Origin: Candidatus Latescibacterota bacterium
GTDB lineage: Bacteria; Latescibacterota; UBA2968; GCA-2709665
Direction of reading: 5' to 3'
Assembly (NCBI GenBank): GCA_965203805.1
Contig: OZ241917.1
Coordinates: 2,805,718-2,869,717, forward strand
DNA length: 64,000 nucleotides
In this document: positions 1 to 64,000 of the stretch, in pieces
Layout: each line of letters starts with the position of its first letter
How positions within the stretch are numbered: position 1 is the first letter of the stretch
Translations under genes and position numbers: made by a program
The notes under the pieces: model-generated
Seen by the model: the letters and a program-made list of their open reading frames with translations, nothing else
Database searches by the model: none
What the model was told of the DNA's origin: nothing

Positions 1-6
1 TGCCAC

Positions 7-1329
7 GTGAACACCGACGACACGGTCGCTTCGCTGATCATGCAGACCCGGCCGCACGTGGTGGTCCTGGACCCGAAGACCGGCGAAAAACGCACGGTCG
101 GGCCGGTGGTTACGCGCGGCGAGGGGTCGCTGAACCTTCACCGCGGGGCTGATGCCAACCTCTATATTGAATCGAGCGAAGGGAACTATCGCCTCGAGGG
201 CATGAACGCCGTACCGGTGGAAGCAACCGTACCGGCGGAATCCGTCACGCCGAAACTGCCCGACGGCAGCACCTTCCGCTTCGTGGACGCGGTTGAGCAG
301 ACGTGCCGGATTCTTGAAATTACGGATCCCGGGGGCGCGGCGAAGACCTTCAATATCGAATTCGAGGCGGCCGGAACCGATATCTTCTGCCTGCACGGCG
401 GGCCCGACGGATGCGTTTACGGATCCAGCGTCCTGCCGGAGCGGCTGTTCCGCTACGACCCGGGCGGGGACGACCTAGCGGACCTGGGCATCTGTTCGAC
501 CGCTACCGGCGAGGCATATTCGATGGCGAATCTCGACGGGAAGGTATACATCTCCTCGTATCCCGGCGCGAGAATCTCCATTTACGATCCGTCGCAGCCG
601 TACCGTTTCGGCGAAACCCGGGGCAGCAATCCGTGGGACATCGGGCGGGTGGACGACATATCGTACCGGCCGCGTACGACGTTGGCGGGTCCCGGCGGAA
701 AGGTCTGGCTGGCATCGATTCCGGACTACGGAATGTGGGGCGGACCGATCTCATACTACGACCCGCGGACGGAAGAAAAGAAGGCGTTCTATCGCATCGT
801 GGGAGACGGAAGCTGCTATACGCTGGCGCATCTGGAGGCGGAGTCTCTGATCGCCGTCGGCACAACCATCAGTGCGGGAAGCGGGACCGAGCCCAGGGTG
901 GACGAGGCCGTGCTTTTCCTCTTCGATTACAATAACGAAGAGAAAGTGTGGGAAGGCACGCCAGACCCGCCGGTACACGTCTTCAATGCGCTGGCAGCCG
1001 TACCGGACGGAAGGCTTTTCGGGACGTTCAGCGGCGATGAGCGGGGACCTGAGTTCTTTGTGTTCGACCCCGCGACGCGGGCGTTTACGGATCGCTTCGC
1101 CGCGCCGGAGGGCGGCCCGGTGGACAACGGGCTGCAGCTGGGGCCGGACGGGATGATCTACGGCCTCACCCACACCCTGATCTACCGGCTTGATCCCGGT
1201 TCGCTGAAATTTGACGTGATCGTGGAATTGGATGAGAGATTGACCGGCCACGCGGCGGCCGGGCCCATCGTTGGCAGGGATCTCTATTTCTCTTCCGGGC
1301 ACCGGCTGATGGCCGCGGAGATATTGTAA
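7..1329 (+). CDS. beta-propeller-like repeat protein, function unknown (frame is open to nt 1, so the true 5' end may lie upstream of the window)
   Basis: 440-aa ORF with GTG at 7 and no in-frame stop in nt 1-6. Recurring beta-rich units (..YISSYPGARISIYDP.., ..GPEFFVFDP.., ..LIYRLDP..) look like propeller blades. The stop abuts the next start (TAAAATG). Confidence 0.6.
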   Translation: MNTDDTVASLIMQTRPHVVVLDPKTGEKRTVGPVVTRGEGSLNLHRGADANLYIESSEGNYRLEGMNAVPVEATVPAESVTPKLPDGSTFRFVDAVEQTCRILEITDPGGAAKTFNIEFEAAGTDIFCLHGGPDGCVYGSSVLPERLFRYDPGGDDLADLGICSTATGEAYSMANLDGKVYISSYPGARISIYDPSQPYRFGETRGSNPWDIGRVDDISYRPRTTLAGPGGKVWLASIPDYGMWGGPISYYDPRTEEKKAFYRIVGDGSCYTLAHLEAESLIAVGTTISAGSGTEPRVDEAVLFLFDYNNEEKVWEGTPDPPVHVFNALAAVPDGRLFGTFSGDERGPEFFVFDPATRAFTDRFAAPEGGPVDNGLQLGPDGMIYGLTHTLIYRLDPGSLKFDVIVELDERLTGHAAAGPIVGRDLYFSSGHRLMAAEIL

Positions 1330-1330
1330 A

Positions 1331-2998
1331 ATGGGCAACGTGTGGAAACCCGAGCCTGAAACGAGGGATGTGTTGCTGGATGCCGTCCCCGGGATTCTCG
1401 CGGACCAGCGCGAAGACGGACGGTTCGGCACTGCGCCCTGGATCTGCCGCGACCAGGAAGCGATCTTTCCCCTGGCCGCCGCCTGGAGCCTCGAGGATAG
1501 TCCCTATTATCGCGACGAAAGCGTGCTGGCGGCAATTGTGCGCGGCGGCGACGCGCTGATTGAAGCCCAGGACGACGCGGGGATGTGGACCTTTCTGAAA
1601 AAAGACGACTCGGAATGGGGACAGATCTACATGCCCTGGACGTACAGCCGGTGGATTCGCGCGTATCAGCTGGTGCGCGAGGGAATGGAGGGCGGGGCGC
1701 GAGCACGGTGGGACGCCGCCCTGACTCTGGGATTCGAGGGGATCTCAAGAACGTGTCTCTCGCACGTTCACAACATTCCGACCCACCACGCGATGTCCCT
1801 CTATTGCGCCGGGATGGTGTTTGAGCGCCAGGATTGGAAGAGGCAGGCGCAGGAATTCATCCACGGGGTCGTGGCGGCGCAGTCCCCGTTCGGATGGTGG
1901 ACCGAGAACGTGGGGCCGGTCGTATCCTACAACTACGTGTATTCGGACGCGATGGGCGTTTACTACAGGATGTCCGGGGACACGGTGGTGCTCGAAGCGC
2001 TCGAACGGGCGGCCCGGTTCCACGCGAACTACACGTATCCGGACGGCAGCGCGGTGGAAACGGTGGATGAGCGAAACGTCTACAGCAGCGGGGTACGGCT
2101 GGGCAATCCGGGATTCAGCCTCACGGCGGCAGGGAGAGGGTACCTTGCCCGCCAGCATCGACTCTTCCTGGCCGGCGGCGGATCGTTCGACGTCGATTAC
2201 GCCACGAACATGCTGCTCTACGCGGGTGAAGGGGAGATCGAGGAGACGGCGGCCGACCGGGAAACGCATACCTGGTCAATGGACGGCGATGCGTTGATCG
2301 TCTCGAGCAGGCCCTGGTTCCTGAGTCTGTCGGCCTATTGCTGTCCGTTGAACGAGAACCGGTTCCGGCAGGACCGGCAGAACTTCGCAAGCGTCTTTCA
2401 CGAGGCAACCGGGTTGATCGTGGGCGGCGGGAATACGAAGTTACAGCCGCTGTGGAGTACTTTCACCGTGGGGGATACGTCGTTGATGCGGCACGCGCCG
2501 GGGGATTCAGATCCGGACTTCGGGCCGTTCGAGGGGCTGGCGCATATTCCGGACAAAGCGGAAATCCGCGCGGATGAAGCAGCGCCGGGCATCGATTTGC
2601 ACTATGGAGGGGACGTTGGTAAAGTGACGTTCATTCCGCGGGGAGACACGCAATTGCTCCTGATTCTCAAGTCGTCCGATCATTCCGGAAGCGGAATGGA
2701 AGCGCACGTGACGTTGATCCCGCGTCTGAAGGAGGCGCTGCGGTCGTCGACCGGCGAGCGCGCTGAATTGGAGACGGATGTTGTGGAATGGACGGGGGCG
2801 GACGGCGCCTGGTTCGAGCACGCGGGATGGCGGCTTTCGAACCCCGAGGGCGCACGGCTCGTATGGCCGGCGTTGCCGCACAACGCGTACACAAAGGGAG
2901 GAGAGGCCGGCGTCGGGCAGGCGCGGTTGGTGCTCGCGCTGCCCTTCAGCGAAGACAGGAGCCGGTACGAACTGAGCATGGACATTCTTCAGGAGTGA
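1331..2998 (+). CDS. hypothetical protein (helical N-terminal half, beta-rich C-terminal half)
   Basis: 555-aa ORF whose ATG lies 1 nt after the upstream stop, co-directional with its neighbours. I can assign no diagnostic motif by eye. Confidence 0.6.
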   Translation: MGNVWKPEPETRDVLLDAVPGILADQREDGRFGTAPWICRDQEAIFPLAAAWSLEDSPYYRDESVLAAIVRGGDALIEAQDDAGMWTFLKKDDSEWGQIYMPWTYSRWIRAYQLVREGMEGGARARWDAALTLGFEGISRTCLSHVHNIPTHHAMSLYCAGMVFERQDWKRQAQEFIHGVVAAQSPFGWWTENVGPVVSYNYVYSDAMGVYYRMSGDTVVLEALERAARFHANYTYPDGSAVETVDERNVYSSGVRLGNPGFSLTAAGRGYLARQHRLFLAGGGSFDVDYATNMLLYAGEGEIEETAADRETHTWSMDGDALIVSSRPWFLSLSAYCCPLNENRFRQDRQNFASVFHEATGLIVGGGNTKLQPLWSTFTVGDTSLMRHAPGDSDPDFGPFEGLAHIPDKAEIRADEAAPGIDLHYGGDVGKVTFIPRGDTQLLLILKSSDHSGSGMEAHVTLIPRLKEALRSSTGERAELETDVVEWTGADGAWFEHAGWRLSNPEGARLVWPALPHNAYTKGGEAGVGQARLVLALPFSEDRSRYELSMDILQE

Positions 2999-3094
2999 GG
3001 ATCGAGCATACGCATGGCGCCAACACCAGCCGACCCGGCATGAGGGATGCAGGCCGCAGTTTCGGCTGTATGCCGGATCCGATTGGAGGGTACC

Positions 3095-3508
3095 GTGGGA
3101 GATAAAATCCGGAAGACCGACGAGGAATGGCGGCAGATGCTCACGCCGGAACAGTACCACGTAACGAGAAGAAGCGGAACGGAACGGGCGTTTACGGGCC
3201 GGTATCACGACTTCAAGGGGACGGGGATCTACCTTTGTGTGTGCTGCGGAAACGAACTCTTCCGTTCGGACACCAAGTATGATTCCTGTACGGGCTGGCC
3301 CAGCTTCTGGGCGCCGACGGATAACGCAAACGTGGAAACCGAAACAGATTCGTCCTACGGCATGGTGCGGACGGAGGTGAAGTGCAGCCGGTGCGACGCC
3401 CATCTCGGACATGTGTTCGACGACGGGCCCCAACCCACGGGACTGCGGTACTGCATGAATTCCGCGGCGCTGGACTTTTCGGAGAAAGATTCGGACGAAG
3501 GAGTTTGA
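3095..3508 (+). CDS. msrB: peptide-methionine (R)-S-oxide reductase MsrB
   Basis: Two zinc CxxC pairs ([29 protein letters not shown]), GWPSF, and the catalytic RYCMNS motif. GTG 3095 is preceded by GGAGGG at 3085-3090. The longer ORF from ATG 3047 is an alternative start. Confidence 0.9.
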
Positions 3509-3593
3509 AGAATTTTCCGCAAAGCCCGGCCATGCATGGCCGTCACACCTTGAATGACAGTCCGAAGACGCCCCGATCACTGAGGAGACATCG

Positions 3594-4055
3594 ATGAGTT
3601 TGAATTTCGCCACAACTGAAATCGAGTCGCAGCCCATTGTTGGCATCCGCGCCACAACCTCGATGGAGGAGATCGCCCAGGTCATCGGCGCCCTTTTCGG
3701 CGAGATCATGGAATACCTCACCCGGAACGGTCTTGCGCCGGCGGGGATGCCCTTTACCATTTACCACGAGATGGACCACGAAACGTTGGAAATGGAATGC
3801 GGGATGCCGGTGGCTTCGACCGTAGAGGGCACCGGGCGCGTTCGGCCGGGCGAACTGCCCGCGGGAAAGGTCGCGACCGTTACCCATATGGGGCCATACG
3901 AACAATTGGGGCAGACGTGGTCGGCTCTGAAGGAGTGGATGGACGAAGCGGGTCTGGAGGCGGCGGGCGCGCCGTGGGAGGTCTATATGACGGACCCGGG
4001 CGAGGAGCCCGACCCGTCGAAATGGCGCACCGACATCTTTTTCCCCGTGCATTGA
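3594..4055 (+). CDS. GyrI-like small-molecule-binding domain protein
   Basis: 153 aa with the two-repeat GyrI/SOUL-like pattern (..QPIVGIRATTSMEEI.., ..GKVATVTHMGPYEQLGQTW..WM.., ..PWEVYMTDP..). GAGGAG lies upstream of the ATG. Confidence 0.7.
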   Translation: MSLNFATTEIESQPIVGIRATTSMEEIAQVIGALFGEIMEYLTRNGLAPAGMPFTIYHEMDHETLEMECGMPVASTVEGTGRVRPGELPAGKVATVTHMGPYEQLGQTWSALKEWMDEAGLEAAGAPWEVYMTDPGEEPDPSKWRTDIFFPVH

Positions 4056-4164
4056 GCGGAAGCGGGTAACACAAGTCCAGTGGAATCCGGATGGGCCGTT
4101 TGCGGACAGGCATCGGCCTTCGTTTACGTAATCGGGATATCAATGGCGGCTGAAGGAGCAGAGG

Positions 4165-4977
4165 ATGAAATATCGATTTGCCGAGATGATCTGGTATGAA
4201 ATCAAGGAGGCCGCGGAGCAGGACCGGGTCGCGGTTCTGCCGGTGGCGACATACGAGGATCACGGCCCTCATCTTCCGGTGGATACCGACGTTGTTCTCT
4301 GTACCGGAATCTGCGAACGGGCCGTGTCGCGGATCCCGTCCGAGGCCGTTCTGGCGCCGGCGGTCCCGCACGGGTACAGCCCGCACCATATGGATTTTCA
4401 CGGGACGCTCACGATCACGTGGGATACCTTCATCCGATACGTCAAGGACGTCTGCTGCAGCCTCGCCCACCACGGCTTCAAGCGGATCCTGGTCGTGAAC
4501 GGCCACGGAAGCAATACGTCCCCGCTGGATCTGGCGGCCCGGCTGTCGGTCATCGAATACGAGGGCAGAATCCTGTGCGGCTCGGTGAATCATTGGGGAC
4601 TCCGGAAAGTGAAGGAAGTCGGTCGCGAGTTGAGGGAATCGGACTACGGCGGGACCTCTCACGGAGGAGAGTTCGAGACGTCCCTGTACCTCGCATTGAA
4701 GCCGGACCTGGTGGATATGAGCAAAGCGGTTGACGAGCGGTCGCCCCTCTCGAACAGTTTCCAGTCCGACCTGCTGGCAGGCGGCCATCCGGATGGGTCC
4801 AGCGCGAATTTTACGCCGTACTGGAGCACGAAAACGGCCAGCGGCGTGATGGGCGACGCGACAAAGGCCAGTCGCGAGAAGGGGGAGAAGTTCCTGGAGG
4901 CGGCCACTGAGGGCCTGATCGAACTGGTTCGGGAACTCCGGGCGACGGAGATCATGGACCGGCGCGACCAGCATTGA
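4165..4977 (+). CDS. creatininase-family amidohydrolase
   Basis: Family motifs LPVATYEDHGPHLPVDTD, VVNGHGSN and HGGEFETS. Confidence 0.8.
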   Translation: MKYRFAEMIWYEIKEAAEQDRVAVLPVATYEDHGPHLPVDTDVVLCTGICERAVSRIPSEAVLAPAVPHGYSPHHMDFHGTLTITWDTFIRYVKDVCCSLAHHGFKRILVVNGHGSNTSPLDLAARLSVIEYEGRILCGSVNHWGLRKVKEVGRELRESDYGGTSHGGEFETSLYLALKPDLVDMSKAVDERSPLSNSFQSDLLAGGHPDGSSANFTPYWSTKTASGVMGDATKASREKGEKFLEAATEGLIELVRELRATEIMDRRDQH

Positions 4978-4986
4978 GGGAAACGC

Positions 4987-5988
4987 GTGAAGACGAATGT
5001 ATTCACCAGCGGACGGAATGGGTACCACACGTACCGGATTCCGGCGCTGCTTGCTGCGCCCGGGGGATCGCTGCTGGCCTTTTGCGAAGGGCGGCGCAAC
5101 GATCGGTCTGACCACGGAGATATCGACCTCCTGGTGAAGCGTTCGGAAGACAGGGGGCGTTCCTGGTCGGCACAGGCAGTCGTCTATTGTGAAGCGGGAG
5201 AAGTGACCATTGGCAATCCCTGTCCCGTGGCTGACGCGGAGACGGGCGCGATTTCGATGTTGTTCTGCAGAGACAATGTCGATGTGCTGGTCACGCGTAG
5301 CACTGACGACGGGAGGACGTGGTCCGATCCCATCGACATCACGAAGGATGTGAAAGAGGAAGCGTGGGCCTGGTACGCGACCGGGCCGGGGGTGGGCATC
5401 CAGCTCAGGAGGGGCGCGCGGAAAGGGCGACTGCTGATTCCCTGCGACCACAGGAACCCGGAAGCGTACGACTGCGGTTCCCATTCGGTTTACAGCGACG
5501 ACGGCGGGGCGTCCTGGCGGCTCGGTGGTACGGTCCGGCCGGGGGCCAACGAGTGCCAGTTCGGCGAACTCGCGGACGGGACGGTCGTCCTGAACACCCG
5601 GATGCAGACGCACAGCGAAGGGTACCGCGGAACCGCGTTCAGCCGGGACGGCGGCGAGTCCTGGACCGGGTTCCAACATGACCGCAACCTGCCCTGTCCC
5701 AAATGCCAGGCCAGCATGGTCGAAGGCGAAGCCAAAAACAGCCTGCTGTTTTCGAATCCCGCTGCGCCGGGGCCCGCAAGACCGGATGGGGGAGCGCGAG
5801 TGAACATGACCATCCGATCGAGTAACGACGGCGGCAAAACCTGGTCCTCGGGTAAACTGTTGCACGAAGGCCCGGCGGCGTATTCCTGCCTTGCGTTGCT
5901 TTCGGACGGCTCGGCCGGCTGCCTGTACGAAGCAGGATCGGTATCGCCGTACGAGCACATTGTTTTCGAGCGTTTCAGGTTGGAATGA
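4987..5988 (+). CDS. BNR/Asp-box sialidase-family (GH33-like) protein, no signal peptide
   Basis: YRIP motif at residues 16-19 and five Asp-boxes (SEDRGRSW, STDDGRTW, SDDGGASW, SRDGGESW, SNDGGKTW). GTG start. Confidence 0.85.
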   Translation: MKTNVFTSGRNGYHTYRIPALLAAPGGSLLAFCEGRRNDRSDHGDIDLLVKRSEDRGRSWSAQAVVYCEAGEVTIGNPCPVADAETGAISMLFCRDNVDVLVTRSTDDGRTWSDPIDITKDVKEEAWAWYATGPGVGIQLRRGARKGRLLIPCDHRNPEAYDCGSHSVYSDDGGASWRLGGTVRPGANECQFGELADGTVVLNTRMQTHSEGYRGTAFSRDGGESWTGFQHDRNLPCPKCQASMVEGEAKNSLLFSNPAAPGPARPDGGARVNMTIRSSNDGGKTWSSGKLLHEGPAAYSCLALLSDGSAGCLYEAGSVSPYEHIVFERFRLE

Positions 5989-5997
5989 GAAACCCCC

Positions 5998-7323
5998 ATG
6001 GATGAGCCAACGGCTGAAAGCAGGCCGACATCGGAGGAACGTTACCGTGCGGGGAGCCCGCGCTCCGGGGCGGCCTTCGAGCAGGCCAGGTCGGTGATGC
6101 CCGGCGGGGTGAAAGGCGCGTACTATTACGCGCCGTATCCGCTGACCGTCGAGCGCGGCGAGGGGTGTTTCGTTTACGACCTGGACGGCCGCAAGCTGGT
6201 GGACTTCAACAACCACCATACAGCGCAGATTCTGGGCCACGGTCATCCGGCGGTGGTGACCGCCGTGCAGGAACAGGTTTCCAGAGGCATCGCATTGAGC
6301 GCGCCCGCGGGAGTGGAGACGGCGCTGGCCGAAGCCATTTGCGGGCGCGTGAAGTCCGTGGACAAGATCCGGTTCTGCAATTCCGGCACCGAAGCGACCC
6401 TGCACGCCATTCGCCTGGCGCGGGGCGTCAGCGGCCGCACGAAGATTGCCAAGTTCGAGGGCGGGTACCACGGCAGCCACGACGTGGTGGAGGTGAGCGT
6501 GGCGCCGCCGCTGGACCGGGCGGGTCCCGCGTCGGCGCCGCATTCGGTTTCCACGGCCGGAGGGGCGTCACCCCACGCGGCCGGTGAAGTGCTCGTCCTG
6601 CCGTATAACGACGAAAACGCCGTCGAGAGATTGCTCGCCCGCTATCGACGCGAACTGGCCTGCGTGATCTTCGACCCCCGGGCCGGGATTTTGTCTCAAC
6701 GCGCGGAGTTTGCGCGGTTCGTCTGCGAGATGGCGCGCCGGAACAACGTGCTGGTGATATTCGACGAGATCGTGGGATTTCGGGTCGGTACCGGTGGTCT
6801 GCAGGACCTCTATGGCATCGCGCCGGACCTGACGACGTTCGGAAAGGTCATCGGCGGCGGATTTCCGGTAGGCGCCTTCGGAGGCCGAGCCGACCTGATG
6901 GACCGCTTCGATTCGTCCCAGGGGCCGACCGGTTTCTTTCAAAGCGGCACGTTCAGCGGGCATCCCGTTGCCATGGCCGCGGGACTGGCGACCCTGAAGC
7001 AGCTGACGCCGGATGTGTTCTCGCATCTGAACCGGTTGGGAGAACGGCTCAGGCAGGGGTTGAGTCGCCTGTTTTCCGTGAGAAACGTGGATGCGGCTGC
7101 GGTCGGCGTCGGCTCGCTGTTCAGCATACACTTTTCGTGCGACGAAATGCTGAACTACCGCCACCTGGCCGGAACGGACAAGGCGGCGGCGCACAACCTG
7201 CTGCTCGGTCTGATCGAAGAGGGGTATTACCTGGGGAACGGCCTGGTGATGTGCGCCGTCTCCGCCCCGATGGACGAAGGCCACGTGGACGGGTTGATCG
7301 AGGCCGTGGGCAGGGTCGTGTAA
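5998..7323 (+). CDS. class-III (PLP) aminotransferase, glutamate-1-semialdehyde aminomutase-like
   Basis: Motifs FCNSGTEA, FEGGYHG, FDEIVGFR and the PLP-Lys motif TTFGKVIGGGFPVGAFGG. Confidence 0.85.
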   Translation: MDEPTAESRPTSEERYRAGSPRSGAAFEQARSVMPGGVKGAYYYAPYPLTVERGEGCFVYDLDGRKLVDFNNHHTAQILGHGHPAVVTAVQEQVSRGIALSAPAGVETALAEAICGRVKSVDKIRFCNSGTEATLHAIRLARGVSGRTKIAKFEGGYHGSHDVVEVSVAPPLDRAGPASAPHSVSTAGGASPHAAGEVLVLPYNDENAVERLLARYRRELACVIFDPRAGILSQRAEFARFVCEMARRNNVLVIFDEIVGFRVGTGGLQDLYGIAPDLTTFGKVIGGGFPVGAFGGRADLMDRFDSSQGPTGFFQSGTFSGHPVAMAAGLATLKQLTPDVFSHLNRLGERLRQGLSRLFSVRNVDAAAVGVGSLFSIHFSCDEMLNYRHLAGTDKAAAHNLLLGLIEEGYYLGNGLVMCAVSAPMDEGHVDGLIEAVGRVV

Positions 7324-7368
7324 TTCCAGGGACGAATGCGCGAGAAATTGAAACCGGAGGAACGTCTC

Positions 7369-8136
7369 ATGCGATACATCGACACGCACGCCCATCTCGG
7401 GCCATGGTTCGACGACATTACGACGTTTACGGCCGAGGGATTCGTGGCGCTGCAGGAGCGCGCGGGCATCGAACGGACCGTGGTCACGTCCGGTTCCGCG
7501 CTGTTTACAGAGCTGACATACGGGAACGAATGGACCATAGAGCAGGCCGAGAAGCTGGAACATCTGCTCGTCTGGCTGGTTCTGAACCCGTTGAAGATGG
7601 TCGAGTCGCTGGAGTTGCTGGAGCGGTTCAAGGACCATGCCAAGGTCGCGGGCATCAAGATCCATCCGGTGCAGCACAAGTATCCTGCCGACATCAAGCC
7701 TACCTTCCGGCTATTCGAAGAGTTGGAGCCGCTCGGCCTTCCCGTGCTTTCCCATGGTGAGAACGAGTCCTATGCGGCCCCTGCGCGGTTGCGGCGGCTG
7801 GCCGAAGCATTCCCGTCCCTGACATTGATAACGGCGCATTTCGGCGCCGGGCAGCCGGGCCAGACCTACGAAGCGATCGACGCGCTGCAGGATTGCAGAA
7901 CGGGCAACCTCTACACGGACATGGGTACTGCCCGGGCGATTCGGACCGGCATCATCGGGCTGGTTGTGCGCGAGGTGGGCGCCGACAGGGTACTGTTCGG
8001 AACGGATTCGCCTCTGTACGAGCCGATGGCGTTTCCCACCCTGCTGGCCGCGGCGGATATTACGGAACAGGAAAGAGAGCAGATCGCCTACAAGAATGCG
8101 GAACGGCTCGTGCTGGCGCCTAAGAAGTTGTTTTAA
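7369..8136 (+). CDS. metal-dependent amidohydrolase (Amidohydro_2-like TIM barrel)
   Basis: N-terminal YIDTHAHLG and C-terminal VLFGTDSPL motifs. ATG 7369 is preceded by GGAGGA. ATG 7336 is a longer alternative. Confidence 0.75.
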   Translation: MRYIDTHAHLGPWFDDITTFTAEGFVALQERAGIERTVVTSGSALFTELTYGNEWTIEQAEKLEHLLVWLVLNPLKMVESLELLERFKDHAKVAGIKIHPVQHKYPADIKPTFRLFEELEPLGLPVLSHGENESYAAPARLRRLAEAFPSLTLITAHFGAGQPGQTYEAIDALQDCRTGNLYTDMGTARAIRTGIIGLVVREVGADRVLFGTDSPLYEPMAFPTLLAAADITEQEREQIAYKNAERLVLAPKKLF

Positions 8137-8370
8137 AATTACCGGTGAGTTCCCGAGCACGAGCGAAAAAGTGGCGGTCAAGGCGGGAAAATCCGCCTAA
8201 GAGAGGCGAGCAAGCGCAGCCTCGACCTTTCGATACGGGTGGGTTTGACCAACGCCGACCGGCGCTTTTGCAGCCGTGCGAAGACCGCTGGGAATTTTAA
8301 GACAGCTTCTAAGGGACTGTCGTAGACGTTGTCGATGATATTGAGGCCATGGGTCCGGAGGAATGATTAG

Positions 8371-9723
8371 ATGAAACTGGACGGTCGCCGGCGGAGGCTG
8401 CTCGAGCGGACATTTCTGGATTATCAGCAGACGTCGGCCTTCATGGAGCATCCGTTCATCGTAAAAAAGGCGCACGGACTTCACTATTGGGATATGGAGG
8501 GCAAACGTTATTTCGACGGGATCGGCGGCATCTTTGTAGCTTCGCTCGGACACGGCCATCCGCGGGTGCTGGAGGCGATGCGAAGGCAGGCGGAGACGCT
8601 CGGATTCTCGCCGCCCATGCACGGGCTTTCGGACGTCGCGCTGGATTTCGTCGAGAAGCTGAGCGAGGTAACGCCGGAGAATCTGAATTTCATCAAGTCC
8701 TACAGCGGCGGGTCAGAAGCGGTCGAATCCGCGCTGAAATTCACGCGGCAGTACTTCAAGCAGAGCGGGAACCCCGGCAAGTACAAGTTCGTCAGCCGAT
8801 ACTTCGGGTATCACGGCGCGACGTTCGGCGCAATGGCGGCCAGCGGGACGGGAAAACGCAAGACGCCGTTCGAGCCCCAGCCGGGCGGCTTTCTGAAGGT
8901 GTTTCCGCCCACGTATTACCGCGACCGGTTTGCTTCGTGGGAGGAATGCAACCGGTTCTGCGCGAATATGTTCGAAGATGTGATCGTCAATGAGGATCCG
9001 GACACGGTCGCGGGTGTCATCCTGGAACCGATCGGCAATACCGGGGGGATCATTACCCCGACCGAAGAGTACTTTCAGATCGTCCGTGACGTCTGCGATC
9101 GACACAACGTGGTGTTGATCTACGATGAAATCATCACGGGCTTCGGCAAAACCGGGTCGATGTTCGCAGCACAGACATTCGGGGTTACTCCCGATATCAT
9201 CTGCGCGGGCAAGGGGGTCTCGAGCGGGGCGTACCCCGTTGGCGCGATGATGGCGCGGGAAGATATGGGAGACGTCTTTCTCGGGCCGGTGGAGGCGGAC
9301 GTCAACTTCGCGCACGGGCATACGTTCGCGGCCAATCCCGTCGCCTGCGCCGTGGGTATGGCCGTGATCGACGAAATCGTGGAGCAGCAACTGGATCGAA
9401 AAGCCGGGGTTCTCGGCCGATATCTCGCATCGAAGCTGGAAGGGTTGAAGGACCTGGGCGTGGTTCGGGAGGTGCGCGGCCGGGGGCTGTTGCAGGGCGT
9501 GGAACTGGTGAGGGATACGAAGTCGATGGCGCCGTTCCCTGAACTGGGCGGGGCGTTGAAGCGGACCTCGCTGGAGAACGGGTTGCTGATTCGAATCGAC
9601 CCCACCTGGTTTGCCGTGAGCCCGGCGCTGATCGTACAGCGGGAGGACATCGACGAACTGTACGACCTCGTACGCAAGAGCCTGGTCGACGCGCTGGAGC
9701 GGGTGGCGCAGGATAGTCGCTGA
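8371..9723 (+). CDS. class-III (PLP) aminotransferase (omega-transaminase-like)
   Basis: Motifs VASLGHGHP, YFGYHG, YDEIITGFGKTG and ICAGKGVSSG (PLP Lys). GGAGGA Shine-Dalgarno. Confidence 0.85.
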   Translation: MKLDGRRRRLLERTFLDYQQTSAFMEHPFIVKKAHGLHYWDMEGKRYFDGIGGIFVASLGHGHPRVLEAMRRQAETLGFSPPMHGLSDVALDFVEKLSEVTPENLNFIKSYSGGSEAVESALKFTRQYFKQSGNPGKYKFVSRYFGYHGATFGAMAASGTGKRKTPFEPQPGGFLKVFPPTYYRDRFASWEECNRFCANMFEDVIVNEDPDTVAGVILEPIGNTGGIITPTEEYFQIVRDVCDRHNVVLIYDEIITGFGKTGSMFAAQTFGVTPDIICAGKGVSSGAYPVGAMMAREDMGDVFLGPVEADVNFAHGHTFAANPVACAVGMAVIDEIVEQQLDRKAGVLGRYLASKLEGLKDLGVVREVRGRGLLQGVELVRDTKSMAPFPELGGALKRTSLENGLLIRIDPTWFAVSPALIVQREDIDELYDLVRKSLVDALERVAQDSR

Positions 9724-9815
9724 TCGATGGGCATCCGATCATTGCCCGTTTTGAGGACCGTCAGCGCGAAGTTTACGCAAAAACCGGAAGTAAGGACCTT
9801 CGAAGGGAGGCGTAG

Positions 9816-10481
9816 ATGACGACGATGAGAACGACGGCACTGTTGTGTTTCCTGCTGCTGGCAACGCCGGCGATGATTTCCGCGGGCGAAATGGAAAGGC
9901 GATCCCGCATTGAACTCAGGATGGGCCTGCGAAATCACGGAGGAACGACCGGAGCGGCGACAACGGTCGGTCCACTGGGTGTTGAAGCGACTGCCGGATC
10001 GGGTGACGTATTCTTCTCGCTGGGCTATTCGCGCTGGATGCGGGAAGACGTGGCCGGTTATGCCGCGCTCGGGCTCATGTCCGTCGATGCGAGTTCACGG
10101 GTTGGGCTTTCGGGGGTCTCGCAGCGGTCGGCCGCCATTCTTCCGGTGATCGTGGGCATGAGATATTACCCGACCAGGCCAACAACCCGGACCCAGTTCA
10201 GGCCCTTTCTGACCGCGGGTGCAGGACCCGTCACCGGTTTTGAATCCGGGAGCGAAATCGGTTTGCAGGTGGTCCAGAAGACCGCCACAATGACGGCATT
10301 CGGGTGCCAGGCGGGCGCGGGGCTGGACGTTCGGATGGGAGGGTCCGTTGTGATGAATGGTACCCTCGGATACAACCTGATGACGGACTTCTCAGAGGCT
10401 GTAGGCGGCCGGCGCAACTACAGCGGACTCGAATTCGGCCTGGGATTTGGCTGGCAATTCGGCGGGATCGCGGAAAACTGA
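9816..10481 (+). CDS. outer-membrane beta-barrel protein
   Basis: Signal peptide (TALLCFLLLATPAMISA), alternating amphipathic strands, and an aromatic C-terminal strand (EFGLGFGWQFG). Confidence 0.7.
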   Translation: MTTMRTTALLCFLLLATPAMISAGEMERRSRIELRMGLRNHGGTTGAATTVGPLGVEATAGSGDVFFSLGYSRWMREDVAGYAALGLMSVDASSRVGLSGVSQRSAAILPVIVGMRYYPTRPTTRTQFRPFLTAGAGPVTGFESGSEIGLQVVQKTATMTAFGCQAGAGLDVRMGGSVVMNGTLGYNLMTDFSEAVGGRRNYSGLEFGLGFGWQFGGIAEN

Positions 10482-10518
10482 GTTCATTGTTGGTGGCATT
10501 TGAATGAAAGAGGTCCTG

Positions 10519-11619
10519 ATGGCGAATTACCGCGTGGCAATCATCGGCACGGGCCGGGTGGGATACCAGTTCAGTTTCGGGGACCTGCCGGACAACCACG
10601 CCGATGCGCTCCGGCAACATCCCGCCTGCGAACTGGTGGCGGGCGTGAACCGGGGCCGCGAAAAACTGGAGATCTTCGGGCGGCGATACGGGATCGAGGC
10701 GCTTTACCACGACTACCGGCGGATGCTGGACGAAACGAAGCCGGACATCTGCATTGTGGCCACCCATCCGGAACTGCATTGCGAGATGGTGGAGACATGC
10801 GCCGCGGCGTCCGCCACGAAGGCGATCATCTGCGAAAAGCCGATGGCCCTGTCGGTGGAAGAATGCGACCGGATGATCGAGGCCTGCGACAACGCGGGCA
10901 TCCTGCTGCAGATCAACCACAACCGGCGATGGTCTCCCGAATGGAACCTGGGACTGCAGTTGCTGCGTGACGGCGCGATCGGAGAGCTGAACCACATCTA
11001 CTGCTATATGGATGGCGGCAAGCCGGACCCGTCATGGCGAAGCGAGAACGAGGGTCCGTTTCTGCACGACTTTACCCATTACTTCGACCTGATGGATATG
11101 TACGCCGGCGAGGTGGCCTGGCTGTGCGGGACGGCCGAGCAGCGGATGCGTCCCTGGGCCGTGGAGGATTTCGGCGCCGCGATCATGAAATTCAGGAACG
11201 GTACGACGGGTCTGGTCCACGGCGCCGAGTTGACTACCTATACGGACAACGCATTCGAGTTACGCGGGACCGAGGGCGTGATCCGTTTTCTCGGCGAACG
11301 AGTCCATCTGTACTGCGCGGTAGAGGACGACTACGAACCGGACAGCGGGTTTCAGTGGCATTCCCTGAAGCACACGCCCGTCGACCATCCATCGCCCGCG
11401 TCGACCTACGTTCTGGCGCTGAACGAACTCGTCGATGCGCTGGAGGGCCGAGGGGAATTGCGGAGCGACGGACGGGTGGGGCTGCGATCATTGGAGATGG
11501 TTATGGCGATCTACCAGTCCCAGCTTACGGGCAATCGCCCCGTCCGGTTCCCGCTCGAGGCGCGCGGGTCGGGCGTGGCGGCCCTGCGGGATGCGGGACA
11601 GTTTGTAGATCGACAATGA
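10519..11619 (+). CDS. Gfo/Idh/MocA-family NAD(P)-dependent oxidoreductase
   Basis: Rossmann motif VAIIGTGRVG and the EKP motif (ICEKPMALS). ATG 10519 follows GAGG. ATG 10504 is also possible. Confidence 0.85.
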   Translation: MANYRVAIIGTGRVGYQFSFGDLPDNHADALRQHPACELVAGVNRGREKLEIFGRRYGIEALYHDYRRMLDETKPDICIVATHPELHCEMVETCAAASATKAIICEKPMALSVEECDRMIEACDNAGILLQINHNRRWSPEWNLGLQLLRDGAIGELNHIYCYMDGGKPDPSWRSENEGPFLHDFTHYFDLMDMYAGEVAWLCGTAEQRMRPWAVEDFGAAIMKFRNGTTGLVHGAELTTYTDNAFELRGTEGVIRFLGERVHLYCAVEDDYEPDSGFQWHSLKHTPVDHPSPASTYVLALNELVDALEGRGELRSDGRVGLRSLEMVMAIYQSQLTGNRPVRFPLEARGSGVAALRDAGQFVDRQ

Positions 11620-11647
11620 GCGTTAGACGGCATTCGAAAGGATTGCG

Positions 11648-13483
11648 ATGGCGGAGTCCGAGGTGCGGGGATCGTGGATTGAGTACGATGTGATCGTCCG
11701 GCGGAACGTGATGGTGCCCATGCGGGACGGCGTTAAGCTGGCGACCGATCTGTATTTCCCGGCGAAGCACGGAGACATCGTTCAGGGCGCGTTTCCGGCG
11801 GTAATCGAGCGTACCCCATACGATAAGGAGTCGAAATTCAGCGAAGGGCGGTATCTCGCGCGGAGAGGGTACGTGGCCGTGCGGCAGGACGTCCGGGGAC
11901 GTTTCGAATCGGAAGGCGTGTGGCATCCGTTCGCAAAGGAGGCGCCGGACGGGTACGATACCGTGGAATGGGTGGCCGCGCAGCCCTGGTGCGACGGGAA
12001 CGTGGGTACCATGGGCGGGTCTTACTGTGGAAGCGACCAGAGCGCGCTGGCCACGCTGAATCCGCCCCACCTGAAGGCGATGGTTGTCGCGGTGGGTACG
12101 TCGAACTATCACACCAGTTCGATGCGGCAGAACGGCGCCCTGGAACTGCGGTTCATGATATACGCGTTCCGGATGGCGACAACGAGCAAGGAGGCGCTCG
12201 CGGATGCGGCGCTGAAGGCCGCATTGGATGCGGATTTCGCAAGGGTCGGCGAATGGCTGACGCGGACGCCCTACAGGAAAGGGTCGTCCGCCCTGCGGTT
12301 TCTGCCCACCTATGAACAGTGGGTGCTGGATCTCCTGGGAGAAGGCGACTTCAACGACTATTGGAAGCAGCGGGGATACGCGATCGACCACTACTACGAC
12401 GAACACGCGGACGTGCCCACGATTTATCTGGGCGGGTGGTACGACTCCTACACCCGGGGAACCACGGCGAACTACGTGGCGCTTTCCAAACGGATGGAAT
12501 CCCCGCAGCATCTGCTGATGGGTCCGTGGACCCACGGCGGATGGGGGAACTCCTTCGCGGGCGACGTGGATTTCGGGCAGGATTCCGTCCTGGACGATTA
12601 CGATGGCTACCGGCTGGGCTGGTTCGACAGGTGGCTGAAGGGGATCGAAAACGGCGTCGACCGCGAAAAGCCGGTACGGATATTCGTGATGGGCGGCGGC
12701 GGCGGACGCAGAAACCGGGAGGGGCGACTATCCTATATGGGCGCCTGGCGCGACGTGGATGACTGGCCGCTGCCCGGGACGCGGTTCACGCCGTACTATC
12801 TGCAACCGGACGGCAAGATCGGAGAGGACATGCCGGAACCTTCCGAGCCGAGTCGTTACACGTTCGATCCCCGCGATCCGGTTCCCACGGTCGGCGGCAA
12901 TCTGTCCGCCGGGGATCCAATTCTCGTTGCCGGTGCGTACGACCAGCGAGGCGATTCACGCTTTTACGGATGCAGGGACAGCCTGCCCTTGTCGGCCCGC
13001 GCCGACGTCCTGGTCTTCCAGACGCCAGAGTTAAAGGAACAGCTGGAAGCGACCGGGCCGTTGACCATGAAATTGTGGGCATCTTCCTCCGCGACGGATA
13101 CGGACTTTACGGTCAAACTGATCGACGTGCATCCCCCTAACGAGGACTATCCCGACGGCTTCGCTCAGAATATAACGGACAGCATCGTCAGGGGGCGTTA
13201 TCGACGTTCGCGGGACAAACCCGAATTGATGGCGCCGGGCGAAATCTATGAACTGGAAATCGTCATGTATCCCACCTCAACCGTCTTCGGCGAGGGGCAC
13301 CGGATCCGGCTTGACGTCTCCAGCAGTAATTTCCCCAGATTCGATATCAATCCGAATACGGGGGGCGCGTTGGGGCGGGATCGGCGGGTTGTTCCGGCGG
13401 AGAACGTGATTTATCACGACCCCGACCACCCCTCGCATATTGTCCTGCCCATTATCCCCGGGTGTCAACAGGCAGATGGGTGA
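11648..13483 (+). CDS. CocE/NonD-family (S15 X-Pro dipeptidyl-peptidase-like) hydrolase
   Basis: ERTPYDK motif, nucleophile elbow GTMGGSYCG, and a C-terminal beta-sandwich motif (..HRIRLDVSSSNFPRFD..). Confidence 0.85.
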   Translation: MAESEVRGSWIEYDVIVRRNVMVPMRDGVKLATDLYFPAKHGDIVQGAFPAVIERTPYDKESKFSEGRYLARRGYVAVRQDVRGRFESEGVWHPFAKEAPDGYDTVEWVAAQPWCDGNVGTMGGSYCGSDQSALATLNPPHLKAMVVAVGTSNYHTSSMRQNGALELRFMIYAFRMATTSKEALADAALKAALDADFARVGEWLTRTPYRKGSSALRFLPTYEQWVLDLLGEGDFNDYWKQRGYAIDHYYDEHADVPTIYLGGWYDSYTRGTTANYVALSKRMESPQHLLMGPWTHGGWGNSFAGDVDFGQDSVLDDYDGYRLGWFDRWLKGIENGVDREKPVRIFVMGGGGGRRNREGRLSYMGAWRDVDDWPLPGTRFTPYYLQPDGKIGEDMPEPSEPSRYTFDPRDPVPTVGGNLSAGDPILVAGAYDQRGDSRFYGCRDSLPLSARADVLVFQTPELKEQLEATGPLTMKLWASSSATDTDFTVKLIDVHPPNEDYPDGFAQNITDSIVRGRYRRSRDKPELMAPGEIYELEIVMYPTSTVFGEGHRIRLDVSSSNFPRFDINPNTGGALGRDRRVVPAENVIYHDPDHPSHIVLPIIPGCQQADG

Positions 13484-14402
13484 CGATTCAGAGATCAGAT
13501 ACCGGGATCGAAGAACGGGACGGACGATAACAGAGCCGCAGTCGTACGCATTTTTTCAACGGGTATTCCAATCTTCGATCGTCCTTGGGCTTTTCCATCT
13601 GCTGCTGAATAATTCCGTATTTTGCCGGTTGTACGGATGGTTTCAGGCGCGCCACGGAAGTCGCCGGAAAATCTCCCGTTTCGTGCGGGACTACGGCATC
13701 GACGTGGAAGAGATCGAATATCCCCTGGATCGGTATCCGACCTTCAACGCGTTCTTCACCCGGCGGTTGAAACCCGAAGCCCGACCGTTTGAACCGGAAC
13801 CCGACGCGCTGTCCTGCCCCGCGGACGGGAAAGTCCTGGTCTATCAGCAACTCATCGACGGCGCCCGGATCCCTGTCAAGGGAGCCTCCGTTCCCCTGCA
13901 ACGCCTGCTGGATTCCGAGGAGGATGCGCTTCCCTATCTGCACGGTTCGGCGCTGGTCGTGCGGCTTGCGCCCTACGACTATCACCGGTTCCACTTTCCG
14001 GATTCGGGTACAGCCGCGCCGGCGCGCGTCACCCGCGGGCGGTATTATATCGTCAATCCGCTGGGCCTCGCGCGGGTGCCGGGCGTCTTCTGGCGGAACA
14101 AACGCGCGATTACGAGATTTGATTCGGACGGGTTCGGAAGGATCGCGTACCTGGAAATCGGCGGCTTTGCGGTGGGCAGCATCGTTGAGACGTACACACC
14201 GGGTCCGGTCGACCGGGGTCAGGAGAAGGGTTACTTTCAGTTCGGCGGGTCCACGCTTGTGCTGCTGTTCGAGCCGGGAAGGGTCGTCTTTGACGACGAC
14301 CTGATGGAAGACTCCGGGCGCGGAATCGAAGTACACGTACAGGCGGGCGCGAGGATCGGCGGGCGATCTCAGGATCGAGAAAACGGAACGCGTCAGCCCT
14401 GA
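13476..14402 (+). CDS. psd: phosphatidylserine decarboxylase proenzyme
   Basis: RLAPYDYHRFHFP motif and the self-cleavage region FQFGGSTLVLLFE. ATG 13476 overlaps the upstream stop by 8 nt. The longer ORF from 13440 is unlikely. Confidence 0.85.
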   Translation: MGDDSEIRYRDRRTGRTITEPQSYAFFQRVFQSSIVLGLFHLLLNNSVFCRLYGWFQARHGSRRKISRFVRDYGIDVEEIEYPLDRYPTFNAFFTRRLKPEARPFEPEPDALSCPADGKVLVYQQLIDGARIPVKGASVPLQRLLDSEEDALPYLHGSALVVRLAPYDYHRFHFPDSGTAAPARVTRGRYYIVNPLGLARVPGVFWRNKRAITRFDSDGFGRIAYLEIGGFAVGSIVETYTPGPVDRGQEKGYFQFGGSTLVLLFEPGRVVFDDDLMEDSGRGIEVHVQAGARIGGRSQDRENGTRQP

Positions 14403-14495
14403 GCCGCTCCCTGAGCTTGTCGAAGGGTCGGCGAATGGGTGGCGATTGGCCTATTACGGATTTGTGAAACGCGGGCATTTCGACAAGCCGTTTCG
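14401..14495 (+). repeat. REP-like palindromic intergenic element
   Basis: GAGCCGCTCCCTGAGCTTGTCGAAGGGTCG ... GAAACGCGGGCATTTCGACAAGC carries the same blocks as the 54986 copy. It starts at the psd stop codon. Confidence 0.75.
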
Positions 14496-14545
14496 ACAGG
14501 CTCAACGCAAGCAATGACCACGTTTCATTGAGAAGGGATGAATCG

Positions 14546-14580
14546 GCCTGCCTGCAGCGCAGGGCACTGCGCAGGCAGGC
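14546..14580. terminator. GC-rich hairpin between convergent psd and LamG genes (candidate bidirectional terminator; no U-tract)
   Basis: Perfect 10-bp arms, GCCTGCCTGC (14546-14555) and GCAGGCAGGC (14571-14580), with extra inner pairing. Confidence 0.35.
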
Positions 14581-14646
14581 GGGAGACTGGTGAGATAATT
14601 CTGGGACAGGACGCCAGATCGGGGCCATGTGCTTTTGCGCATGGCC

Positions 14647-16743
14647 TTATTCTTCTTCAGGCCCCAGACGGACGAATTCCCTCGGATTCGAGAGGTTCTG
14701 ATACGTGGCATTGATCCACTGATGTGATCTGGCCGTCGTCGAGATTCGGACCTCATTGATTTCGCCCTGGAACGGCGCCCCGCCGCCCGCGAGCCGGCCG
14801 ATGCTGGTCGGAGTCTGGCTGGACCGGACGGCGCCGGCTGCTTCGACCGAGTCCACGGGCGCGCCGTCAATATAGAGCGTCGTCCGTTCGCCGTCGTATA
14901 CGCCCGACAGATGATGCCGGCCGGGGGTCAGCGTCCTGTTGGCGCGCACGCTCCGGGTGCCGTTTTCCGTATTGATGGTGAAGGTCGGACCCGGCAGCGA
15001 GGCGCAAAGCCCGCCGTTGTGCCCGCATTCGGCATATTTGAGCGCGAAAGAGGCCTCGTCCGCGGTATCGTAGCGCAACACCTTTCCATGGGGCGTGTAT
15101 TCGCGGTCGTCGTTTTCATCCGGGTCTTCGCGCCACGGGGAGAAATACACGTAGCGTCCGTCGAACGCGCCGCCATTGAACCCGCCGGGATTCGGCGGAT
15201 AGGTGAAGACGCCACCGTCGGCGGCATCCCACGCGGCCCTGTCGGTGAAATTCATGCAGGTGTTGTAGCGCAGGACGCGACAGTGGAATCCCCGCTGAGG
15301 CTCGTCGCCCTCGTAGAACGGAATGTAGTAGACGTACTGGCCGTCGAAGGCCGCGCCGTCGTAGCCTTTTGTGTGCAGGCCGGACGTTCCGGCCGCGTTG
15401 TACGCCTCCCAGCTTTCCGGTTCCTTGAAGTCGCCGCGGGTATCGTATCTGACGGCGTTGCTGTGAGCGTAAGGGACGTAGTAGACATAGCGGCCGTCGA
15501 AAACGGCGCCCACGCACATTCCCATGCCGTGACTGCTGGCATCCAGCGCCTGCCATGCGGCCGGATCGTCGAACCCGCCGCGGGTATCGTGACGGAGCAC
15601 GATGCCGCGGTCGTTGAGCGGCGAATAATAGACGTAACGTCCGTCGAAGGTGGCGCCGTCGTAGTTCTTCGACTCCAGTCCGTCGGTATTCCCGGCATCG
15701 TAAACCGCATAGCTCTCCGAATCCGTGAAACCGCCCCGCGTATCGAAACGGACGGCTTTTCCCGTTTCGCCGGAATCACCCTCATATCCGGGCGACAGGT
15801 AGATATATCGACCGTCGTACGCGGCGCTCTGGCAGGCCATCGTCCTCCCGATGTCGTACGCCTTCCAGCTTCCGGGATCACGGAATGCCCCTTCCCGGTT
15901 ATATCGCAGGATGCGGCTGTGCAGGTTCTCGCCATCGGTACGCGGGACAAAGTAGATGTGGTTCCCGGCGTGCACGACGCCGTAGTACCCCTTCGTGTTC
16001 AGGCCGTCCGTGCAGCCCGCGTCGTATCCTTCCCAGCTGGCGGGATCGTCGAACGCTCCCCAGGAGTCGTATCGCAGGACCTGGCCGTGACGGTCCTGCG
16101 ATGCGTTGAGTTGCGGTGCGAAGTACACGTAGCGTCCGTCCGAGACGGCGCCGAAATAACCCCTGGTGTCCAGGCCGTCCGTGTTCCCGGCGTCGTAGGA
16201 CTCGAACCGGTCCATTACCGGTCGCAGCGACCACCTGGACACCAGCACCTGAAAGGCGTCGGAATTCGACTGCTCGCTGTCGATCCAGGCCTCCACGGTG
16301 AGGGCCCGGGCACCGTCGAGCGACTCGGTGCGCGCATCTGTGCTCTGGTGGCGGACCAGTTTGAAATGCGGGTCCCATACACTAGCCGGAGATGAAACCG
16401 GTCCTCCGCCATAACAAAGGTAGAGGCTTTGGGCCCCGGTAAAAGAAGGAATTCTGACCCGCGCCCCGAGAGCGCCGCTTTCGGGATCGTAGGACTCGAT
16501 ACGGTATGGCAGCGCATCGCCTCCGAGCGAGACAAAGTGGATGTCGCCGCCGTCGTCTCCACGAACACGCCCGCCGTTGTCGGCGGATTTGAGTCCATCG
16601 TCGCGCAGGACGACCAGAAGCGGGAAATCCTGAAGATTTCCGACGTCTCCGGCCGGGTTGATGGTGAGTTTTCTGCGGATGGGTTTGCCGGTCTCTTCCA
16701 TTGTATCCTCTCCTGGTCGACGCTGAATCTGTGTTTTGCTCAT
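14647..16743 (-). CDS. DUF2341-like N-terminal domain, about seven 50-60-aa propeller-like repeats, C-terminal LamG/ConA-like domain protein
   Basis: N-terminus FPLLVVLRDDGL..DIHFVS..LPYRIESYD. Repeats have the consensus YDxxxTDGLxTKGYxGAxFDGRYVYFxP..VLRYD. C-terminus HHLSGVYDGERTTLYIDG..FQGEINEVRIS..ARS..WI..YQN. Confidence 0.8.
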   Translation of the reverse strand: MSKTQIQRRPGEDTMEETGKPIRRKLTINPAGDVGNLQDFPLLVVLRDDGLKSADNGGRVRGDDGGDIHFVSLGGDALPYRIESYDPESGALGARVRIPSFTGAQSLYLCYGGGPVSSPASVWDPHFKLVRHQSTDARTESLDGARALTVEAWIDSEQSNSDAFQVLVSRWSLRPVMDRFESYDAGNTDGLDTRGYFGAVSDGRYVYFAPQLNASQDRHGQVLRYDSWGAFDDPASWEGYDAGCTDGLNTKGYYGVVHAGNHIYFVPRTDGENLHSRILRYNREGAFRDPGSWKAYDIGRTMACQSAAYDGRYIYLSPGYEGDSGETGKAVRFDTRGGFTDSESYAVYDAGNTDGLESKNYDGATFDGRYVYYSPLNDRGIVLRHDTRGGFDDPAAWQALDASSHGMGMCVGAVFDGRYVYYVPYAHSNAVRYDTRGDFKEPESWEAYNAAGTSGLHTKGYDGAAFDGQYVYYIPFYEGDEPQRGFHCRVLRYNTCMNFTDRAAWDAADGGVFTYPPNPGGFNGGAFDGRYVYFSPWREDPDENDDREYTPHGKVLRYDTADEASFALKYAECGHNGGLCASLPGPTFTINTENGTRSVRANRTLTPGRHHLSGVYDGERTTLYIDGAPVDSVEAAGAVRSSQTPTSIGRLAGGGAPFQGEINEVRISTTARSHQWINATYQNLSNPREFVRLGPEEE

Positions 16744-16860
16744 CGAACGACGGTCCCTAGTCTGCCGGCCAGATCCACAGCCTGAATTTGGAGACCTGCA
16801 AGCTCTCGCAATCGAATCCCCGCGCTATAAAAACAACACATCAGGCATAAAAGTTCGCAC

Positions 16861-17229
16861 TTATAGATTCAGCGTATGACGGAGAGCCGCATCAACTTTG
16901 GCCATTGGAAGCGATCCAATGACGCGGTCAATTGCCGATTCCACAATTGTGGCAAGATTGTCAGCCATAACTACAGAATCTGTGAGTAGACCCGATTGTT
17001 GTCCTTCGGGGGTGGAAAGTAGAATGGCAACACGGCTCGAGTGATTGGCGCGAAACATCCTGCTGGTAATCATCGCCACGACCACTTGGGATAAACCAGT
17101 CTGAAGATTATCAGATTGAACGATTAATCCCGGACGTGGCTTGGCTGTAAGCAAGTTAGAATCCGGAAAGAGCACTAAGACGACGTCACCGCGACTATAG
17201 GTTGGATTTGGCTGCGTCATAGTTGTCAT
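16861..17229 (-). CDS. MazF/PemK-family type II toxin (endoribonuclease)
   Basis: N-terminal YSRGDVVLVLFP...KPRPGLIVQSD pattern typical of PemK/MazF. It overlaps the upstream antitoxin ORF. Confidence 0.8.
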   Translation of the reverse strand: MTTMTQPNPTYSRGDVVLVLFPDSNLLTAKPRPGLIVQSDNLQTGLSQVVVAMITSRMFRANHSSRVAILLSTPEGQQSGLLTDSVVMADNLATIVESAIDRVIGSLPMAKVDAALRHTLNL

Positions 17230-17455
17230 AAATACTCATTTCCGGGCTTTCCCAGTCTTCGGCAAAGGCCGTCAGGCGTTCGCGCAAATCTGCCGCCTGC
17301 GCCTTGTCAATACCGCGTCCTCGTAAATCGATAGAATGTGTTGGCAGAAATGTGACAATGACGGGCGTATCTTCATGTATATCGCTGGGTAATTCCGGAA
17401 GTTCAATCTTACCGCCGCGATACACTCCTTCAATCGTCGTGAGCATGGGGATCAC
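17195..17455 (-). CDS. type II antitoxin, DUF104/AF2212-like N-terminus
   Basis: The TIEGVYRGGKIELPELPSDIHEDTPVIVTFL pattern, an acidic C-terminal tail, and a position immediately upstream of and overlapping the MazF gene. Confidence 0.65.
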   Translation of the reverse strand: MIPMLTTIEGVYRGGKIELPELPSDIHEDTPVIVTFLPTHSIDLRGRGIDKAQAADLRERLTAFAEDWESPEMSIYDNYDAAKSNL

Positions 17456-17582
17456 TCCTTCTTAATCGATGGTCTGTCAACTGTTCATCCTTATTTCCCG
17501 GTGAACGGTTCTGGCCTGCGGCGAATTATTCACTGTTCCATGATTTTCGCACCAAGGTATTACGTTGGGAATCAACTTAGTA

Positions 17583-18206
17583 TCAAAACGCTTCGTTTGA
17601 AACCAACTTCTTGTAGAAATGCGCCTCCACAGTCTTCAGGCGTGACTGATAAATCGATTTTTCGGTTGGTCCGGTTGAATCAAACACCCGAACAAAAAAG
17701 CGGCATTTTTTCGACTTAGACCTCTCAAACAAGTTGGATGTTGCCGAAAGAAAAGACGCTTCCGAGATGTCCTGATTCATCACAATATTCTGCAATTTCA
17801 GTGCCCGCCGTTCCTCTCTCCGGTGAGGTAGGCCAGTCTCCCTAACGACCAGTCCCTTAGGGGTGAGATTTATGTCGAAAATGTACTCAATGGATTCATC
17901 GTCCCGAACCCAGCAGGACGGAACTTCGGTCCCTTTACCTGCTGATATGGGGCCCTCATGCTCCCGCGCTATCCGCAGAGCATCCCTTACAGAATCGGGA
18001 TCTGGCGAAAATCCGTGCTCTTGCGCGGCTTCCCGAAATTCTTCAAGCCGTTGCCTTGCCTCTTGGTTTTGCACAACCATCAATTGGTTTTGCACAACCA
18101 TCAATATGAGAAGAAACATCGCAAGAATAAAAATAGATGTGATCAGATCCGTAAAAGACGGCCATACATTGAGTGAGGTATCCCTACGAGTTCGTCTCTT
18201 ATTCAT
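17583..18206 (-). CDS. MotB/ExbD/ZorB-like stator subunit: single TM helix with a conserved Asp, and no recognisable OmpA-type peptidoglycan-binding domain
   Basis: Basic N-terminus followed by VWPSFTDLITSIFILAMFLLIL (compare the MotB and ExbD/TolR TM-Asp motif). The start lies 16 nt after the MotA-like gene. Confidence 0.65.
   Translation of the reverse strand: MNKRRTRRDTSLNVWPSFTDLITSIFILAMFLLILMVVQNQLMVVQNQEARQRLEEFREAAQEHGFSPDPDSVRDALRIAREHEGPISAGKGTEVPSCWVRDDESIEYIFDINLTPKGLVVRETGLPHRREERRALKLQNIVMNQDISEASFLSATSNLFERSKSKKCRFFVRVFDSTGPTEKSIYQSRLKTVEAHFYKKLVSNEAF
18064..18105 (-). repeat. perfect 2 x 21-nt in-frame tandem duplication (MVVQNQL/MVVQNQE)
   Basis: TGGTTTTGCACAACCATCAAT occurs at 18064-18084 and again, identically, at 18085-18105. 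Confidence 0.95.
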
Positions 18207-18222
18207 TGCCAGATACCTACCA

Positions 18223-20052
18223 TCAGAAGAAACGCTTCAGTTTGTCCATAAAACTTAACTTTGGCGGACGGTCATCCCTGCGTTTAAGTGCATCAGCCAT
18301 ATCGCTAAGTGTGCCCTCCATAGCCTTTACAGACGCCACAATCTGTTTTTGCTCGCCGACGACTTTGGGAAGATTACTCAGCGTTTGAATGACACCTTTC
18401 AAATTTCCAACAAGTGTCTGATCCAGACGCTCAATGGCACTTTCCACGTCCGAAAGGCCCGTGCGTAGCGTGCCCACCTTTTCATCCAAGTCGGTGTTGT
18501 CTCTATCGCTAAATTCCTGCTGAAGCTTCAGCAGAGCTTGTTCTGTGGCGTGAATGGCGTCCAGTTGCGCCTTGATGTTGTCAAAAACGGGTTTGTACGT
18601 TGGCTCATCGGGGTTGAGTTTTTGAATCAACTGATATGTTTCCTCCATTGTCAAGCCCAAGGTATTCATTCTTGCATAAAAGCCATCCATCATTTTATCG
18701 ACTGCGGATTTCAACTCTTCCAACGGCTCACTGAGCCTGGTAAAATTAGAAATGTGTTTCACAAAATTCTCGCCCGACTTACGTATATCATCGGCTCCAG
18801 AGTTGAGCGCATCGCAAGCAGTGTTGAGGGTGTCCAAAAGCGGTTTGAGCGCGACTTTGAGATGGTCTGAATGATCTTTGAGTGTCTTTATGAGAAGGTC
18901 CGCTTGCTCTGCCATCAATGCCGAATGTCGATACGAGAAATCCTCAAGTGTGCTGCTCCATTTCTCACTCACTTGCTCGTTGGAGGCACTCGCTTTTTTT
19001 AGCGTATCACTGGCGTCGTTAAGCGTTTTCAAAAAAGGGACAAAGGATGTCGAGACCTTTTCAAAATGCGCTTCGAGTGCTCTTTCTATAGAGTCTGCCT
19101 GACTTGCCATCAATGCGGAATGTCGATGCGAGAAATCCTCAAGTGTGCTGCTCCATTTCTCACTCACTTGCTCGTTGGAGGCACTCGCCTTGTTGAGCAT
19201 GTCACTGGTGTTGTTGAGAGTTTGCAGAAAAGGCCCAAATGAAGCCGATACCTTCTCAAAATGTGCTTCAAGTGTGGTTTTGAGATAGTCTGTCTGATCC
19301 GTCATAAATTCCGAATGTCTATCTGCAAGACCTTTAAAAGCTTCTTGAACCGCCTCTTTCAGATCCACCTCAGGCAAAAACAATCTGAATTTGGGGGCGA
19401 TTTCTTCATTGCAATAGGTTTCTATCTCGGCAATCAATACAAGCCTTTTCTTGCTGAGAATTAGGAAACAGATAGTCAATACAATCATGCAACCTAACCC
19501 AGCGATGCTGGTTATAAAGGCAAACTCCATCCCAGAGAACGACTTGACGATATTTTTTAGCATATCCGGCAGGCTTTGTGTTGCATTGTCTCCGGTATTT
19601 TGGATAATGCTTTCAATCGGTCGGATGACTTGGTAAAGCCCGATAAATGTCCCGAGAAGACCCAATACGATCAAACTCACGCTCGTTGTGCGAATCGCTT
19701 CGTCATTTCCGCAAAGATCTTCCTCTTCTCTCTGTACCATTTCATCAACGACTGGTGGTTTATTTTGCCGAAACCCCGCCCAGAGCAACTTCAGCCATTG
19801 TTGTGTTTTCGGATTCGAAGTAGAATCCGAGGGTGCATTTGCTGCTCTGCTGGCAATAAATCCTTGATGATTTTTTTCCCAACTTTCCAAGTCTGCAAGT
19901 GCATTTCTCGATCTGGTTATCTTGCGCCACATTTTTGCTAAAAACCAAAGGCCCAAGCAAAAAAATATGCCCATAACGAGCAACCAAATTACCAAAAAAT
20001 TCGATGGATTCGACCCAAAAAATAAATCTGACATATTGGTAAATTTCCTCAT
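18223..20052 (-). CDS. MotA/TolQ/ExbB-family proton-channel protein with a helical C-terminal tail of about 400 aa (ZorA-like)
   Basis: Three TM segments. Family hallmark motifs are VLGLLGTFIGL (compare GLLGTVxG) and AFITSIAGLGCMIV (compare AxxTTxxGL). The long helical tail has about 65-aa repeats. ATGA start/stop overlap with the upstream gene. Confidence 0.8.
   Translation of the reverse strand: MRKFTNMSDLFFGSNPSNFLVIWLLVMGIFFCLGLWFLAKMWRKITRSRNALADLESWEKNHQGFIASRAANAPSDSTSNPKTQQWLKLLWAGFRQNKPPVVDEMVQREEEDLCGNDEAIRTTSVSLIVLGLLGTFIGLYQVIRPIESIIQNTGDNATQSLPDMLKNIVKSFSGMEFAFITSIAGLGCMIVLTICFLILSKKRLVLIAEIETYCNEEIAPKFRLFLPEVDLKEAVQEAFKGLADRHSEFMTDQTDYLKTTLEAHFEKVSASFGPFLQTLNNTSDMLNKASASNEQVSEKWSSTLEDFSHRHSALMASQADSIERALEAHFEKVSTSFVPFLKTLNDASDTLKKASASNEQVSEKWSSTLEDFSYRHSALMAEQADLLIKTLKDHSDHLKVALKPLLDTLNTACDALNSGADDIRKSGENFVKHISNFTRLSEPLEELKSAVDKMMDGFYARMNTLGLTMEETYQLIQKLNPDEPTYKPVFDNIKAQLDAIHATEQALLKLQQEFSDRDNTDLDEKVGTLRTGLSDVESAIERLDQTLVGNLKGVIQTLSNLPKVVGEQKQIVASVKAMEGTLSDMADALKRRDDRPPKLSFMDKLKRFF
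18700..19330 (-). repeat. three tandem units of about 195 nt (65 aa) inside the ZorA-like tail
   Basis: An 84-nt core at 18911-18994 recurs at 19106-19189 with only 2 mismatches. The protein units are ..LEAHFEKVS(A/T)SF.PFL(Q/K)TLN..SD.L.KASASNEQVSEKWSSTLEDFS.., and the third unit is degenerate. Confidence 0.85.
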
Positions 20053-20948
20053 CCAGCAATGATCACTTTTGCTTTGAGATCTATCTCATCGGTTTGTGAA
20101 TTCTTAAGCCCATGCGCCAAGCACCTTACAATTCGGTCCCGGGGTTGTGTCCCGCTTGTATCCTGACTGGCAATTTGAAATCGGCGCCTGTCAAAAGAAT
20201 CCCCTGGACGCGCTCCAATTATCTCTACTTCATCCCCTCCCAAATCCATCATCAGATCAAAAACACGCTGCGCGTCCTCCTGTCGATTCTGTGTTACTCG
20301 ACTGTCGATTTCGGGTAAGAAGTATCGAATCATCTGTGCGGGACGGGTACGGCGTAGAAGGCTTTCTATTGAAGACGCATTGAAAACTTCCTCACCTATA
20401 AGAGCACCTTTGAGCCAAAGAACCGGATCATCTGAATCATCTTGCATTTCGCGCAACGTCAACAGATCCTGTATTTGTTTTAATGGCTTCTCAACCTCCC
20501 GATCAACATATACAGCGAAAGATGCACGGTCATCCTGCGACATCGCGCTCTTTATTTCCTCTAAAGCCGACCGAAACTGCCTCAAATACGTTACACGGTC
20601 TTTCAATTCGCGCCAATTTTCTTCATCCAAATCATCTGAAAAGCTACCTACACTTTCTCTTATTCTTCTCTTCAACAATTTTATCCATTCAATATCTTCT
20701 TTATTCTGACCATTTTCCAAATCTTTGATGTTTTCTACTTCTGTACGGAGATTTGAAACGTGGGTCGCATAAACCTGTACCCGGTCCGACACTATAGCCT
20801 TCACGTCTTCACTTGCTTCTGATCGGGATTTTAAAACCTGCTTTCTTAACCATATAACAGACAAGAGTGCTATTAGAGAAATAATGAATGAAATGACATT
20901 CAACAATGAATCAAATTCCTTAAACATCAAGCTACCTCCAAGAAGCAT
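20049..20948 (-). CDS. membrane-anchored coiled-coil protein with a GrpE-like C-terminal domain (putative nucleotide-exchange factor for the adjacent Hsp70)
   Basis: N-terminal TM segment (LLNVISFIISLIALLSVIWL) and a long charged helical region. The C-terminus EVEIIGARPGDSFDRRRFQIASQD...IVRCLAHGLKN...LKAKVIIAG follows the GrpE pattern G..FDP..H.A....V...GY....lRpA.V.V. TAATG stop/start overlap with the Hsp70 gene (20946-20950). The longer ORF reaches 20990. Confidence 0.55.
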   Translation of the reverse strand: MLLGGSLMFKEFDSLLNVISFIISLIALLSVIWLRKQVLKSRSEASEDVKAIVSDRVQVYATHVSNLRTEVENIKDLENGQNKEDIEWIKLLKRRIRESVGSFSDDLDEENWRELKDRVTYLRQFRSALEEIKSAMSQDDRASFAVYVDREVEKPLKQIQDLLTLREMQDDSDDPVLWLKGALIGEEVFNASSIESLLRRTRPAQMIRYFLPEIDSRVTQNRQEDAQRVFDLMMDLGGDEVEIIGARPGDSFDRRRFQIASQDTSGTQPRDRIVRCLAHGLKNSQTDEIDLKAKVIIAG

Positions 20949-23900
20949 TATGTGTAGGAAAAGTTCATACACCTTCGATGTGCTTCCCATACGTATTCAA
21001 AATCACTGCCATCTTTTTCATTGCCAACCCGATAGTTATACAAAAGGTCCGCTTTCCCCGCTACATCACATTTCAGTTCCAGGCAGTAAGTCCAGAATTG
21101 TGCGTTTTGAAATACATCATCGTCTTTTGGCACAGTTAGATTGGCAACGACCCTATTTTCAGCCTGGGTTACTCTTGTGTTTAAGTCCCACCCAAAAAAC
21201 TCAACAAGCGCGATTCGGCTACTTGCCCTTTCTATTTCTATGATGAGGCCTGGGTTTTCCGGAGTGATGGTCGTATCTGGCTCCAACGGCGTCCAGCGAT
21301 CAAAAACGAGTACAAAATGGGTAAATGCACGCATGCAGATGGGATAATTTAATTTTCGTATCCCTTTTGGAGGCGAATAATAGAGATCGCTCAAACTCCT
21401 ACCATACTCAACAGCACCCAAAGCCACGCTTTTTTTCAGTTTTTCTGGTTCGAAAATGATCTCTTTCGCCTGTACTCTTTCTTTCGCAACCGTTTTTACG
21501 AGCGGGAGACGAGAGGTGTTTCCTTCCAAGATCAGATAATCTAACTGAGTATCGGCGATCTGATTCTTGTTGAACAGATAGTGCTGCATCTGATTGAGCT
21601 TATCAAAGCCTTTTTTCAGCTCCTCGCGGACAGAATTATAGATGTCGTTAATAGCTAAAGGTGCCATATCTGGAAGTAAGTTGTCATTCAAAAAACGCAG
21701 CGTGCCTTCTATACTCAGAGTGGCATTCTCAGGACTTTTACTCTTGAGAGAAACGCGTGGCCAATTATCGGGGATATTGGAGGATTCGATCAGATCTAAA
21801 ATGCCGTTCTCTCCACCATGAAGATGTTCAGCATAATCTTCGGGTTCCAGAGCCTCTCTAAGAAAAGACGTTATTCTATTGTTCTCCTTTATTGTTTCTG
21901 CTAATCCATAGAGTTGGGAGAAATTCTCCTCTTCGATTTTTTCCAGTGGTCTCAGTGCCTTATCCAATGTATCGGGAAAAGGGAATTGGGTTCTGTAAAC
22001 CTCAGGGACCATTTGAAAATACAGATATTGCGCGATTTTGAAAGACAGCAAGTCGCCACCCAGCGAAACATCTCCGTCAGAGGCGAGAATTTCAATGTCG
22101 GGTCGTCCATATTCTTGAGGGGTTAATCGTACAATTGAGATGTCCGTGGTCCCTCCTCCACAATCGAAGACGCCATAAACAATATCTCGACCAAGGTCCT
22201 GCTTGATAGCGATATCCAGTGCATAAGCAAGGGCGATGGCCTCCGGTTCACTAATCTCAAGAATAGGTTTGAGATTCATTCCCTGTGTCGCCCACGCAAT
22301 GGCTTTTCTCATTGACTCCTTTTGGCGATTAAAAACTGCGGGATAAGTAAAAACGGCTTCTGAGGGCACATAACCCGTATTTTCTTGGAAACTCTCCAAT
22401 AAGAAACGGATGTAAAGCCCTACCTTTTCAATCGCACCAACTTCAATATATCTATTGCCCTGGGTATAAATTCTTCCATTTAAGCTGAGGCTCCCTGTAC
22501 CCAAATCATTATAAATAATCTGTTCGTGGGGCGTTCTCAAGGTGCGCTTAAAACCCCAAGAAATTGATGAGATATGTTCAGAATGAAACCGCAGGTCTTT
22601 AAGTGTATGACCAAATTTGACAAGGGCTTCTTTTTCCTTCAAAACAGTCCGCCTTACGTCAGCCCCCGGCTCTTGTAAAACTTCCAAAAGATCATCGGGG
22701 TTTTTAATCGCCAAAAACTGAAACACAGTGGGTATTTCCGAGCCCATTTCCGAGACATCTTCGCCAAGGTCTATTTCCAGTAGTTCCTCTTTGTCTTGGG
22801 CGTCCTGATCTATATATGCGATACACGAGTTCGTGGTACCGAAATCTACTGCAATAGGAGAATCCAGAAGCTGAGGAGGTCGGATTTGAACGGGAAGAGA
22901 GATGGATTGATGGAACGTTTCGCCTTCGCCAACGGTAGCTCCGTGAATGACCAGAGTTGCCTTATCAGTGGTGTTCTCCTCAACTGTCGGAAGTGTGTCT
23001 TGATTGAGAATCAGGTCAATTGGAGAACTCGAATTATCTATAAGAATTGGCTCCTGATCTGTAATTTGAATTCTTGTATTGAGCCAAGGCTGATTTGATT
23101 CAACCCGAGTAATTCGAAGTGGTGGACCACTTAAGTGCTTTACCGTTACGGTAAAGCTCATCTTTTTGTTTCCTCCAGATACAAGTGCCTGCTCGTTGAC
23201 AAATTGACGGCTGAACTTCCACTCAATCTTTGGCTTATTAACATAGCGCAACAACAACCTGAATGTTATCTCGCCCAAACTGTCAAAAGGGAAATTTAAA
23301 ATAGCAGGGCAAGTCTCTTCAAAGTCCCGTCGCCGAGTGAGACTAAATCTAAATGGATGCTCAGGAGAAAGTTTATCGGGAAATTCCTGGTCCGGCGGTA
23401 AGTCAAAATGACCTTTGCCTTCAGACAGGAAAGGCGCGGCCTGAAGCCTCAGCGGAGAATCGTGATGAACCGTAAGGGTGACCCGTCCGTCGTCAGGGTC
23501 TATTGCGCAGGGCTGATATTCGACTGTGTCGTGTTTAAACTCGTGCTCATCTGGTGAAACAAGCCAAATCTCCGGTGCTTTCTCGCATCGAACAAAAAAA
23601 ACAACAGGTTTAATTGACGAAAGTGATGAAAGCAATTCTAATCGCCCGATATTGCGCTCATGTGCATTATGCGAACAACGGAGTTCTACACTTTCATCGG
23701 TATCAAGTCTATACGGTAGATCAATATCTCCGTGCCGTTGGGTGATTCCGAAGCCCTGAGCCTTTAATTCACGAATTTCTATGGGATTGACGCCTTCGTT
23801 TTTAACCTTTAGCGTGATGGGTATACCAGAAAAAATCGTCCAGGGAGCACCCCTAAGGTCTTCGTCCGGATCTGGAGTGACTGTTATTCTAACTAACTGA

Positions 23901-23998
23901 TATGCACACCCCCCGCAGAAGATATCTTTGGGTGAAATTTGCCAGTGGCATCTGGGGCATACCGGTGTGTTGCCTATTGAGTTCATTTTGAAACGCAT
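20948..23998 (-). CDS. Zn-ribbon + beta-sandwich region + Hsp70/actin-fold ATPase fusion protein
   Basis: CPRCHWQISPKDIFCGGCAYQL at residues 14-35. About 350 aa of beta-rich sequence follow. Hsp70 motifs then appear: IAVDFGTTNSCIAY (phosphate-1, about aa 382), VFDCGGGTTDISIV (phosphate-2) and LILEGNTSRLPLV (adenosine). Confidence 0.85.
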   Translation of the reverse strand: MRFKMNSIGNTPVCPRCHWQISPKDIFCGGCAYQLVRITVTPDPDEDLRGAPWTIFSGIPITLKVKNEGVNPIEIRELKAQGFGITQRHGDIDLPYRLDTDESVELRCSHNAHERNIGRLELLSSLSSIKPVVFFVRCEKAPEIWLVSPDEHEFKHDTVEYQPCAIDPDDGRVTLTVHHDSPLRLQAAPFLSEGKGHFDLPPDQEFPDKLSPEHPFRFSLTRRRDFEETCPAILNFPFDSLGEITFRLLLRYVNKPKIEWKFSRQFVNEQALVSGGNKKMSFTVTVKHLSGPPLRITRVESNQPWLNTRIQITDQEPILIDNSSSPIDLILNQDTLPTVEENTTDKATLVIHGATVGEGETFHQSISLPVQIRPPQLLDSPIAVDFGTTNSCIAYIDQDAQDKEELLEIDLGEDVSEMGSEIPTVFQFLAIKNPDDLLEVLQEPGADVRRTVLKEKEALVKFGHTLKDLRFHSEHISSISWGFKRTLRTPHEQIIYNDLGTGSLSLNGRIYTQGNRYIEVGAIEKVGLYIRFLLESFQENTGYVPSEAVFTYPAVFNRQKESMRKAIAWATQGMNLKPILEISEPEAIALAYALDIAIKQDLGRDIVYGVFDCGGGTTDISIVRLTPQEYGRPDIEILASDGDVSLGGDLLSFKIAQYLYFQMVPEVYRTQFPFPDTLDKALRPLEKIEEENFSQLYGLAETIKENNRITSFLREALEPEDYAEHLHGGENGILDLIESSNIPDNWPRVSLKSKSPENATLSIEGTLRFLNDNLLPDMAPLAINDIYNSVREELKKGFDKLNQMQHYLFNKNQIADTQLDYLILEGNTSRLPLVKTVAKERVQAKEIIFEPEKLKKSVALGAVEYGRSLSDLYYSPPKGIRKLNYPICMRAFTHFVLVFDRWTPLEPDTTITPENPGLIIEIERASSRIALVEFFGWDLNTRVTQAENRVVANLTVPKDDDVFQNAQFWTYCLELKCDVAGKADLLYNYRVGNEKDGSDFEYVWEAHRRCMNFSYT

Positions 23999-24008
23999 CC
24001 CAAAAAAA

Positions 24009-27000
24009 TCACTTCATCACATAGATATCGTCTTTGCAGAACTTATCGCGATACGCCAATGGAGTAGCAAATGTATCGATTCCATCCCTCATTTTTTCCA
24101 ATTTTTCATTTAAGGCAGTTTCGTCCAAATTGAACTGCCTGAGCGTCTGATCGTAATCGCTCTGATATGACCTGTCCAGCAAAATTCGAAAGGTATGATC
24201 TGCGGAGATATCCTCGTTCCCCACGCGAATCTGAGTACTTGGAAATACCTTGTTGAGCAGCCAGCTCTTTAATGCGAGCCGCTGAATAAAACACTCGTGG
24301 CGATTTTCTCTACGCCACTGCTCTTCCAATGTGCGGGTCGCAATATCTAGACGGTCTTTTGCGTCTGATTTGCTACCTATGATTAACCGTGCGCGCTCGA
24401 GATTGTGACCGTATCTATCTAAATGCTCAATACCTCTTAGCTTAAACGGACGGCAGAACTCTCTCTGAATATTATCGTATTTGATAATGCTCATAATTAT
24501 CCCATTGATCAGGGAACTCTGTGCATTAATCAGTGATCGAACTTCCCCATCATTTTGGGGTGGCAGGATGTCGGCAAATTCCCAATAATCTTTGATCATG
24601 TGACGACGGTACACGTTGATAGGATCTGCTCCGGTATTTGCCCGGTAATCACGATCAAGATCAAAAATATTTCCAATAGATAAAATGGGAAATGCCATCC
24701 ATTGGTTTACAAAAACAACGGCGTCATTTCTGTGTTCTGTTGCTTGATATGATTGTCCTTTGTGCGGAGCAACAAGATGGTTGACTTGATTGACCCAGAC
24801 ATCGTCCTTAACGCCAATGCGATTATCGGAAATATCTGCCAGACCGGGCAATGCCAGACGTGTATCAGAAACACGAGGTTCAGCTCTCTGGCTTCGCTTG
24901 ACAATTTCATCCCGCTCCTGGTCGGCGAAACGATTGCGTAACTCCTCAGTGGCGTGAATATCTGTTTTGAAATCCCCAAAAAGTTGAAATGTGTATTCAT
25001 CAATAGTCCTGAGAACGGCATCCCAATTGCGAGGGGAATGACCTCGCCTGGCAGACCGGTTGAATATCTCTCTGGTGCCTGTGTTTATGGTGTCGATATC
25101 TTCACCCTGTGCCGTAGCAATATTGCCAAACAGGATTTTGGCTTCTTCAGAACGGAAATATTTCTCCAGCCCTCCTCGACATAGACGCGGCAAATCAGTT
25201 TCTGGCCATCTTCTTGCCTGTCGGAGATGGTCTTGAATTTCTTCAGGATAATTTAGATCAAGTGTGAGGTTCAGGTTTCTTTCTCCCGTTACGCGCTGAA
25301 TATATGCCTGATGGATCTCCAAGAAACCTCTGGACATTTCCTGCAGGTTCTCGCGAAAACCTTGAACCTGTGCTTGCAGACCGCTCACTCTTACACTAAC
25401 CTTACCATCATCTCCGGTAACCTCTGCACGACTCCCCAGCAAGCGGATGATTTGTCCCACCAAATCGACGAGAAATCGGGCAGCATCCTTGCGAAAACGC
25501 TTCCGCACCCAATCGGAGAGTTCCCGCTGAGTGGCGTCAACCTGATTTCGAAGGTCTCGATAGATCTTTTGGGCATCCTCGCGAAAAGCCCTGGCTTTTT
25601 CGTCTTCGTAGTGACGCAACGCTATCTTTTTTGTTCGCCAGGCCAGAGGGAGATCTCGCGCTTCTTTCAACCGCTGTTCAAAGAGACGAAAGTCTCCTGA
25701 AAACTCAATATTTATAGGGGATATTTGGGGGCCTTCCATTTGCTCGTTAGCCAGCCTATTCAAATCTCGAAGCACGGATGCCAATGCCTCTTTGCTGTGT
25801 TCCAAGAAGCTTTCGACATAGTTGGGACCGCACTCTAAAGGATTGCAAAGCATCCCGATACAATAATCTTTTACTTTGTCTTCGAGTTCTGGAAGCAATC
25901 GATCTGCATTGTCGAGGATCTGTTTAATATCGTCCCCTTTAATAGTGCCTTCCTCTTTGAGCTTTTCAGATACCTTCTGTCGTATTTCAAGTGTTAGGCC
26001 TTCAACTCTCGACCTGGCTTCTGCCACCTGTCGTTCAAGGATCGCAACATCCTGAGCCTCGGGTGCTTTATCGATGCTTTGCAATAGATCGGTAAAAACC
26101 GGTTTCAGAGTCTCATTTATTGCATGATCCGCCAGCGTAAAGTCTGCACCGGGACGGTTTAAGGCACGGTTGATGAGTCTATCTGTGGTGAGCTCGATCT
26201 GTTCCAAATGGGGTCGTACATCGGCTGTAGAAAACCCAGGAGGAATTTTATTATCCGCCGCGATTATAAAATCCACCAGGTACTGTGCGAATTTATTCGA
26301 TGCAGCATTGGCAAGACGAGGTTGGTTGATCTCCATTTGAGAGAGACCAAATGAGGCATATCGGCATGGGAAGTACTGAACATAGTTGTCGCTCTTATAT
26401 CTCACCATTTGCTGCAAAAATTGCTCCATATTGGAGCGGGCACTGCGCTTGTCCATCGCGAAACGAGTCTGTTCGAAGTCGAGCAACAGAAACTCAGCGA
26501 TCATCTGAAACACATCGGCAAAGTCTGCAATGCGGACCCCGGCAAGATTGCTATCATCAAGCAAATAGACAGTTGAGAATGGGGGTGCTGGAACGCTGTG
26601 TTCACTGCCATCCCACTCGAATTTGTGTCGAGTAAAATGGTCGTCGCCTGTACTCTGTGCATCAAAGTATGGCTGCATGTAGTGTTCGAGTTCTTTGAGG
26701 GCGGCAAAACCATTAGCCCGTGTAGTTTGGCGTGCTCCCCCCACAATCTCATCAAAGACAGAAGGTAGTACCAAATGGGCTGTGCAGACCGCATTTGGAA
26801 AAAGATATCGACACAAAAATCCCATGTCGATGAAAGAGCCTGAACCAGTTCCTCCTGCGACGGATGTGACGATTACGATTTCCAGATCGTTGGAATCGGC
26901 ATCATAGTTGGGAAATCTCCGCACCATTTCTGTCCTTGCCTCTGCGCTTTGAACGCGGTTGACCTTTCTTTCTATTTCTTCTCGAAGTTTATCATAGTGA

Positions 27001-27440
27001 TGAAAAAAGGCTAATCGGCCACAAGGTCGAATCTGCCCAGCTCCTTGTGTGATCGCTGTGGAGGGAAGGGAGTCAAGAGCTTCTGGAAACCACGACCAGA
27101 TATGAGGATACATACCTTTGTTATTGCGATATCCTTCCAATTCTTGAGGCATAACTCTACCATCTACTTTTTCACGGGCAGAAAAGTCTATTCTCCGATC
27201 CAGAAGGTCTGTTTCATTCTCCATAATGTCAATATTTCGAATGTCGGTATCAAACCAGAGGTACTCCATCAGAGGCAAACCAATCATCCTGTATTTTTCG
27301 TAAAACATTCGACGGAGACGCCGCAGAACTTCCTTACCCGTGCCTCCAAGACCAATCAGAACAGTTGGCCTGATGCTGATCCGACCTTCTCCTCGCTGTG
27401 CTCCACCAAGGCGTTCTGCCGTAGCATTTGTTTCCATCAT
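24009..27440 (-). CDS. giant tubulin/FtsZ-superfamily GTPase (Tubulin_2-like) with a helical C-terminal extension of about 900 aa
   Basis: GLGGTGKEV (aa 30-38, T1-like), TQGAGQIRPCG (aa 131-141, T3-like) and the tubulin signature VTSVAGGTGSGSFIDMG (aa 191-207, T4 GGGTGSG-like). Confidence 0.8.
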   Translation of the reverse strand: MMETNATAERLGGAQRGEGRISIRPTVLIGLGGTGKEVLRRLRRMFYEKYRMIGLPLMEYLWFDTDIRNIDIMENETDLLDRRIDFSAREKVDGRVMPQELEGYRNNKGMYPHIWSWFPEALDSLPSTAITQGAGQIRPCGRLAFFHHYDKLREEIERKVNRVQSAEARTEMVRRFPNYDADSNDLEIVIVTSVAGGTGSGSFIDMGFLCRYLFPNAVCTAHLVLPSVFDEIVGGARQTTRANGFAALKELEHYMQPYFDAQSTGDDHFTRHKFEWDGSEHSVPAPPFSTVYLLDDSNLAGVRIADFADVFQMIAEFLLLDFEQTRFAMDKRSARSNMEQFLQQMVRYKSDNYVQYFPCRYASFGLSQMEINQPRLANAASNKFAQYLVDFIIAADNKIPPGFSTADVRPHLEQIELTTDRLINRALNRPGADFTLADHAINETLKPVFTDLLQSIDKAPEAQDVAILERQVAEARSRVEGLTLEIRQKVSEKLKEEGTIKGDDIKQILDNADRLLPELEDKVKDYCIGMLCNPLECGPNYVESFLEHSKEALASVLRDLNRLANEQMEGPQISPINIEFSGDFRLFEQRLKEARDLPLAWRTKKIALRHYEDEKARAFREDAQKIYRDLRNQVDATQRELSDWVRKRFRKDAARFLVDLVGQIIRLLGSRAEVTGDDGKVSVRVSGLQAQVQGFRENLQEMSRGFLEIHQAYIQRVTGERNLNLTLDLNYPEEIQDHLRQARRWPETDLPRLCRGGLEKYFRSEEAKILFGNIATAQGEDIDTINTGTREIFNRSARRGHSPRNWDAVLRTIDEYTFQLFGDFKTDIHATEELRNRFADQERDEIVKRSQRAEPRVSDTRLALPGLADISDNRIGVKDDVWVNQVNHLVAPHKGQSYQATEHRNDAVVFVNQWMAFPILSIGNIFDLDRDYRANTGADPINVYRRHMIKDYWEFADILPPQNDGEVRSLINAQSSLINGIIMSIIKYDNIQREFCRPFKLRGIEHLDRYGHNLERARLIIGSKSDAKDRLDIATRTLEEQWRRENRHECFIQRLALKSWLLNKVFPSTQIRVGNEDISADHTFRILLDRSYQSDYDQTLRQFNLDETALNEKLEKMRDGIDTFATPLAYRDKFCKDDIYVMK

Positions 27441-27468
27441 GGTTCTACTCCCAAGGCAATTGGTTATC

Positions 27469-28497
27469 TCAATTTTTCTGAGTCTGAATGCGTGTCATAA
27501 AAAACGTGATTACAAAGGCGACAACACCAACAAAGACACACGACCAGAACAAGGCACTTTCATAAGTGGTCTGCCAACCCAGCAGATAATCCAAATATCC
27601 ACTGAGATAAAAGATGATCGTCAACGCACTCCCCACAACTGTAATCACAGCCGAACGCGCAAAAGCATGCGCGGGATGTCGCTCCCGATTTTTTATTTGG
27701 ACCGTAAAAATCACATATGTGGAGAATAAGTAAATTCCGATAATGATGATCGCCAGCAAAGCCCACATTAGAGAACCAGAAAAAATAGACGGTCTGGATG
27801 CCGACATATAAGCAGGAGGCTCCATACCTGGAACAACCTTGTCCTCATAATCCGATTTGCCCAATAAGGGTCTGGCTTCATCTATTGCCACAGCGTAATT
27901 GAGATTCTGGGCACGTCTGGCGGTGTCCTGTTTGGTAAATGTTACAATGCCTACTACCTCTCCTTGTTCATTGAACAACGGCCCTCCGCTATTACCCGGT
28001 GAGACGGGTGCCGTGGTCTGGACAACCTTGTATCCATCCTGATTTCGTATCTGCGAAATGATGCCATCGGTGACAGAAAACTCCTCGCCTAAGGGATTTC
28101 CGATCACGACCACAGGGTCGCCGGGTTTTACTCCTGCCACTGTCCCAAGACGCGCCTGGTGAAGGGTCTGTCCACCCAGATCGGCCTTCACAAGCGCGAG
28201 ATCTTTGTGCTCATCTTTTGCCACAATTGCCACGATAGGCATCCATTCGGCTCCCTGTACGCGCACCCATCCTTCTCGAATACCCTTGATCACATGCCAG
28301 TTGGTCAGAAAATAGCCTTTTGCACCATCAATAGATACTCCCGACCCCTGACTCTTTGCGCCATCTGTTTCAATTACCACGAAGGCGACAGCAGGACCTT
28401 CTTCCTCAGCAATCCGCGAAGCAGTGTTATTGCTCGTCCCCCCACAACCCCACAGGACCAATAAAAAACCTATACGCGCAAGATGTGATGTCATCAC
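27469..28497 (-). CDS. trypsin-like (S1C/Trypsin_2) serine protease, predicted lipoprotein with a C-terminal 3-TM anchor
   Basis: Lipobox-like LLVLWGC. Catalytic triad contexts are TNWHV (His), KDLALV (Asp) and GNSGGPLF (Ser). Three hydrophobic helices occupy the last 110 aa or so. Confidence 0.85.
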   Translation of the reverse strand: MMTSHLARIGFLLVLWGCGGTSNNTASRIAEEEGPAVAFVVIETDGAKSQGSGVSIDGAKGYFLTNWHVIKGIREGWVRVQGAEWMPIVAIVAKDEHKDLALVKADLGGQTLHQARLGTVAGVKPGDPVVVIGNPLGEEFSVTDGIISQIRNQDGYKVVQTTAPVSPGNSGGPLFNEQGEVVGIVTFTKQDTARRAQNLNYAVAIDEARPLLGKSDYEDKVVPGMEPPAYMSASRPSIFSGSLMWALLAIIIIGIYLFSTYVIFTVQIKNRERHPAHAFARSAVITVVGSALTIIFYLSGYLDYLLGWQTTYESALFWSCVFVGVVAFVITFFMTRIQTQKN

Positions 28498-28509
28498 ATA
28501 CTCTCCTAT

Positions 28510-30204
28510 TCAAAATCGTGCAGCCAAACGTTCAACCTTCATCGACATATCGCCCTTCTTTAATATCAGAGCTTTATAAGGCTCTAACAAAAGCTTGATA
28601 TTTCTTGGCTGTTCTTCTACCTCCGACTCCAAGTCTTTCGACATATCATTACCCAAAGTATCTTCCACTATGACGTCCTCATCTGGACGGAAAGCGAACT
28701 GAAAAATAGCATCTCGCTTGATGTGTCCCAAACTGATTTCGTCGCCTGCGGCATTTGTTATTTTCAAATCAACCTGCTTGCTCGCGGGCCCCAATCGAAG
28801 CCGTTCCGTGTGTTCCTGAACTTGATTCAGGCTGTCTGTAACCCGATATTTCAACGGATAGTACATTATCCAAGCGATCATAGCAATCAAGATTATCAAG
28901 CCAACAAGGAGTGCGACCCAGGCGATCCAGGGACCTTTAAGGGGTGTGATTTGCAATTCGCCAGAAATCGTACCACCTATCGGCACGACAGTTGCAGGCT
29001 GTTGATGGAGGTACTGGATAATATCAGTAGGCGTATAGATGCGGTTCAACACACCCGGCTGGTCGGTGAAGTACCGCGCTTTGTAAGCCTCTGTCATGCG
29101 AAACGAATTAGGCGGAATTTCTATAGACACAGCGAAATAATAGTCCGCTGGCACAGGGCCAATACGGACGAGGCTCAAGTAGTCCCAGAAATTTCGATGG
29201 TCTGGATAAAAAGGGCCAAAGTGTACCAGGCAGGTATAGACAGAGGTATGTTGGGTCGCAGACATAAGTGTATCTACGAGTGCTGGGGGGCTTACCCGAC
29301 CGTAGTGATACGATCTACGGCCTAACAAAATGCGATCCTGCACCTTGCGGGCGTATACCTGCGGAGGTTGGACTTTAAACTCCGATCCTGCAGGTTCAAT
29401 GTTAATGTGGCTGAGTCGTGATTGTAGTGTAAAATTAAAACGCAGTCGGCTTTTTTCACTAATTTCCGCAACGATTGGTCTGATCAACCCGGGAGCTAAA
29501 ATAATGGTATCATCAATCGGCTTCATCACCATCGGCTCCATTCCCTCGTTCTGCAAAACTGTGACGAGATGCTCAAATTGGGAGCGGAATTGTGGCTGCG
29601 TAAGCAACAGATAAAGGACAAAACCTTTCATTCCCCGGTAGTAGAGCCGACGATCAGGACGGATCCGGATTTCGGAATTGGGGTTCATGCTTTGCAGTTC
29701 GCTATGTCCTTTATGTGGGACGGGATTAGACAGAAGCCCTTCAAACATCCGCTTAAGAGGGATAGCCCGCAAAACTTTGATCGTATCGCGGTTAAAACAA
29801 GCATAAAGTGCTCTGGCGTCGAGATCGCTGGCTGCCTGAACATTGTCCGTGAGCATCATCACAATCGGCGCCCTGTCATATCCCGTATTAAATGCCGCCT
29901 CAAGATTGGTATATCCACCCCAGGTCTTTGTCTTTTGGAAACTCTCGGCACCCTGCCAGGCTACTGTATCTGGCCGGCTTGAAACAAAAAAAACTGTCTC
30001 TGAGGGAATGTCCTTCTGGTCGCACGCCTTTTTCAGGATATTGACCAGAATATTGAGTTCTTTACTGTTGTCGAAACCAGTCATCGAACCAGAGCCGTCA
30101 ATCTGTATGCTCACTCTTTGGGCATATACCGACGATGCTTGTGCGAACAATATGCCCAATATGATAATAAAATAGGCCACTGCCTTAGGCCTCTCTATCC
30201 CCAT
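28510..30204 (-). CDS. secreted vWA-domain protein with a C-proximal TM helix and a cytoplasmic tail of about 105 aa
   Basis: Signal peptide ending VYA-Q. MIDAS DGSGSM, GGYTNLEAAF and IVMMLTDN. TM segment PWIAWVALLVGLIILIAMIAWIMYY (nt about 28855-28935). 20-nt overlap with the upstream gene. Confidence 0.8.
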   Translation of the reverse strand: MGIERPKAVAYFIIILGILFAQASSVYAQRVSIQIDGSGSMTGFDNSKELNILVNILKKACDQKDIPSETVFFVSSRPDTVAWQGAESFQKTKTWGGYTNLEAAFNTGYDRAPIVMMLTDNVQAASDLDARALYACFNRDTIKVLRAIPLKRMFEGLLSNPVPHKGHSELQSMNPNSEIRIRPDRRLYYRGMKGFVLYLLLTQPQFRSQFEHLVTVLQNEGMEPMVMKPIDDTIILAPGLIRPIVAEISEKSRLRFNFTLQSRLSHINIEPAGSEFKVQPPQVYARKVQDRILLGRRSYHYGRVSPPALVDTLMSATQHTSVYTCLVHFGPFYPDHRNFWDYLSLVRIGPVPADYYFAVSIEIPPNSFRMTEAYKARYFTDQPGVLNRIYTPTDIIQYLHQQPATVVPIGGTISGELQITPLKGPWIAWVALLVGLIILIAMIAWIMYYPLKYRVTDSLNQVQEHTERLRLGPASKQVDLKITNAAGDEISLGHIKRDAIFQFAFRPDEDVIVEDTLGNDMSKDLESEVEEQPRNIKLLLEPYKALILKKGDMSMKVERLAARF

Positions 30205-31432
30205 TGAGAGGATAACAGTACAGCATTGTGGAATTATCTTCTCTCATCAAGACATATACACTATGCCCAAAACCTGCTGGTGCGGTCACAGCAGTCAGAC
30301 CAGTGTTGAACGACCAGAAGCGCGGACGAGAAATGCCATTGTTGCGGTCAAAATGGAATAGTGACACGAGGGGCAACCCATTAGGATCTTCATTATCTTG
30401 AAAACCTATGAGAACATTGCCAAAAGAGCTACACATGTCCGTCTGACTCATGAAGGCTGGATACGCTCTATCAACACTACTATCCAGGGGATTCACTAAA
30501 TTTACGCCTTCAGATGTGACCACAACGAACCAATTCTGATCGTCAATGTCTATGGAGTGAAGGGCTGTCGCACGGAGATCAGGTATGGTATCTGTAATGG
30601 GTTCGAGATTATCCTGAGTAAAAGAAATTATCCTGACATCACCATTCTCTTGTCTGGACGCTAAGCGAAGCAGGCCAGTGCAGTTTGATCCTACGCAATG
30701 GCTCTTGCCCCCTTCTTCAAATCCTTCATAAGGCTCCGAGACACCATCATCTGTCAACAAGGCCATGTTATACTCACCTACGAGCGCCACCATAAAATCT
30801 CCGCCTTGCAGTGGAACCAGCGTTTCAATATCAAATGGCGTGTCTATTTCTCGAGGTTTGTAAGCAGTTTCCTCTCCTTCTACCCAAAAATTATTGATGG
30901 ATGGTGTATCTCCTATTCTTATTCGACGATTTGCTTCGTCAAGTACGAGCAACCGATTTTTGAACAACCAAAATTTCTGTACATTCTCGGCACATGGCCA
31001 CCAATTCGTGCTCATAGCCATATAGTCGCTGCAGAGCGCAGACACCGGAAAAACATGGAGATTACCGTGAGTGTTCAGGACATATATCCAACACTGGTCA
31101 AAGCGAACTTCGGCGATTCCCTCGGTGATGTGTGAGAGAAAAAAAGGGGTGCTTTCGTGGAGAGGGTTGGGAAAAACGACCATATTTCCCGTAGCTTTCT
31201 CAACAACCAATGCAACGCCGAATATGTTCAAGAGCAAATCAGGTTTTCCTCTAAGCGGAACTATGTGTTCCTCGGGCGGGCGACTTTCCGTGGGCGCTAC
31301 GGGTGCTGCAACTAGAGTCGCTTTATCCGGGAGACTGCCACATTGAGAGCAGAAATTGGCGAGTGGCGGGTTGGTTTCTGCACCACAGGCGTTACATTTC
31401 CACGTGTTTGTCGTCCAATTCCATTTGACCAT
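30185..31432 (-). CDS. N-terminal Zn-ribbon protein with a beta-rich (propeller-like) body; first gene of the island operon
   Basis: CNACGAETNPPLANFCSQCG at residues 13-32, no TM segment, and beta-strand-rich sequence throughout the remainder. Confidence 0.7.
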   Translation of the reverse strand: MVKWNWTTNTWKCNACGAETNPPLANFCSQCGSLPDKATLVAAPVAPTESRPPEEHIVPLRGKPDLLLNIFGVALVVEKATGNMVVFPNPLHESTPFFLSHITEGIAEVRFDQCWIYVLNTHGNLHVFPVSALCSDYMAMSTNWWPCAENVQKFWLFKNRLLVLDEANRRIRIGDTPSINNFWVEGEETAYKPREIDTPFDIETLVPLQGGDFMVALVGEYNMALLTDDGVSEPYEGFEEGGKSHCVGSNCTGLLRLASRQENGDVRIISFTQDNLEPITDTIPDLRATALHSIDIDDQNWFVVVTSEGVNLVNPLDSSVDRAYPAFMSQTDMCSSFGNVLIGFQDNEDPNGLPLVSLFHFDRNNGISRPRFWSFNTGLTAVTAPAGFGHSVYVLMREDNSTMLYCYPLNGDREA

Positions 31433-31557
31433 CGAGTCGGCCCTCGCCCCCAGGTAAGCGGGTTCTTGGAACTTACAGTAAGTCTTCTACGCAAGATGCG
31501 TTCATGTTTCTTCATGCTCCCAGCTAACGAAAAGCGTTGAAATCCCCCACCACGGTC

Positions 31558-31615
31558 GCCGACCCTTCGACCCTTCGGCAGGCTCAGGGCAACGCATGCT
31601 CAGGGAGCGGCTCTG
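31558..31615 (-). repeat. REP-like intergenic element (inverted copy of the 14401/54986 family) at the island's right edge
   Basis: The reverse complement reads GAGCCGCTCCCTGAGC..N..CCGAAGGGTCGAAGGGTCG. It shares the GCCGCTCCCTGAGC and CGAAGGGT(C/T) blocks with the other two copies. Confidence 0.7.
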
Positions 31616-31732
31616 AATGCAGGCTCAATGAGATTCGTCTCCTGTATTCCTTAATTTGCGCGATCTATGGTGAATCGATTCACTGCCATTACTCGTTTTG
31701 CCGCGCTTTTTGGTTTTCATCCTGTCGATCTT

Positions 31733-31803
31733 GCCTGCCTGTGCCGCCTGCCTGTGCGTGCTGTCGCCCGCACGCAGACAGGTGCCCGGCACGGCAGACA
31801 GGC
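31733..31803. terminator. long GC-rich imperfect hairpin between the ADH gene end and the island operon start (possible insulator/terminator; no U-tract)
   Basis: Arms GCCTGCCTGTGCCGCCTGCCTGTGCGTGC / GCACGCAGACAGGTGCCCGGCACGGCAGACAGGC flank the loop TGTCGCCC. Confidence 0.3.
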
Positions 31804-31842
31804 CATCCATGTAAGTTTCATTTTCCGAATTCAAAACGCCAT

Positions 31843-32934
31843 TCAAGGCTCAACCGTTACTTTGATGGACCGCTCACCGGCCGCGACGAGGTCGAAGCCA
31901 TCCTGGAATCTCTCGAGCGGCAGGCGATGGGTCACGATGCGGTCCATCGGCAGGAGGCCCTTCCGGATCATATCGATCGCGATGGGATAACATCCGGGCC
32001 CCAGGTGGGCGCCGTGGATGTTGAGTTCCTTGGTGTCGCCGATGATCGTCCAGTCCGTCGTTACGGGCTCCCGCATCACGCTGAATTCGACGAAAGTGCC
32101 GAGTTTGCAGATCATGTGCAGGCCCTGTTCCACGGCGGCCGGGTGCCCGGTCGCTTCGATGTAGACGTCGCATCCGTATCCATCGGTGACGTGGCGCACT
32201 TCGCGGACGACGTCTGTTTTTCCCGGATTGAAGACCAGGTCCGCGCCGCAGGCTCTCGCCACGTCCAGGCGGTCGTCGTTAAGGTCCAGGGCGACGAGCA
32301 GCCGGGGGTTCTTGAGGCGGGCGGCGGCGACCATTCCCAGCCCCAGTGGTCCCGCGCCGGCGATGACCACGGTGTGGTCCAGTTCGACTTCGCCGCGTTG
32401 GACCGCGTGAACGGCGCAAGCCAGGGGCTCGATGTACACCGCGTGGTGGGCCGGAATCCCCGTGGGGACTCTATAATTGAGCGCGTCGGCGGGGAAACGC
32501 ATGAATTCGGCCATCGCGCCGAAGGTGTTCTGCCGGAAGCCGTAAATGTCGTGACGCATGCACATCCAGTACTGGCCGCGCCGGCAATAGCGGCACGCGT
32601 GGCACGGGACGATCTGTTCGGAAATCGCCGTGTCGCCAATGGCCAGTCCGTATTTCTCTCCGGCGCCCGGACCGAGCATAACCACCTCGCCGATGAATTC
32701 ATGGCCCGGGACGACGGGGGCCTGGCAGTACCCCTTCCGGTGTTCGTCTCCCCAGAAGAGCGGTGCGCCGAGATAGCATTTGAGATCGCTGGCGCAGATC
32801 CCCGCGGACCTGACGCGGACAACGACCTCCTCCGGTCCCGGAAGCGGCACGGGGCGTTCTTCCAGCCGGTAGTCTTCGGGTCCATGGCAGACAACCGCAG
32901 GCATGGTATCCGGAAGTCCGGTTTGCGTCGTCAA
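31843..32934 (-). CDS. zinc-dependent medium-chain dehydrogenase/reductase (polyol/threonine dehydrogenase-like)
   Basis: GICASDL, PGHEFIGEV, the structural-Zn cluster CHACRYCRRGQYWMC, and the Rossmann motif VVIAGAGPLGLG. Confidence 0.85.
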   Translation of the reverse strand: MTTQTGLPDTMPAVVCHGPEDYRLEERPVPLPGPEEVVVRVRSAGICASDLKCYLGAPLFWGDEHRKGYCQAPVVPGHEFIGEVVMLGPGAGEKYGLAIGDTAISEQIVPCHACRYCRRGQYWMCMRHDIYGFRQNTFGAMAEFMRFPADALNYRVPTGIPAHHAVYIEPLACAVHAVQRGEVELDHTVVIAGAGPLGLGMVAAARLKNPRLLVALDLNDDRLDVARACGADLVFNPGKTDVVREVRHVTDGYGCDVYIEATGHPAAVEQGLHMICKLGTFVEFSVMREPVTTDWTIIGDTKELNIHGAHLGPGCYPIAIDMIRKGLLPMDRIVTHRLPLERFQDGFDLVAAGERSIKVTVEP

Positions 32935-33230
32935 CGGCGAACTCCTCCGAAGCCCGGCCAGGCTTTGAATTTCCTGCCTGCGGAGAACACGGACCCGTCC
33001 CCGACGGGCAGACGTCCGCGGGTTTCTTTACAATACCAGACAGTCGAATCCGTGCTTCGACAACAATCGTGCGTCTGCCGGAGACACCAAGATAGGACGA
33101 AACAACACAGATGGCAACCGAATCGAATGGATTGGTCGCCAGGGTTTTTCCTTGTGTCCGCCTTATCCGCTTATTTACATTGTGGAGCAAATTTCCGTGC
33201 GCTTGAAGACCTGATTCAGAGGAGAGATTG

Positions 33231-36200
33231 ATGGACCGTCGTGATGCGATGTGGCTGCTGGTATTCGTGGTTCTGGGCGTGGGCGGGCTGGCGGTTTTTC
33301 TGAATTTCTATAACGAAGCGATTCCGTCCGCGTCGCTGGACTTCAAATTGAGCCGCGACGAAGTACACCAGAAGGCACAGGGTTATCTGGAGAGTCTGGG
33401 ATACGATCTTGCCGACTACGAGAGCGCCCAGATATTTTCAAGCAGCCAGATGCAGCAGATCTTCCTGGAACAAACGCTCGGCCTGGAGGAGACCAACCGG
33501 CTGGCGCGGGAATGGCTGTCGGTCTGGTCCTGGAGCGTGCGGTGGTTCAGGCCGCTGCAGAAGGAGGAACTTCGGGTGGGGCTTGATCCGGGCGGGCGGA
33601 TCGTCGGATTCTCGCACCGAATCCTGGAATCGGATGAAGGCGCCGGCATTGCGCAGGACGACGCCCTGGCAATAGCATCCGATTTCCTGCGGAATACGCA
33701 GGGGTACGACTTGGGCGCCTACGAACTGATCGACCGTTCCAGCACGGAACGCAAGGCCCGGGTGGATCACCGGTTCGCCTTCCGGAAAAAGGACTTCACC
33801 GTAGGAGACGACGGACACTACCGGCTGGACGTCGTGGTTCACGGCGACCGTGTCGGTCGGTTCAGCGAGTACCTGAAAGTGCCGGATAGTTTCTCCCGGA
33901 GTTACCGCGAGGTGCGTTCAAGGGCGAATCTGTTGACTCAGGTTTTTTTGCCGTTCTGGCTCGCGCTCGGCGTCGCCATGCTGGTGATTCTGGTCAAGAA
34001 CTATCGCCGAAAGCGGTTGCGCTGGCAAGCCGGCCTGGTCGTGGGAACACTCGTCGCCATCGCCTGGCTTGCGGCAAACGTCAATGCCCTGCCTCTCGCG
34101 CTGTATAATTTCGATACAACGGTCACCTACGGCGCCTTTCTGGTGACACTGCTCTTCAGTGCCGTCCTGATCGCGGCGGTTTACGGCGGGATCGTCTGTC
34201 TGGCCGGGACCGCGGGCGGCGTTCTCGAAAGAGACGTGTTGTCTGTGGGACGCGTGAGCCCGCTGGGGCGCCTGTCGCTTAGGGGGATATTTTCGGCAGG
34301 ATTTCTGCGATCCACGGTTGTGGGTTACGGCGCCGCCGGGGCCGTGCTGGGTTACGTCGCTGTGTTTTACCTGCTTGGCGGGCGGTATTTCGACGTCTGG
34401 GTGCCAGCGGACGTCAGTGAGTACAACAATGCATTCAGCACGGCTATTCCCTGGATTTACCCGTTGCTGGTGGGATTGTCAGCCGCAGCGGTCGAGGAGT
34501 TTTTCTTCCGTCTGCTGGCGATTCCGCTGCTGATCAGATGGTTGAAACGGCCCTGGCTGGCGGTGTTGCTGCCGGCGGTGGTGTGGGCGTTTCTGCATTC
34601 CAATTATCCGCACGAGCCCATCTACGTACGCGGAATCGAGATTACCGTCATCGGGATCGTCTTTGGAATGCTGTTCTTGCGTTTCGGGATCTGGGCGCCC
34701 ATTATCGCCCACTACGCGATCAATGCGTTCATCGTGGCATTGCCCATGGTGAAATCTTCGAGTCTGTACTTCCAGGTATCAGGGGTGCTCGTCATCGGGA
34801 TTCTGCTGGTTCCGGCCATCCCTGCTGCGTTCGCTGTCCTGACAGGGAGCTCACGAACCGAGGAAGTTGAAGACGTAGCAGATGAGGAGGCGCCTGATGA
34901 ACCGGTCGAATTCGAGGAACCGGCGCCCGAGCCCGAACGGGCGTCCGTGACTCAAAGAGACCCCGAAGCGTATTTGCCGGATCGCCAGAGGTGGATTGTC
35001 ACCGGGGTGTGTATCGTCGCAGGGATCGCGTTGATGATCGGTTTCCACGTGGACCGGTTCGGTTCTCGTACATTAAAGCTCGAAGTGACCCGGAGCCAGG
35101 CGACAGGGGTCGCGGAGGCGTTCTGTACGGAGCTTGGCCTGGATGTCTCGGAATACCGCAGGTCGGTGCAGTTTCGCAGCGGGGTCGGGGCCTCGCATAA
35201 TACACATCTGATCCGAAACGCGGGGGTCGCGCGGGCGGACACCCTGATGGCAGAGAACACAACACCATGGTATTGGCACGTTCGCTGGTTCAAGCCGATG
35301 GAGAAAGAGGAGATCCAGGTCCGCGTGGACGCATCGGGGCGCGTTGCAGGAATAAACCATATCATTCCGGAGACACGGGCGGGGCCGGAATTGGAGACCG
35401 AAGCTGCGCGAGCGAAGGCGGAGGCGTTTGTTGTGGAGAAGTTCGAGCGGCCCGTGACGGATTCAACGCAATACAAGCTGCTGGAGGCCCGTTCTGAGAA
35501 GGAAAAGGAACGGATGGACCACCATTTCGTCTGGGAGCGGATCGACCGGAAAATCGAGGACGGCGAGTTCCGCGTCAATGCGCGGGTCCAGGGCGACGAG
35601 GTGGGATTCTTCAGTACCCGATACAAGGCGCCGGAGGCATTCCTTCGATCTCTCCGGGAACGCGGCGCCGGACGGGCGTTGGCTTCAATTGTGCCCGTCC
35701 TGCTGGTACTGGCGACGCTCATATTGGCAGGTGTTTATTTCTTCCGGTACTACCGCGCAAGTGAGATTCGCTGGAAGCTGCCGATAGGCATCGGCATTGC
35801 GGTTGTGTTTTTGACCCTGTTGAACTGGATCAATTCCCTGCCGACCTTCTTCCACGGTTACGACACGAGCCAGGCGATGATGACCTATCTGGGTATCCAG
35901 GGCGTCGGCCTGCTGATCGGGACACCGATGATGGGGCTCGCGACAGCGGCCCTGTTTGCGTTGATGACGGCGATGATGGGGTCGCTCTACCCGGAGGAGA
36001 TGGGAGCCGGCAGGTGGCTGGGGCTCCTGCGGATGCGGGATGGCAGTGTGCGCTTCTGGTCGGGCACGCTGGTTCTGGCGGCGGCGTTTCTGCTACTCTG
36101 GAAGGGTACGGAGAGTATCGCAATGTACGTGAAATATAACGGCTTGACGGAGTATCTGGAGGCGGGCGGATTCAACCTGCCGCGAATCAATACCTATCTT

Positions 36201-36641
36201 CCCTTTCTTGACGCCGCATGTGACGCGGCCCTGGACCTGATCGAACCATTCGCCGTGCTGGCGATCCTGCTGGTCTGGAAGGCCGGGGTGAAACGAGCAT
36301 GGTTGATTGTGGCGGGATTCGCGATCGCCATATTGTCCTCCGACGCGATCGAACCCGCCGAGAGCTTCTATCACTTTTCCGTCCTGGCCGGCCTGGCGCT
36401 CGTCAAACTGGGCGTGCTGGTTTTCCTTATTGCCTGGCTGGTCCGGTTCAATCTGATGGCCTATCTCGTCGCCGTCTGGTCCGCCACGCTCATCCCCGGC
36501 CCTGGAATCGGGTTCATTCAACGGACAACGGACACCGTCTACCAGTGGAATGGCATCGCGATGGTCGTGCTCGGCCTGGCGCCGCTGCTCTTCCTGATGG
36601 CTGCGTATCTGCGCGAGCGACGGGAACGCATCGCACGATGA
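33231..36641 (+). CDS. giant polytopic membrane protein with a CPBP (CAAX/Abi) intramembrane protease module; internally duplicated
   Basis: CPBP motifs AAVEEFFFRLL and AFLHSNYP. Two homologous ectodomains, (..WSWSVRWFRPLQKEELRVGLDPGGRIVG..) and (..WYWHVRWFKPMEKEEIQVRVDASGRVAG..), are each followed by a multi-TM block. Confidence 0.8.
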   Translation: MDRRDAMWLLVFVVLGVGGLAVFLNFYNEAIPSASLDFKLSRDEVHQKAQGYLESLGYDLADYESAQIFSSSQMQQIFLEQTLGLEETNRLAREWLSVWSWSVRWFRPLQKEELRVGLDPGGRIVGFSHRILESDEGAGIAQDDALAIASDFLRNTQGYDLGAYELIDRSSTERKARVDHRFAFRKKDFTVGDDGHYRLDVVVHGDRVGRFSEYLKVPDSFSRSYREVRSRANLLTQVFLPFWLALGVAMLVILVKNYRRKRLRWQAGLVVGTLVAIAWLAANVNALPLALYNFDTTVTYGAFLVTLLFSAVLIAAVYGGIVCLAGTAGGVLERDVLSVGRVSPLGRLSLRGIFSAGFLRSTVVGYGAAGAVLGYVAVFYLLGGRYFDVWVPADVSEYNNAFSTAIPWIYPLLVGLSAAAVEEFFFRLLAIPLLIRWLKRPWLAVLLPAVVWAFLHSNYPHEPIYVRGIEITVIGIVFGMLFLRFGIWAPIIAHYAINAFIVALPMVKSSSLYFQVSGVLVIGILLVPAIPAAFAVLTGSSRTEEVEDVADEEAPDEPVEFEEPAPEPERASVTQRDPEAYLPDRQRWIVTGVCIVAGIALMIGFHVDRFGSRTLKLEVTRSQATGVAEAFCTELGLDVSEYRRSVQFRSGVGASHNTHLIRNAGVARADTLMAENTTPWYWHVRWFKPMEKEEIQVRVDASGRVAGINHIIPETRAGPELETEAARAKAEAFVVEKFERPVTDSTQYKLLEARSEKEKERMDHHFVWERIDRKIEDGEFRVNARVQGDEVGFFSTRYKAPEAFLRSLRERGAGRALASIVPVLLVLATLILAGVYFFRYYRASEIRWKLPIGIGIAVVFLTLLNWINSLPTFFHGYDTSQAMMTYLGIQGVGLLIGTPMMGLATAALFALMTAMMGSLYPEEMGAGRWLGLLRMRDGSVRFWSGTLVLAAAFLLLWKGTESIAMYVKYNGLTEYLEAGGFNLPRINTYLPFLDAACDAALDLIEPFAVLAILLVWKAGVKRAWLIVAGFAIAILSSDAIEPAESFYHFSVLAGLALVKLGVLVFLIAWLVRFNLMAYLVAVWSATLIPGPGIGFIQRTTDTVYQWNGIAMVVLGLAPLLFLMAAYLRERRERIAR

Positions 36642-37295
36642 TCACTCGGATTCCAGAACACCGGGATCCATTTCATGCCAGAACACGTCACCGGATTCGA
36701 TGACATTCCGAATGCGGTGGTCTCGATATAAGCCGGCTACTGCCGCGTGGGCGCGTCGCTGAGTAAACCTCGTCAGGAATCCGGCGTTGCGAATGGCCCT
36801 GGTGGTGTCCCTGCCGTTGACCGTGAATGAAATCTCCACGGCGACGTAGCAGGTTGCTTCTGCGCGGTCTATGGCTTCCATAACCAGATCCGCCCTTCGG
36901 AAACTCCTCAGTTCGTCTGTGGCAATATCCGATGTGTCGGCGGCGTCGACAAGGTCCCAGAGTTCTTCCTGAGAGAGTGTCTTCAATCGCCGCAAACCCA
37001 TCTCCCTGGCAATGAGAGCGGCATCTTCGAGGGCGGCATTTCTGGCGAGGATGCCTTTGATCTGCCCCACGTCCGCCTCAAGTCTGTTGAACCGCTTGTC
37101 AATTTGCGCTTCGAGGGTATCGAATCGTCTGTTCGCGACTTCGGTGAATCTGTTCAATTCGGCGACGAACTGCGTGAACCGTTCGGGCAGTTCAATCAGT
37201 TCACGCGAGAGTAGCCGTGCGCGCATGGCGTCGGCCCATTCGGGCTTTTCGTCCAGCAATTGTATCAGGTCTTCTATGGTATTAATGGTATTCAT
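36642..37295 (-). CDS. hypothetical protein: N-terminal coiled coil plus a C-terminal alpha/beta domain (possibly restriction-endonuclease-like fold)
   Basis: 217-aa ORF. Its stop codon directly abuts the stop of the convergent CPBP gene (TGATCA at 36639-36644). I am confident of no diagnostic motif. Confidence 0.55.
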   Translation of the reverse strand: MNTINTIEDLIQLLDEKPEWADAMRARLLSRELIELPERFTQFVAELNRFTEVANRRFDTLEAQIDKRFNRLEADVGQIKGILARNAALEDAALIAREMGLRRLKTLSQEELWDLVDAADTSDIATDELRSFRRADLVMEAIDRAEATCYVAVEISFTVNGRDTTRAIRNAGFLTRFTQRRAHAAVAGLYRDHRIRNVIESGDVFWHEMDPGVLESE

Positions 37296-37927
37296 ACAAT
37301 TTACCGGCTAATAGAGAGTTGCTGAATTAACCTGAATTATCAATGAAAACCGGTGGATTTGCTATATAATCGGTTGATTCTCAAAGGCACTGGCGGAGAA
37401 TATAACGAAAACCTTGCAGCGTCCGGAATCCGGTTGGCCGGCTAACGTTGGGGTTCCACGACGGACGGATTTTTCATTCGCGTGTTTTGTAGTTTCCAAC
37501 CTTGATTCGTCATTATTCGGGGACGTTAATTCGAATATGTGAAAGTGAATAAGGGTGATTTAACTGCTGATTTCTATGATCCTTCAGGTCACCGGACGTG
37601 AACGGAAAAAATGTCCTTCCGGACGACCTTTTCGGCCCAATTCGAAAGGTGTTGTCGCGACGCCGCGTTGCTGATTTTGTCGCATTAAGGCTAATAGGGA
37701 ATATGGAGCATTCTTCCACCTATTTGGCTTAATCCTGTCCCTCCATGTAAGTTCCGTCTTAGTGAATTAATGGGGATACGTGAATGACCTTTCGAATGAG
37801 ATGCGCCGTGTCAATTTCGAATATATCCTTCTTGGCTGCTCAAGTCAAATCGTCACGCCTTTCGCCTATTACTTTCTATGTCTCAAGTGGCCTTTCAAAA
37901 AAGCCCACTGCCAGATAGAACCGTTCG

Positions 37928-38968
37928 TCATTCTGGCGAACGCCGGAACGCGCTACCCTGAATCTCCAGAATTTCCCGCCAGCATTCCTCCGAAACCGGG
38001 ATACCCAGCTTCATATTCTCCTCCCGTGTCCTGAACATGCGCTCGCCTGGATAGGTCGCCGGTTCGTTGCCTTCGAGGGGCTCGGCGGCGTGAAAGTCGG
38101 CGAGCGTCTGGTCCACGAGTTCCCGCATCCGGTCTCCCGCGAACGCATCGGCATGGATGGCAATGAACACCTGGGACACACCGTATTCGGATTCCTCCTG
38201 GGCGATCTGGAAAGTCGAACGGCCGCCTGAAAGCAGTGATGCGACCAGGTCCAGCGACATCGCGAGTCCGATGCCCTTCCAGTGGCCGATGGGGAGCGGA
38301 CGCCGTGCGGCCTGGATGGCGCCGGCGTCGAACGAGAGTTCTCCTTTGTCGTCGTAGCCGCCTGGGACCGGAAGGCGCCGGTTTGCGATGCGGTAACCGC
38401 CAAGCTTCCCGTGAGAGTATTGGCTCATCGCCATGTCGAGAAGAAAATGCCGGCCTTCCGGGCGGGGTATGGAAAAAACCAGGGGATTGTTTCCCACCTT
38501 GCGGTCAGCGGAACCGAACGGCGGGATCAGCTGGGTGGTATTCGTCCAGCAGATGCCGATGCACCCCGCGTCCGCCGCCCGCAATCCATACGTACCCGCC
38601 CGCATCCAGTGGTTGGTGTTTCTGAGGGCCACACAGCCCATTCCCTGGTCTTTCGCGACTTCAACAGCGCGGTCCATGCTCGCGCAGGCGTTGAGGATAC
38701 CGGGTCCCAGTTTTCCGTCCCACTGCTCCAGCACCCCGAACGCGGCCGCTTTTTCGGGCTCGGCGTGCAGATCCATGCCTTCGCCTGAACGGGCGTGCCT
38801 GACAAACGGCAGGAACCGGTTGACCCCGTGGGAATAGACGCCGTCGCGCGTGGTTTCGGTAAAAATCCCCGCCAGGCGATCGGCGCGTTCGTTCGTGAAG
38901 CCTGTTTTGAGCAGGGCGCGGTTCAGTTCCGCCGCCATGGTGTCGAAGTGGATGCGGCGCATTTCCAT
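37928..38968 (-). CDS. Ldh_2-family oxidoreductase (malate/L-lactate/3-dehydro-L-gulonate dehydrogenase-like)
   Basis: YSHGVNRF, RNTNHWMRAGTY and VGNNPLVFSIP motifs. ATG 38968 lies 7 nt after the upstream stop. The longer ORF reaches 39004. Confidence 0.8.
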   Translation of the reverse strand: MEMRRIHFDTMAAELNRALLKTGFTNERADRLAGIFTETTRDGVYSHGVNRFLPFVRHARSGEGMDLHAEPEKAAAFGVLEQWDGKLGPGILNACASMDRAVEVAKDQGMGCVALRNTNHWMRAGTYGLRAADAGCIGICWTNTTQLIPPFGSADRKVGNNPLVFSIPRPEGRHFLLDMAMSQYSHGKLGGYRIANRRLPVPGGYDDKGELSFDAGAIQAARRPLPIGHWKGIGLAMSLDLVASLLSGGRSTFQIAQEESEYGVSQVFIAIHADAFAGDRMRELVDQTLADFHAAEPLEGNEPATYPGERMFRTREENMKLGIPVSEECWREILEIQGSAFRRSPE

Positions 38969-38975
38969 CGTTTCT

Positions 38976-39383
38976 CTAATCCCTCTCGGTGTACCCCAGG
39001 ACAACCAGCAGACATGGACCTCCCGAGATCACGCCGATGCCCGCTCGTTCAGCCTTGGCGACGGCAGCCTCGCTCTCGGCGCCGGGTTGCAGCCAGATGT
39101 ATTCAACGCCGGCGTCTGCGGCGTCCGAAACGATCTCCTCCGTAACTTCCGGCGGTGTGATCACGGATATACGCGCCACGGGTTCTGGAAGCGCGGCGAG
39201 ATCGGGATACGCTCTCCGGCCTTCGATTTCCGCGGAGCCCGGATTGACCGGATACGCCTTCAGGTTGTGCTGGAGATAGCATCTCAGGACCTTGTTGCCG
39301 TACTTGGCGCGGTCCTTCGACGCGCCGACGACGGCATAGGGTCCGGCCTCCAGGAATGCATCGATCTTTTCGTCGAGTGTCAC
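38976..39383 (-). CDS. CoA-binding domain protein (YccU/YneT-like)
   Basis: YAVVGASKDRAKYGNKV..., ...VITPPEV... and ...YIWLQPGAES... follow the CoA_binding_2 pattern. Confidence 0.8.
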   Translation of the reverse strand: MTLDEKIDAFLEAGPYAVVGASKDRAKYGNKVLRCYLQHNLKAYPVNPGSAEIEGRRAYPDLAALPEPVARISVITPPEVTEEIVSDAADAGVEYIWLQPGAESEAAVAKAERAGIGVISGGPCLLVVLGYTERD

Positions 39384-39418
39384 GCTTGTTCCTCCGGGTG
39401 GCGCGGACTTATGGAAGA

Positions 39419-39871
39419 TTACAGATCTTCATATCTTGGCAGACTGGGCAGGAACCGGTAGCTGCGTTCCTTGCGGTCAAGTGTGTAACAGTAGTGCGTG
39501 ATTCCATTGGTCACAATCAGGTAGTCGGTTCCCACGGAGGTGTTGTAGCGGGCGATCTGATCGAACGCTTCCTGTTTGATCTTCACGTCGGGCGCCTTGC
39601 ATTCGGCCATGAGAACGGGTTCTCCACTCCTGTTATAGACGATAACGTCGGCGCGATGCTGGACGCCCTTATGCGAAAAGCCCGACTCGACGGCGGTACG
39701 GCCCGCCGGAAATCCCCTGTCTTGAACGAGGTGCTGTACCAGGTTCTGGCGGACCCATTCTTCGGGCGTGAGGCGCACATGTTTTCGTCGAAGCGGATCG
39801 AAAATCGTACTTCTCTCGCCGCTGGCGCGAATGTCAAATTCGTACTGACGTGGAAAGTTGAGAGGTTGCAT
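39419..39871 (-). CDS. stand-alone type I restriction enzyme HsdR N-terminal-domain (PD-(D/E)xK-like) protein
   Basis: The 150-aa core is ..LTPEEWVRQNLVQHL....RADVIVYN..GEPVLMAECKAP.. The ATG at 39869-39871 (MQPLNF) lies just downstream of the E2 gene stop at 39948. The 310-aa track ORF overlaps the E2 gene and is rejected. Confidence 0.75.
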   Translation of the reverse strand: MQPLNFPRQYEFDIRASGERSTIFDPLRRKHVRLTPEEWVRQNLVQHLVQDRGFPAGRTAVESGFSHKGVQHRADVIVYNRSGEPVLMAECKAPDVKIKQEAFDQIARYNTSVGTDYLIVTNGITHYCYTLDRKERSYRFLPSLPRYEDL

Positions 39872-39947
39872 AGGTATCGGTTGCGAGGCGTACAGCCCCG
39901 GCGGTGGAAGCCTTTCGCACTGCCGCCCGGAACGCCGCTGTCCGCCG

Positions 39948-41108
39948 TCAGCGGGCATGCCAGAGTTCGGGGCGTTCGACGTGGCGGCGGATGGTGTCCA
40001 GGAACCGGGCGGCCGGACCTCCGTCCACGACGCGGTGGTCGAAGGTGAGGCTGAGGGCGACCATGTCGCGAGGCACGATGCGTCCCTGGTATACGGCCGG
40101 TTTCGCGACAATGCGGCCCACCCCCAGAATGGCGCATTGCGGCAGATTGATGATCGGCGTAAACGCGTCGATTCCGTACGCGCCCAAGTTCGTAACCGTA
40201 AACGTACCGCCCTGCAGTTGTTCCGGGCCCAGGTCCCCCTGCCTTGCCTTCTGAACAAGGTCCGAGGTTTCGCGGGCGAGATCGGGCAGGTCTCTGGCGC
40301 GGGCGTGCGTGATGACGGGAACGAGAAGGCCGGCGTGGGTATCCACGGCAATGCCGATGTGTATCTCCTCGTGCCTGCGGACGGACCCGTCCTGCCAGGA
40401 GGCGTTCAGGTCGGGATGGTCGGCGAGCGCGAGGGCGGTCACTCTTACGAAGAGATCGTTGTACGTCAGCAAGGGGATGTCGAGTTCCGCGCGCAAAGCA
40501 ACAAAGTCCGTCGCATCGGCTTCGGTGGCAAGCGTCACGGGCGCCGTTCCAGTGTGACTCTCGGTCAGCCGCCGCGCGATGGTCCGTCGCACGGTTCCTT
40601 CGGTTCCTTTTCCGGACTGCACCGGGACCGCGGCCCGGACGTCGCGCTCAACGATACGGCCGTTTCGACCGCTTCCCTGGATCGTACTCCAGTCGACATC
40701 CAGTTCCTCTGCCAGGCGGAGCGCCCTCGGGCTGATCGCGGACCGTCTGTTTCTGCCTCGCGGTCGATCTTTGCGAGTCCGCGAGCCGGCGGGATCTCGC
40801 GGCCCGGCTTCTATTTCCTGTCCGACCGCCGGCGTCGCGTGCGCCTCCTCGGGCGGCGCTTCGCCTGGACCGAGCAGGTAGCCCAGTATGGCGCCGATCG
40901 GCAACGTGTCTCCGGGTTGCGGCGCGTCGGGCGGAATATACAGGGTTCCGCTGTCGAAGGACTCGATTTCGTTTATCGCTTTGTCGCTCTCAACGGTGAA
41001 GATGATGTCTCCCGACTCGATCCGATCCCCGTTCTGCTTGAGCCACTCGACCAGGGTGCCTTCCTCCATGGTCCATCCCAGGCGCGGCATGACGATTTCT
41101 ATGGGCAT
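39948..41108 (-). CDS. 2-oxoacid dehydrogenase complex E2 (dihydrolipoamide acyltransferase)
   Basis: Lipoyl motif VESDKA, E3-binding domain (PRALRLAEELDVDWSTIQGSGRNGRI) and catalytic SLTFDHRVVDGG. Confidence 0.9.
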   Translation of the reverse strand: MPIEIVMPRLGWTMEEGTLVEWLKQNGDRIESGDIIFTVESDKAINEIESFDSGTLYIPPDAPQPGDTLPIGAILGYLLGPGEAPPEEAHATPAVGQEIEAGPRDPAGSRTRKDRPRGRNRRSAISPRALRLAEELDVDWSTIQGSGRNGRIVERDVRAAVPVQSGKGTEGTVRRTIARRLTESHTGTAPVTLATEADATDFVALRAELDIPLLTYNDLFVRVTALALADHPDLNASWQDGSVRRHEEIHIGIAVDTHAGLLVPVITHARARDLPDLARETSDLVQKARQGDLGPEQLQGGTFTVTNLGAYGIDAFTPIINLPQCAILGVGRIVAKPAVYQGRIVPRDMVALSLTFDHRVVDGGPAARFLDTIRRHVERPELWHAR

Positions 41109-41136
41109 GGAGATTTTCCTTCAGAAGCGTCCGCGA

Positions 41137-42114
41137 CTATTCTTCCATCAGGTCGCGGATGGCCTGCGAAACCGTCTCCGGTTGGGGCAGGCAGGCAGCC
41201 TCCAGAGGGGCGCTGTACGGGGTGGGGACATGGGCGCCGTTGAGGCGGCTTACCGGTGCGTCCAGGTCGTCGAACGCCATGCTCTGAACCTGTGCGGCGA
41301 TTTCGGCGCCGATGCCGCATGGGCCGAAGGCTTCGTCCACGATGAGCAGACGCCCCGTCTTGTGTACGGATTCCTGAATGGTATCCATATCCAGCGGCGC
41401 CACGGTGCGCGGGTCGATCAATTCAACCGAGATGCCCTCGGCGGCGAGCCGGTCGCAGAGTCTCCAGGTTATCGGAACCATATTGGCGAGTGCGACAACG
41501 GTGATGTCATCGCCCTCGCGGCGGACCTCGGCGCGTCCGAAGGGGATGGCGTACGGCGTTTCGGGCACCGGGCCTCGATGGTTGAGGATGGATTTGTGTT
41601 CGAGGAAGAGTACGGGATCATCGCCTTCCAGGGCAGTCTTGAAAAGGCCCTTGGCGTCGTACGGCGTGGCAGGCAGGGCCACGCGGAAACCCGGCAGGTG
41701 TGCGAAAACGGGATAGTAGTTTCCCGAGTGGTGGGTGGCGGCGGCGCCTCCGATACCCACGCAACCCCGCAGGACAACGGGCATGGACAGGCGGCCGCTG
41801 CTCATGTACTGCATCTTGGCAACCTGGTTGACCATCTCGCCGAAGCCGTCCAGGATGAAGTCAATGAACATGAAGTCCACCACGGGCCGCGCGCCGGCCA
41901 TGGCTGCGCCCGTGCAGAGTCCGATAAAGCCCCGCTCGCAAATCGGGGTATCGCACACCCGCATGGGACCGTAGCGTTCGTAAAGTCCGGTGGTGGTGTT
42001 GAAGTTGCCGCCGCGTTCGCCCACGCCTTCGCCCACAACGAAGATGGTCGGGTCCGCCGCCATGGCATCGGACAGGGCTTCGCGCGCGGCTTCCGTGAAC
42101 GTGATCTCACGCAT
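41137..42114 (-). CDS. 2-oxoacid (pyruvate/acetoin-type) dehydrogenase E1 beta subunit
   Basis: MREITFTEA.., ..VCDTPICE.. and a transketolase-like C-terminal domain. ATG 42114 lies 4 nt after the E1alpha stop. Confidence 0.9.
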   Translation of the reverse strand: MREITFTEAAREALSDAMAADPTIFVVGEGVGERGGNFNTTTGLYERYGPMRVCDTPICERGFIGLCTGAAMAGARPVVDFMFIDFILDGFGEMVNQVAKMQYMSSGRLSMPVVLRGCVGIGGAAATHHSGNYYPVFAHLPGFRVALPATPYDAKGLFKTALEGDDPVLFLEHKSILNHRGPVPETPYAIPFGRAEVRREGDDITVVALANMVPITWRLCDRLAAEGISVELIDPRTVAPLDMDTIQESVHKTGRLLIVDEAFGPCGIGAEIAAQVQSMAFDDLDAPVSRLNGAHVPTPYSAPLEAACLPQPETVSQAIRDLMEE

Positions 42115-43096
42115 GGTCCGCTCCCGTTCCACCGAAGACGTGGTCCGTTACCGTGGCGGGGTCCGGCCACGGGCTCTTCCCGGCGAACTCGACGCCCTCT
42201 TCAACCGCGGACCGGACCTCGCTTTCGATCCCTTCGAGCGCCTCCCGGTCGGCGATACCTCCCTCAATCAGTTTTCCTGCCAGCAACGCGATCGGGTCTC
42301 TCTCTCTCCACGCGTCCACTTCGTCCCGCGTGCGGTAGCCGGTATCCCGCATGCCTTCAGCGTGGGGGCGGGTGCGATAGGTCTTGCAGTCCAGCAGCGT
42401 AGGGCCGCCGCCTTCCCGTGCGCGAAGGACGGCGTCGCCGGCTTTTTCATAGACGTCGAGGACGTCGTTTCCGTCAACCTGAACGCCGGTGACGCCGTAG
42501 CCTTCCGCGCGCTCGGCGATATTCGTATTTCGGGTGGCGTACTCGAAGGCGACTTCGGTGGCGTACCGGTTGTCTTCGAGGACGAAGAGCACGGGTAGCT
42601 GCCAGATGGCGGCCATGTTCAGGCCTTCGTGAAAGGCGCCGTTGTTGACGCCTCCGTCCCCGAAAAAAGCCACGCTGACGCGATCGGTTTCGAGCATCCT
42701 GAACGTATACGCTGCGCCGGCGGCCTGGAGGATGCTGGGGCCCACGATGCCGCTTGTGCCCATCAGCCCGATTTCCGGCGAGAACAGGTGCATGCTGCCG
42801 CCTCGCCCGCGGGCGCACCCCGTGGACTTGCCGTAGAGTTCGGCGATGAGTTCGCGTATGGGAACGCCCTTGGCGAGCGCGTGGCCGTGGCCCCGATGGG
42901 TGCTGAAGATGGTGTCATCGGTGCGCAGGTGGGCGCATACGCCCGCCGCGATGGCCTCCTCGCCCACGTACGTGTGGCAGGCTCCCGGAATGAGTCCGGC
43001 CTGGTACGACCTGGCAATCTGCTCCTCGGTACGTCGGATCGTGAGCATCTGCCGGTGAAGAGAAAGGAGTCGCTCGGTACTGAGGTCGCCTGGCAT
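42107..43096 (-). CDS. 2-oxoacid dehydrogenase E1 alpha subunit (TPP-dependent)
   Basis: TPP-binding FFGDGGVNNGAFHEGLNMA and HRGHGH motifs. Confidence 0.9.
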   Translation of the reverse strand: MPGDLSTERLLSLHRQMLTIRRTEEQIARSYQAGLIPGACHTYVGEEAIAAGVCAHLRTDDTIFSTHRGHGHALAKGVPIRELIAELYGKSTGCARGRGGSMHLFSPEIGLMGTSGIVGPSILQAAGAAYTFRMLETDRVSVAFFGDGGVNNGAFHEGLNMAAIWQLPVLFVLEDNRYATEVAFEYATRNTNIAERAEGYGVTGVQVDGNDVLDVYEKAGDAVLRAREGGGPTLLDCKTYRTRPHAEGMRDTGYRTRDEVDAWRERDPIALLAGKLIEGGIADREALEGIESEVRSAVEEGVEFAGKSPWPDPATVTDHVFGGTGADHA

Positions 43097-43141
43097 GAAG
43101 GTCCCCTGCCTTGTAGATGGGGTGACGGGGATGGAACTCCG

Positions 43142-43954
43142 CTATCCGCTGACGATCGGGCCGCCGGGATAGGTGCCTCCCGCGTTCATCGCGAGGTTTC
43201 CGCCGTCCATGGGCAACATCACGCCGGTGACCCAGGCCGACGCGTCGGATGCCAGGAAGATAGCCACGCCCACGATATCCTCCGGCTCGCCGAACCGGCC
43301 GGACGGAATGCCGCCCAGCCACGTGTCGGCCATGCGTGGTTCGGCCCGCAGGCGTTTTTCCAGGAACGGGTTCATGACCTGGGCGGGCAGAATGGCGTTC
43401 ACGCGCACGCCGCGGCTGCTCCATTCCGTGCTGAGTTCCCGGGTCATCTGCGCGACGGCGCCCATGCCGATGCTGTAAGCGACGTGGCCCCGCCCGATCG
43501 CGGTCAGGCTCGCCAATGAGCCGATGTTGATAATGCTGCCCTTGCCCGCGGCGAGCATGCGTCTGCCCCCCTCCTGGCAGCTGCAGAATCGCGCGATGAC
43601 GAGAGACTGCATGCTCTCTTGAAGCTGATCCAGGGTGAGATCCTCCGGTTTGCCCAGCATGGTGGCGCCGGCGACGTTGCCCAGGACGTGGATGCGGCCG
43701 AATTCCCTGTCCAGCCGGGAGAACATCCCGCGGACCTGGTCGACGTCGGAAACGTCGCACCGCACGGGAATGGCGCGCCGGCCCAGCGATTCGATCTCGT
43801 GGGCGGTTTCCTGCGCACCGGGTTCGTTGACGTCGGCCAGCATGAGATCCGCGCCGGATTCCGCGAATCCGATCGCCATCGCCTTGCCCATGCCGGCGGC
43901 CGCGCCCGTTACGATGGCGACGCGGTCGGTGAGATCGAAGATTGGATGCGACAC
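43142..43954 (-). CDS. short-chain dehydrogenase/reductase with an atypical active-site motif
   Basis: TGAAAGMG cofactor motif and NIGS. YSIGM replaces the canonical YxxxK. GTG 43954 is preceded by GGAG. The N-terminal part of the 377-aa track ORF overlaps the RidA gene and is rejected. Confidence 0.8.
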   Translation of the reverse strand: MSHPIFDLTDRVAIVTGAAAGMGKAMAIGFAESGADLMLADVNEPGAQETAHEIESLGRRAIPVRCDVSDVDQVRGMFSRLDREFGRIHVLGNVAGATMLGKPEDLTLDQLQESMQSLVIARFCSCQEGGRRMLAAGKGSIINIGSLASLTAIGRGHVAYSIGMGAVAQMTRELSTEWSSRGVRVNAILPAQVMNPFLEKRLRAEPRMADTWLGGIPSGRFGEPEDIVGVAIFLASDASAWVTGVMLPMDGGNLAMNAGGTYPGGPIVSG

Positions 43955-44012
43955 GGTGGATCTCCGGTTTTTCGCGGCAACACGCCTCCGCTTCCGTCCG
44001 CCCGGGGCGTTG

Positions 44013-44378
44013 CTACGCGCCCAGGTACGCGACGGCGTCGATTTCGACGAGAATGCCCTTATACATGTCACCGGCGCCGACCAGACGCCTGGTGGGCATC
44101 CGGCTCTTGTTGTTGAAATACCGCATATACGTGCGATTGAATTCGTCGCGGTCCGCCATGTCCAGGAGGAACACGTTGACGCGGACGACGTCGTCGAAAG
44201 AGGAGCCTTCGCTTTCCAGCACGCGCACCATGTTGTCCATGGTAAAGACGGTCTGTTCCTCGATGTTTCCGCCAACGACGTCGCCGCCCTCGACCGGGCC
44301 GAAGCCGGACAGAAAGAGCATATCGCCGGCGCGCCGGGACATGGAATAGAAAGGTTCGGGACTTGCTTTTTCGGCCAT
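44013..44378 (-). CDS. RidA/YjgF-family reactive-intermediate deaminase
   Basis: ..LFLSG.., ..FDDVVRVNVFL.D.. and ..R..VGA....ILVEIDAVA pattern. ATG 44378 is preceded by AGGAGA. Confidence 0.85.
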   Translation of the reverse strand: MAEKASPEPFYSMSRRAGDMLFLSGFGPVEGGDVVGGNIEEQTVFTMDNMVRVLESEGSSFDDVVRVNVFLLDMADRDEFNRTYMRYFNNKSRMPTRRLVGAGDMYKGILVEIDAVAYLGA

Positions 44379-44476
44379 TGGTTTATCTCCTGGGTGATTC
44401 GTCTGTTGCCGCAGAGACGTCCGGAGCGGTACTGGAAATTCGTCTGCGCCGGCGTTGCGTTCCGATTGCGGCCCTT

Positions 44477-45610
44477 TCAACCCCCGATGGCGAGCATCTC
44501 ATCCCTTCGATGATCGAACAGCGAGGGATCGTGTTCCTCCAGTTGGATTCGAGGGCGTACGCCGGTGTTGACGACGTTGTCGGGATGGGGCCAGCGGCCG
44601 CGGAGTACCGAGACGAGATTCTCCACGCCGGTGATCGCCACGTCCTGGCTGGCCTGTACCGAGAGGCCGGAGATGTGCGGGGTCAGGATCACATTCTCGA
44701 GCCTGGCGAGCGCGTGGTCGGGCGGCGCCTCCTGTTCTCCGAAGATCTCGATGTCGTCGAAGGTGTCCAGAGCGGCGCCGGCCAGATGGCCGCTTCGAAG
44801 GAGGCCGGCAAGGGCGCTCTCGTCCGTGATCGCGCCGCGGCAGGTGTTGATGAAAAAGGAGCCGGGTTTCATTTCCCTGAGGGTGGGCGCGTCCAGCAGG
44901 CGGTAGGTCTCCCGGGTGAGGGGCAGATGCAGAGAAACAAAGTCCGACTCCCCCAGCAGCGTGTCCAGGTCCACCATTCGGACGCCCAGGGCATCGGCCT
45001 CGTCCCGCGGCGCGCGCATGTTTTTCCTGGTGGCCAGCAGTTTCAGGCCAAATGGCTTCGCCCGTTGCACGACCGCTTTGGCCGAGGCCCCGAAACCGAT
45101 CAGACCGAGCGTGAGGCCGGAGATGCGATGAAGGCTGAGACCCTCTTCCCGCGCTGTCTGGAACCTGCCGGCGTAAAAGTGCCGTGACATTGTGGGAATT
45201 CGCCGGGCGAGGCCGAGCAGGCAGGCCATGACGTGGTCGGCCATCTCTTCGTTGCAGAACGTGGGGACGTTGGAGACGACGATGCCGTCACGCGTGGCGG
45301 CCTCCACGTCGATCTTGTCCGTGCCGTTGCCCAGACGGGAAATGATCGCGCATTTGGCGAGGCTCTTAATGACCGGTTCGGGAAGGGACGCCGACACGAC
45401 GGCCAGGGCGTCGCAATTCGCAACGCCCGCAATGATGTCGTCCGGTTCGTACGCGTCCACAAGGACAGGCGTGATACCATAGTGCCTGTACAGCGCCGTC
45501 TCGGTCGGATTTATCGGTATGACCTCGGCGTTGAGGCGGACGAATCGGATATCTTCGAAACCGGTACTGGGCATCGGAAAAATCGTCGCAAATGGACCGC
45601 GTCCGAGCAA
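44477..45610 (-). CDS. D-isomer-specific 2-hydroxyacid dehydrogenase (CtBP/PGDH-like)
   Basis: GLIGFGASAKAV (GxGxxG), NTCRG and LTPHISG. ATG 45574 is an alternative start. Confidence 0.85.
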   Translation of the reverse strand: MLGRGPFATIFPMPSTGFEDIRFVRLNAEVIPINPTETALYRHYGITPVLVDAYEPDDIIAGVANCDALAVVSASLPEPVIKSLAKCAIISRLGNGTDKIDVEAATRDGIVVSNVPTFCNEEMADHVMACLLGLARRIPTMSRHFYAGRFQTAREEGLSLHRISGLTLGLIGFGASAKAVVQRAKPFGLKLLATRKNMRAPRDEADALGVRMVDLDTLLGESDFVSLHLPLTRETYRLLDAPTLREMKPGSFFINTCRGAITDESALAGLLRSGHLAGAALDTFDDIEIFGEQEAPPDHALARLENVILTPHISGLSVQASQDVAITGVENLVSVLRGRWPHPDNVVNTGVRPRIQLEEHDPSLFDHRRDEMLAIGG

Positions 45611-45678
45611 CGGCGTATGCGGCCTGATTCAATCTCTAGAACGGATCAACTTGCGGAATGTTCGTCCCGTTCTCCCTG

Positions 45679-46092
45679 TTACCCTTGCGGCGTCGGCGCC
45701 TCCGGCGAAAGAAGAAGCAATCCCGGCACGGATGCAAAGTGGCGGTCCATCGAGGCCAGCCGCAGGCCGTGCTCCATGGTCTGAGCCGCAATCCAGATAT
45801 CGTTTGTCGGGATCGGGGTCCCGGCACGCCTCAACCCGTCCAGAATCTCGGCATAGAACTCGGCCGTATCAACGCTGACGGAGCATGTCTGCACGCGCGG
45901 CGAATCGAGGAATTCGGCCAGTTCATCGCGGTTCTTCTGCTCCCGGACCCCTCCTTTGAAGCCCGATAGCAACTCTCCGATACTGATCGAACTCATCACG
46001 ATTCGCGAAGCTCGCTGCAGCAGAGACACAACCGCCGGTTCCGCGCGCAGGGCGTGCGAGTAGATATTGGTGTCGATCAGGAATTCGTTCAC
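45679..46092 (-). CDS. vapC: PIN-domain toxin VapC
   Basis: N-terminal FLIDTNIY with later acidic residues. GTGA start/stop overlap with the upstream antitoxin gene. Confidence 0.85.
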   Translation of the reverse strand: MNEFLIDTNIYSHALRAEPAVVSLLQRASRIVMSSISIGELLSGFKGGVREQKNRDELAEFLDSPRVQTCSVSVDTAEFYAEILDGLRRAGTPIPTNDIWIAAQTMEHGLRLASMDRHFASVPGLLLLSPEAPTPQG

Positions 46093-46340
46093 TGCCAGAG
46101 TTCCGGATCGATGCGTCGCTCGGAGTCGATCTTTCCTTGGATCCGGGCAAACTCATCCTCGTCCCAACGTCCGAACAGGTGGTCCAGGTCGCTATGGACC
46201 CCGGTGAACCGGCGCGGCTTGTCCAATCCGAACTGCTGTCGCAATGCGTCCAGAGCCGTCTGGTTCATGCTCTTTCCTTCCCGCCTGGCCACCTCCCGCA
46301 ATTTGGCGGCGAGCCGGGGGTCCAGCCCGCGCAGGGTCAT
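46089..46340 (-). CDS. vapB: VapB-type (RHH/Arc-like) antitoxin
   Basis: MTLRGLDPRLAAKLREVARREGKSMNQTALDAL, a ribbon-helix-helix pattern. The gene is coupled to vapC. ATG 46340 is chosen over the longer 46418 ORF. Confidence 0.75.
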   Translation of the reverse strand: MTLRGLDPRLAAKLREVARREGKSMNQTALDALRQQFGLDKPRRFTGVHSDLDHLFGRWDEDEFARIQGKIDSERRIDPELWQ

Positions 46341-46395
46341 ACTCTTCTGAACATCAGCCAGGGCGCACTCCCTTCTTTTGCATGCAATCAATCTA

Positions 46396-46427
46396 TGATA
46401 TCGAAATGATATTATCATACGATATCA
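46396..46427 (-). promoter_or_regulatory. AT-rich nested palindrome upstream of vapBC (candidate VapB operator/promoter)
   Basis: TGATATCG (46396-46403) pairs with CGATATCA (46420-46427), and an inner ATGATA/TATCAT pair lies between them. The site is 56-87 nt upstream of the vapB start. Confidence 0.4.
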
Positions 46428-46728
46428 CGCCCCGCAGGTCAAGCGTAATCCGCTTGCCGCCTTCGAAACAACGGGCATCGACGGGATTCGGCGCAGGTGC
46501 TGCCGCTCCATCGTCGAGTTCCTCACAAGCTGCTTTAGAATTTCCAGTGAGGGAGACGACAACATACTGATTGGCCATCCTCAGGCGAACTTGATGCACG
46601 GCTCTGGCCAGACGTTCATCCGTGCGCTCCATACCAAGCGGCATTGAGCGGGCTGACATCGCGGGGCAGGCCGCCGCGTTAATGATTTTGTCGACACCGT
46701 GTCGAAGTCGAGATCGGCCGGCAGCGGT

Positions 46729-47553
46729 CTACAGTTTCAGGAACAGCCCGACTTCCCAGACAGGGGCATCGAGCAGGTTGTGGCTTCGCGTGAACCTCGA
46801 AATGCCGGCGGTAATTCCCGCGTTGGGAGAAACATGGAAATCGATCTGGGATCCAAAGGACAGGTACTCGAGATCGTTGCGCGGGTGAAACTCATCGTCT
46901 GCTCTGTCAAGGGCTTCGACCCCGCGGAGCCAGACCGAGACGTCTATTCGCTCGGCGATCGTATATCCAGCCTGCAGACTATATCGAAACTCGTCCGCGT
47001 AATTGTCATCGCGATTGTCACTGCTCTTTCGGTTGTTGTATCCGATCTCACCTATCAGATAGGTAGGTGCGGGATAGAGCGAATGGCCTACTTGAAGGGA
47101 AACATGTTGATTGAATTCGCCGTCGCCTGTCCAGAGGACGATATCCCCCCCCGATTCGCCCAGCGGTAATCCTGCCATGGCCTGCAGACTGACCACCGTT
47201 GGTCCCTTTGTCAGAATCCGGATCCTGACACCTGCGTCCCCATCGCCAACACCGGTCGTTGAATCGAACCCTTCGGCGTCCACGCCGAAGTGCGTATAGA
47301 CCGGCATGTAGCCCACCAGCGTCACCCGGTCAGTCACGCCGAATTCACCGTAAAGACTTGTCGTATAGCCGCTCACGGTCGGGATCTCGGTCTTCGATCC
47401 ATTCGCGACGAAAAGTGACTCGGCGCTGATTACCTGTTGGCTGAGTTTGAAATACCCCTTACCCTTCGGCTGCGTCCATCCGCCCGCGTGGGCGATGGAG
47501 AAATCGAAACTCATCACGCCCGTGAACAACGCGGCAAGAACAAACCTGTTCAC
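46729..47553 (-). CDS. outer-membrane beta-barrel protein (MetA-pathway/transporter-like)
   Basis: Signal peptide (..FDFSIAHA-GGW), alternating beta-strands, and a hydrophobic C-terminal strand WEVGLFLKL. Confidence 0.7.
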   Translation of the reverse strand: MNRFVLAALFTGVMSFDFSIAHAGGWTQPKGKGYFKLSQQVISAESLFVANGSKTEIPTVSGYTTSLYGEFGVTDRVTLVGYMPVYTHFGVDAEGFDSTTGVGDGDAGVRIRILTKGPTVVSLQAMAGLPLGESGGDIVLWTGDGEFNQHVSLQVGHSLYPAPTYLIGEIGYNNRKSSDNRDDNYADEFRYSLQAGYTIAERIDVSVWLRGVEALDRADDEFHPRNDLEYLSFGSQIDFHVSPNAGITAGISRFTRSHNLLDAPVWEVGLFLKL

Positions 47554-47571
47554 GTAATACTCCTTTGCTTA

Positions 47572-49827
47572 TCAATTGCCCAATGAAGCGCTTCCGACTT
47601 CACGGTTGATCAGCCTGCAATGAAGAATGAGGTGGCTCCATGAATCAATATTCTTTCCACTGGCAGGAGTAAACGTCCATGCCTTATTCCCCGACTCCCG
47701 TGTCACTTCACCAAATTCCACGGCGCCGGCAGGTAAAGAACCACGTATGGGCCAGTTAATACTGTTGCTGGTGTAGAGAGCCACGAACACATCCGGCGCC
47801 CCGTTCGGCGTTGACAATCCGGTAATGCTGAGTTTGAGCTTCCCGTCGGAAGTTTCGCTCAGCGTGACCGATCCACCTGATGAATAGTTGTTTCGACCGC
47901 TGATCGTACCGGTACGGCTTCGTGGCGCCGATTGGGTCACGGTCAGCGAAGCCGTACCGGATACGCCGTCCACCTTCGCCGTGATCGTCGTGGAACCGGC
48001 GTCCACCCCCGTTGCCAAACCGGACGCGTTGATTGTCGCCACCGAGGTGCTGCTGCTCGTCCAGGTGAAGGTCTTGCCGGATATCATCGTGTTGTCCGAG
48101 TCATAGGCGGTGGCGCTGAACTGGTGGGTCCCGCCCTCTTCGATTGATACGGACGATGGACTCACCGCGACACGGGCCACAACCGGCGGCGGCTCGGTCA
48201 CGGTCAACGCCGCCGTGCCGGATTTGCCGTCCACCTTCGCCGTGATCGTCGTGGAACCGGCGTCCACCCCCGTTGCCAAACCGGATGAGTTGATGGTCGC
48301 CACCGAGGTGCTGCTGCTCGTCCAGGCAAAGGTCTTGCCGGATATCATCGTGTTGTCCGAGTCATAGGCGGTGGCGCTGAACTGGTGGGTCCCGCCCTCT
48401 TCGATTGTTACGGACGATGGACTCACCGTGACACGGGCCACAACCGGCGGCGGCTCGGTCACGGTCAGCGTCGCCGTGCCGGATTTGCCGTCCACCTTCG
48501 CCGTGATCGTCGTGGAACCGGCGTCCACCCCCGTTGCCAAACCGGATGAGTTGATGGTCGCCACCGAGGTGCTGCTGCTCGTCCAGGTGAAGGTCTTGCC
48601 GGATATCATCGTGTTGTCCGAGTCATAGGCGGTGGCGCTGAACTGGTGGGTCCCGCCCTCCTCGATCATTACGGACGATGGACTCACCGCGACACGGGCC
48701 ACAACCGGTGGCGACTCGGTCACGGTCAACGTCGCCGTGCCGGATACGCCGTCCACCGTCGCCGTGATCGTCGTGGAACCGGCGTCCACCCCCGTTGCCA
48801 AACCGGATGAGTTGATGGTCGCCACCGAGGTGCTGCTGCTCGTCCAGGCAAGGGTCTTGCCGGATATCATCGTGTTGTCCGAGTCATAGGCGGTGGCGCT
48901 GAACTGGTGGGTCCCGCCCTCTTCGATCATTACGGACGATGGACTCACCGCGACACGGGCCACAACCGGCGGCGGCTCGGTCACGGTCAACGTCGCCGTG
49001 CCGGATACGCCGTCCACCGTCGCCGTGATCGTCGTGGAACCGGCGTCCACCCCTGTTGCCAAACCGGATGAGTTGATGGTCGCCACCGAGGTGCTGCTGC
49101 TCGTCCAGGCAAAGGTCTTGCCGGATATCATCGTGTTGTCCGAGTCATAGGCGGTGGCGCTGAACTGGTGGGTCCCGCCCTCCTCGATTGATACGGACGA
49201 TGGACTCACCGCGACACGGGCCACAACCGGCGGCGACCCGGTCACGGTCAGCGAAGCCGTGCCGGATACGCCGTCCACCGTCGCCGTGATCGTCGTGGAA
49301 CCGGCGTCCACCCCCGTTGCCAACCCGGATGAGTTGATGGTCGCCACCGAGGTGCTGCTGCTCGTCCAGGCAAAGGTCTTGCCGGATATCATCGTGTTGT
49401 CCGAGTCATAGGCGGTGGCGCTGAACTGCTGGGTCCCGCCCTCTTCGATTGATACGGACGATGGACTTACCGTAACACTGGCCACGACCGGCGGCGGCGG
49501 CTCGCAGGTCGTGCCGAATACTTCGGCAAAGAGCACAAAATCACGAAAGCCGATCGCGTCATTGCCGTCTATATCCATCAGCGCGTTGAAATTGGCATCG
49601 CCCGAAGAGGTGTTAAACACTGCGACAAAGGAAAGAAAGTCCGCGAATTCAACGATACCATTGTTGTCAAAATCAGCCTGACAGGCACGATTCCCGTCTC
49701 CGCCGTCGGAGATTAGATCGTGAGACACGACGGCCCTCGCGTTGGGACCGGCAAAGTCCGATGCTGAGAAGACGTGCAACAAAACGGCGAGAAGTAACAG
49801 CTTCCTGTTTGTCCTGTTCGTAAACAT
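47572..49827 (-). CDS. secreted protein: dockerin-like EF-hand pair, six Big_2 Ig-like domains, and a C-terminal DM13-like domain
   Basis: Signal peptide. DFDNNGIVEFADFLSF and DIDGNDAIGFRDFVLF. Six 87-aa repeats (VSPSSV.IEEGGT.QFSATAYDSDN...). C-terminus GGSVTLSETSDGKLKLSITGLSTPNGAPDVFVALY. Confidence 0.85.
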   Translation of the reverse strand: MFTNRTNRKLLLLAVLLHVFSASDFAGPNARAVVSHDLISDGGDGNRACQADFDNNGIVEFADFLSFVAVFNTSSGDANFNALMDIDGNDAIGFRDFVLFAEVFGTTCEPPPPVVASVTVSPSSVSIEEGGTQQFSATAYDSDNTMISGKTFAWTSSSTSVATINSSGLATGVDAGSTTITATVDGVSGTASLTVTGSPPVVARVAVSPSSVSIEEGGTHQFSATAYDSDNTMISGKTFAWTSSSTSVATINSSGLATGVDAGSTTITATVDGVSGTATLTVTEPPPVVARVAVSPSSVMIEEGGTHQFSATAYDSDNTMISGKTLAWTSSSTSVATINSSGLATGVDAGSTTITATVDGVSGTATLTVTESPPVVARVAVSPSSVMIEEGGTHQFSATAYDSDNTMISGKTFTWTSSSTSVATINSSGLATGVDAGSTTITAKVDGKSGTATLTVTEPPPVVARVTVSPSSVTIEEGGTHQFSATAYDSDNTMISGKTFAWTSSSTSVATINSSGLATGVDAGSTTITAKVDGKSGTAALTVTEPPPVVARVAVSPSSVSIEEGGTHQFSATAYDSDNTMISGKTFTWTSSSTSVATINASGLATGVDAGSTTITAKVDGVSGTASLTVTQSAPRSRTGTISGRNNYSSGGSVTLSETSDGKLKLSITGLSTPNGAPDVFVALYTSNSINWPIRGSLPAGAVEFGEVTRESGNKAWTFTPASGKNIDSWSHLILHCRLINREVGSASLGN
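47923..49494 (-). repeat. six near-identical in-frame tandem copies of a 261-nt (87-aa) unit
   Basis: Shadow ORFs on the + strand start at 48110, 48371, 48632, 48893, 49154 and 49415, which gives an exact 261-nt period. The protein copies differ at only a few residues. Confidence 0.95.
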
Positions 49828-50161
49828 GGCAGGCGCGTCCTGTTGTAATGGTTCGGGTCTGTAAAGCTTTGTTCGTGTTGCCGTCCGACGCTCCGCTCCC
49901 GTCCGTCGTCTACGCGGTCATGATCTGGATGATGTCGTTGCTGGTGACCGCGCCCATGAACTTATCCGAAACCCTGCAATCATCAGAATGGGGGTATCGG
50001 GTGAGAAACCAAACGCTGCGCCAGCTTCGTCATTGCGTTTTCCTCACTGGCAGATTGTAGAGGCAAGGCCTAACAGTCCGTTGATAAAGTCGCTCTGCTG
50101 GCCTGCCGGTGAAGTCTTGGCAGGCAGGTAACCCGGACGGGATTTTTCAACGGGCTGCTAA

Positions 50162-51223
50162 TCACCTAATCCGACCGCGCGCGTGTACCGGCCAGGTCGC
50201 TTCGACCATCCCGTTTCGGGTGGCAACCATTTCGTCGTGTTCGTTGACGCAGGGACAGGGGTGAACGGGAAGCACCTGCACGCGCTCGCCGATCTCCGGT
50301 TTGACCTGACACCGGGAAATATCCACGTGGCCGTGCTCTTCGGACGCGATTCCGATCAGGGCGTCGGGGTATTCGACGATATGCCCCATGCAGTCTCCCC
50401 GGTCGGTCTTGTAGATGGAGGCGCTCAACGCCTTGCTCCCCGCATCCAGAAACATACGGTCTCCGGTGGGCCTGCTCACCACGGTGGTGACCACCCGCAG
50501 CGCGCACTGCTCCAGGGTGTGTCGCCCTTCCGCAAGGTGCATGGCGCCGCCAACCGGATATTCGCCGGCGCGGTATTCCGTGAGTTCGGGGATTTCGTGC
50601 GCTTCAAGGGCGTGCGGGGTGCCGCCGCCGCTCACAACGTCGCGAGGAAGCCCGGCCCTGTCGAACCGGTCTATCGTCTCCTGGATGAGCGGTCTCGAAT
50701 CGGGCGGCGTGGGAAAGCCCATGAATCCCCTGAGTTCCAGTCCGGGAAGATCGTGGACGAGCTTCGCCAGTTCCGTGGCCTCCCGGGGCGTGGGTACGCC
50801 CGTGCGTTCAAACCCCATTTCCACTTCGATAAGGATGCCGATGGAAACGTCTTCAGAAGCGGCGGCGCGGGAGAGTCCCCTGACGGTGTATTCGGAGTCG
50901 GGTGCGAGGGTAATCGGCAGTCGTTTCGCCAGGGCGGTCAGACGGTCGAGTTTCTGTGCGCCCATGATATTGTACGGTATGAGCAGGTCGGTGTGGATGC
51001 CGCCCGCCGCCAGGACTTCGGCCTCCCCGAGCTTCTGGCACGTAAGGCCAATCGCACCGTGGTTCAGTTGCATATGGGCGACGGCCAGCGTCTTGTGGGT
51101 CTTGATATGGGGACGGAATCCGATGCCGTGTTCTCTGAAATAGCCGTGGTATCGCTCGAGGTTTTCTTCCAGCGCGTCCAGATTGATGGCCAGGAAGGGC
51201 GTGTCCATTTCGTCGATGCGCAT
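50162..51223 (-). CDS. PLP-dependent D-threonine aldolase/D-serine deaminase-like enzyme (alanine racemase N-terminal fold)
   Basis: DTPFLAINLDAL.. and the PLP-Lys motif RPHIKTHKT. ATG 51223 is preceded by GAAGGAG. The longer ORF to 51385 is rejected. Confidence 0.8.
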   Translation of the reverse strand: MRIDEMDTPFLAINLDALEENLERYHGYFREHGIGFRPHIKTHKTLAVAHMQLNHGAIGLTCQKLGEAEVLAAGGIHTDLLIPYNIMGAQKLDRLTALAKRLPITLAPDSEYTVRGLSRAAASEDVSIGILIEVEMGFERTGVPTPREATELAKLVHDLPGLELRGFMGFPTPPDSRPLIQETIDRFDRAGLPRDVVSGGGTPHALEAHEIPELTEYRAGEYPVGGAMHLAEGRHTLEQCALRVVTTVVSRPTGDRMFLDAGSKALSASIYKTDRGDCMGHIVEYPDALIGIASEEHGHVDISRCQVKPEIGERVQVLPVHPCPCVNEHDEMVATRNGMVEATWPVHARGRIR

Positions 51224-51566
51224 GCAGGGCTCCTTCGCCTGGAGTGGCCGGGTTGACCGCGGTGCCATTAAATAGCTTGCGCGCGGGCACAGGTCAAGGG
51301 ATTTCGAAGGGGAGCCCGCGGGAACGCTTTTCGCTTGACATGCGGCGTCCCCGGCCCAAAGTTTAGTGGCATAAATGAGCCTCATAAGCCTGTGGATCGG
51401 CTTCGCGGCGCCCCGTTGCCGGATTCCCGCGACCGACGACCGCCCGGCTTTCGTGCGATCATGGGCTGTTGACCCGCAACATCAGGTTGGATAGGTTTCC
51501 TGTAGAACGGTCCTCGCTGTCGACTCGATTTCCAAAAAACGGATGCCCGGCTCGTGGAGTAAGGCT

Positions 51567-54029
51567 ATGAAAAACCTGACCTGTCGTTGCGGCCCCTACC
51601 GTCCGGTCCGACTGTGTGTCTGGCTGTGGGTTCTCGCAGTTGCCGTGGTGCCTGAAACACCCGCGGGTGAGCAGTCTGAATCTTCCATTCGACCTGCCGC
51701 GCGCGACTCCCTGGTTTCCGTGTCCGAACAACACGTGCATTCGGGTGATTACGCGGAAGCTGCCCGGATTCTCGGGCAGCTCGTCGAGGCATTTCCGAAA
51801 CACGTCGACCTCCTGACGCGCCAGGGGAACGCCCTGCTGAAAGCGGGGGACTTCGAATCCGCCATCATTGCATTTGAATCGGCGAAGAAACTCGACTCCG
51901 ACCTTCCAGGCACGTACGTGGGGCTCGGACTCGCCAGATTACGAAACTCGGGAAGAGGGTTGGAGGCGTTTTTCAACTTTCGCCAGGCCGTGGGTGAAGC
52001 CAGGACCGCCATCGAGATCAACGCCGCATACGGGCCGGCATACCGGCTCCTGGGGGAGGCCTACGGACGATTTGAAGAAGACCACGAAAAGGCCCTGGGC
52101 TACTATTCGACGTACATCGAGCTGGAACCCGACAATCCCGAAGGGCGCTACGAATTCGGACTTTCGCTGGTCCAACTCGGGCAATTCGACAAGATCGACG
52201 AATACATTACCCCCTTAATCGAGACGCACCCGGCGGAAACCCGGCTGCTTCCACTGGCCGCGCAGGCGCATTTCTACCTGGAACGGTTCGGACGGGCCCT
52301 GGAGCACTTCGACCGGTATCTGCAGACGCTGGACCCCGAGGAGCGCAGTCTCTATACAGACATCTCACTGGTCGCCTCCGCGGAGGAACTCGAAGCGTAC
52401 CGGGCCGCCGCAGGAGAGGAAAAGGAGACCTTCCTCAAAAGGTTCTGGCTGAAGAGGGATTCCGACATCCTGACAGCGATCAACGAACGGGTCATCGAAC
52501 ACTATCGCCGCGTCTGGTACGCCCGGACCTTCTTCGCGACGGGCGCCAGCCCCTGGGACAAACGCGGTGAGGTCTACATACGTTACGGAGAGCCCGATTT
52601 CCGGTCCCGGTCAACCCGCAGGCAATTTGTGCAGAATCCGAAAGTACAGGCCGTCCGCGACCGGATGGCCGTGGCTCTCTACGGAGACGAAGCCGCGCTG
52701 ATGACGTTTACAGGCCCCGTGTTTCCGGTTCGCGCGAATCGCAGCCACCTGGAGGCCACGCTCTTCGACGAGAATGTCATCGCGGATGCAGCCGGCGCGA
52801 CAACGGCTGACGACGACGTTGGCGTCGACGCCTCCCAGGTGTCAGCGCAGGCGGAAAACGAATACAACCCCATGGACATGATCAGGGAAGACAGCCGTTT
52901 CGACGAGTTCGGGAATCTGAATACCCGCCTCAATTTCGGCGGGTACGCCCCGGTCACACTGGACAATGAGGTCGGAACCGTCCCCTGGGAGACCTGGACG
53001 TACACACGTATCGGGAACGGCATGGAATTCACATTTACCGACGAGCGAGGTACCGGCGCGTTCGACTTCGCGCCCATCCCGCCACCATCGCTGGACACGG
53101 ACGTTTCGCGGCTGGCCCGGTTTACGGAATACGCCCCGCGCGTGGTTTTTCGCAACGCGGTCTCCCGCATGCCCGACGTCTACCGTCCCAGGTTTCACCA
53201 TCCCCCGCTGGACTTCTACTTCGATCTCGCCAGTTTTCGGGCTCCGGAGGGCGGGACCACGCTGGAAGTCTACTACGGGATACCCGCCGCACAGGTGAGG
53301 GTCGGACAAAGGCGCGATGTGTCGTACATCCAGGTCAGGTGCGCGCTTGCCCTGGCCCCGGCGGATTACAGCGTTATCCATCGAACGTCTTCCAGCCGCG
53401 CCTACAGGGTCGCGAGCGATTTCAGCGGCGCACAGAAAGCGTTTATGCCGGAGCTTCTCAAACTCCAGGTCCCGCCCGGGAAATACGACCTTCAGGTTCA
53501 GATCAAGGATCTGCTTTCCGGCCACAACGGCATCTACCGGCAGACGGTGGATGTGAAGGAATATCCCGAGGACCGGCTTCGGATCAGCGATATTCAACTC
53601 GCCGCCACGATTGGTGAATCGAAGCTGCAGGAGCGTTTCAAGAAGGGAGACGTGTGGGTTGTGCCCATGCCAACCCGGAACTACCGGGGCGCCCAGCAGG
53701 TATTCGCATATTACGAGATATACAACCTGAAGAAGGACCGTTTCGGCCAGACGCGCTTCAAGGTCAAGTACGTTGTGCGATACGTCTCGAAGCCCATCCG
53801 AGGGGCGCTCGGCTCGGTGGCGTCCGGTCTCCGCTCGCTATTCAGAAGCAAGCGACCCTCGGTCTCGATTTCGTACGAACACGAGGGTACCGACCCGAAC
53901 GAGCAGGGTTACCTGGAATTCGACCTCGACAAGGTGAAACACGGCGTGAATGTGCTTGAAGTCGAAATAAAGGATCTTGTCAGCGGCAAGAGCGAGGAAC
54001 GCGAAATCCGCTTTCAGTACGGCGGTTGA
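51567..54029 (+). CDS. TPR-repeat + GWxTD-domain protein
   Basis: Signal-like N-terminus and several TPR-like helical pairs. GWxTD-family motifs KRGEVYIRYGEPD and VPWETWTY. ATG 51567 follows GGAG. Confidence 0.75.
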   Translation: MKNLTCRCGPYRPVRLCVWLWVLAVAVVPETPAGEQSESSIRPAARDSLVSVSEQHVHSGDYAEAARILGQLVEAFPKHVDLLTRQGNALLKAGDFESAIIAFESAKKLDSDLPGTYVGLGLARLRNSGRGLEAFFNFRQAVGEARTAIEINAAYGPAYRLLGEAYGRFEEDHEKALGYYSTYIELEPDNPEGRYEFGLSLVQLGQFDKIDEYITPLIETHPAETRLLPLAAQAHFYLERFGRALEHFDRYLQTLDPEERSLYTDISLVASAEELEAYRAAAGEEKETFLKRFWLKRDSDILTAINERVIEHYRRVWYARTFFATGASPWDKRGEVYIRYGEPDFRSRSTRRQFVQNPKVQAVRDRMAVALYGDEAALMTFTGPVFPVRANRSHLEATLFDENVIADAAGATTADDDVGVDASQVSAQAENEYNPMDMIREDSRFDEFGNLNTRLNFGGYAPVTLDNEVGTVPWETWTYTRIGNGMEFTFTDERGTGAFDFAPIPPPSLDTDVSRLARFTEYAPRVVFRNAVSRMPDVYRPRFHHPPLDFYFDLASFRAPEGGTTLEVYYGIPAAQVRVGQRRDVSYIQVRCALALAPADYSVIHRTSSSRAYRVASDFSGAQKAFMPELLKLQVPPGKYDLQVQIKDLLSGHNGIYRQTVDVKEYPEDRLRISDIQLAATIGESKLQERFKKGDVWVVPMPTRNYRGAQQVFAYYEIYNLKKDRFGQTRFKVKYVVRYVSKPIRGALGSVASGLRSLFRSKRPSVSISYEHEGTDPNEQGYLEFDLDKVKHGVNVLEVEIKDLVSGKSEEREIRFQYGG

Positions 54030-54192
54030 CGGACAGCCGCCGCGTGATTCAGACGATCATGGCGCTCGGCAGGGTCTGCGTGGTGCTGAAGACGCGCCGC
54101 AATCGTTCCATTACTGTGCTACCACCATCCGGACGAGGACCCACCCCGGTTTTCTTCTGCACGCTAACGGGAAGATTTGTCTCCGTTGACGC

Positions 54193-54573
54193 TTGGTGTT
54201 ATATTTGCCATCATATCCCATTAGAAGCAGAGATACCCGGCCGATCTCCTGGATCAGGGCGGCCCGTAAAGCTTTCAACAGCTTTGCCCAGGGGCCGCAG
54301 AGCGCGATCCTGCGGGCGCTGACGGTCGCGGCCGAAGGCCGTAAAGCCGACATCGCCAAACCTCTGAAGGGTTTCGGCTCCGGCATATTTGAAGTGGCAA
54401 TCAAACACCGCACCGATGCGTATCGGGCAGTCTACGCTGTACGATTCAGGGAGCAGATTTGGGTCCTGCACGCCTTCAAGAAAAAGGCGGGGCAGGGCAT
54501 CAAGATCCCAAAGAAGGATATCGATCTGATCCGTGAGCGGCTAAAGCGATTGAAGAAGGAGTTACGGCAATGA
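54193..54573 (+). CDS. RelE/ParE-superfamily toxin (Gp49/HigB-like); start codon uncertain
   Basis: ..ISWIRAARKAFNSF.., ..GIFEVAIKHRTDAYRAVYAVRFREQIWVLHAFKKKAGQGIKIPKKDIDL.. The stop overlaps the antitoxin start (ATGA). Confidence 0.65.
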   Translation: MVLYLPSYPIRSRDTRPISWIRAARKAFNSFAQGPQSAILRALTVAAEGRKADIAKPLKGFGSGIFEVAIKHRTDAYRAVYAVRFREQIWVLHAFKKKAGQGIKIPKKDIDLIRERLKRLKKELRQ

Positions 54574-54902
54574 GTACAACAGAAGACGATTTTGAGTTGG
54601 TGCATGGCAGCGGCAATGTTTTCCGCGACTTCGGCCGCGCTGACGCCGACGTACAGCAGACCAAGGCGCTTCTGGCTGCTCGCATCATCGGCATTCTTGA
54701 CGACGAAAGGCTTTCAACGCGCAAGGCCGAAGGGCGCACCGGTATCAACCATGCGGACTTTACTCGCATTCGCAACGTTCAGCTTGACCGCTTCACCATT
54801 GACCGTCTGATGACCGTCCTCAATAAACTCGGCCAGCACGTAGACGTACAAATCAACGTTCATCCGCGTGTGGCCGCTGAAGAAGTGCCGGCGCGTCGTT
54901 GA
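54570..54902 (+). CDS. XRE-family HTH antitoxin (HigA-like)
   Basis: ..GSGNVFRDFG.., then HTH LSTRKAEGRTGINHADFTRIRN, then ..FTIDRLMTVLNKLG.. Confidence 0.75.
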   Translation: MSTTEDDFELVHGSGNVFRDFGRADADVQQTKALLAARIIGILDDERLSTRKAEGRTGINHADFTRIRNVQLDRFTIDRLMTVLNKLGQHVDVQINVHPRVAAEEVPARR

Positions 54903-54985
54903 GAGCCTTGTCACGTTCAGCTTGAGCTATTACAGGGAGCACTCTACAGTTTCCATTATTACACACCATTGACCGGGCACCCTGC

Positions 54986-55090
54986 GCCGCTCCCTGAGCC
55001 GTTGTCCTGAACTTGTCGAAGGGTTGTCGAAGGGTCAAAAAGGTACCGAAACGCGGGCGCTTCGACAAGCTCAGCGTCCCGTTCGGGCAA
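54986..55090 (+). repeat. REP-like palindromic intergenic element
   Basis: Shares GCCGCTCCCTGAGC, CTTGTCGAAGGGT, GAAACGCGGGC and TTCGACAAGC blocks, in the same order, with 14401-14495. Its internal arms CTTGTCGAAGG / CTTCGACAAG can pair. Confidence 0.75.
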
Positions 55091-55157
55091 GCCCCTTTCC
55101 ACCTTAGCAGGAGCTTGAGACGTCAACTATCTACTGCTCCTGGCAATAAGGGATGAT

Positions 55158-55904
55158 GTGATGACTGTGAGCAAGAGATACAAATGGGCATTATTGTCCC
55201 TTGTGGCCCTTATTGCTGTCATCTGTAGATCGGGAGTGCTCTGGGCTCAAACTTGCGGACAGCTTCCACCTCGTGCCGATTTCAGCCAGCAAAGGCTTGC
55301 CGTCAAGTTATCCGGAAACTGGGAATTCTTCTCCCCCAATCCGGCGGGGCCAGCATACTTGATATCAGTCTCGGGAGCCCAGACCCTCTGCCTCGCCTGG
55401 GAGGCCCCGCCGTACCCGCGCAAACGAAAACAGATTGTGTACACCAGCACTCAGTATCGAAAGAACCAGCCGATCTGGTTGTGGAGAAACAGCGCGCTCC
55501 AGATTCCGATTATTGGCACTCTTGTAGGTAACTGGAATAGAACTCCGGATTCTTTGGGACGCGATCCCGTGGAGACGTTCACAACGTTCCATCGCGGTTT
55601 GCCCGGGAAGGTGGACATTACGCCGTGGAAGGTCTTGGCGGACTGGCACGACACTTCGGCATGGATGCCTAACCAGAGCAGTTACAAAGTGGTTTCCGCC
55701 GCTTTGAGAAATATGGGGGACACTCTGCCTTACGGTACAGAAAGACTGTTGACGTTGAAAGCGGCACGTCCCCTAAGTTCCTGGGTTACGTTCACAACCT
55801 ACACACCGTCGCCTCAGGATCAGCTTCTTGTGGCTGTGACATTCAGTGGAGATCTGGACAGCCGGGGACCACGGGTTTACCGCTACACCTTCGAGGTCCG
55901 GTGA
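55158..55904 (+). CDS. secreted hypothetical protein
   Basis: 248-aa ORF with a signal peptide (WALLSLVALIAVICRSGVLWA-Q). No recognisable motif. Confidence 0.55.
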   Translation: MMTVSKRYKWALLSLVALIAVICRSGVLWAQTCGQLPPRADFSQQRLAVKLSGNWEFFSPNPAGPAYLISVSGAQTLCLAWEAPPYPRKRKQIVYTSTQYRKNQPIWLWRNSALQIPIIGTLVGNWNRTPDSLGRDPVETFTTFHRGLPGKVDITPWKVLADWHDTSAWMPNQSSYKVVSAALRNMGDTLPYGTERLLTLKAARPLSSWVTFTTYTPSPQDQLLVAVTFSGDLDSRGPRVYRYTFEVR

Positions 55905-55910
55905 TTTAAG

Positions 55911-56417
55911 ATGAAGGATATGACGGAACTCAAGAAAGTTCGAAAAACTCTGGATGATTTCGCGACTCTGCTTACCCAGGAGATTGATCATCAGGATCTG
56001 CCGACATCCCTGAAAGCGGCCACCAGAGCCATCGGGCTTAGCACCCTCCCCGGCGTCGGTCTCGTGATCCGGCACGGAGTCGGCACTGCGGCCGAGATAG
56101 CAGGAACCAGCCTTGTGCTGGTGCTGAGCTGGATGGTGTTCACAGCCATCCTGTCCCGCGAGAAGAAACTGGCGATGGCGCGAAACCTGAACCTGCTATC
56201 ATTTTGGATAGCCGCGACGCTTGTCTTCGTTTTTTTAACCGACCTTCTTTTTGACGACCCCCTCGAAAAGATGATCCGCTTCCTGAGTGTGGCTGGCGGG
56301 TTGTTTGTGTTTGTTCCGGTTCACCTGATCCGGAGTGCCCGCTCGTGGTCAATCTTGTGGCGGCTCCCGGCCCTGTGGCTCACGATGGGCTACCTGGCGT
56401 GGAGCGTATTTTACTGA
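55911..56417 (+). CDS. hypothetical integral membrane protein (about 4 TM)
   Basis: 168-aa ORF starting 6 nt after the previous gene. Its hydrophobic segments include LVLVLSWMVFTAIL, LLSFWIAATLVFVFL, VAGGLFVFVPV and ALWLTMGYLAWSVF. Confidence 0.55.
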   Translation: MKDMTELKKVRKTLDDFATLLTQEIDHQDLPTSLKAATRAIGLSTLPGVGLVIRHGVGTAAEIAGTSLVLVLSWMVFTAILSREKKLAMARNLNLLSFWIAATLVFVFLTDLLFDDPLEKMIRFLSVAGGLFVFVPVHLIRSARSWSILWRLPALWLTMGYLAWSVFY

Positions 56418-56607
56418 GGTTCGACGTATCACCAATCCCGGCCGGTTGAGCGAGGCTGGGTCCAGAAGCTGAACTCTTCGAGTTGCCACGTGCATCGCGC
56501 CGGAGAGAAACTCTTCACTCCTCAATCTGATCAAGCAGCAGGTAAAGAATAGCACCTTGTGATCGTAATCGTCGGAACGCCGGGGAGATCGGACGTACCA
56601 GTAACTG

Positions 56608-58203
56608 ATGAGATTGGATATGAAACGTCGCGCTGGATCCGCCATGGTCGCGGCGGTCGCCATCCTCGCGGTGCTCGCACGCCAGGAAACGCCGGCGCAG
56701 ACCGCCGGGTTCGATCCGGAAGCCCTGGCGAAGCAATTCGTGGGCTTCGACGTCTCGCGAAACGCGGGAAAGGGATATTCCGAGAGCGCGAGTTCCGCCA
56801 CGCTGGCGTGGGGCGAAAGTTACTACCTGAACGCCTACGTAAAGATGTACCGGACAACCCGGTATACACGGTGGCTGGACAAGATCGTGGACCACTTCGA
56901 CCGGATGGTCGCCAATATGAGCGACCACGACGGCGACGGCATCCCCGGGTGGCACACGGACCGGTATTCGGTGTCCCGGATGCGGGCCCGGGCGTTGCAC
57001 AACCGGGGGACGGCGTCGATCAGGCCGGAAGAAGCCACGGTTACGAACATCGAGCAGGCCCACGAAGCGATCGACGGGGAGTTCATCGTCGAGCGGGTCG
57101 CATCGAACCGGTACGTGGTGCGGGACCTCACCCGTTCGGTAGTGGTCTATGACGGTCCATATTCTCTGGGCCAGGATATCCCCGGCATTCCGGGGTTCAA
57201 ATTGCGCCTGGACAGGATCCCCGAGATCGGAGACAAGTTCCGGGTGGAGACGTGGGCGGTGCGTCCCCTGGAATACGCCGTGCACGAGGGGATGATTCTG
57301 TACCCGATCGCGCAGTTTATCGAACTCGCCCTCAGGGACGATAGTCTGAAGGCGCGCTACGAGGAAAAGGCGCGCGATTACCTCGATCTGATCGAGGAGC
57401 GCGTGTTGAGAAAGCAGGAGCGCTACTGGGTACAGATGGCGCCCGGCATGGGGGCCTACCGGTTCACCGAATCGTCGGCCGAACGATTTCCCAACCGCAT
57501 CCTTCCGCATAACCAGTACCTCGCGCTCGGCCGCGTCTACCTGGTGCTGAAAGACGTTTCGGACGAGCCGCTGTTCGAGGAGCGCGCCGCCCAGATGGCC
57601 GCGTTCTTCAGGAATTCCTTGAAGGAAACGGGCGATGCGTATACCTGGGCTTATTGGGACTGGGTCGAGGCGGGCAGGCCGGATCAGAGCGGCACGGAGG
57701 ACACGAGCCACGGGCACATCGACGTGGAGTTCGCCGTCGAGGCCTACCGGCGTGGCGTGGTCTTCACGCGGGCGGACATGCTCCGGTTCGCCGGGACGCT
57801 CACGGACCAGATGTGGAACGGGTCCCTCTCGAACCCGAAGATCGGTTCCCGCGTGGACCGGCAGGACGGAGACGCGACGATCATTCGCGGCTGGATCGAG
57901 CTCTGCCGGTGGGACCCGCGGATCTGGGACATCTACTGGGCGCTGTTCGACCGCATCGGCAGACCCGGGCTGGAAATTCCGCACATCCTCTACACCAGAT
58001 CCGTGCTCGACGGCCCCCCCGAGCTCAAGTCGCCGGACTTCAACGGCGACCGAACGGTTGACTTTCAGGACTTCCTTGCGTTCGCGCGGCACTTCGGTTC
58101 GACGTCGGACACCGGTTCGTTTGACGAAAGGTTCGATCTGGACGGCGACGGCAGCGTCAACTTCGCGGATTTCATTGCCTTCGCCGCTGCATTCGGCGCC
58201 TGA
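56608..58203 (+). CDS. secreted protein with a C-terminal dockerin-like EF-hand pair (helical, possibly glycoside-hydrolase-like body)
   Basis: Signal peptide (AAVAILAVLARQETPAQ). C-terminus DFNGDRTVDFQDFLAFARHFG...DLDGDGSVNFADFIAFAAAFG. Confidence 0.7.
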   Translation: MRLDMKRRAGSAMVAAVAILAVLARQETPAQTAGFDPEALAKQFVGFDVSRNAGKGYSESASSATLAWGESYYLNAYVKMYRTTRYTRWLDKIVDHFDRMVANMSDHDGDGIPGWHTDRYSVSRMRARALHNRGTASIRPEEATVTNIEQAHEAIDGEFIVERVASNRYVVRDLTRSVVVYDGPYSLGQDIPGIPGFKLRLDRIPEIGDKFRVETWAVRPLEYAVHEGMILYPIAQFIELALRDDSLKARYEEKARDYLDLIEERVLRKQERYWVQMAPGMGAYRFTESSAERFPNRILPHNQYLALGRVYLVLKDVSDEPLFEERAAQMAAFFRNSLKETGDAYTWAYWDWVEAGRPDQSGTEDTSHGHIDVEFAVEAYRRGVVFTRADMLRFAGTLTDQMWNGSLSNPKIGSRVDRQDGDATIIRGWIELCRWDPRIWDIYWALFDRIGRPGLEIPHILYTRSVLDGPPELKSPDFNGDRTVDFQDFLAFARHFGSTSDTGSFDERFDLDGDGSVNFADFIAFAAAFGA

Positions 58204-58303
58204 CGCGCGCGGCGCTACATGACGTAGCGGGAACGGAGAAACCGGACGACGACGACCGCGGGGCCGCCTGACGCGTACGTAAAGACAGATACGGAGGACG
58301 AAA

Positions 58304-60736
58304 ATGCTGAAATTAAGGGTCTTGCAGGCCGCAGTCAACCGGGTGCGGCTGGGAGTGGACCTTGCCGGTCAGACGGGAGCCCGCATATACAGGTCGCGCC
58401 GCGCGGCGGGTCCCTATGAAGAGGTCGGGGTGGCGTTCGAGGAGACGTACGACGATACGGCGCACCTGGAACCGGGAAAGACCTGTTACTATCTCGCGGC
58501 GGAATGGCGCGCCCCCAGCCTGATTCCGGAAACGAACAGTCTCAAGGGGGGCGACCCGCTACGGGTTGCGGTACCCCGGTCGCAGAAAGAACGGCGTTCG
58601 GTACTGACGGAAAAGCATGCGGAATTCACGATTTCCATGGGCGGGTACCTGGACGAATCCAATTCGGTCACCGTGGGCCCGGAAGTCTACTGTCCCGGTC
58701 CGAATTCGAGCATGCCACCGTACGACCAGGTCTTCGAGCCCAACCAGTACGTGGTCATCGAGAACCTGGGAGAGACCGACGTGGAGAACCCGTGGGTGGT
58801 GGCCAACGGGCAGCGGGACTGGTGGTCTGCGGAAACGATGACGAAAGAGATCGCCGGCATCGCCGGGGGCGGGCGGCTGGACGACCGGGACAAGATGATG
58901 GCGATCTGGAAATTCGTGGTCGACGAGCTCTACGACAGCCGGATCGGACTGTCCTGGTTCGACCAGACCAGCGACCCCGTCAGACTCTTCAATGTCTACG
59001 GTTTCGAGGGCTGCGTCGCCAACGCGATCACGAGCCGCCGCCTCGCCGAACAGATGGGCGTGAAGAGCCGGGAGATCTGGCTGGGCGGCACCATCGACGG
59101 ATACGGGCGCGGGCGCAGTTGCGGGCACGATATCTTCGAGGCGTTCGCGGACGGGAACTGGCATTTTCTGGACACGGACCTGATGGTGTTCTTCCTCAAG
59201 CGGGACAACAGGACGGTTGCCGGCTCCGAGGACCTTTCCCGGGATATCGACCTGCTGCGCCGCTCCCACCGCAACCTCGGCCTGTGCGGGCGAGACCTGC
59301 CCGAGAAGGACTATTACTACACGCCCTTCCGGGAGGGTCAGTACGTGTATCCCCCCAACAAGGGCGGCGCGTGGATGGACGCCGCGGGGAAGATAAAACA
59401 AACGCCGGGCGAATACCCTCCGGCGCAGACGATGGCGCTGCGGCTGCGGCCTGGGGAAAAACTCGTCCGCTACTGGGACAACGTTGGAAAGAACGTGATC
59501 CGGGGGAAGCGTCTCTATCCGACGGTAAGATATTCCAACGGGAAACTGGCGTACCGGCCCGACCTTCGGGGCCCGCATGCATTGAATGGGACAGAATCGG
59601 CGATCAACGTCGCGCAGGAGACTTCGGGGAGACGCGTCGCCCTGCATCCGGAAAAGAAAGAGGAGGTCTCGGAGGTGGTGTGGCGGGTGGCGTCGCCCTA
59701 CGCGATTGCCGGGGCGCGGTTGGGCATCCGATGTCGATGCGATACGCAGGAAGACGGCCTGGAAGTCCTGTTTTCCAAAGATGGAGAAGACTGGCGGTCC
59801 TTGTGGGTCGCCATTGGACGGCGCCTGGACGCCTGCGTGGACCTGGACTGGTACCTGAACCCGGCGCTGAACGACTGGCGCGGGGAGACCGACCTCGGAT
59901 GGCGGATGGGGCCATGTTACCAGTACTACGTCAAGGTGGCCATGTGGGCGGGGTCCCGGCCCCAGGCGGTGGGTCTGGACGCGATCCGTTTCGATACGGA
60001 TATCCAGTGCGCCACGCGGTCTCTGCCGTCGCTGTTCTGCGGCGACAATACGATCGCCTATCGGGACGACACTCCGGGGCCGCGGAAGGTGCGTGTGACG
60101 TACGGATGGCGCGAGGAACGGTCGATCCGTCCGCCCGGAGCGCCCGGGCTGATTTACCCTGACGATCGCGCCGACGTCGACCGGATGGATTTCGAATTCC
60201 GGTGGAAGCGCCCCCGCGGGGGCAGCGGAAACGTGGACGATTACCACATCCAGGTCAGCCGATACGCGGATTTCAGATGGAGCGTATGCCCCGCGTTCGA
60301 CCGGTACGTTGGAAGGACCGCTTACGCCGGTGGGACGAAATGGCAGGCGGAGTTTCCCAATCTGTTGAATCCGGACGACGTCTATTACTGGCGCGTGCGG
60401 GCACGGAACGAAAAGGGCGTGTGGGGAGACTGGAGTGAAACGCGTTCGTTCGTGCCCCACGGCCCGTGTCTTCCGGTGGACCTCAGGGTTGAGGGCCGGG
60501 GCCGAAAACGATCGCTGGTGTGGTCCGCAAACCAGAACGGGAACCCGGCGGTGCGCTATCTGGTTCACGGGTGCCGGGAGCCCGGCGGATTCTCCGCGAC
60601 AGATGAGAATCTGTTGTGTACCGTCGATGAAGCCCGCTGGCCGCTGGACGACGCGGAGAAGGGGATGTCCTATCGGGTCGTGGCTGTGGATGCCGGCGGC
60701 GTCCCGAGTACGCCGTCGGAATACGTCACCGTGTGA
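58304..60736 (+). CDS. large transglutaminase-like (Cys-His-Asp core) protein with a C-terminal FN3-like domain
   Basis: ..YGFEGCVANA.. (Cys), ..CGHDIFEAFADGNWHFLDTD.. (His/Asp). C-terminus ..YYWRVRARNEKGVWGDWSETRSF.. GGAGGA Shine-Dalgarno. Confidence 0.7.
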   Translation: MLKLRVLQAAVNRVRLGVDLAGQTGARIYRSRRAAGPYEEVGVAFEETYDDTAHLEPGKTCYYLAAEWRAPSLIPETNSLKGGDPLRVAVPRSQKERRSVLTEKHAEFTISMGGYLDESNSVTVGPEVYCPGPNSSMPPYDQVFEPNQYVVIENLGETDVENPWVVANGQRDWWSAETMTKEIAGIAGGGRLDDRDKMMAIWKFVVDELYDSRIGLSWFDQTSDPVRLFNVYGFEGCVANAITSRRLAEQMGVKSREIWLGGTIDGYGRGRSCGHDIFEAFADGNWHFLDTDLMVFFLKRDNRTVAGSEDLSRDIDLLRRSHRNLGLCGRDLPEKDYYYTPFREGQYVYPPNKGGAWMDAAGKIKQTPGEYPPAQTMALRLRPGEKLVRYWDNVGKNVIRGKRLYPTVRYSNGKLAYRPDLRGPHALNGTESAINVAQETSGRRVALHPEKKEEVSEVVWRVASPYAIAGARLGIRCRCDTQEDGLEVLFSKDGEDWRSLWVAIGRRLDACVDLDWYLNPALNDWRGETDLGWRMGPCYQYYVKVAMWAGSRPQAVGLDAIRFDTDIQCATRSLPSLFCGDNTIAYRDDTPGPRKVRVTYGWREERSIRPPGAPGLIYPDDRADVDRMDFEFRWKRPRGGSGNVDDYHIQVSRYADFRWSVCPAFDRYVGRTAYAGGTKWQAEFPNLLNPDDVYYWRVRARNEKGVWGDWSETRSFVPHGPCLPVDLRVEGRGRKRSLVWSANQNGNPAVRYLVHGCREPGGFSATDENLLCTVDEARWPLDDAEKGMSYRVVAVDAGGVPSTPSEYVTV

Positions 60737-60752
60737 GCGCCAAGGGTGAACC

Positions 60753-62303
60753 ATGACCAGACGCAGACTGCCCATCGGCATTCAGACCTTCCGCAAAATT
60801 CGGGAGGACGACTGCTACTACGTCGATAAGACCGCCTACATCCGGAGGTTGCTCGACGAGGGTACTCATTACTTCCTATCGCGTCCTCGGCGCTTTGGCA
60901 AGAGCCTGTTTTTAGACACGATCAAGGAGGTGTTCGAGGGCAACGAGCCGCTGTTTGCCGGGCTGGCCATCCACGACCAGTGGGATTGGTCGGTGCGCCA
61001 TCCGGTGCTGCGGCTCGACTTCAGCAGCGGCGCCTACCAGGGGCCGGACGACTTGCAAAAGGAAGTGGCGGCGCAATTGAACACCCTGGAGGACGAGGCG
61101 GAGATCGTCTCGCGCGACGACGACACCGCTTCGGCTCGCTTCCGCCGCTTGATGAAGGTGCTGCACGAGCGAAGTGGTCAGCGCGTTGCCGTGCTGATTG
61201 ACGAATACGACAAGCCTATTTTGGATGCGCTGGATACGCCGGAGGTCGCCCGTGCCAACCGCGACTTTCTACGCGGCCTGTATTCGACCGTGAAGTTTGC
61301 CGACGCCCACGTCCGGCTCACGTTCATCACAGGGGTGAGCAAGTTCTCCAAGGTCAGCTTGTTTTCCGGCCTCAACAATCTCAAGGACATCACCCTGGAC
61401 CCGCGCTATTCGGCTCTGTGCGGCTACACCGAGGCAGACCTGGATACGGTGTTCTCGCCGGAGTTGCCCGGCCTGGACCGGGAGCGGATCCGCGACTGGT
61501 ACAACGGCTACCGGTGGCGGGGCGACGAGAAGGTGTACAACCCCTTCGACATCCTGCTGCTGTTCGACAGCCGCGAGTTCAAAGCCTATTGGTTCGAGAC
61601 CGGGACGCCGACGTTCCTGATCGAAATGCTGCTCGAGCGCCGCGTCAGTTCCTTAGAACTCGGCGCGATGGAGGGCAGCGACGAACTCCTCTCGACCTTT
61701 GACGTCGATGACGTCGCCACGGAGGCCCTGCTGTTCCAGACAGGCTACCTGACGATCACCGACGAGGAGGACCTGGGCGGCGAGCCCGTCTATCGCCTGG
61801 ACTATCCCAACCGCGAGGTGCGCCAGAGCCTGAACCGCAGTCTGCTGCGCTACCTGGTGCGGGATGCGACGCGGCAGCGGGCCAATAGCACACGGTTGTA
61901 CCGGCTGTTGGAAGCCAACGACTTCGAGGGACTCAAGACACTTTTCCACGCTTTCTTCGCCAGCATCCCCTACGAGTGGTACACCAACAACGACGTTGCC
62001 AGGTACGAGGGCTACTACGCCAGCGTTTTCTATTCCTATTTCGCGGCGCTGGGTCTCAATATCACCGTAGAAGACAGCAGCAGTCACGGGCGCGTGGATA
62101 TGGCTGTACACTTCAACGACAACGTCTATCTGTTCGAGTTCAAAGTGGTAGAGTTGGCGTCTGATGGGGCTGCGATGGCGCAATTGCGGGAGAAGGGATA
62201 CGCGGACAAATACCGCGATTTGGGGCAGCCGATTCACCTGATCGGGGTCGAGTTCAGCAAGGATACCCGCAATATCACGGCCTTCGAGGCGGCCCGTGCG
62301 TGA
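60753..62303 (+). CDS. AAA-ATPase-like (DUF1703) + PD-(D/E)xK (PDDEXK_9) family protein
   Basis: N-terminus LPIGIQTFRKIREDDCYYVDKTAYI..YFLSRPRRFGKSL. C-terminus ..GRVDMAVHFNDNVYLFEFKV.. (D..E.K nuclease-like motif). Confidence 0.8.
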   Translation: MTRRRLPIGIQTFRKIREDDCYYVDKTAYIRRLLDEGTHYFLSRPRRFGKSLFLDTIKEVFEGNEPLFAGLAIHDQWDWSVRHPVLRLDFSSGAYQGPDDLQKEVAAQLNTLEDEAEIVSRDDDTASARFRRLMKVLHERSGQRVAVLIDEYDKPILDALDTPEVARANRDFLRGLYSTVKFADAHVRLTFITGVSKFSKVSLFSGLNNLKDITLDPRYSALCGYTEADLDTVFSPELPGLDRERIRDWYNGYRWRGDEKVYNPFDILLLFDSREFKAYWFETGTPTFLIEMLLERRVSSLELGAMEGSDELLSTFDVDDVATEALLFQTGYLTITDEEDLGGEPVYRLDYPNREVRQSLNRSLLRYLVRDATRQRANSTRLYRLLEANDFEGLKTLFHAFFASIPYEWYTNNDVARYEGYYASVFYSYFAALGLNITVEDSSSHGRVDMAVHFNDNVYLFEFKVVELASDGAAMAQLREKGYADKYRDLGQPIHLIGVEFSKDTRNITAFEAARA

Positions 62304-62523
62304 CCTGCGAAGCGGGGTTGCGCACGACGATAGCAGGAAAACATCTGACGCGGGCAGACAGGAATCCCCCGTTTCGGCAGGTTTTCGCCGTGACAACGAA
62401 AAAACTGCAGGATCACGGCGTTACGACACGCGCCGTTTCGCGCCGGTACCTTCTGTGCCCTTTGTGCATTTTGTGGCCGATGCATTTTTCGACTTGAGGT
62501 AAATTGACATTCGGGGGTGATCC

Positions 62524-63573
62524 ATGTCCGAACGCGAATACAGCGGGGTTATCGTGGGCTTGACGGGAATCGGGGCCGGACGTCCGGCCGAAGCCGGGGG
62601 TCTGCCGCTATACGGCGCGATGCCGATGTCGCACGCCTCGGCCTATTACCGGTGTCCTCAGACCCGGCTGACGGCTGTGTGCGACCTGCGTGAGGAGGCG
62701 CTGGACAGTTTCCGGGAGAACTGGAACGACGTGTGGCCCGAAATGCGCTACTACGTGGATTATCGGGAAATGTTCGAGGCGGAAAATCCCGAATTGGTGA
62801 GCGTCGCGACGTCGGACCACTTCCACGCGGATATCGTGGTGGATGCGGCCGAGCGCGGTACGGCCGCGATTCTCTGCGAAAAACCGCTTGCGACAACGCT
62901 CGAGGACGCCGACAGGATGATCTCGGCGACCGAAGCGAACGGGACCGTACTTTCGGTGGATCATTCCCGGCGGTGGTACCCGCATTACCTCAAGGCCCGC
63001 GAGATCGTCCGAAGCGGCGAGATCGGGCCGCTGCGCACCGTCGGGTGCGAGATGTTCGGCCTGCGTTCGATGTTGTTTCGCAACGGGACCCACGCCCTGG
63101 ATACGGTCTGCTTTTTTGCAGACGGAGATCCCCTGTGGCTGGTGGCGGACCTGGAGGACGGGTTCGAACACTTCACCGAGTATCGGGGAGGCGGAGGAAA
63201 GGATGCCGCGAGTGATCCGTATGCCTCGGCCTATATCCGGTTCGGGAACGGCGTCAGGGCTTTTTTCAACTCCTACAAGACGACGTTCGCCGGGTGGCGG
63301 TTCATTCTGACGTGTGAGGACGGGCGGGTGGAAGCCACCGATAAGACGGCCAGGCTGATTCGCGGCGCCTCGTTCGAGACCTCGGAGATCGTCCCGGAGC
63401 ATTACATGCTGCATTCCAAGGGCGCCCTGGTGGCGGAACTGGTGCATCTGCTGGAACACGGCGGAGACCCGGTGTCTCCCGCGCGGGAGGCGCGGAAATC
63501 ACTGGAGGTCATCCTGGGCATCCTGAAGTCTCATCACGCGGGCAACACACGCGTCGACTTTCCGCTGTCCTGA
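62524..63573 (+). CDS. Gfo/Idh/MocA-family oxidoreductase
   Basis: N-terminal dinucleotide-binding region and the EKP motif (LCEKPLATT). Confidence 0.8.
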   Translation: MSEREYSGVIVGLTGIGAGRPAEAGGLPLYGAMPMSHASAYYRCPQTRLTAVCDLREEALDSFRENWNDVWPEMRYYVDYREMFEAENPELVSVATSDHFHADIVVDAAERGTAAILCEKPLATTLEDADRMISATEANGTVLSVDHSRRWYPHYLKAREIVRSGEIGPLRTVGCEMFGLRSMLFRNGTHALDTVCFFADGDPLWLVADLEDGFEHFTEYRGGGGKDAASDPYASAYIRFGNGVRAFFNSYKTTFAGWRFILTCEDGRVEATDKTARLIRGASFETSEIVPEHYMLHSKGALVAELVHLLEHGGDPVSPAREARKSLEVILGILKSHHAGNTRVDFPLS

Positions 63574-63585
63574 GGAGATCACGAC

Positions 63586-64000
63586 ATGAAATCTGTCGAT
63601 CCCGTCGCGGTCTGGGACGTGCGCCCATGGGGCTGCCCGGCGTTCACGATCCGTGACTTCAACGGAGACGGGAAGAACGAAATCCTGTTCGTGCAAAACG
63701 CGGGCGCGCACGCCAACGAGGCGTTCGATCCCAGGTTCAAGGACGTGCAGGGGTACAAGACCGGCGTGGAAGACCAGGAGCTCTTCTGCCTGACGCTTAC
63801 GGACGGCGAGGGTCAGATTCTCTGGCAGGTTGGGGAACCCTGGGCGCTGGAGCGGCCCTTTTCCTGGAACGGGAGCAATTTCTGCGAGGTCGTGGACCTG
63901 GACGGGGACGGGCAGATCGAAATCATGATCGTCTACAAGGCGGAATTGCTGGTCTACAAGGGAGCCACCGGCGAATTGTGCAGCCGGCATGAGCTGCCCC
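63586..64000 (+). CDS. FG-GAP/VCBS-like repeat protein, 3'-truncated by the window end
   Basis: ATG 63586 is preceded by GGAGA. My translation reads MKSVDPVAVWDVRPW..IRDFNGDGKNEILFV..VVDLDGDGQIEIMIV.., and the frame is open to nt 64000. This ORF is not in the supplied track because it has no stop. Confidence 0.65.
   Translation, partial: MKSVDPVAVWDVRPWGCPAFTIRDFNGDGKNEILFVQNAGAHANEAFDPRFKDVQGYKTGVEDQELFCLTLTDGEGQILWQVGEPWALERPFSWNGSNFCEVVDLDGDGQIEIMIVYKAELLVYKGATGELCSRHELP

Follow-up and report, generated by a model that had tools for sequence, protein, structure and literature searches.

The locus examined here raises two connected questions: whether a gene that joins a MotA/TolQ/ExbB-type membrane domain to a long repetitive tail encodes a motor of the ZorA kind, and what a tail made of such units may do. 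The gene lies in a 64,000-nucleotide stretch of DNA from an uncultured Candidatus Latescibacterota lineage, analysed as a whole and referred to below as the window (coordinates of all features in Table 1). On balance, the evidence makes it probable that the gene encodes the A subunit of an ion-driven 5:2 motor resembling ZorAB, with a unit-built tail acting as a spacer, within a Latescibacterota gene cluster encoding FtsZl1 and an Hsp70-like ATPase.

The initial annotation had recognised MotA/TolQ/ExbB hallmarks at the N-terminus, and both motifs are found by motif scan at the expected places: GLLGTFIG at aa 131-138 in TM2, with Thr135, and ITSIAGLG at aa 180-187 in TM3, with Thr181/Ser182, each invariant across the alignment of ZorA-like homologues. 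Hydropathy delimits three hydrophobic segments (approximately aa 17-41, 122-145 and 175-205), and the motor domain follows the order TM1, a cytoplasmic loop of ~80 aa, TM2, a periplasmic loop and TM3. Positively charged residues come after TM1 and TM3, which places the tail in the cytoplasm. The true start of the protein may be Met7 (position 20034), giving 603 aa, because the homologues begin at M[SFL]DLF.

Table 1. Coordinates of the features discussed in the text (positions in the window)
Feature	Position	Strand	Description
Zinc-ribbon protein	30185..31432	minus	415 aa; first gene of the cluster
Membrane protein	28510..30204	minus	564 aa; MIDAS-like DGSGS at aa 36; two hydrophobic segments; conserved in relatives
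Trypsin/HtrA-like serine protease	27469..28497	minus	Pfam Trypsin_2 E 1.5e-29; GNSGG; three C-terminal TM segments
Tubulin-like FtsZl1	24009..27440	minus	1143 aa; Pfam Tubulin_2 (PF13809) E 1.7e-66, aa 27-389
Hsp70-like ATPase	20948..23998	minus	1016 aa; N-terminal zinc ribbon; Pfam HSP70 E 3.2e-14; DFGTT motif
313-aa protein	20049..20990	minus	conserved operon gene; N-terminal TM, coiled coil, C-terminal domain
ZorA-like gene	18223..20052	minus	single ORF, 609 aa
Motor domain, aa 1-215	19408..20052	minus	hydropathy; invariant columns of the family alignment; AlphaFold pLDDT 70-90
Tail unit 1, aa 245-309	19126..19320	minus	unit HMM 147 bits; 96% nt identity to L013 unit 1
60-nt run in unit 1	19129..19188	minus	identical to 18934-18993; putative donor side of conversion
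Tail unit 2, aa 310-374	18931..19125	minus	unit HMM 143 bits; extra unit missing from most homologues
60-nt run in unit 2	18934..18993	minus	identical to the unit 1 run; putative converted side
Tail unit 3, aa 375-439	18736..18930	minus	diverged; unit HMM 34 bits
Conserved distal tail module, aa 421-500	18553..18792	minus	GENFVKHISNFTRLSEPLEELK ... ETYQLIQKLNPDEPTYKPVFDNIKAQLDAIH; conservation 0.84-0.90
ZorB-like partner	17583..18206	minus	207 aa, chimeric; TM helix with Asp20, without OmpA domain
Perfect 21-nt tandem duplication	18063..18104	minus	encodes two copies of LMVVQNQ; lies in the ZorB-like gene at the junction of the swapped domains

The description of the protein as a ZorA-like MotA/ExbB channel is borne out by profiles and by fold. 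The Pfam model MotA_ExbB (PF01618) matches it with an E value of 8.8e-5 at 22.7 bits, marginally below the gathering score of 22.9, and the PADLOC profiles ZorA1 and ZorA3 give E values of about 1e-13 (best 1.9e-13, 47.8 bits) in an alignment that extends across the tail, aa 251-566. ZorA_1 to ZorA_4 are the sole channel families matched among the NCBIfam models, none above its curated cut-off (41.3, 28.6, 25.5 and 26.4 bits against 190, 100, 250 and 500, respectively). No TolQ, ExbB or MotA model of NCBIfam is matched by the protein or by its 90 nearest representatives, drawn from 1.84 billion proteins, 67 of which match PADLOC ZorA1. In Foldseek searches with the AlphaFold model of the N-terminal domain, all of the 50 best matches are A subunits (ZorA, TolQ, ExbB, flagellar stator), 49 of them with probability 0.99-1.00; ZorA ranks first, and TolQ and ExbB chains reach TM-scores of 0.4-0.66. 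Sequence searches of the PDB, whether started from the protein or from the family profile, returned weak matches to helical proteins and no ZorA, MotA or ExbB, and the relationship is therefore carried by profiles and fold. Because the scores lie far under the curated cut-offs and no Zorya effector occurs in the operon, the protein is to be regarded, from its sequence, as ZorA-like without being a Zorya ZorA.

The gene beginning 16 nt past the stop codon of the ZorA-like gene encodes a ZorB-like partner, which carries WPSFTDLITSIF with Asp20 within its single TM helix. PADLOC ZorB1 matches it with an E value of 2.7e-5, limited to aa 3-60, and in tblastn its homology to OmpA-type partners is confined to the first 46-48 aa. 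An OmpA-type partner is present at all other family loci (L001-L012, representing ten distinct places, and also L016 and L017), whereas the partners of the window and of locus L013 carry an unrelated domain in place of the OmpA domain; judged by these alignments, the peptidoglycan-binding domain of the window partner has given way to a different domain. For the swapped-in C-terminal domain (model pLDDT 79.5) Foldseek yields nothing of high confidence; its list is headed by folds of the ribosomal uS11 type, with the periplasmic domain of ExbD at rank 24 (TM-score 0.60, probability 0.69). This exchange of domains in the B subunit suggests that the end anchoring such motors in the envelope can be swapped as well.

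Upstream, the ZorA-like gene is always directly preceded by a member of the 313-aa protein family (265-313 aa), for which a GrpE-like C-terminus was considered and rejected, finding no support in Pfam at E <=1 or in a comparison of the family profile with the PDB. The tubulin-like protein bears AGGTGSG at aa 195 (motif scan), an FtsZl1 signature of the GGGTG(S/T)G type, and the 564-aa membrane protein is probably a divergent vWA protein; no vWA profile matches it, even at E <=1. No operon protein matches a GTPase profile, the only Walker-A-like strings, one set in the 415-aa protein and one in the protease, match the pattern in isolation, and promoter and terminator scans at the operon ends gave nothing useful. 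A PADLOC scan of all ten neighbouring proteins found no match to ZorC to ZorG; with ZorC/D/E/F/G absent, the cluster is not a Zorya system.

The genomic setting bears on whether the cluster serves defence or, alternatively, forms a housekeeping membrane-remodelling or cytoskeletal machine, in which the motor would anchor or power FtsZl1 filaments at the envelope and the length of the tail would set the distance from filament to membrane. Operons of FtsZl1 with OmpA-like and membrane proteins have been known since 2010, including Deinococcus DR_0538-DR_0536; the gene order of the present operon is shared by loci L001-L005 and retained in relatives of only 37-38% identity (L016, L017); and PADLOC detects no nuclease or other classical defence effector. 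Against a housekeeping machine stand the patchy distribution of the family, of which the patterns used detect 7 loci in 185,579 species genomes, and the downstream neighbours of the operon, which differ from genome to genome. In the window the operon is followed by a MazF toxin gene (Pfam), in L001 and L004 it lies beside a tyrosine recombinase, and the site so occupied holds in L014 a different ZorAB-like cassette, with transposases and an SLFN/AlbA_2 gene. We therefore hold a non-immune, housekeeping cluster to be rather unlikely; the neighbouring MazF and the integrase-adjacent variable site in relatives are circumstantial evidence for a defence role. No relative turned up in the viral contigs or the JGI metagenome contigs scanned.

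The repeats of the tail are plain at the DNA level. Tandem Repeats Finder reports a period of 195 nt (65 aa) with 1.9-2.1 copies and 82-87% matches at 18910-19319, and direct comparison of 18870-19064 with 19065-19259 gives 81% nucleotide identity. Of the three tandem units originally proposed, two are full 65-aa units, and the third has diverged, being recognisable over its first ~45 residues only and sharing 50% nucleotide identity with units 1 and 2. The accompanying notion of a tail built from units of ~65 aa holds for part of its length, as the units cover ~195 of the ~400 tail residues.

Units 1 and 2 are not evenly similar. The two 84-nt segments first reported to differ at 2 positions (18911-18994 and 19106-19189) show 3 mismatches in 84 positions, or 2 if the last base is excluded, while the contrast with the diverged remainder is confirmed, with 35/129 differences in the flanks against 1/63 in the core. 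The longest run of identity is 60 nt, for which P is ~1e-5 if the 37 differences fall at random over 195 nt. Comparison with L013, an independent short-read assembly (Logan SRR13587047) whose protein is 82% identical, helps to order the events: there, units 1 and 2 differ at 38/129 flank and 9/63 core positions, and the unit-2 core of the window differs from its L013 orthologue at 8/63. These counts indicate that the duplication is older and that a later patch of gene conversion overwrote the core of unit 2; of the recent partial duplication or gene conversion initially offered as alternatives, conversion is thus supported through L013 and the duplication is moved back in time.

That the repeat is an artefact of assembly, or belongs to a decaying gene, is scarcely credible. 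The general risk that repeats are mis-assembled in metagenome-assembled genomes is all that speaks for it, while the ORF is intact, the copies are only 81% identical and therefore easily assembled, and the same three-unit layout is found in L013 and in P0003, with orthologous units 92-99% identical between the window and L013.

The suggestion that tail length can change by gain or loss of units is directly met among the homologues. Unit content ranges from ~1.4 to 2.9 across 45 of them, every one that could be identified coming from Candidatus Latescibacterota; an exact 65-column gap stands opposite unit 2 in 33 of 39 aligned homologues, and 195-nt arrays occur in L003, L004 and L005 as well. 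The unit tree gives separate origins to the extra units of P0001/2, P0005, P0023, P0024 and P0025, indicating that extra units were gained several times independently; in P0005 the copies still share 95% nucleotide identity. Counted from the invariant IAPKF motif to the last residue of the protein, tails fall into two classes of 317-349 aa (n=32) and 387-406 aa (n=9), with none between, the longer class having been reached through at least five different insertion histories.

Such variation may of course be neutral, arising by slippage or unequal recombination in long helical tails that tolerate in-phase insertions, with length not tuned at all. The repeat types and positions differ by lineage (65 aa here, 23-32 aa in P0039/41, and 22 aa in P0103, where 66 nt are repeated six times with a 198-nt higher order), the sample holds few independent lineages, and no partner protein has a length that tracks that of the tail, as seen for FtsZl1, the Hsp70-like protein and the 313-aa protein in L001-L005. 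Against neutrality stand the empty gap between the two classes and the different routes by which the longer one was attained, and in Zorya every tested truncation of the ZorA tail abolished defence (PMC11946911). Neutral drift in unit number is accordingly a possible explanation, though not a likely one. Tail length may carry functional weight in the ZorA-like family. On a bolder reading, which we judge unlikely, the motor would serve, coupled to the envelope, as sensor or energiser for an immune or remodelling machine of tubulin-like and Hsp70-like proteins, and its tail would be a ruler of quantised length. Two classes ~65 residues (18 turns, roughly 10 nm) apart, reached repeatedly by unrelated insertions, would then point to selection that keeps the span from membrane motor to docking module constant, and populations could switch between the two lengths by in-frame recombination at the 60-nt tract.

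What such a tail looks like is suggested by structure prediction. The ~400 aa after TM3 are predicted to be all-helical rather than globular, at low confidence in an AlphaFold monomer (pLDDT <50), and predicted helices of 124 and 79 residues run straight through P274, P339 and P404. The hydrophobic periodicity of the tail is ~3.56-3.62, a single unit resolving the period only to about ±0.2. Short tail indels in the alignment of homologues are mostly of 7, 11 or 21 residues, as expected of a phase-sensitive helical bundle. The fit of 65 residues to a whole number of turns is partly circular for repeats and is used here as consistency, not proof. Since each unit has one conserved proline (P274, P339, P404) and three occur in the distal module, the tail may be kinked or hairpinned instead of forming a single straight helix.

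A related alternative dispenses with a pentameric rod and makes the tail a series of proline-punctuated amphipathic helices of apolipoprotein or spectrin type, hairpinned or binding membranes and lipids. The regularly spaced prolines fit this picture, as does a periodicity near 3.6, which suits any amphipathic helix; the Pfam Apolipoprotein model matches at E 8.7e-7, but with 29 bits against a cut-off of 90, and the best PDB sequence matches, both weak, are a dystrophin spectrin repeat and the EsxA helical hairpin. The PADLOC ZorA profiles nevertheless align over the tail, the predicted helices pass through the prolines, indels of the observed sizes are typical of bundled coiled coils, and the architecture is otherwise that of ZorA, all of which renders a lipid-binding or hairpinned tail quite improbable.

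The segment that follows the repeats is the distal module, whose conservation is the highest in the protein, on a par with TM2, and whose motifs persist in P0102 and P0103, relatives of 37-38% identity. Because the repeat units sit between the motor and this best-conserved part of the tail, they look like a spacer separating the two.

For the favoured reading, an A subunit of a ZorAB-like motor, a course of action may be sketched. The three TM helices of the A subunit would surround the B-subunit helix bearing the essential aspartate, presumably in 5:2 stoichiometry, and the helical cytoplasmic tail, which may be pentameric, would project from TM3. In its proximal half the tail consists of the 65-aa units, predicted to be helical and each spanning ~18 turns and ~9.6 nm if the helix is continuous, and these would separate the motor from a distal module that is likely a docking site for other operon products. 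The spacer would have evolved by tandem duplication of whole units with subsequent homogenising gene conversion, and the perfect identity left in the conversion tract could mediate further in-frame gain or loss of units. By analogy with Zorya, the motor would most likely sense, or be energised at, the envelope, and the tail would pass its state to cytoplasmic, membrane-proximal partners, perhaps in conflict or defence.

Work on Zorya has established the ZorA tail as indispensable, leaving unexplained what determines its length and how a rotating tail communicates with effectors. In the present family, close relatives have ZorA-like tails whose natural lengths vary in clean in-frame steps of 65 residues, a ready-made experimental series on whether tail length matters. 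The family also shows that the ZorAB-type module of motor and tail is not tied to nuclease effectors, as its companions here are a tubulin-like GTPase, a membrane protease and an ATPase of Hsp70 type, and it links the “membrane remodelling” FtsZl1 operons of 2010 to the field of 5:2 motors, with a testable hypothesis for both.

Among known systems, the TolQ/ExbB/MotA 5:2 motors have the TM-domain fold and the GLLGT motif of TM2 in common with the ZorA-like protein, while their A subunits lack its tail of several hundred residues. Resemblance to Zorya (E. coli type I, PDB 8QYD; Shewanella, PDB 8VVN) extends further: in both, the A subunit combines three TM helices and a ring of polar Thr/Ser residues with a very long C-terminal helical tail, and the single TM helix of the B subunit bears an Asp that is essential in Zorya. 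The tail of ZorA is a pentameric coiled coil of ~70 nm that recruits effectors (PMC11946911). Unlike Zorya, the operon has no ZorC/D, ZorE or ZorF/G and encodes in their place FtsZl1 together with Hsp70-like, trypsin-like and vWA-like proteins; the tail is shorter than that of ZorA and visibly made of recent tandem units; and the B subunit of the window is without the peptidoglycan-binding domain on which Zorya and flagellar motors depend. The literature searched contains no report of repeats in ZorA tails or of “ZorA-like” or “ZorAB-like” proteins; an apparent mention of MotA in a Thoeris preprint proved to be part of the word MoTad2.

The GAP1-N2 DO-GTPase systems, membrane-proximal multi-gene assemblies proposed to act in conflict (Kaur, Burroughs, Iyer, Aravind 2020), share with the operon Hsp70-family ATPases, zinc ribbons, trypsin-like peptidases and coiled-coil-bearing homologues of tubulin; vWA proteins, of which the operon probably encodes one, are among their components too. 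In that account, the tubulin and Hsp70 themes do not overlap and MotA/ExbB components are unmentioned. The defining DO-GTPase and GAP1 proteins were not recognised in the window operon by Pfam and motif scans.

The FtsZl1 operons described by Makarova and Koonin in 2010 also combine FtsZl1 with OmpA-like and membrane proteins, frequently with vWA proteins as partners, and were proposed to function in membrane remodelling. Their Supplementary file 5 lists, for Deinococcus radiodurans, the FtsZl1 DR_0538, the 411-aa MotA/TolQ/ExbB protein DR_0537 and the OmpA protein DR_0536, and the arrangement is that of the present family, with an FtsZl1 bearing a coiled coil beside proteins of MotA/TolQ/ExbB type and of the OmpA family. 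The MotA-like protein appears only in that supplementary table, the main text naming only the OmpA-like component, and no interpretation of the two proteins as a stator-like, tailed motor was given. What sets the Latescibacterota version apart is its Hsp70-like gene, its protease and a tail built from repeats.

The initial annotation described a ZorA-like MotA/ExbB channel with a helical tail, and several lines of evidence agree with it. Three hydrophobic segments occupy the N-terminal part (approximately aa 17-41, 122-145 and 175-205), with the expected GLLGTFIG of TM2 and ITSIAGLG of TM3 starting at aa 131 and aa 180. Basic residues follow TM1 and TM3, which places the ~80-aa loop and the last 400 aa in the cytoplasm. 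The annotated ATG at 20052 gives six extra residues (MRKFTN) absent from every homologue; since homologues open with M[SFL]DLF, with which Met7 (20034) aligns, translation may actually begin at this methionine. The Pfam MotA_ExbB match (aa 102-211) is marginally below threshold (E 8.8e-5, 22.7 bits; gathering score 22.9), and eleven PADLOC ZorA profiles match at E <=1e-6 (best 1.9e-13), some extending over TM region and tail alike. The only NCBIfam channel families matched are the antiphage ZorA_1 to ZorA_4, each far under its own cut-off.

Features of the ZorA-like gene, its repeat units and its operon
Feature	Position	Strand	Description
Operon gene 1	30185-31432	minus	zinc-ribbon protein, 415 aa; zinc ribbon at start
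Operon gene 2	28510-30204	minus	membrane protein, 564 aa; MIDAS-like DGSGS at aa 36; two hydrophobic segments
Operon gene 3	27469-28497	minus	trypsin/HtrA-like protease; GNSGG; three C-terminal TM segments
Operon gene 4		minus	Tubulin_2/FtsZl1 protein; E 1.7e-66; AGGTGSG
Operon gene 5	20948-23998	minus	Hsp70-like ATPase; zinc ribbon at start; DFGTT
Operon gene 6		minus	TM-anchored coiled-coil protein, 313 aa
Operon gene 7	18223-20052	minus	ZorA-like protein; one ORF, 609 aa
Tail unit 1	aa 245-309		unit HMM 147 bits
Tail unit 2	aa 310-374		unit HMM 143 bits
Tail unit 3	aa 375-439		diverged; unit HMM 34 bits
Operon gene 8	17583-18206	minus	ZorB-like partner, 207 aa; starts 16 nt downstream of ZorA-like gene
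21-nt perfect tandem duplication	18063-18104	minus	LMVVQNQ twice; chimera junction of ZorB-like gene

An AlphaFold model of the monomer, built with 22 homologues as input, is confident over aa 1-222 (pLDDT 70-90) and continues as long low-confidence helices (231-354, 360-438, 441-476, 487-515, 522-559 and 561-589); such low confidence would be expected for a monomer removed from an oligomeric bundle. The best 50 Foldseek matches in the PDB are all A subunits of 5:2 motors; ZorA 8VVN ranks first, and next come TolQ, ExbB and ZorA 8QYD/8QYY (TM-score to target 0.4-0.66). A filter-free search with aa 1-235 across 1.84 billion representative proteins returned 168 proteins at E <=1e-3 and only three at E <=1e-10, one being the representative of this family and the other two relatives with 37-38% identity. 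Among the nearest 90 representatives scanned, 67 match PADLOC ZorA1, 37 match NCBIfam ZorA_2 and none matches the TolQ, ExbB or MotA models; these counts and the scarcity of close relatives put the protein, as an isolated family, in the ZorA branch of the superfamily.

The tail carries the three tandem 65-aa units proposed earlier, the third diverged (table). Tandem Repeats Finder reports a period of 195 nt at 18910-19319 (1.9-2.1 copies, 82-87% matches), and 18870-19064 is 81% identical to 19065-19259. The 84-nt cores shared by units 1 and 2 are nearly identical as claimed, with three mismatches rather than two (two if the last base is dropped); their longest identical run, 60 nt, has P ~1e-5 if the 37 differences fall randomly across 195 nt. 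The nearest relative's locus, L013, comes from an independent short-read assembly and encodes a protein (P0002) 82% identical to that of the window with the same three-unit layout, so the repeat array is not an artefact. Orthologous units of the two genomes share 96%, 92% and 99% identity, whereas the window's paralogous units 1 and 2 share only 81% and those of L013 75%; the duplication is therefore older than the split of these lineages. Units 1 and 2 differ at 35 positions in the flank (129 nt) and 1 in the core (63 nt) in the window, versus 38 and 9 in L013. Window unit 2 differs from its L013 orthologue at 7 flank and 8 core positions, and from unit 1 of either genome at a single core position. 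On this comparison, a patch of ~60-85 nt in window unit 2 was replaced by unit 1 sequence after the split from L013. Of the two recent processes initially offered, partial duplication or gene conversion, conversion is retained as recent and the duplication becomes old.

Tail modularity is recurrent and family-wide. The family comprises 45 homologues, the full-length ones of 516-633 aa; every locus with a named organism belongs to a Candidatus Latescibacterota MAG, and one cluster is labelled Gemmatimonadetes. Exactly 65 alignment columns are absent in 33 of 39 full-length proteins, and unit content ranges from ~1.4 to ~2.9 per protein, bearing out the suggestion that tail length shifts by unit gain or loss. 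The unit tree shows several origins of the extra unit: P0001, P0002 and P0003 share one older event, unit 1 was copied very recently in P0005 (95% nucleotide identity; TRF 93% matches), and P0025 represents a further event. The sister proteins P0023 and P0024 hold copies of different unit types, which may reflect either separate duplications or a single duplication followed by divergent conversion. No DNA repeat is detectable in the 542-aa form. Other lineages have longer tails through repeats at other positions: P0039 and P0041 through a 53-55-aa insertion that follows the LNPDEP motif and consists of repeats of 23-32 aa, P0103 through six 66-nt (22-aa) copies with a 198-nt higher-order period after the HIxNF motif (38% identical protein; L017 11020-11414). 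Tails of P0001-P0041, P0102 and P0103, taken from the invariant IAPKF motif through the C-terminus, are 317-349 aa (n = 32) or 387-406 aa (n = 9, including P0103) long, with none between. The long class combines at least five distinct insertion histories; the bimodality is suggestive only, since independent lineages are few. A 21-nt duplication (IIQNTQD twice) is also seen in the periplasmic TM2-TM3 loop of a relative (L005 10430-10472).

Conservation peaks in TM2 (0.88) and at aa 421-500 (0.84-0.90), the latter reading GENFVKHISNFTRLSEPLEELK ... ETYQLIQKLNPDEPTYKPVFDNIKAQLDAIH. The motifs of this segment are kept in the 37-38% identical relatives, which have no 65-aa units at all. The units therefore separate the motor from a conserved distal module, as is expected of a spacer. 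Hydrophobic periodicity of the tail is ~3.56-3.62, and 7 of the 11 tail indel events of <=21 aa involve 7, 11 or 21 residues, lengths typical for phase-sensitive helical bundles. As a continuous helix, 65 residues would make ~18 turns and ~9.6 nm; the conserved proline in every unit and the three in the distal module count against the tail being a plain straight rod.

The gene is the seventh in a run of eight tightly packed minus-strand genes, in which the true start of the 313-aa gene is probably Met22 (MFKEF) and the 564-aa protein has no match to the vWA profile. Gene order from the 564-aa protein through the B subunit is identical across L001-L005; at 37-38% identity, L017 retains the tubulin-like, Hsp70-like, ZorA-like and OmpA core genes, and L016 retains part of this set. 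A PADLOC scan of the operon found no effectors, ZorC to ZorG and nucleases included. Directly downstream of the ZorB-like gene lies a gene pair (16861-17455, minus) made up of a MazF/PemK-family toxin gene (Pfam E 2.1e-14) and, overlapping it, an upstream 86-aa ORF that is likely its antitoxin. Further on, a 698-aa protein (14647-16743, minus) matches Laminin_G_3 (E 2e-17) and weakly DUF2341 (E 0.003), listed in a 2025 mBio study of MotAB evolution as an uncharacterised domain worth studying alongside stator homologues.

The ZorB-like partner has WPSFTDLITSIF, including Asp20, which corresponds to the aspartate essential in ZorB/MotB (PMC11946911). At all other family loci the partner has 299-374 aa and an OmpA-like domain with the pattern GHTD...N..LS..RA; the window and L013 partners are homologous to it over the first 46-48 residues only. 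The other ~160 aa fall into another Latescibacterota family (P0049-P0087; identity up to 86%; GKGTEVPSCW...CRFFVRVFD) with no Pfam match. The partner is a chimera of a TM helix with Asp20 from an OmpA-type partner and a C-terminus from this other family. The junction duplication (table) is present in L013 with 4 mismatches and absent from P0047. AlphaFold models the swapped-in domain confidently (pLDDT 79.5); Foldseek finds no clear match for it, with ExbD at rank 24. A second, OmpA-less ZorAB-like pair occurs at L014 5846-8756 (GCA_965243005.1), with a 445-aa ZorA-like protein (PADLOC ZorA2 6e-11) and a 251-aa B-like protein of the donor type for the window's chimera. Its chromosomal site, marked by integrase, Big_5, a 129-aa gene, Peptidase_M10, NHL and UbiA, is the one where L001 and L004 carry the tubulin/Hsp70 operon. 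Transposases and an SLFN/AlbA_2-HATPase gene lie near the pair, and the site resembles a variable island.

The best-supported reading, in which we infer both function and oligomeric structure, is a ZorAB-like motor whose tail would rotate or switch conformation and hold out its conserved distal module to the FtsZl1, Hsp70-like and protease machinery near the membrane, with the 65-aa units fixing its reach. A housekeeping membrane-remodelling machine remains the alternative to a role in conflict or defence, which is plausible on indirect grounds: the distribution is patchy, downstream contexts differ, a tyrosine recombinase adjoins the operon in L001 and L004, L014 holds the OmpA-less cassette, transposases and SLFN/AlbA_2 gene at the same site, and a MazF gene adjoins the operon in the window.

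In Zorya, ZorA5B2 is a proton-driven motor whose ~70-nm tail recruits ZorC/D, and all tail truncations abolish defence (PMC11946911); in type II, ZorE is recruited likewise (PMC11890865). The window protein shares the ZorA architecture, but scores under curated profile thresholds, and its operon falls outside the operon definition of that system. The literature searched holds no account of tandem-unit ZorA tails, nor of 'ZorA-like' modules outside Zorya. The FtsZl1 operons of Makarova and Koonin (2010) come with vWA, GTPase and OmpA-like genes, and the supplementary table of that paper includes Deinococcus FtsZl1-MotA/TolQ/ExbB-OmpA triads, the pair not being read as a motor. Kaur et al. (2020) proposed GTPase-centred conflict systems with tubulin or Hsp70, calling the two themes non-overlapping; MotA-like components go unmentioned there. 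Rather than Zorya, the window system is a ZorAB-like module set in an operon of tubulin-like/Hsp70-like type. The finding gives an actively studied motor class tail-length variants that occur in nature, together with an unexpected set of effectors.

Follow-up and report, generated by a model that had tools for sequence, protein, structure and literature searches.

An atypical Hsp70-family ATPase encoded between tubulin-like and GrpE-like genes in a Candidatus Latescibacterota bacterium

Tubulin-family and Hsp70-family proteins have each been described as components of bacterial membrane-remodeling or conflict systems. The FtsZl1-vWA-OmpA system was predicted to remodel membranes (Makarova and Koonin 2010, PMC2875224); no Hsp70, GrpE or MotA-like component was reported for it. 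Kaur, Burroughs, Iyer and Aravind (2020, PMC7159879) assigned modules of tubulin and of HSP70/GrpE to a group of conflict systems, the DO-GTPase/GAP1-N2 systems. There, the tubulin and HSP70/GrpE themes were described as non-overlapping, both need a DO-GTPase and GAP1 core, and the HSP70 theme occurs with DnaJ-fused partners. We found no paper on an operon combining Hsp70-like, tubulin-like, GrpE-like and stator-like genes.

Such a combination is present in the window analyzed here, a 64,000-nucleotide stretch of a Candidatus Latescibacterota genome. Eight genes (g1–g8, about 14 kb, all on the minus strand) form a predicted operon whose products would assemble into an envelope-spanning complex. 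Like the FtsZl1-vWA-OmpA system, the operon has a central FtsZl1 (Tubulin_2) gene, a MIDAS-motif protein encoded upstream, and many membrane components. It lacks the P-loop GTPase and protein kinases of that system, and the OmpA-domain protein common to relatives of this operon is missing its OmpA domain in the window. Several traits are shared with the DO-GTPase/GAP1-N2 systems, including a tubulin-family protein accompanied by a (here possible) vWA domain, a non-housekeeping HSP70 with GrpE, N-terminal zinc-ribbon adaptors, membrane proximity, and associated peptidases. In contrast to those systems, the tubulin-like and Hsp70-like genes are adjacent, the GTPase and any J-domain are absent, and a MotAB/ZorAB-like pair is added.

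The ORF listing places the Hsp70-like gene, g5, at 20948..23998 (minus strand, 1016 aa, ATG start), exactly where the initial annotation had it. Relatives begin at what is the second Met here (MNS...), which makes M5, at position 23986, the probable real start. The domain layout was taken from profile matches and an AlphaFold2 model (pLDDT 76.7). A putative zinc ribbon (aa 11–35; 23894..23968) carries C14, C17, C28 and C31 in a CxxC...CxxC arrangement, which is at least 90% conserved in a 31-member family alignment of about 20% identity; Pfam Zn_Ribbon_1 matches at E=6.6e-4, under its cut-off. It is followed by an all-beta region of about 340 aa (aa 36–376; 22871..23893) modeled as roughly three beta-sandwich domains. 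DSSP assigns strands only across aa 38–373, at a pLDDT of about 80–90, which bears out the earlier description of paired CxxC motifs leading into beta-rich sequence. No Pfam family matches this region, and its first and third domains are weakly similar to one another (hhalign E=4.7e-5, probability 68%). The nucleotide-binding domain (NBD; aa 377–871; 21386..22870) and a C-terminal beta domain (aa 872–1016; 20951..21385) complete the protein.

All three Hsp70 nucleotide-binding motifs noted in the initial annotation are present: phosphate-1 (AVDFGTTNS, aa 383–391), phosphate-2 (VFDCGGGTTDISIV, aa 610–623) and adenosine (LILEGNTSRLPLV, aa 822–834), the last including the unusual EGNTSR. The suspected enlargement of the NBD was also found, with about 490 aa in the AlphaFold2 model versus about 385 aa in DnaK, the additional residues falling in low-confidence insertions at 410–460 and 700–745. 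Pfam HSP70 matches g5 at E=3.2e-14 (52.5 bits; cut-off, 20.6), the family profile matches the DnaK NBD in the Protein Data Bank (PDB) at E=1.5e-31, and hhalign aligns the NBD to canonical Hsp70s with 100% probability (E=5e-42). With the AlphaFold2 model as the query, the top 50 Foldseek matches in the PDB are Hsp70-family chains. Judged by sequence and model, g5 is an Hsp70-family ATPase, with a resemblance well beyond chance. Across the 31 family sequences, D385, G387, K484, E584, D612, G614–616, D619, G648 and G826 are invariant, while conservation reaches at least 90% at T617 and G647. Alignment equates D385, K484, E584, D612 and D619 with DnaK D8, K70, E171, D194 and D201, and T617 with DnaK T199. 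With the catalytic residues all present, g5 is predicted to be ATP-competent.

The C-terminus had been described as having no canonical substrate-binding domain (SBD) and as not resembling one. The first statement stands, while the second does not, as the final 145 aa are best read as a highly diverged, lidless SBD-beta related by remote homology. A direct profile comparison with the SBD was not significant (E=0.11), but a chain of hhalign alignments connects the two (E=3.3e-9, then E=9.4e-6; control, E=0.46), and an SBD-beta HMM matches the C-termini of the proteins P0031, P0130, P0123 and P0109. The alignment to canonical Hsp70s is also colinear up to template residue 476, inside SBD-beta, and the full g5 model aligns over about 660 columns to full-length DnaK and BiP in Foldseek. 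When the C-terminal domain was searched by itself, five of the six top PDB matches were Hsp70 chains containing an SBD, none individually significant (nothing under E=0.2; TM-scores of about 0.35). DSSP found no helical region past aa 870 in the model.

The next gene, g6 (20049..20990, minus strand), encodes a 313-aa coiled-coil protein whose C-terminal beta domain is of GrpE type, in keeping with the GrpE-like protein mentioned earlier. Its residues 250–312 align to GrpE 134–193 (hhalign probability 89%, E=2.4e-6), and Pfam GrpE matches the genes at the same position in three related loci (L090, L091 and L002). A single transmembrane (TM) helix spans aa 28–46, and the real start is probably M15. 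The g5 stop and g6 start overlap as TAATG, so g6 is predicted to be translationally coupled to g5. The reported lack of a J-domain also held: no island protein contains an HPD tripeptide or matches Pfam DnaJ at E<=0.1, the gene calls at 13 related loci list no DnaJ, and the relatives examined show no HPD motif either.

On the other side of g5 lies g4 (24009..27440, minus strand), an FtsZl1-type tubulin-like protein of 1143 aa (Pfam Tubulin_2, E=1.7e-66). Its nucleotide-binding motifs, GLGGTGK and GGTGSG, are conserved among 13 sequences together with a C-terminal Y-x-D motif, which forms part of an extreme C-terminal Y-R-D-x-x-C-K-D-D-I-Y-V-M sequence in which Y1130 is at least 92% conserved. 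Wherever a locus extends far enough upstream (13 of 13), an FtsZl1 gene directly precedes the Hsp70-like gene; Tubulin_2 was recorded at this position in L001, L002, L005–L009, L086, L087 and L090–L094. Further upstream, g3 (27469..28497, minus strand) is a trypsin/HtrA-like serine protease (Pfam Trypsin_2, E=1.5e-29; NCBIfam Do family, E=7.8e-34, under the cut-off) with TM-like segments at its C-terminus (246–334). The adjacent g2 (28510..30204, minus strand) encodes a membrane protein that begins with a signal peptide-like segment and has one TM helix (429–447) and a MIDAS-like motif; in 10 homologs the motif residues D36, S38, S40 and D120 never vary and T99 is nearly invariant. As neither Pfam nor PDB sequences match g2, its possible assignment as a vWA domain comes from this motif. 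The first gene, g1 (30185..31432, minus strand), encodes a 415-aa zinc-ribbon and beta-rich protein with weak zinc-ribbon Pfam matches, and is specific to the Latescibacterota clade (conserved in L001 and L005–L009 only). A P-loop considered for g1 was rejected because its GGKS string is not conserved.

Downstream of g6 lies a pair of stator-like genes. The product of g7 (18223..20052, minus strand) is a MotA/ExbB/ZorA-like protein with three TM regions and a coiled-coil tail of about 400 aa, the length of which varies through repeats. It matches PADLOC ZorA at E=1.9e-13, with much of the score coming from the coiled coil, NCBIfam ZorA_1 at E=6e-11 (41 bits versus a cut-off of 190), and Pfam MotA_ExbB at 22.7 bits (cut-off, 22.9). 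Its partner, g8 (17583..18206, minus strand), has a MotB/ZorB-like N-terminal TM segment (WPSFTDL, including the Asp) and a C-terminal domain that is not OmpA; the PADLOC ZorB match (E=2.7e-5) is confined to aa 3–60. Relatives of g8 have OmpA domains, the window's copy matches them in aa 1–46 only, and tblastn found no OmpA remnant. Without the peptidoglycan-binding domain of its relatives, this copy of the system may be impaired or may operate in another way. The invariant FtsZl1 partner and the ZorAB/MotAB-like stator are both points that the initial annotation of g5 had missed.

Our preferred reading, to which we assign a probability of roughly 0.55, is that g5 and g6 work together, without a J-protein, as an Hsp70/GrpE module devoted to remodeling or tethering the tubulin-like protein within an envelope complex. 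In this arrangement, g2 and the g3 protease would be extracytoplasmic, g7 and g8 would constitute an ion-driven stator with a long coiled-coil tail in the membrane, and g4, g5 and g6 would occupy the cytoplasmic face, with g6 predicted to be membrane-anchored in this clade. Driven by ATP, the Hsp70-like protein would clamp and release, in cycles, a segment of one of the system's components, and g6 would reset the nucleotide state of g5. Adjacency is the sole argument for g4 as the most likely client, in which case the cycle would control g4 assembly, disassembly or membrane tethering. Given that no J-domain is present, stimulation of the ATPase would come from the N-terminal domains of g5 or from the client. 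The system as a whole may mount a conflict/defense-type or membrane-remodeling response to an envelope signal; the low-GC, horizontally mobile island and the conflict-type neighborhoods described below count in favor of this.

A possible but less probable alternative is that g5 is mainly a structural or polymerizing actin-fold partner of g4, as FtsA is of FtsZ. At the membrane it would then hold FtsZl1 filaments in place or assemble together with them; ATP would control its self-assembly instead of a chaperone-like cycle of client binding, and its beta-sandwich and zinc-ribbon domains would serve as docking modules. The two cases share an actin/Hsp70-superfamily ATPase gene adjoining a tubulin-superfamily GTPase gene with a conserved C-terminal motif, a pairing that is invariant here, and the motif of g4 could serve as a docking peptide. 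The missing lid and J-domain would fit as well, and Kaur et al. (2020, PMC7159879) suggest multimeric tubulin and HSP70 assemblies in such systems. However, a genuine Hsp70 nucleotide cycle is indicated by the GrpE-type factor, which is conserved and coupled to g5. The ATPase is far nearer DnaK than any filament-forming actin-fold family and is Hsp70-type rather than FtsA-type, and g5 retains an SBD-beta-like domain. Unlike FtsA and FtsZ, g5 and g4 each reach about 1000 aa or more, carry large additional domains, and are not cell-division genes.

Somewhat less likely again, the operon may be a Zorya-like anti-phage system in which g5 acts as sensor or effector. On infection, the stator would sense disturbance of the envelope and g5 would trap a phage protein through its beta-sandwich domains or its SBD-like domain; g4 would then polymerize, blocking infection or killing the cell. 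ZorA and ZorB are the best model matches for g7 and g8, and the likeness extends to the very long, repeat-variable cytoplasmic coiled coil of g7 and the conserved TM aspartate of g8. The genomic setting offers circumstantial indications of defense. The operon has a GC content of 46% compared with 61% in its flanks, an offset shared by L001 and L007–L009; an integrase follows the operon in L006 and L094, and a MazEF-like pair lies at the edge of the island, consistent with a low-GC, horizontally acquired or mobile island. Neighbors in relatives include a TIR_2 or RHS protein and SLFN/AlbA_2, and other FtsZl1 genes lie among caspase/CHAT and vWA genes. Against this reading, both stator proteins score under curated Zorya cut-offs, ZorA by a wide margin, and PADLOC matched no system model beyond the ZorA/ZorB-like pieces. 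Neither ZorC, ZorD, ZorE, ZorF and ZorG nor a nuclease or other recognized effector was found in the operon, where the cytoplasmic partners are instead a tubulin-like GTPase and an Hsp70/GrpE pair. The g5 family is also absent from 72,556 plasmids, and the immediate flanks in the window are ordinary metabolic genes.

It is very improbable that g5 is a divergent general-purpose paralog of DnaK, HscA or HscC, placed in the island by chance and serving bulk proteostasis. Its relatives are annotated "molecular chaperone DnaK (HSP70)", and it shares with the DnaK-DnaJ-GrpE, HscA/HscB and HscC systems the intact catalytic residues, an SBD-beta-like domain in the same post-NBD position, and a GrpE-type exchange factor encoded alongside. 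It differs from them in its approximately 370 extra N-terminal residues, an NBD larger by about 100 aa, the lack of a helical lid and J-domain partner, and its association with a tubulin-like protein and stator-like motor rather than proteostasis genes. Scores fall about 10-fold under every DnaK and HscA equivalog cut-off (66 versus 648 bits for DnaK; 61 versus 708 bits for HscA), and in a neighbor-joining phylogeny the g5 family separates from 24 canonical Hsp70s as its own clade (bootstrap 166/200). This clade is rare: a search of 1.84 billion representatives gave 99 clusters at E<1e-10, and many of these are 830–1100 aa long with an NBD beginning near aa 400–500. It is also strictly limited to one operon type; jackhmmer recovered homologs of g2, g4, g5, g7 and g8 in the distant systems L002, L086 and L087. 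The initial proposal of a non-housekeeping Hsp70 is thus supported by the sub-cut-off scores, the separate clade and the fixture of g5 in a conserved operon. The least probable reading, in which the Hsp70 likeness is superficial and the ATPase is a member of a different actin-fold family (MreB/ParM, FtsA or sugar kinases), draws on weak NCBIfam MreB matches (E=0.02–0.04 at best) and was rejected in view of the far stronger DnaK profile match, the hhalign coverage of the whole NBD, the uniformly Hsp70-family Foldseek matches and the GrpE-type partner.

The 1016-aa open reading frame at 20948-23998 on the minus strand (g5) encodes an atypical Hsp70. All three nucleotide-binding motifs that the initial annotation had proposed from the bare sequence were found by direct reading: phosphate-1 (AVDFGTTNS, aa 383-391), phosphate-2 (VFDCGGGTTDISIV, aa 610-623), and adenosine (LILEGNTSRLPLV, aa 822-834). 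Pfam PF00012 (HSP70) exceeded its threshold (52.5 bits; cut-off, 20.6), with an alignment limited to aa 545-660. A profile of 22 family members matched the nucleotide-binding domain (NBD) of E. coli DnaK over g5 aa 381-658 (E = 1.5e-31), and hhalign of the g5 NBD against 24 canonical Hsp70s returned a probability of 100% (E = 5e-42). Given that MreB models reached E = 0.02-0.04 on g5 at best, placement in another actin-fold family (MreB/ParM, FtsA, or the sugar kinases) is not supported; the top 50 Foldseek matches of the g5 AlphaFold2 model were Hsp70-family chains. Two PADLOC matches, PDC-M61B (E = 4e-4) and PDC-S25 (E = 9e-3), were set aside, as they covered short ATPase motifs only.

Within the superfamily, g5 stands apart from the housekeeping members. 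A neighbor-joining tree of NBDs on Kimura distances separated the g5 family from the 24 canonical Hsp70s (bootstrap 166/200). The NCBIfam equivalogs for DnaK and HscA scored far under their cut-offs (NF001413, 66 bits against 648; TIGR02350, 60.9 against 822; TIGR01991, 61 against 708). The equivalents of DnaK D8, K70, E171, D194, T199, and D201 were mapped onto g5 through the profile–DnaK alignment. Across 31 sequences of ~20% mean identity, five of these positions never vary (D385, K484, E584, D612, and D619), and the sixth, T617, shows a conservation of 90% or more; the g5 ATPase is therefore probably active, judging from conservation across such divergent members.

The AlphaFold2 model of g5 (pLDDT 76.7) opens with a short ribbon, followed by a region composed of strands only (aa 38-373) that forms approximately three β-sandwich domains. 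Each of the four zinc-ribbon cysteines reaches a conservation of 90% or more in the same 31-sequence alignment, in line with the zinc ribbon and β-rich region predicted earlier for the N-terminus. No Pfam family matched the β-sandwich region, even at E ≤ 10. The modeled NBD spans approximately aa 378-870, ~100 aa more than that of DnaK, and the low-confidence insertions at 410-460 and 700-745 bear out the suspected expansion. Starts in relatives suggest that the open reading frame probably begins too early (23986-23998) and that the true start is most likely M5 (MNS...).

The C-terminal domain was harder to place. The initial annotation had described it as unlike the DnaK substrate-binding domain (SBD), which stands insofar as a direct hhalign comparison of the window-clade C-terminus with the SBD was non-significant (E = 0.11). 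Four other lines point to the substrate-binding β domain (SBD-β). First, the full g5 model aligned in Foldseek over ~650-670 columns to full-length DnaK and BiP in the ATP-open state, and over 528 to an NBD-only target. Second, when aa 872-1016 were modeled separately (pLDDT 77), the best Foldseek PDB match had E = 0.2 and none was individually significant, but five of the six best contain an Hsp70 SBD (Ssz1, Chlamydomonas HSP70, BiP twice, and the DnaK SBD), and DnaK and the Ssa1 SBD-β reappear further down the ranking. Third, a canonical SBD-β HMM matched the C-termini of long Hsp70-like proteins recovered together with g5 (P0123, E = 4e-12; P0109, 3e-10; P0031, 2e-4; P0130, 3e-4). Fourth, the window-clade C-terminal profile matched that of the broad family (probability 96%, E = 3.3e-9), which in turn matched canonical SBD-β colinearly (probability 83%, E = 9.4e-6); the NBD, used as a control, gave E = 0.46. 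Linking g5 to SBD-β by profile required the broader family profile, and a jackhmmer search seeded with the g5 C-terminus converged within the close clade. We favor a strongly diverged SBD-β, with a probability of roughly 0.8. The helical lid (SBD-α) is absent, as g5 ends ~145 aa past the NBD and DSSP assigned only strands and a single four-residue helix to this stretch.

The co-chaperone complement is also unusual. Neither a Pfam DnaJ match (E ≤ 0.1) nor an HPD tripeptide was found in the nine island proteins, as previously noted for the HPD motif, and the DnaJ family was not listed for any gene of 13 related loci. The GrpE-like protein that had been suspected in the island is g6 (20049-20990, minus strand): its last ~60 residues (aa 250-312) matched GrpE 134-193 by hhalign (probability 89%, E = 2.4e-6) against homologues from dnaK loci, a set collected with E. 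coli GrpE as the seed. Only the GrpE C-terminal β domain is detectable in g6. Pfam GrpE also matched genes downstream of the Hsp70-like gene in more distant systems, namely two in L090 (one scoring 26.2 bits; cut-off, 25.8), three in L091, and one in L002. In the window clade, g6 carries an N-terminal transmembrane helix. The open reading frame of g6 reaches into g5 (20946-20990) and is probably too long, its true start being most likely M15; this assignment follows the relatives, in which the g6 start ATG overlaps the g5 stop as TAATG.

These two genes belong to a tightly packed operon, g1-g8, encoded entirely on the minus strand. Directly upstream of g5, g4 (24009-27440) covers the full Pfam Tubulin_2 profile (E = 1.7e-66) and is the tubulin-like protein FtsZl1. 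The remaining genes encode a zinc ribbon and β-rich protein (g1, 30185-31432), a membrane protein with a MIDAS-like motif (g2, 28510-30204), a trypsin/HtrA-like protease with transmembrane helices (g3, 27469-28497), a MotA/ExbB/ZorA-like protein with a long coiled coil (g7, 18223-20052), and a protein with a MotB/ZorB-like transmembrane segment (g8, 17583-18206). In g2, D36-x-S38-x-S40 and D120 are invariant and T99 is nearly so, fitting a MIDAS motif. No Pfam vWA match was obtained in ten homologues and no PDB match by profile search, and g2 is a candidate vWA protein at the motif level.

A word-indexed search with g5 yielded 32 clusters, and an exhaustive HMMER search returned 99 representatives at E < 1e-10, of which 27 reached E < 1e-30; many are 830-1100 aa long with an NBD starting near residue 400-500. 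Full-length relatives were confined to four Candidatus Latescibacterota MAGs, with one genome per species searched. A Tubulin_2 gene lies directly upstream of the Hsp70-like gene wherever a locus extends far enough in that direction (L001, L002, L005-L009, L086, L087, and L090-L094). All eight genes are syntenic across the Latescibacterota loci, and jackhmmer recovered homologues of g2, g4, g5, g7, and g8 in distant systems, with a g6 homologue in L086. The conserved core therefore comprises a MIDAS-motif membrane protein, FtsZl1, the Hsp70-like protein, one or more GrpE-domain proteins, a MotA-like protein, and a MotB/OmpA-like protein. The g1 protein and the g3 protease are more clade-restricted; L090 also has a protease.

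Several features hint at mobility and at a conflict context. The operon lies in a low-GC block of ~14.7 kb (roughly 16.8-31.5 kb; 43-50% GC versus ~61% on either side), with 46.0% GC in the operon proper and 61.8% and 60.6% in its flanks. The operon is 12-15 points under its flanks in the window and in L001 and L007-L009, and its neighborhood differs between genomes. A tyrosine recombinase/integrase gene sits just downstream of g8 in L006 (16487-17386) and L094 (17123-18010), which suggests an integrative element. Neighbors of the relatives include SLFN/AlbA_2 upstream in L094, a TIR_2 protein near L092, and an RHS protein near L091. The g5 family was absent from PLSDB plasmids, where only generic DnaK matches over the NBD appeared. 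Plasmid-borne FtsZl1 genes, annotated as "tubulin-like domain-containing," do occur on Nostoc punctiforme pNPUN01 (L095) and Azospirillum sp. TSA2s p2 (L096), where the neighbors are vWA, caspase, CHAT, S8 peptidase, OmpA, PEGA, and DUF4384 proteins and Hsp70 is absent. The Hsp70-coupled version is thus one subtype among FtsZl1 systems.

Comparison with described systems yielded partial overlaps. For Zorya, g7 scored 41.3 bits on NCBIfam ZorA_1 (cut-off 190) and g8 14.9 on ZorB1 (cut-off 400), PADLOC matches to ZorA (g7, E = 1.9e-13) and ZorB (g8, E = 2.7e-5) were partial, and no PADLOC match to the type-specific partners ZorC/D, ZorE, or ZorF/G was found among the nine island proteins. The DO-GTPase/GAP1-N2 conflict systems of Kaur et al. 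2020 (PMC7159879) include a tubulin and vWA theme in 52% of neighborhoods and an HSP70 and GrpE theme with DnaJ-fused partners in 14%; the two are stated as non-overlapping, and MotA is unmentioned. These systems encode a GAP1 protein (GAP1-N/M/C domains) and one or two copies of a TRAFAC-class DO-GTPase. The window operon has no such GTPase: no GTPase Pfam family matched, a P-loop GTPase is absent, and the only Walker-A-like strings are GFEEGGKS (g1) and ARPLLGKS (g3). We considered g1 as a DO-GTPase and rejected it, as its lone string varies among homologues. Makarova and Koonin 2010 (PMC2875224) defined FtsZl1, with vWA, P-loop GTPase, kinase, and OmpA-domain neighbors and a proposed role in membrane remodeling. 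That work leaves Hsp70, DnaK, and MotA unmentioned, and the window shares the tubulin homologue but lacks an OmpA-family peptidoglycan-binding domain in g8. Literature searches on FtsZl1, PF13809, and combinations of ZorA, tubulin, and Hsp70, several of which were dominated by eukaryotic HSP70 papers, gave no description of this operon combination. The g5 operon is an uncharacterized conserved gene combination within the known Hsp70 superfamily and FtsZl1-centered systems.

Hsp70s are usually viewed as J-protein-driven chaperones that clamp peptides under a lid. The g5 clade retains a GrpE-type factor in common with that canonical system, but it has lost the lid, shows no linked J-protein, has gained sensor-like β-sandwich and zinc-ribbon domains, and is fixed beside a tubulin homologue and a stator-like motor. 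Together, the intact catalytic residues, the probable SBD-β remnant, and a conserved, translationally coupled GrpE-type factor argue that g5 would undergo a real Hsp70 nucleotide cycle. Strict adjacency makes FtsZl1 its most likely client or partner, and the cycle may control FtsZl1 assembly, disassembly, or membrane attachment. Since g6 is membrane-anchored in the window clade, nucleotide exchange would take place only at the membrane, the site of the stator-like g7/g8 pair, g2, and g3. The machine as a whole may serve in defense or programmed cell death, or in membrane remodeling. To our knowledge, the FtsZl1 family has had no assigned function since 2010. If the coupling holds, it would provide FtsZl1 with its first concrete partner, offer a tractable bacterial case in which an Hsp70 cycle controls a tubulin-family protein, and join two separate comparative-genomics predictions, the tubulin/vWA and HSP70/GrpE conflict modules. 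A bolder and rather unlikely reading is that the operon is a previously unrecognized envelope-anchored, ion-motive-force-driven immune or programmed-cell-death machine, in which a ZorAB-like stator relays a signal from the envelope to a tubulin-like polymer, while a lidless Hsp70 that works without a J-protein and a GrpE tethered to the membrane together gate the assembly of that polymer. Were this so, a chaperone cycle would trigger or time a cytoskeletal effector in bacteria.

Individual operon proteins show further features. Both g1 and g5 open with a zinc ribbon (g1 N-terminus, 31330-31432, minus strand), and the g1 ribbon of a second Latescibacterota clade (L001, L007-L009) has a degenerate first CxxC (C-x-K-x-G-R-E-H-H). 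The g4 C-terminus (24009-24080, minus strand) carries a conserved L-x-Y-R-D-x-(F/H)-C-K-D-(D/A)-I-Y-V-M motif, the Y-x-D core of which is recognizable in 13 divergent homologues; by analogy with the FtsZ C-terminal peptide, it could be a docking peptide. The g7 tail contains a 195-bp tandem repeat (~2.1 copies, 82-87% matches, 18910-19319, minus strand), and the length of this coiled coil differs among close relatives (whole proteins, 542-633 aa), which suggests tuning by repeat gain and loss.

The OmpA domain found in relatives L001, L002, L005, L086, L087, L090, and L094 is absent from g8 of the window, where tblastn found no remnant. This g8 resembles its relatives over the first 46 aa only and continues into an unrelated domain of ~160 aa without a database match. 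Exactly at the junction (18063-18105), 21 bp are perfectly duplicated in tandem, encoding MVVQNQL-MVVQNQ. L093, the closest relative, carries this variant too, with 88% identity across the final 178 aa, which excludes a one-off pseudogene.

No tRNA genes occur in the window. At the edge of the low-GC island, after g8, lies a MazE/MazF-like pair (16861-17455, minus strand), composed of a Pfam MazF/PemK toxin (E = 2.1e-14) and, upstream of it, an 86-aa putative antitoxin; the syntenic L093 locus keeps an antitoxin-like gene, and the toxin gene is not among its called genes. Adjoining the island, a 564-aa TTG-initiated open reading frame without a family match (31537-33231, plus strand) is probably spurious, and a 363-aa frame at 31843-32934 (minus strand) corresponds in length, position, and orientation to the zinc-type alcohol dehydrogenase gene of L093.

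Follow-up and report, generated by a model that had tools for sequence, protein, structure and literature searches.

What does a tubulin-like protein of 1143 amino acids do in an operon that also encodes a stator and an Hsp70-like ATPase? The question is raised by the window analyzed here, a 64,000-nucleotide stretch of the genome of Candidatus Latescibacterota bacterium (GCA_965203805.1 OZ241917.1:2805718-2869717). The gene (24009..27440, minus strand) is open throughout and encodes 1143 aa plus a stop codon, as given in an initial annotation of this DNA. The three glycine-rich motifs listed there were all located in the translation and in the order listed. They are GLGGTGKE (aa 30-37, nt 27330-27353), GAGQIRPCG (aa 133-141, nt 27018-27044), and AGGTGSGS (aa 195-202, nt 26835-26858). 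The position reported for the tubulin signature, nt 26838-26855, is that of the GGTGSG core of the last motif. The signature itself, [SAG]GGTG[SA]G, is fitted by AGGTGSG (aa 195-201).

The protein was identified through Pfam as a Tubulin_2 protein (PF13809; E 1.7e-66, 225.4 bits against a cut-off of 27). The match covers aa 27-389 and profile positions 1-355 of 356, which is the whole domain. The canonical Tubulin profile (PF00091), which had also been proposed as a check, stayed below its threshold; it reached 19.1 bits against 33 and aligned around T4 only. FtsZ_C and Tubulin_C domains were not matched in the Pfam search, and no tubulin or FtsZ chain was found in a PDB sequence-profile search. 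The protein was aligned over its full length with sets of 14 and 64 homologues. G32, G33, G35, G133, A134, R138, G196, G197, T198, G199, G201, P226, and N243 are invariant in 65 homologues, whose identity goes down to 21%. Because of the strength of the PF13809 match and the invariance of the loops in these homologues, the glycine-rich motifs are far beyond chance.

The predicted structure was also searched. The AlphaFold model is confident, with a mean pLDDT of 88.2 and a pTM of 0.78. With Foldseek against the PDB, almost all of its top 50 matches (E 6e-5 to 1.6e-3, probability 1.00) were CetZ, FtsZ, tubulin, or gamma-tubulin chains. They were led by CetZ 3zid, gamma-tubulin, and FtsZ 1w5a, 2r6r, and 4dxd, at E 6e-5 to 1e-3. 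The alignments span 350-390 columns and nearly all of the 305-360-aa FtsZ and CetZ chains, with moderate target-normalized TM-scores of 0.44-0.49 and 11-17% identity. A weak hhalign match places aa 187-231 on aa 97-139 of E. coli FtsZ (S4-T4-H4-S5-T5). Membership in the tubulin/FtsZ superfamily is thus borne out by the profile match and the fold search. It is well supported that the protein is a genuine, very divergent tubulin/FtsZ relative that belongs to the FtsZ-like 1 (FtsZl1) family, or Pfam Tubulin_2.

The tubulin-like module is larger than the roughly 210 aa first described. Invariant columns, hhalign, and AlphaFold secondary structure place it at about aa 20-395 (26256..27383, minus strand), which is some 375 aa. 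It contains the loops T1 GLGGTG (aa 30-35), T3-like GAGQIRPxGR (aa 133-142), T4 AGGTGSG (aa 195-201), and T5-like LPSVF (aa 225-229). In the model, these are accompanied by an H7-like helix (aa 226-255), which carries the invariant N243, and by a beta-sheet subdomain (aa 271-370). FtsZl1 shares the nucleotide-binding-domain fold of FtsZ, CetZ, TubZ, tubulin, and gamma-tubulin, with their T1, T3, and T4 motifs and a T5-like PxxF motif, and it appears to share their second subdomain as well. It differs from them in its inserts between T1 and T3, in a 750-aa extension, and in a context that is neither division nor plasmid partition. S6/H6 are apparently missing, so that a single long helix (aa 226-255) follows S5. 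The initial annotation recognized no C-terminal FtsZ/tubulin domain, and this holds by sequence. It does not appear to hold by structure. Because the Foldseek alignments span nearly whole FtsZ and CetZ chains, the model suggests that aa 256-395 contain a structural counterpart of the second tubulin/FtsZ subdomain.

Beyond the module, the coiled-coil region expected at about aa 450-720 was found in the model as a helical bundle or coiled coil (aa 405-714) made almost entirely of long helices, the longest at aa 601-668. An alpha region follows (aa 731-852). The last 280 aa or so are not helical but mixed alpha/beta, and form a family-specific C-terminal domain (aa 870-1143). The C-terminal 430 aa matched no solved structure (best E 0.9).

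The FtsZl1 family was defined by Makarova and Koonin (2010; PMC2875224) and is the same as PF13809. They described proteins of about 1050-1150 aa that begin with an FtsZ-like GTP-binding domain carrying GGTGSG, continue with a coiled coil (about aa 445-780), and end in a C-terminal domain. The window protein is homologous over its full length and has the same three-part architecture. It is a member, and nothing different was found at the protein level. At the extreme C-terminus, their description has a mostly alpha-helical domain, whereas the present model shows mixed alpha/beta. A total of 1320 homologues were recovered, the majority of 1050-1250 aa, and the family comprises 4781 clusters at 50% identity (E <= 1e-3) across many phyla. 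NCBI PGAP names these proteins 'tubulin-like doman-containing protein'. The length and the long helical extension, which had been taken as odd, are therefore the family norm and are common to most of the ~4,800 clusters. No experimental work on any member was found in a literature search. The role other than cell division that had been proposed for the window protein was also inferred by the discoverers of the family (PMC2875224).

Filament formation can be considered from the region after the H7-like helix. In tubulin and FtsZ, the T7 loop (NxDxxD/E) carries a catalytic acidic residue that completes the GTPase site of the adjacent subunit. No conserved T7-like acidic loop is visible in the alignment or the model of FtsZl1, and aa 256-270 are variable and of low confidence. 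Polar residues are conserved beyond this segment (E316, K331, and N337, with R332 in closer relatives). The apparent lack of a conserved T7-type catalytic loop suggests that GTP hydrolysis, if any, would be triggered otherwise than in FtsZ or tubulin. Makarova and Koonin could not align T6-H7 either, and noted that filaments might not form (PMC2875224). The module could be a GTP switch, monomeric or a coiled-coil dimer, that controls the operon's protease or Hsp70-like ATPase and forms no filaments. The model is consistent with this, as it is compact and its helical region is folded back rather than extended. The whole two-subdomain fold is apparently kept, however, and W117, E250, L251, K331, N337, and G365 are invariant or nearly so outside the nucleotide pocket, which is compatible with subunit interfaces; R332 is invariant among closer relatives only. 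To our knowledge, every characterized member of the superfamily polymerizes, apart from some gamma-tubulin and Misato cases, and this also counts against a switch without filaments, which we regard as rather unlikely. Such a switch would describe how FtsZl1 acts and fits any function proposed for the cassette. GTP-dependent polymerization of FtsZl1 is putative.

FtsZl1 is the fourth gene of an eight-gene operon (17583..31432), all on the minus strand, with genes that overlap or are separated by 28 nt or less. The first gene (30185..31432) encodes a 415-aa cytoplasmic protein with an N-terminal zinc ribbon, seen as weak zinc-ribbon Pfam matches, and a beta-rich body. Its CxxC...CxxC is conserved among orthologues, its GFEEGGKS string is not, and it has no conserved P-loop. 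This gene is present in every Latescibacterota cassette. The second (28510..30204) encodes a 564-aa, periplasm-facing, divergent vWA-like protein with a signal or anchor segment (aa 8-26), a transmembrane helix (aa 429-447), and a cytoplasmic tail. It has MIDAS-like DGSGSM, T99, and LTDN motifs, of which D-x-S-G-S-M, T, and TDN are conserved in homologues. Neither this protein nor 10 diverse homologues matched any Pfam domain, vWA included. Its best PDB profile matches include the vWA domains of ITIH1 and TRAP, at E of only 0.03-0.3. In 57 of 83 loci, the gene directly upstream of FtsZl1 is a homologue. With its MIDAS-like motifs, it can be considered the operonic vWA-domain protein that is characteristic of the family, although Pfam vWA does not match it. 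The third gene (27469..28497) encodes a 342-aa membrane HtrA/DegP-like serine protease (Pfam Trypsin_2, E 1.5e-29; NCBIfam Do-family match below cut-off). It has a lipoprotein-type N-terminus and C-terminal transmembrane segments (aa 246-264, 278-296, and 316-334).

The gene after FtsZl1, the fifth (20948..23998), encodes a 1016-aa Hsp70-like ATPase (Pfam HSP70, E 3e-14). A zinc ribbon at its N-terminus and a beta-rich region accompany an Hsp70-like nucleotide-binding domain at about aa 380-850. The protein keeps the DnaK nucleotide-binding-domain motifs IAVDFGTTNS, VFDCGGGTTDISIV, GDVSLGG, and LILEGNTSRLP, and homologues are present in 32 of 83 FtsZl1 loci. The sixth (20049..20990) encodes a 313-aa membrane-anchored coiled-coil protein with a transmembrane segment (aa 28-46). 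It is a GrpE-like nucleotide exchange factor, as judged by position and by an hhalign match of its family to the C-terminal beta domain of E. coli GrpE (E 4.5e-5). Pfam GrpE does not match the window protein itself, although the genes at this position in loci L049 and L071 pass the cut-off. GrpE goes with the Hsp70-like gene in FtsZl1 loci.

The last two genes encode the stator pair. The seventh (18223..20052) encodes a 609-aa MotA/ExbB-family, ZorA-like protein with a coiled-coil tail of ~390 aa, in which there is an in-frame 195-bp tandem duplication (18910-19319). Its best PADLOC matches are ZorA models (E 2e-13 to 1e-8), and it scores 22.7 bits with Pfam MotA_ExbB (cut-off 22.9). The eighth (17583..18206) encodes a 207-aa MotB/ZorB-like protein that matches PADLOC ZorB at its N-terminus only (E 3e-5) and carries Asp20 (SFTDL) in its transmembrane helix. 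It has no OmpA-like peptidoglycan-binding domain, while its orthologues in loci L001, L003, L046, and L079 have OmpA. DNA homology to L001 stops at 18085, within a perfect 21-bp tandem duplication. Because the ZorB-like gene has lost this domain, the window copy of the cassette may be impaired. The operon with a stator and an Hsp70 described initially was thus found by Pfam, PADLOC, and motifs.

Because the operon combines a stator with a cytoskeletal-type protein and a periplasmic vWA protein, it could serve surface motility or adhesion. A proton-driven stator would move along, or be positioned by, a cytoplasmic tubulin-like track and drive a periplasmic or exposed vWA adhesin. The Agl-Glt gliding machinery of Myxococcus, with its TolQR-like motor, MreB track, and vWA adhesin CglB, would be an analogue. 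Furthermore, vWA proteins are reported in synteny with TolQ/TolR-like motors and have been proposed to transduce force (PMC12204202). The vWA-like protein here has a C-terminal transmembrane helix and not the TolA/TonB-like or TolR-like topology of that study. The cassette is single, small, horizontally acquired, and variably present; outer-membrane components are absent, and the ZorB-like protein of the window has no peptidoglycan anchor. A motility or adhesion apparatus is thus very improbable.

The stator pair resembles that of Zorya: the MotA-family protein ends in a long coiled-coil tail, and its MotB-like partner has an Asp in the transmembrane helix. In both Zorya (PMC11946911, PMC11890865) and this cassette, the pair occupies one end of an accessory island of several genes. 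Zorya systems combine ZorAB with ZorCD, ZorE, or ZorFG. The ZorA-like and ZorB-like matches are nevertheless far below the NCBIfam cut-offs (antiphage_ZorA_1, 41 bits against 190; other ZorA models also below cut-off). None of the eight proteins matched ZorC, ZorD, ZorE, ZorF, or ZorG in PADLOC, and the FtsZl1, Hsp70-like, and vWA-like proteins matched no PADLOC model. In place of the Zorya effectors there are a tubulin-like GTPase, an Hsp70-like/GrpE-like pair, a vWA-like protein, and a protease. Tubulin, Hsp70, and vWA partners are not mentioned in the two Zorya papers (PMC11946911, PMC11890865). The cassette was rejected as Zorya proper on its ZorA score, its N-terminal-only ZorB match, and the lack of type-specific effectors.

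A second comparison can be made with the DO-GTPase/GAP1-N2 systems. Kaur, Burroughs, Iyer, and Aravind (2020; PMC7159879) described tubulin plus vWA and HSP70 plus GrpE modules in predicted NTP-dependent conflict systems, and predicted NTP-dependent multimeric assembly. Both there and here, the tubulin-superfamily protein carries a coiled-coil or alpha-helical C-terminal fusion, the vWA domain is extracytoplasmic, and Hsp70 is paired with GrpE; zinc ribbons, trypsin-like peptidases, and closeness to the membrane are also shared (PMC7159879). No Pfam match to a DO-GTPase (TRAFAC P-loop GTPase) or GAP1 and no conserved P-loop was found in the cassette. Pfam carries models for both families. Walker-A-like strings occur only in genes 1 and 3, where they are not conserved or lie within the protease. 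The constant core of DO-GTPase plus GAP1 was not detected, and assignment to these systems was rejected. In PMC7159879, the tubulin and Hsp70/GrpE themes do not overlap and are mostly from Firmicutes and Actinobacteria, whereas here they are combined, with a stator pair added, in Latescibacterota and Cloacimonadota.

The cassette was horizontally acquired. Its GC content is 0.43-0.49, against 0.60-0.64 in the flanks (genome ~62%). A MazF/PemK toxin-antitoxin pair abuts the island, and the orthologous cassette of L001 has IS elements next to it and within it. The whole cassette is conserved in loci L001-L010, at 88% and also at 46% identity, and it recurs in seven species-level genomes of Latescibacterota. 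One Cloacimonadota MAG contains an analogous cassette, in which FtsZl1 is accompanied by vWA-like and Hsp70-like genes, coiled-coil genes, MotA, and a MotB of the OmpA type. In three cyanobacteria, ZorA/ZorB-like genes directly follow FtsZl1. Of 73 loci outside Latescibacterota, only 6 have a stator associated with FtsZl1. FtsZl1 is patchily distributed and varies greatly in its operon partners, among which are caspase, CHAT, and trypsin peptidases. On plasmids the family is rare (8 of 72,556 records), and it had no members in phage records. The plasmid-borne relatives adjoin caspase, CHAT, and S8 peptidases and vWA proteins. The composition of the cassette may be undescribed so far.

Makarova and Koonin favored membrane remodeling on the basis of vWA, OmpA, and transmembrane-protein neighborhoods (PMC2875224). 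The FtsZl1 of the window has the same unalignable T6/T7 region and the same vWA and OmpA-type gene neighborhood; Hsp70, GrpE, MotA/MotB, and protease partners are not mentioned there. FtsZl1 filaments, acting with vWA, OmpA-type, and other membrane proteins, would give shape to the cytoplasmic membrane, pinch it, or form vesicles as a housekeeping or developmental function, with proton-motive energy from the stator. The family is large and found in many phyla, five of the eight cassette proteins are membrane-anchored, and no nuclease or other classic toxic effector was recognized by Pfam or PADLOC. Set against this are the low-GC island with its toxin-antitoxin and IS neighbors, and a patchy distribution and variable partners that are commoner in conflict systems than in housekeeping machinery. 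ESCRT, dynamin, and lipid-handling genes are also absent from the cassette. A remodeling machine appears unlikely.

We infer instead a conflict or defense function of the cassette itself, because of the low-GC island, the adjoining MazF/PemK pair, the IS elements, the ZorA matches, the plasmid neighbors, and the precedent of PMC7159879. FtsZl1 is probably, though far from certainly, part of an envelope-linked, NTP-driven conflict or defense machine. Counted against defense were the lack of a classic effector, the weak Zor scores, the missing ZorC to ZorG, the lack of any PADLOC match to the FtsZl1, Hsp70-like, and vWA-like proteins, the domain lost from the ZorB-like protein of the window, the rarity on plasmids, and the absence from phage records. 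The putative status of polymerization, with no conserved T7-like acidic loop visible, weighs against it too. The stator in 6 of 73 outside loci and Makarova and Koonin's preference for membrane remodeling were counted likewise.

In the proposed conflict machine, an envelope event would be signaled to the cytoplasm by the vWA and protease components in the periplasm and by the proton-driven stator, which has a long cytoplasmic coiled-coil tail. In the cytoplasm, FtsZl1 would bind GTP and self-assemble or switch conformation through its tubulin module. Its stalk (~300 aa) and C-terminal domain could serve as a docking platform, and the Hsp70-like/GrpE-like pair could load, remodel, or reset the assembly. 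By these steps, FtsZl1 would be a GTP-dependent scaffold or switch and not a division protein.

The surrounding operon is of more interest than the FtsZl1 protein itself. It is conceivable, but doubtful, that the cassette is a new envelope-surveillance immune system. A ZorAB-like 5:2 proton motor would be coupled to a tubulin-superfamily GTPase and not to a nuclease as in Zorya. GTP-dependent assembly, run by the Hsp70-like/GrpE-like pair and a membrane protease, would be the effector or signaling step. If true, this would be a bacterial 'cytoskeletal' immune effector and the first function assigned to FtsZl1.

The reading frame at 24009-27440 (minus strand) is open throughout its 1143 codons, and the three glycine-rich motifs that the initial annotation read as tubulin-like loops lie where it had placed them. 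These are GLGGTGKE (aa 30-37), GAGQIRPCG (aa 133-141), and AGGTGSGS (aa 195-202, nt 26835-26858). AGGTGSG fits the tubulin signature, [SAG]GGTG[SA]G. The protein matches the Pfam family Tubulin_2 (PF13809) at 225 bits (E 1.7e-66, cut-off 27), and aa 27-389 cover all 356 positions of the profile. A match of this score over the entire profile shows that the glycine motifs are not a chance run. G32, G33, G35, G133, A134, R138, G196, G197, T198, G199, G201, P226, and N243 do not vary across 65 aligned homologues, whose identity goes down to 21%. The Tubulin profile (PF00091), also named in the initial annotation, gave only 19 bits against a cut-off of 33, around the T4 loop. Every defining feature of the FtsZ-like 1 (FtsZl1) family that could be tested is present in the protein.

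The FtsZl1 family was named by Makarova and Koonin (2010), and its founding member has 1051 aa (PMC2875224). A survey from 2023 equates the group with Tubulin_2 (PMC9871819). The length and architecture of the window protein were initially considered an oddity. The length is the family norm, since nearly all of 1320 homologues from a word-indexed search have 1050-1250 aa and the phmmer matches have about 1100 aa; the architecture was published in 2010 (PMC2875224). When aa 1-400 served as the query of an exhaustive phmmer search, 4781 clusters (50% identity) were matched at E <= 1e-3 and 1912 at E <= 1e-10. Of the 150 phmmer matches listed, the great majority are proteins of about 1100 aa that carry the domain at the N-terminus. 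A scan located FtsZl1 in over 500 species-level genomes, and 'tubulin-like doman-containing protein' is the name that NCBI already gives to these proteins. The window protein is thus a typical member, and the finding of this single protein is the rediscovery of a published family. As far as the literature found shows, FtsZl1/Tubulin_2 is among the largest function-unassigned branches of the tubulin/FtsZ superfamily; no experimental data for its members were found in the literature searched.

According to Makarova and Koonin, T6-H7 and the FtsZ C-terminal domain are not identifiable in FtsZl1 (PMC2875224). The initial annotation also recognized no such C-terminal domain, and by sequence methods this stands. 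The structure is another matter. A confident AlphaFold2 model based on the 65-sequence alignment (mean pLDDT 88.2, pTM 0.78) contains an alpha/beta module (aa 21-393), long helices (aa 405-714), an alpha region (aa 731-852), and a mixed alpha/beta domain (aa 870-1143). Within the first module, a 30-residue H7-like helix (aa 226-255) is followed by a beta-sheet subdomain (strands 271-370 and two helices). Foldseek matched the model in the PDB to CetZ (3zid, E 6e-5), gamma-tubulin, and FtsZ of several species, with probability 1.00, 350-390 columns, and a TM-score of about 0.48 normalized to FtsZ/CetZ. These matches exclude an unrelated P-loop or Rossmann fold, which the initial annotation had named as the outcome that would overturn it. 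As the alignments span nearly the whole of the 305-360-aa FtsZ and CetZ chains, the second FtsZ subdomain probably has a structural counterpart in the predicted model that is invisible to sequence methods. The window protein belongs to the tubulin/FtsZ superfamily at the level of fold and motifs.

Profile methods recover little of this relationship. A PDB-chain profile search with the 65-sequence alignment returned no tubulin or FtsZ; its matches were all coiled-coil noise, such as apolipoprotein and designed helical bundles. With hhalign, used for motif mapping and not as proof, the family alignment placed only aa 187-231 on E. coli FtsZ S4-T4-H4-S5-T5, as a weak match of low probability. GAGQIRPxGR resembles the FtsZ T3 loop, GAGANPEVGR, and LPSVFD resembles the T5 loop, KPFNFEG. 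The expected T7 site after the H7-like helix (aa 256-270) is variable in the alignment and of low confidence in the model, and no T7 equivalent was identifiable from either. The protein differs from canonical tubulin and FtsZ both in falling below their sequence profiles and in having no identifiable T7 loop. How FtsZl1 acts is a separate question, and a non-polymerizing GTP switch is the alternative to assembly. The C-terminal 429 aa modeled alone (pLDDT 78.7) had no structural match in the PDB better than E 0.9, so no fold can be assigned to them.

FtsZl1 is the fourth of eight minus-strand genes that run from 31432 down to 17583 with overlaps or gaps of at most 28 nt. This run includes ZorA-like, ZorB-like, and Hsp70-like genes, which agrees with the operon of a stator and an Hsp70 described initially. 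Gene 1 encodes a protein of 415 aa with a zinc ribbon, a beta-rich body, and no conserved P-loop. It was considered as a DO-GTPase for its N-terminal zinc ribbon and GFEEGGKS, and this was rejected because GFEEGGKS is not kept in orthologues. Gene 2 (28510-30204, minus strand, 564 aa) encodes a vWA-like protein of divergent sequence that has a hydrophobic signal at the N-terminus, a transmembrane helix (429-447), and a cytoplasmic tail. Its conserved DxSGSM...T...TDN is the vWA MIDAS pattern, and the vWA domains of ITIH1 and TRAP are among its best PDB profile matches, with weak E-values (0.03-0.3). No Pfam family was matched by the window protein or by 10 diverse homologues. On these motifs and weak PDB matches, the widespread proteins of about 500-650 aa encoded directly upstream of FtsZl1 appear to be a divergent periplasmic vWA family that has no profile. 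Gene 3 encodes an HtrA-like serine protease of 342 aa with three C-terminal transmembrane helices.

Downstream of FtsZl1, gene 5 encodes a protein of 1016 aa with a zinc ribbon and an Hsp70-like nucleotide-binding domain, in which all the DnaK signature motifs checked are retained; its phosphate-1 motif is DFGTT, at about aa 385-389. Directly after it, gene 6 (20049-20990, minus strand, 313 aa) encodes a transmembrane anchor, a coiled coil, and a GrpE-like C-terminal beta domain. The window protein has no Pfam match. It aligns with E. coli GrpE by hhalign (E 4.5e-5), and its positional equivalents in other phyla exceed the Pfam GrpE cut-off. The product of gene 6 is a membrane-anchored GrpE-like exchange factor.

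Gene 7 encodes a MotA/ExbB-family protein of 609 aa with a coiled-coil tail of about 390 aa. Its best match is PADLOC ZorA (E 2e-13), and it scores far under the NCBIfam ZorA cut-offs. The tail contains an in-frame 195-bp (65-aa) tandem duplication at 18910-19319, in about two copies of 82-87% identity, which is a possible source of length variation in ZorA-like tails. Gene 8 (17583-18206, minus strand, 207 aa) is MotB/ZorB-like and has the transmembrane aspartate (Asp20). It shares only the N-terminal transmembrane segment with its orthologues, and the OmpA-type peptidoglycan-binding domain, intact in orthologues such as those of L001 and L003, has been lost. Its DNA homology to L001, a locus of 88% identity, breaks off at nt 18085; this point falls within 18063-18105, a perfect 21-bp tandem duplication in which LMVVQNQ is encoded twice. 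This break suggests that the 3' end of gene 8 was replaced by recombination. The 1.4 kb past nt 18085, including a toxin-antitoxin pair, is unrelated to L001, and the window copy of the cassette may be impaired. The cassette is not a Zorya system, as its ZorA-like and ZorB-like proteins are below cut-offs and ZorC to ZorG are all absent. A DO-GTPase/GAP1 system was also rejected, since the cassette has no such components.

The cassette is a horizontally acquired island, because its GC content (17583-31432) is 0.43-0.49 against 0.60-0.64 in the rest of the window. The chromosomal genes beside it encode a 698-aa repeat-rich LamG-type protein (14647-16743, minus strand), a zinc alcohol dehydrogenase (31843-32934, minus strand), and a 1137-aa CPBP/Rce1-like membrane protease (33228-36641, plus strand). 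They are unrelated to the cassette, and their names are those of the Pfam families precomputed for their syntenic counterparts in L001. Directly downstream of the cassette, and missing from the syntenic relative, is a MazF/PemK-family toxin gene (122 aa, Pfam E 2e-14) that overlaps an upstream 86-aa reading frame (together 16861-17455, minus strand). The 86-aa frame has no Pfam match and is likely the antitoxin. The interval from the LamG-like gene to the toxin gene contains a 72-nt stretch (16766-16837) that is 93% identical to 20357-20427 of the Latescibacterota genome L004, where it also lies downstream of the cassette; L004 otherwise shares only the cassette with the window. This stretch has no Rfam match. 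Rfam and tRNA scans of the window were empty and did not reveal a tRNA-type site at which the island could have integrated.

The full cassette was found again in loci L001-L010. In L001 and L002 (88% identity) its chromosomal site is that of the window, with a DDE transposase insertion sequence beside it and an rve-type one within. Seven Candidatus Latescibacterota genomes carry it at 44-74% identity, a distribution suggesting that the window, too, comes from Latescibacterota. Across 83 FtsZl1 loci, iterative local searches showed that 57 have a vWA-like homologue immediately upstream of FtsZl1, 32 have an Hsp70-like gene, 16 have a ZorA-like gene (six of them outside Latescibacterota), and 15 have a trypsin-like protease. 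An analogous cassette in a Cloacimonadota MAG (L046) contains a gene of no known type, a vWA-like gene, a small transmembrane protein, FtsZl1, an Hsp70-like gene, coiled-coil genes, MotA, and an OmpA-type MotB, in that order. In three cyanobacteria, ZorA/ZorB-like genes follow FtsZl1 directly. Among 88 operon neighbours taken from 29 diverse loci, Pfam identified HSP70 (7 ORFs), trypsin (3), GrpE (3), OmpA (2), and zinc ribbons, and the majority matched no family.

Many phyla encode a small multi-transmembrane protein of about 120-170 aa between the vWA-like gene and FtsZl1 (L013, L015, L036, L039, L044, L046, L061, L067, L072, and L083, at about 9.4-10.0 kb in each). In the Latescibacterota cassette, the protease with its three C-terminal transmembrane helices fills this slot. 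Homology between its transmembrane part and the small protein was considered, and no similarity was detectable. A role in phage or plasmid segregation, like that of PhuZ or TubZ, is not supported, as phage records contain no FtsZl1 and the plasmid matches are limited to eight megaplasmids. On two of these, FtsZl1 adjoins genes for vWA, caspase, CHAT, S8 peptidase, OmpA, DUF4384, or PEGA proteins.

The window joins a tubulin-fold module, whose nucleotide loops are strictly conserved, to a membrane-protein-rich operon that has two further energy-using modules, the Hsp70-like/GrpE-like pair and the stator. As the most likely explanation we infer an envelope-linked, NTP-driven machine of conflict (defense) type. 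An event at the envelope would be reported by the periplasmic vWA protein, by the protease, and by the stator, which is proton-driven and has a cytoplasmic tail. FtsZl1 would then assemble or switch in a GTP-dependent manner, and the Hsp70-like/GrpE-like pair could remodel the assembly. This reading adopts the reasoning of Kaur et al. (2020) on the tubulin plus vWA and HSP70 plus GrpE modules of DO-GTPase systems (PMC7159879), as well as the Zorya model, in which a motor has a signaling tail. Against it, the cassette has no recognized toxic effector, none of the core proteins has a PADLOC model, a stator accompanies FtsZl1 in a minority of loci, and the window ZorB-like gene is without the peptidoglycan-binding domain. 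The same vWA and stator genes could instead belong to a motility, adhesion, or force-transduction device, for which motor-linked vWA proteins offer a comparison (PMC12204202). Membrane remodeling, the proposal of 2010, is another alternative for this membrane-rich operon. An immune effector that is based on tubulin and driven by a Zorya-like motor is a tentative and rather unlikely form of the conflict reading, and it would be of high interest if true.

The combination of a tubulin-like GTPase, Hsp70/GrpE, and a stator is not mentioned in the 2010 paper (PMC2875224) or in the Zorya/stator papers PMC11946911 and PMC11890865, and no link of Zorya or ZorA to tubulin, Hsp70, or vWA was found in the searchable literature. 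The locus is a compact, complete, and conserved cassette in which FtsZl1 is physically linked to a periplasmic vWA protein, a membrane protease, a proton-motor stator, and an Hsp70-like/GrpE-like pair of its own. Its value is as a horizontally mobile operon in which an uncharacterized tubulin branch meets a proton motor and private chaperones. If it can be expressed in a tractable host, it would be possible to determine whether a tubulin fold with no recognizable T7 loop polymerizes or hydrolyzes GTP, what a ZorA-like motor tail partners with when there is no Zorya effector, and whether these tubulin relatives serve in bacterial immunity or in membrane remodeling.
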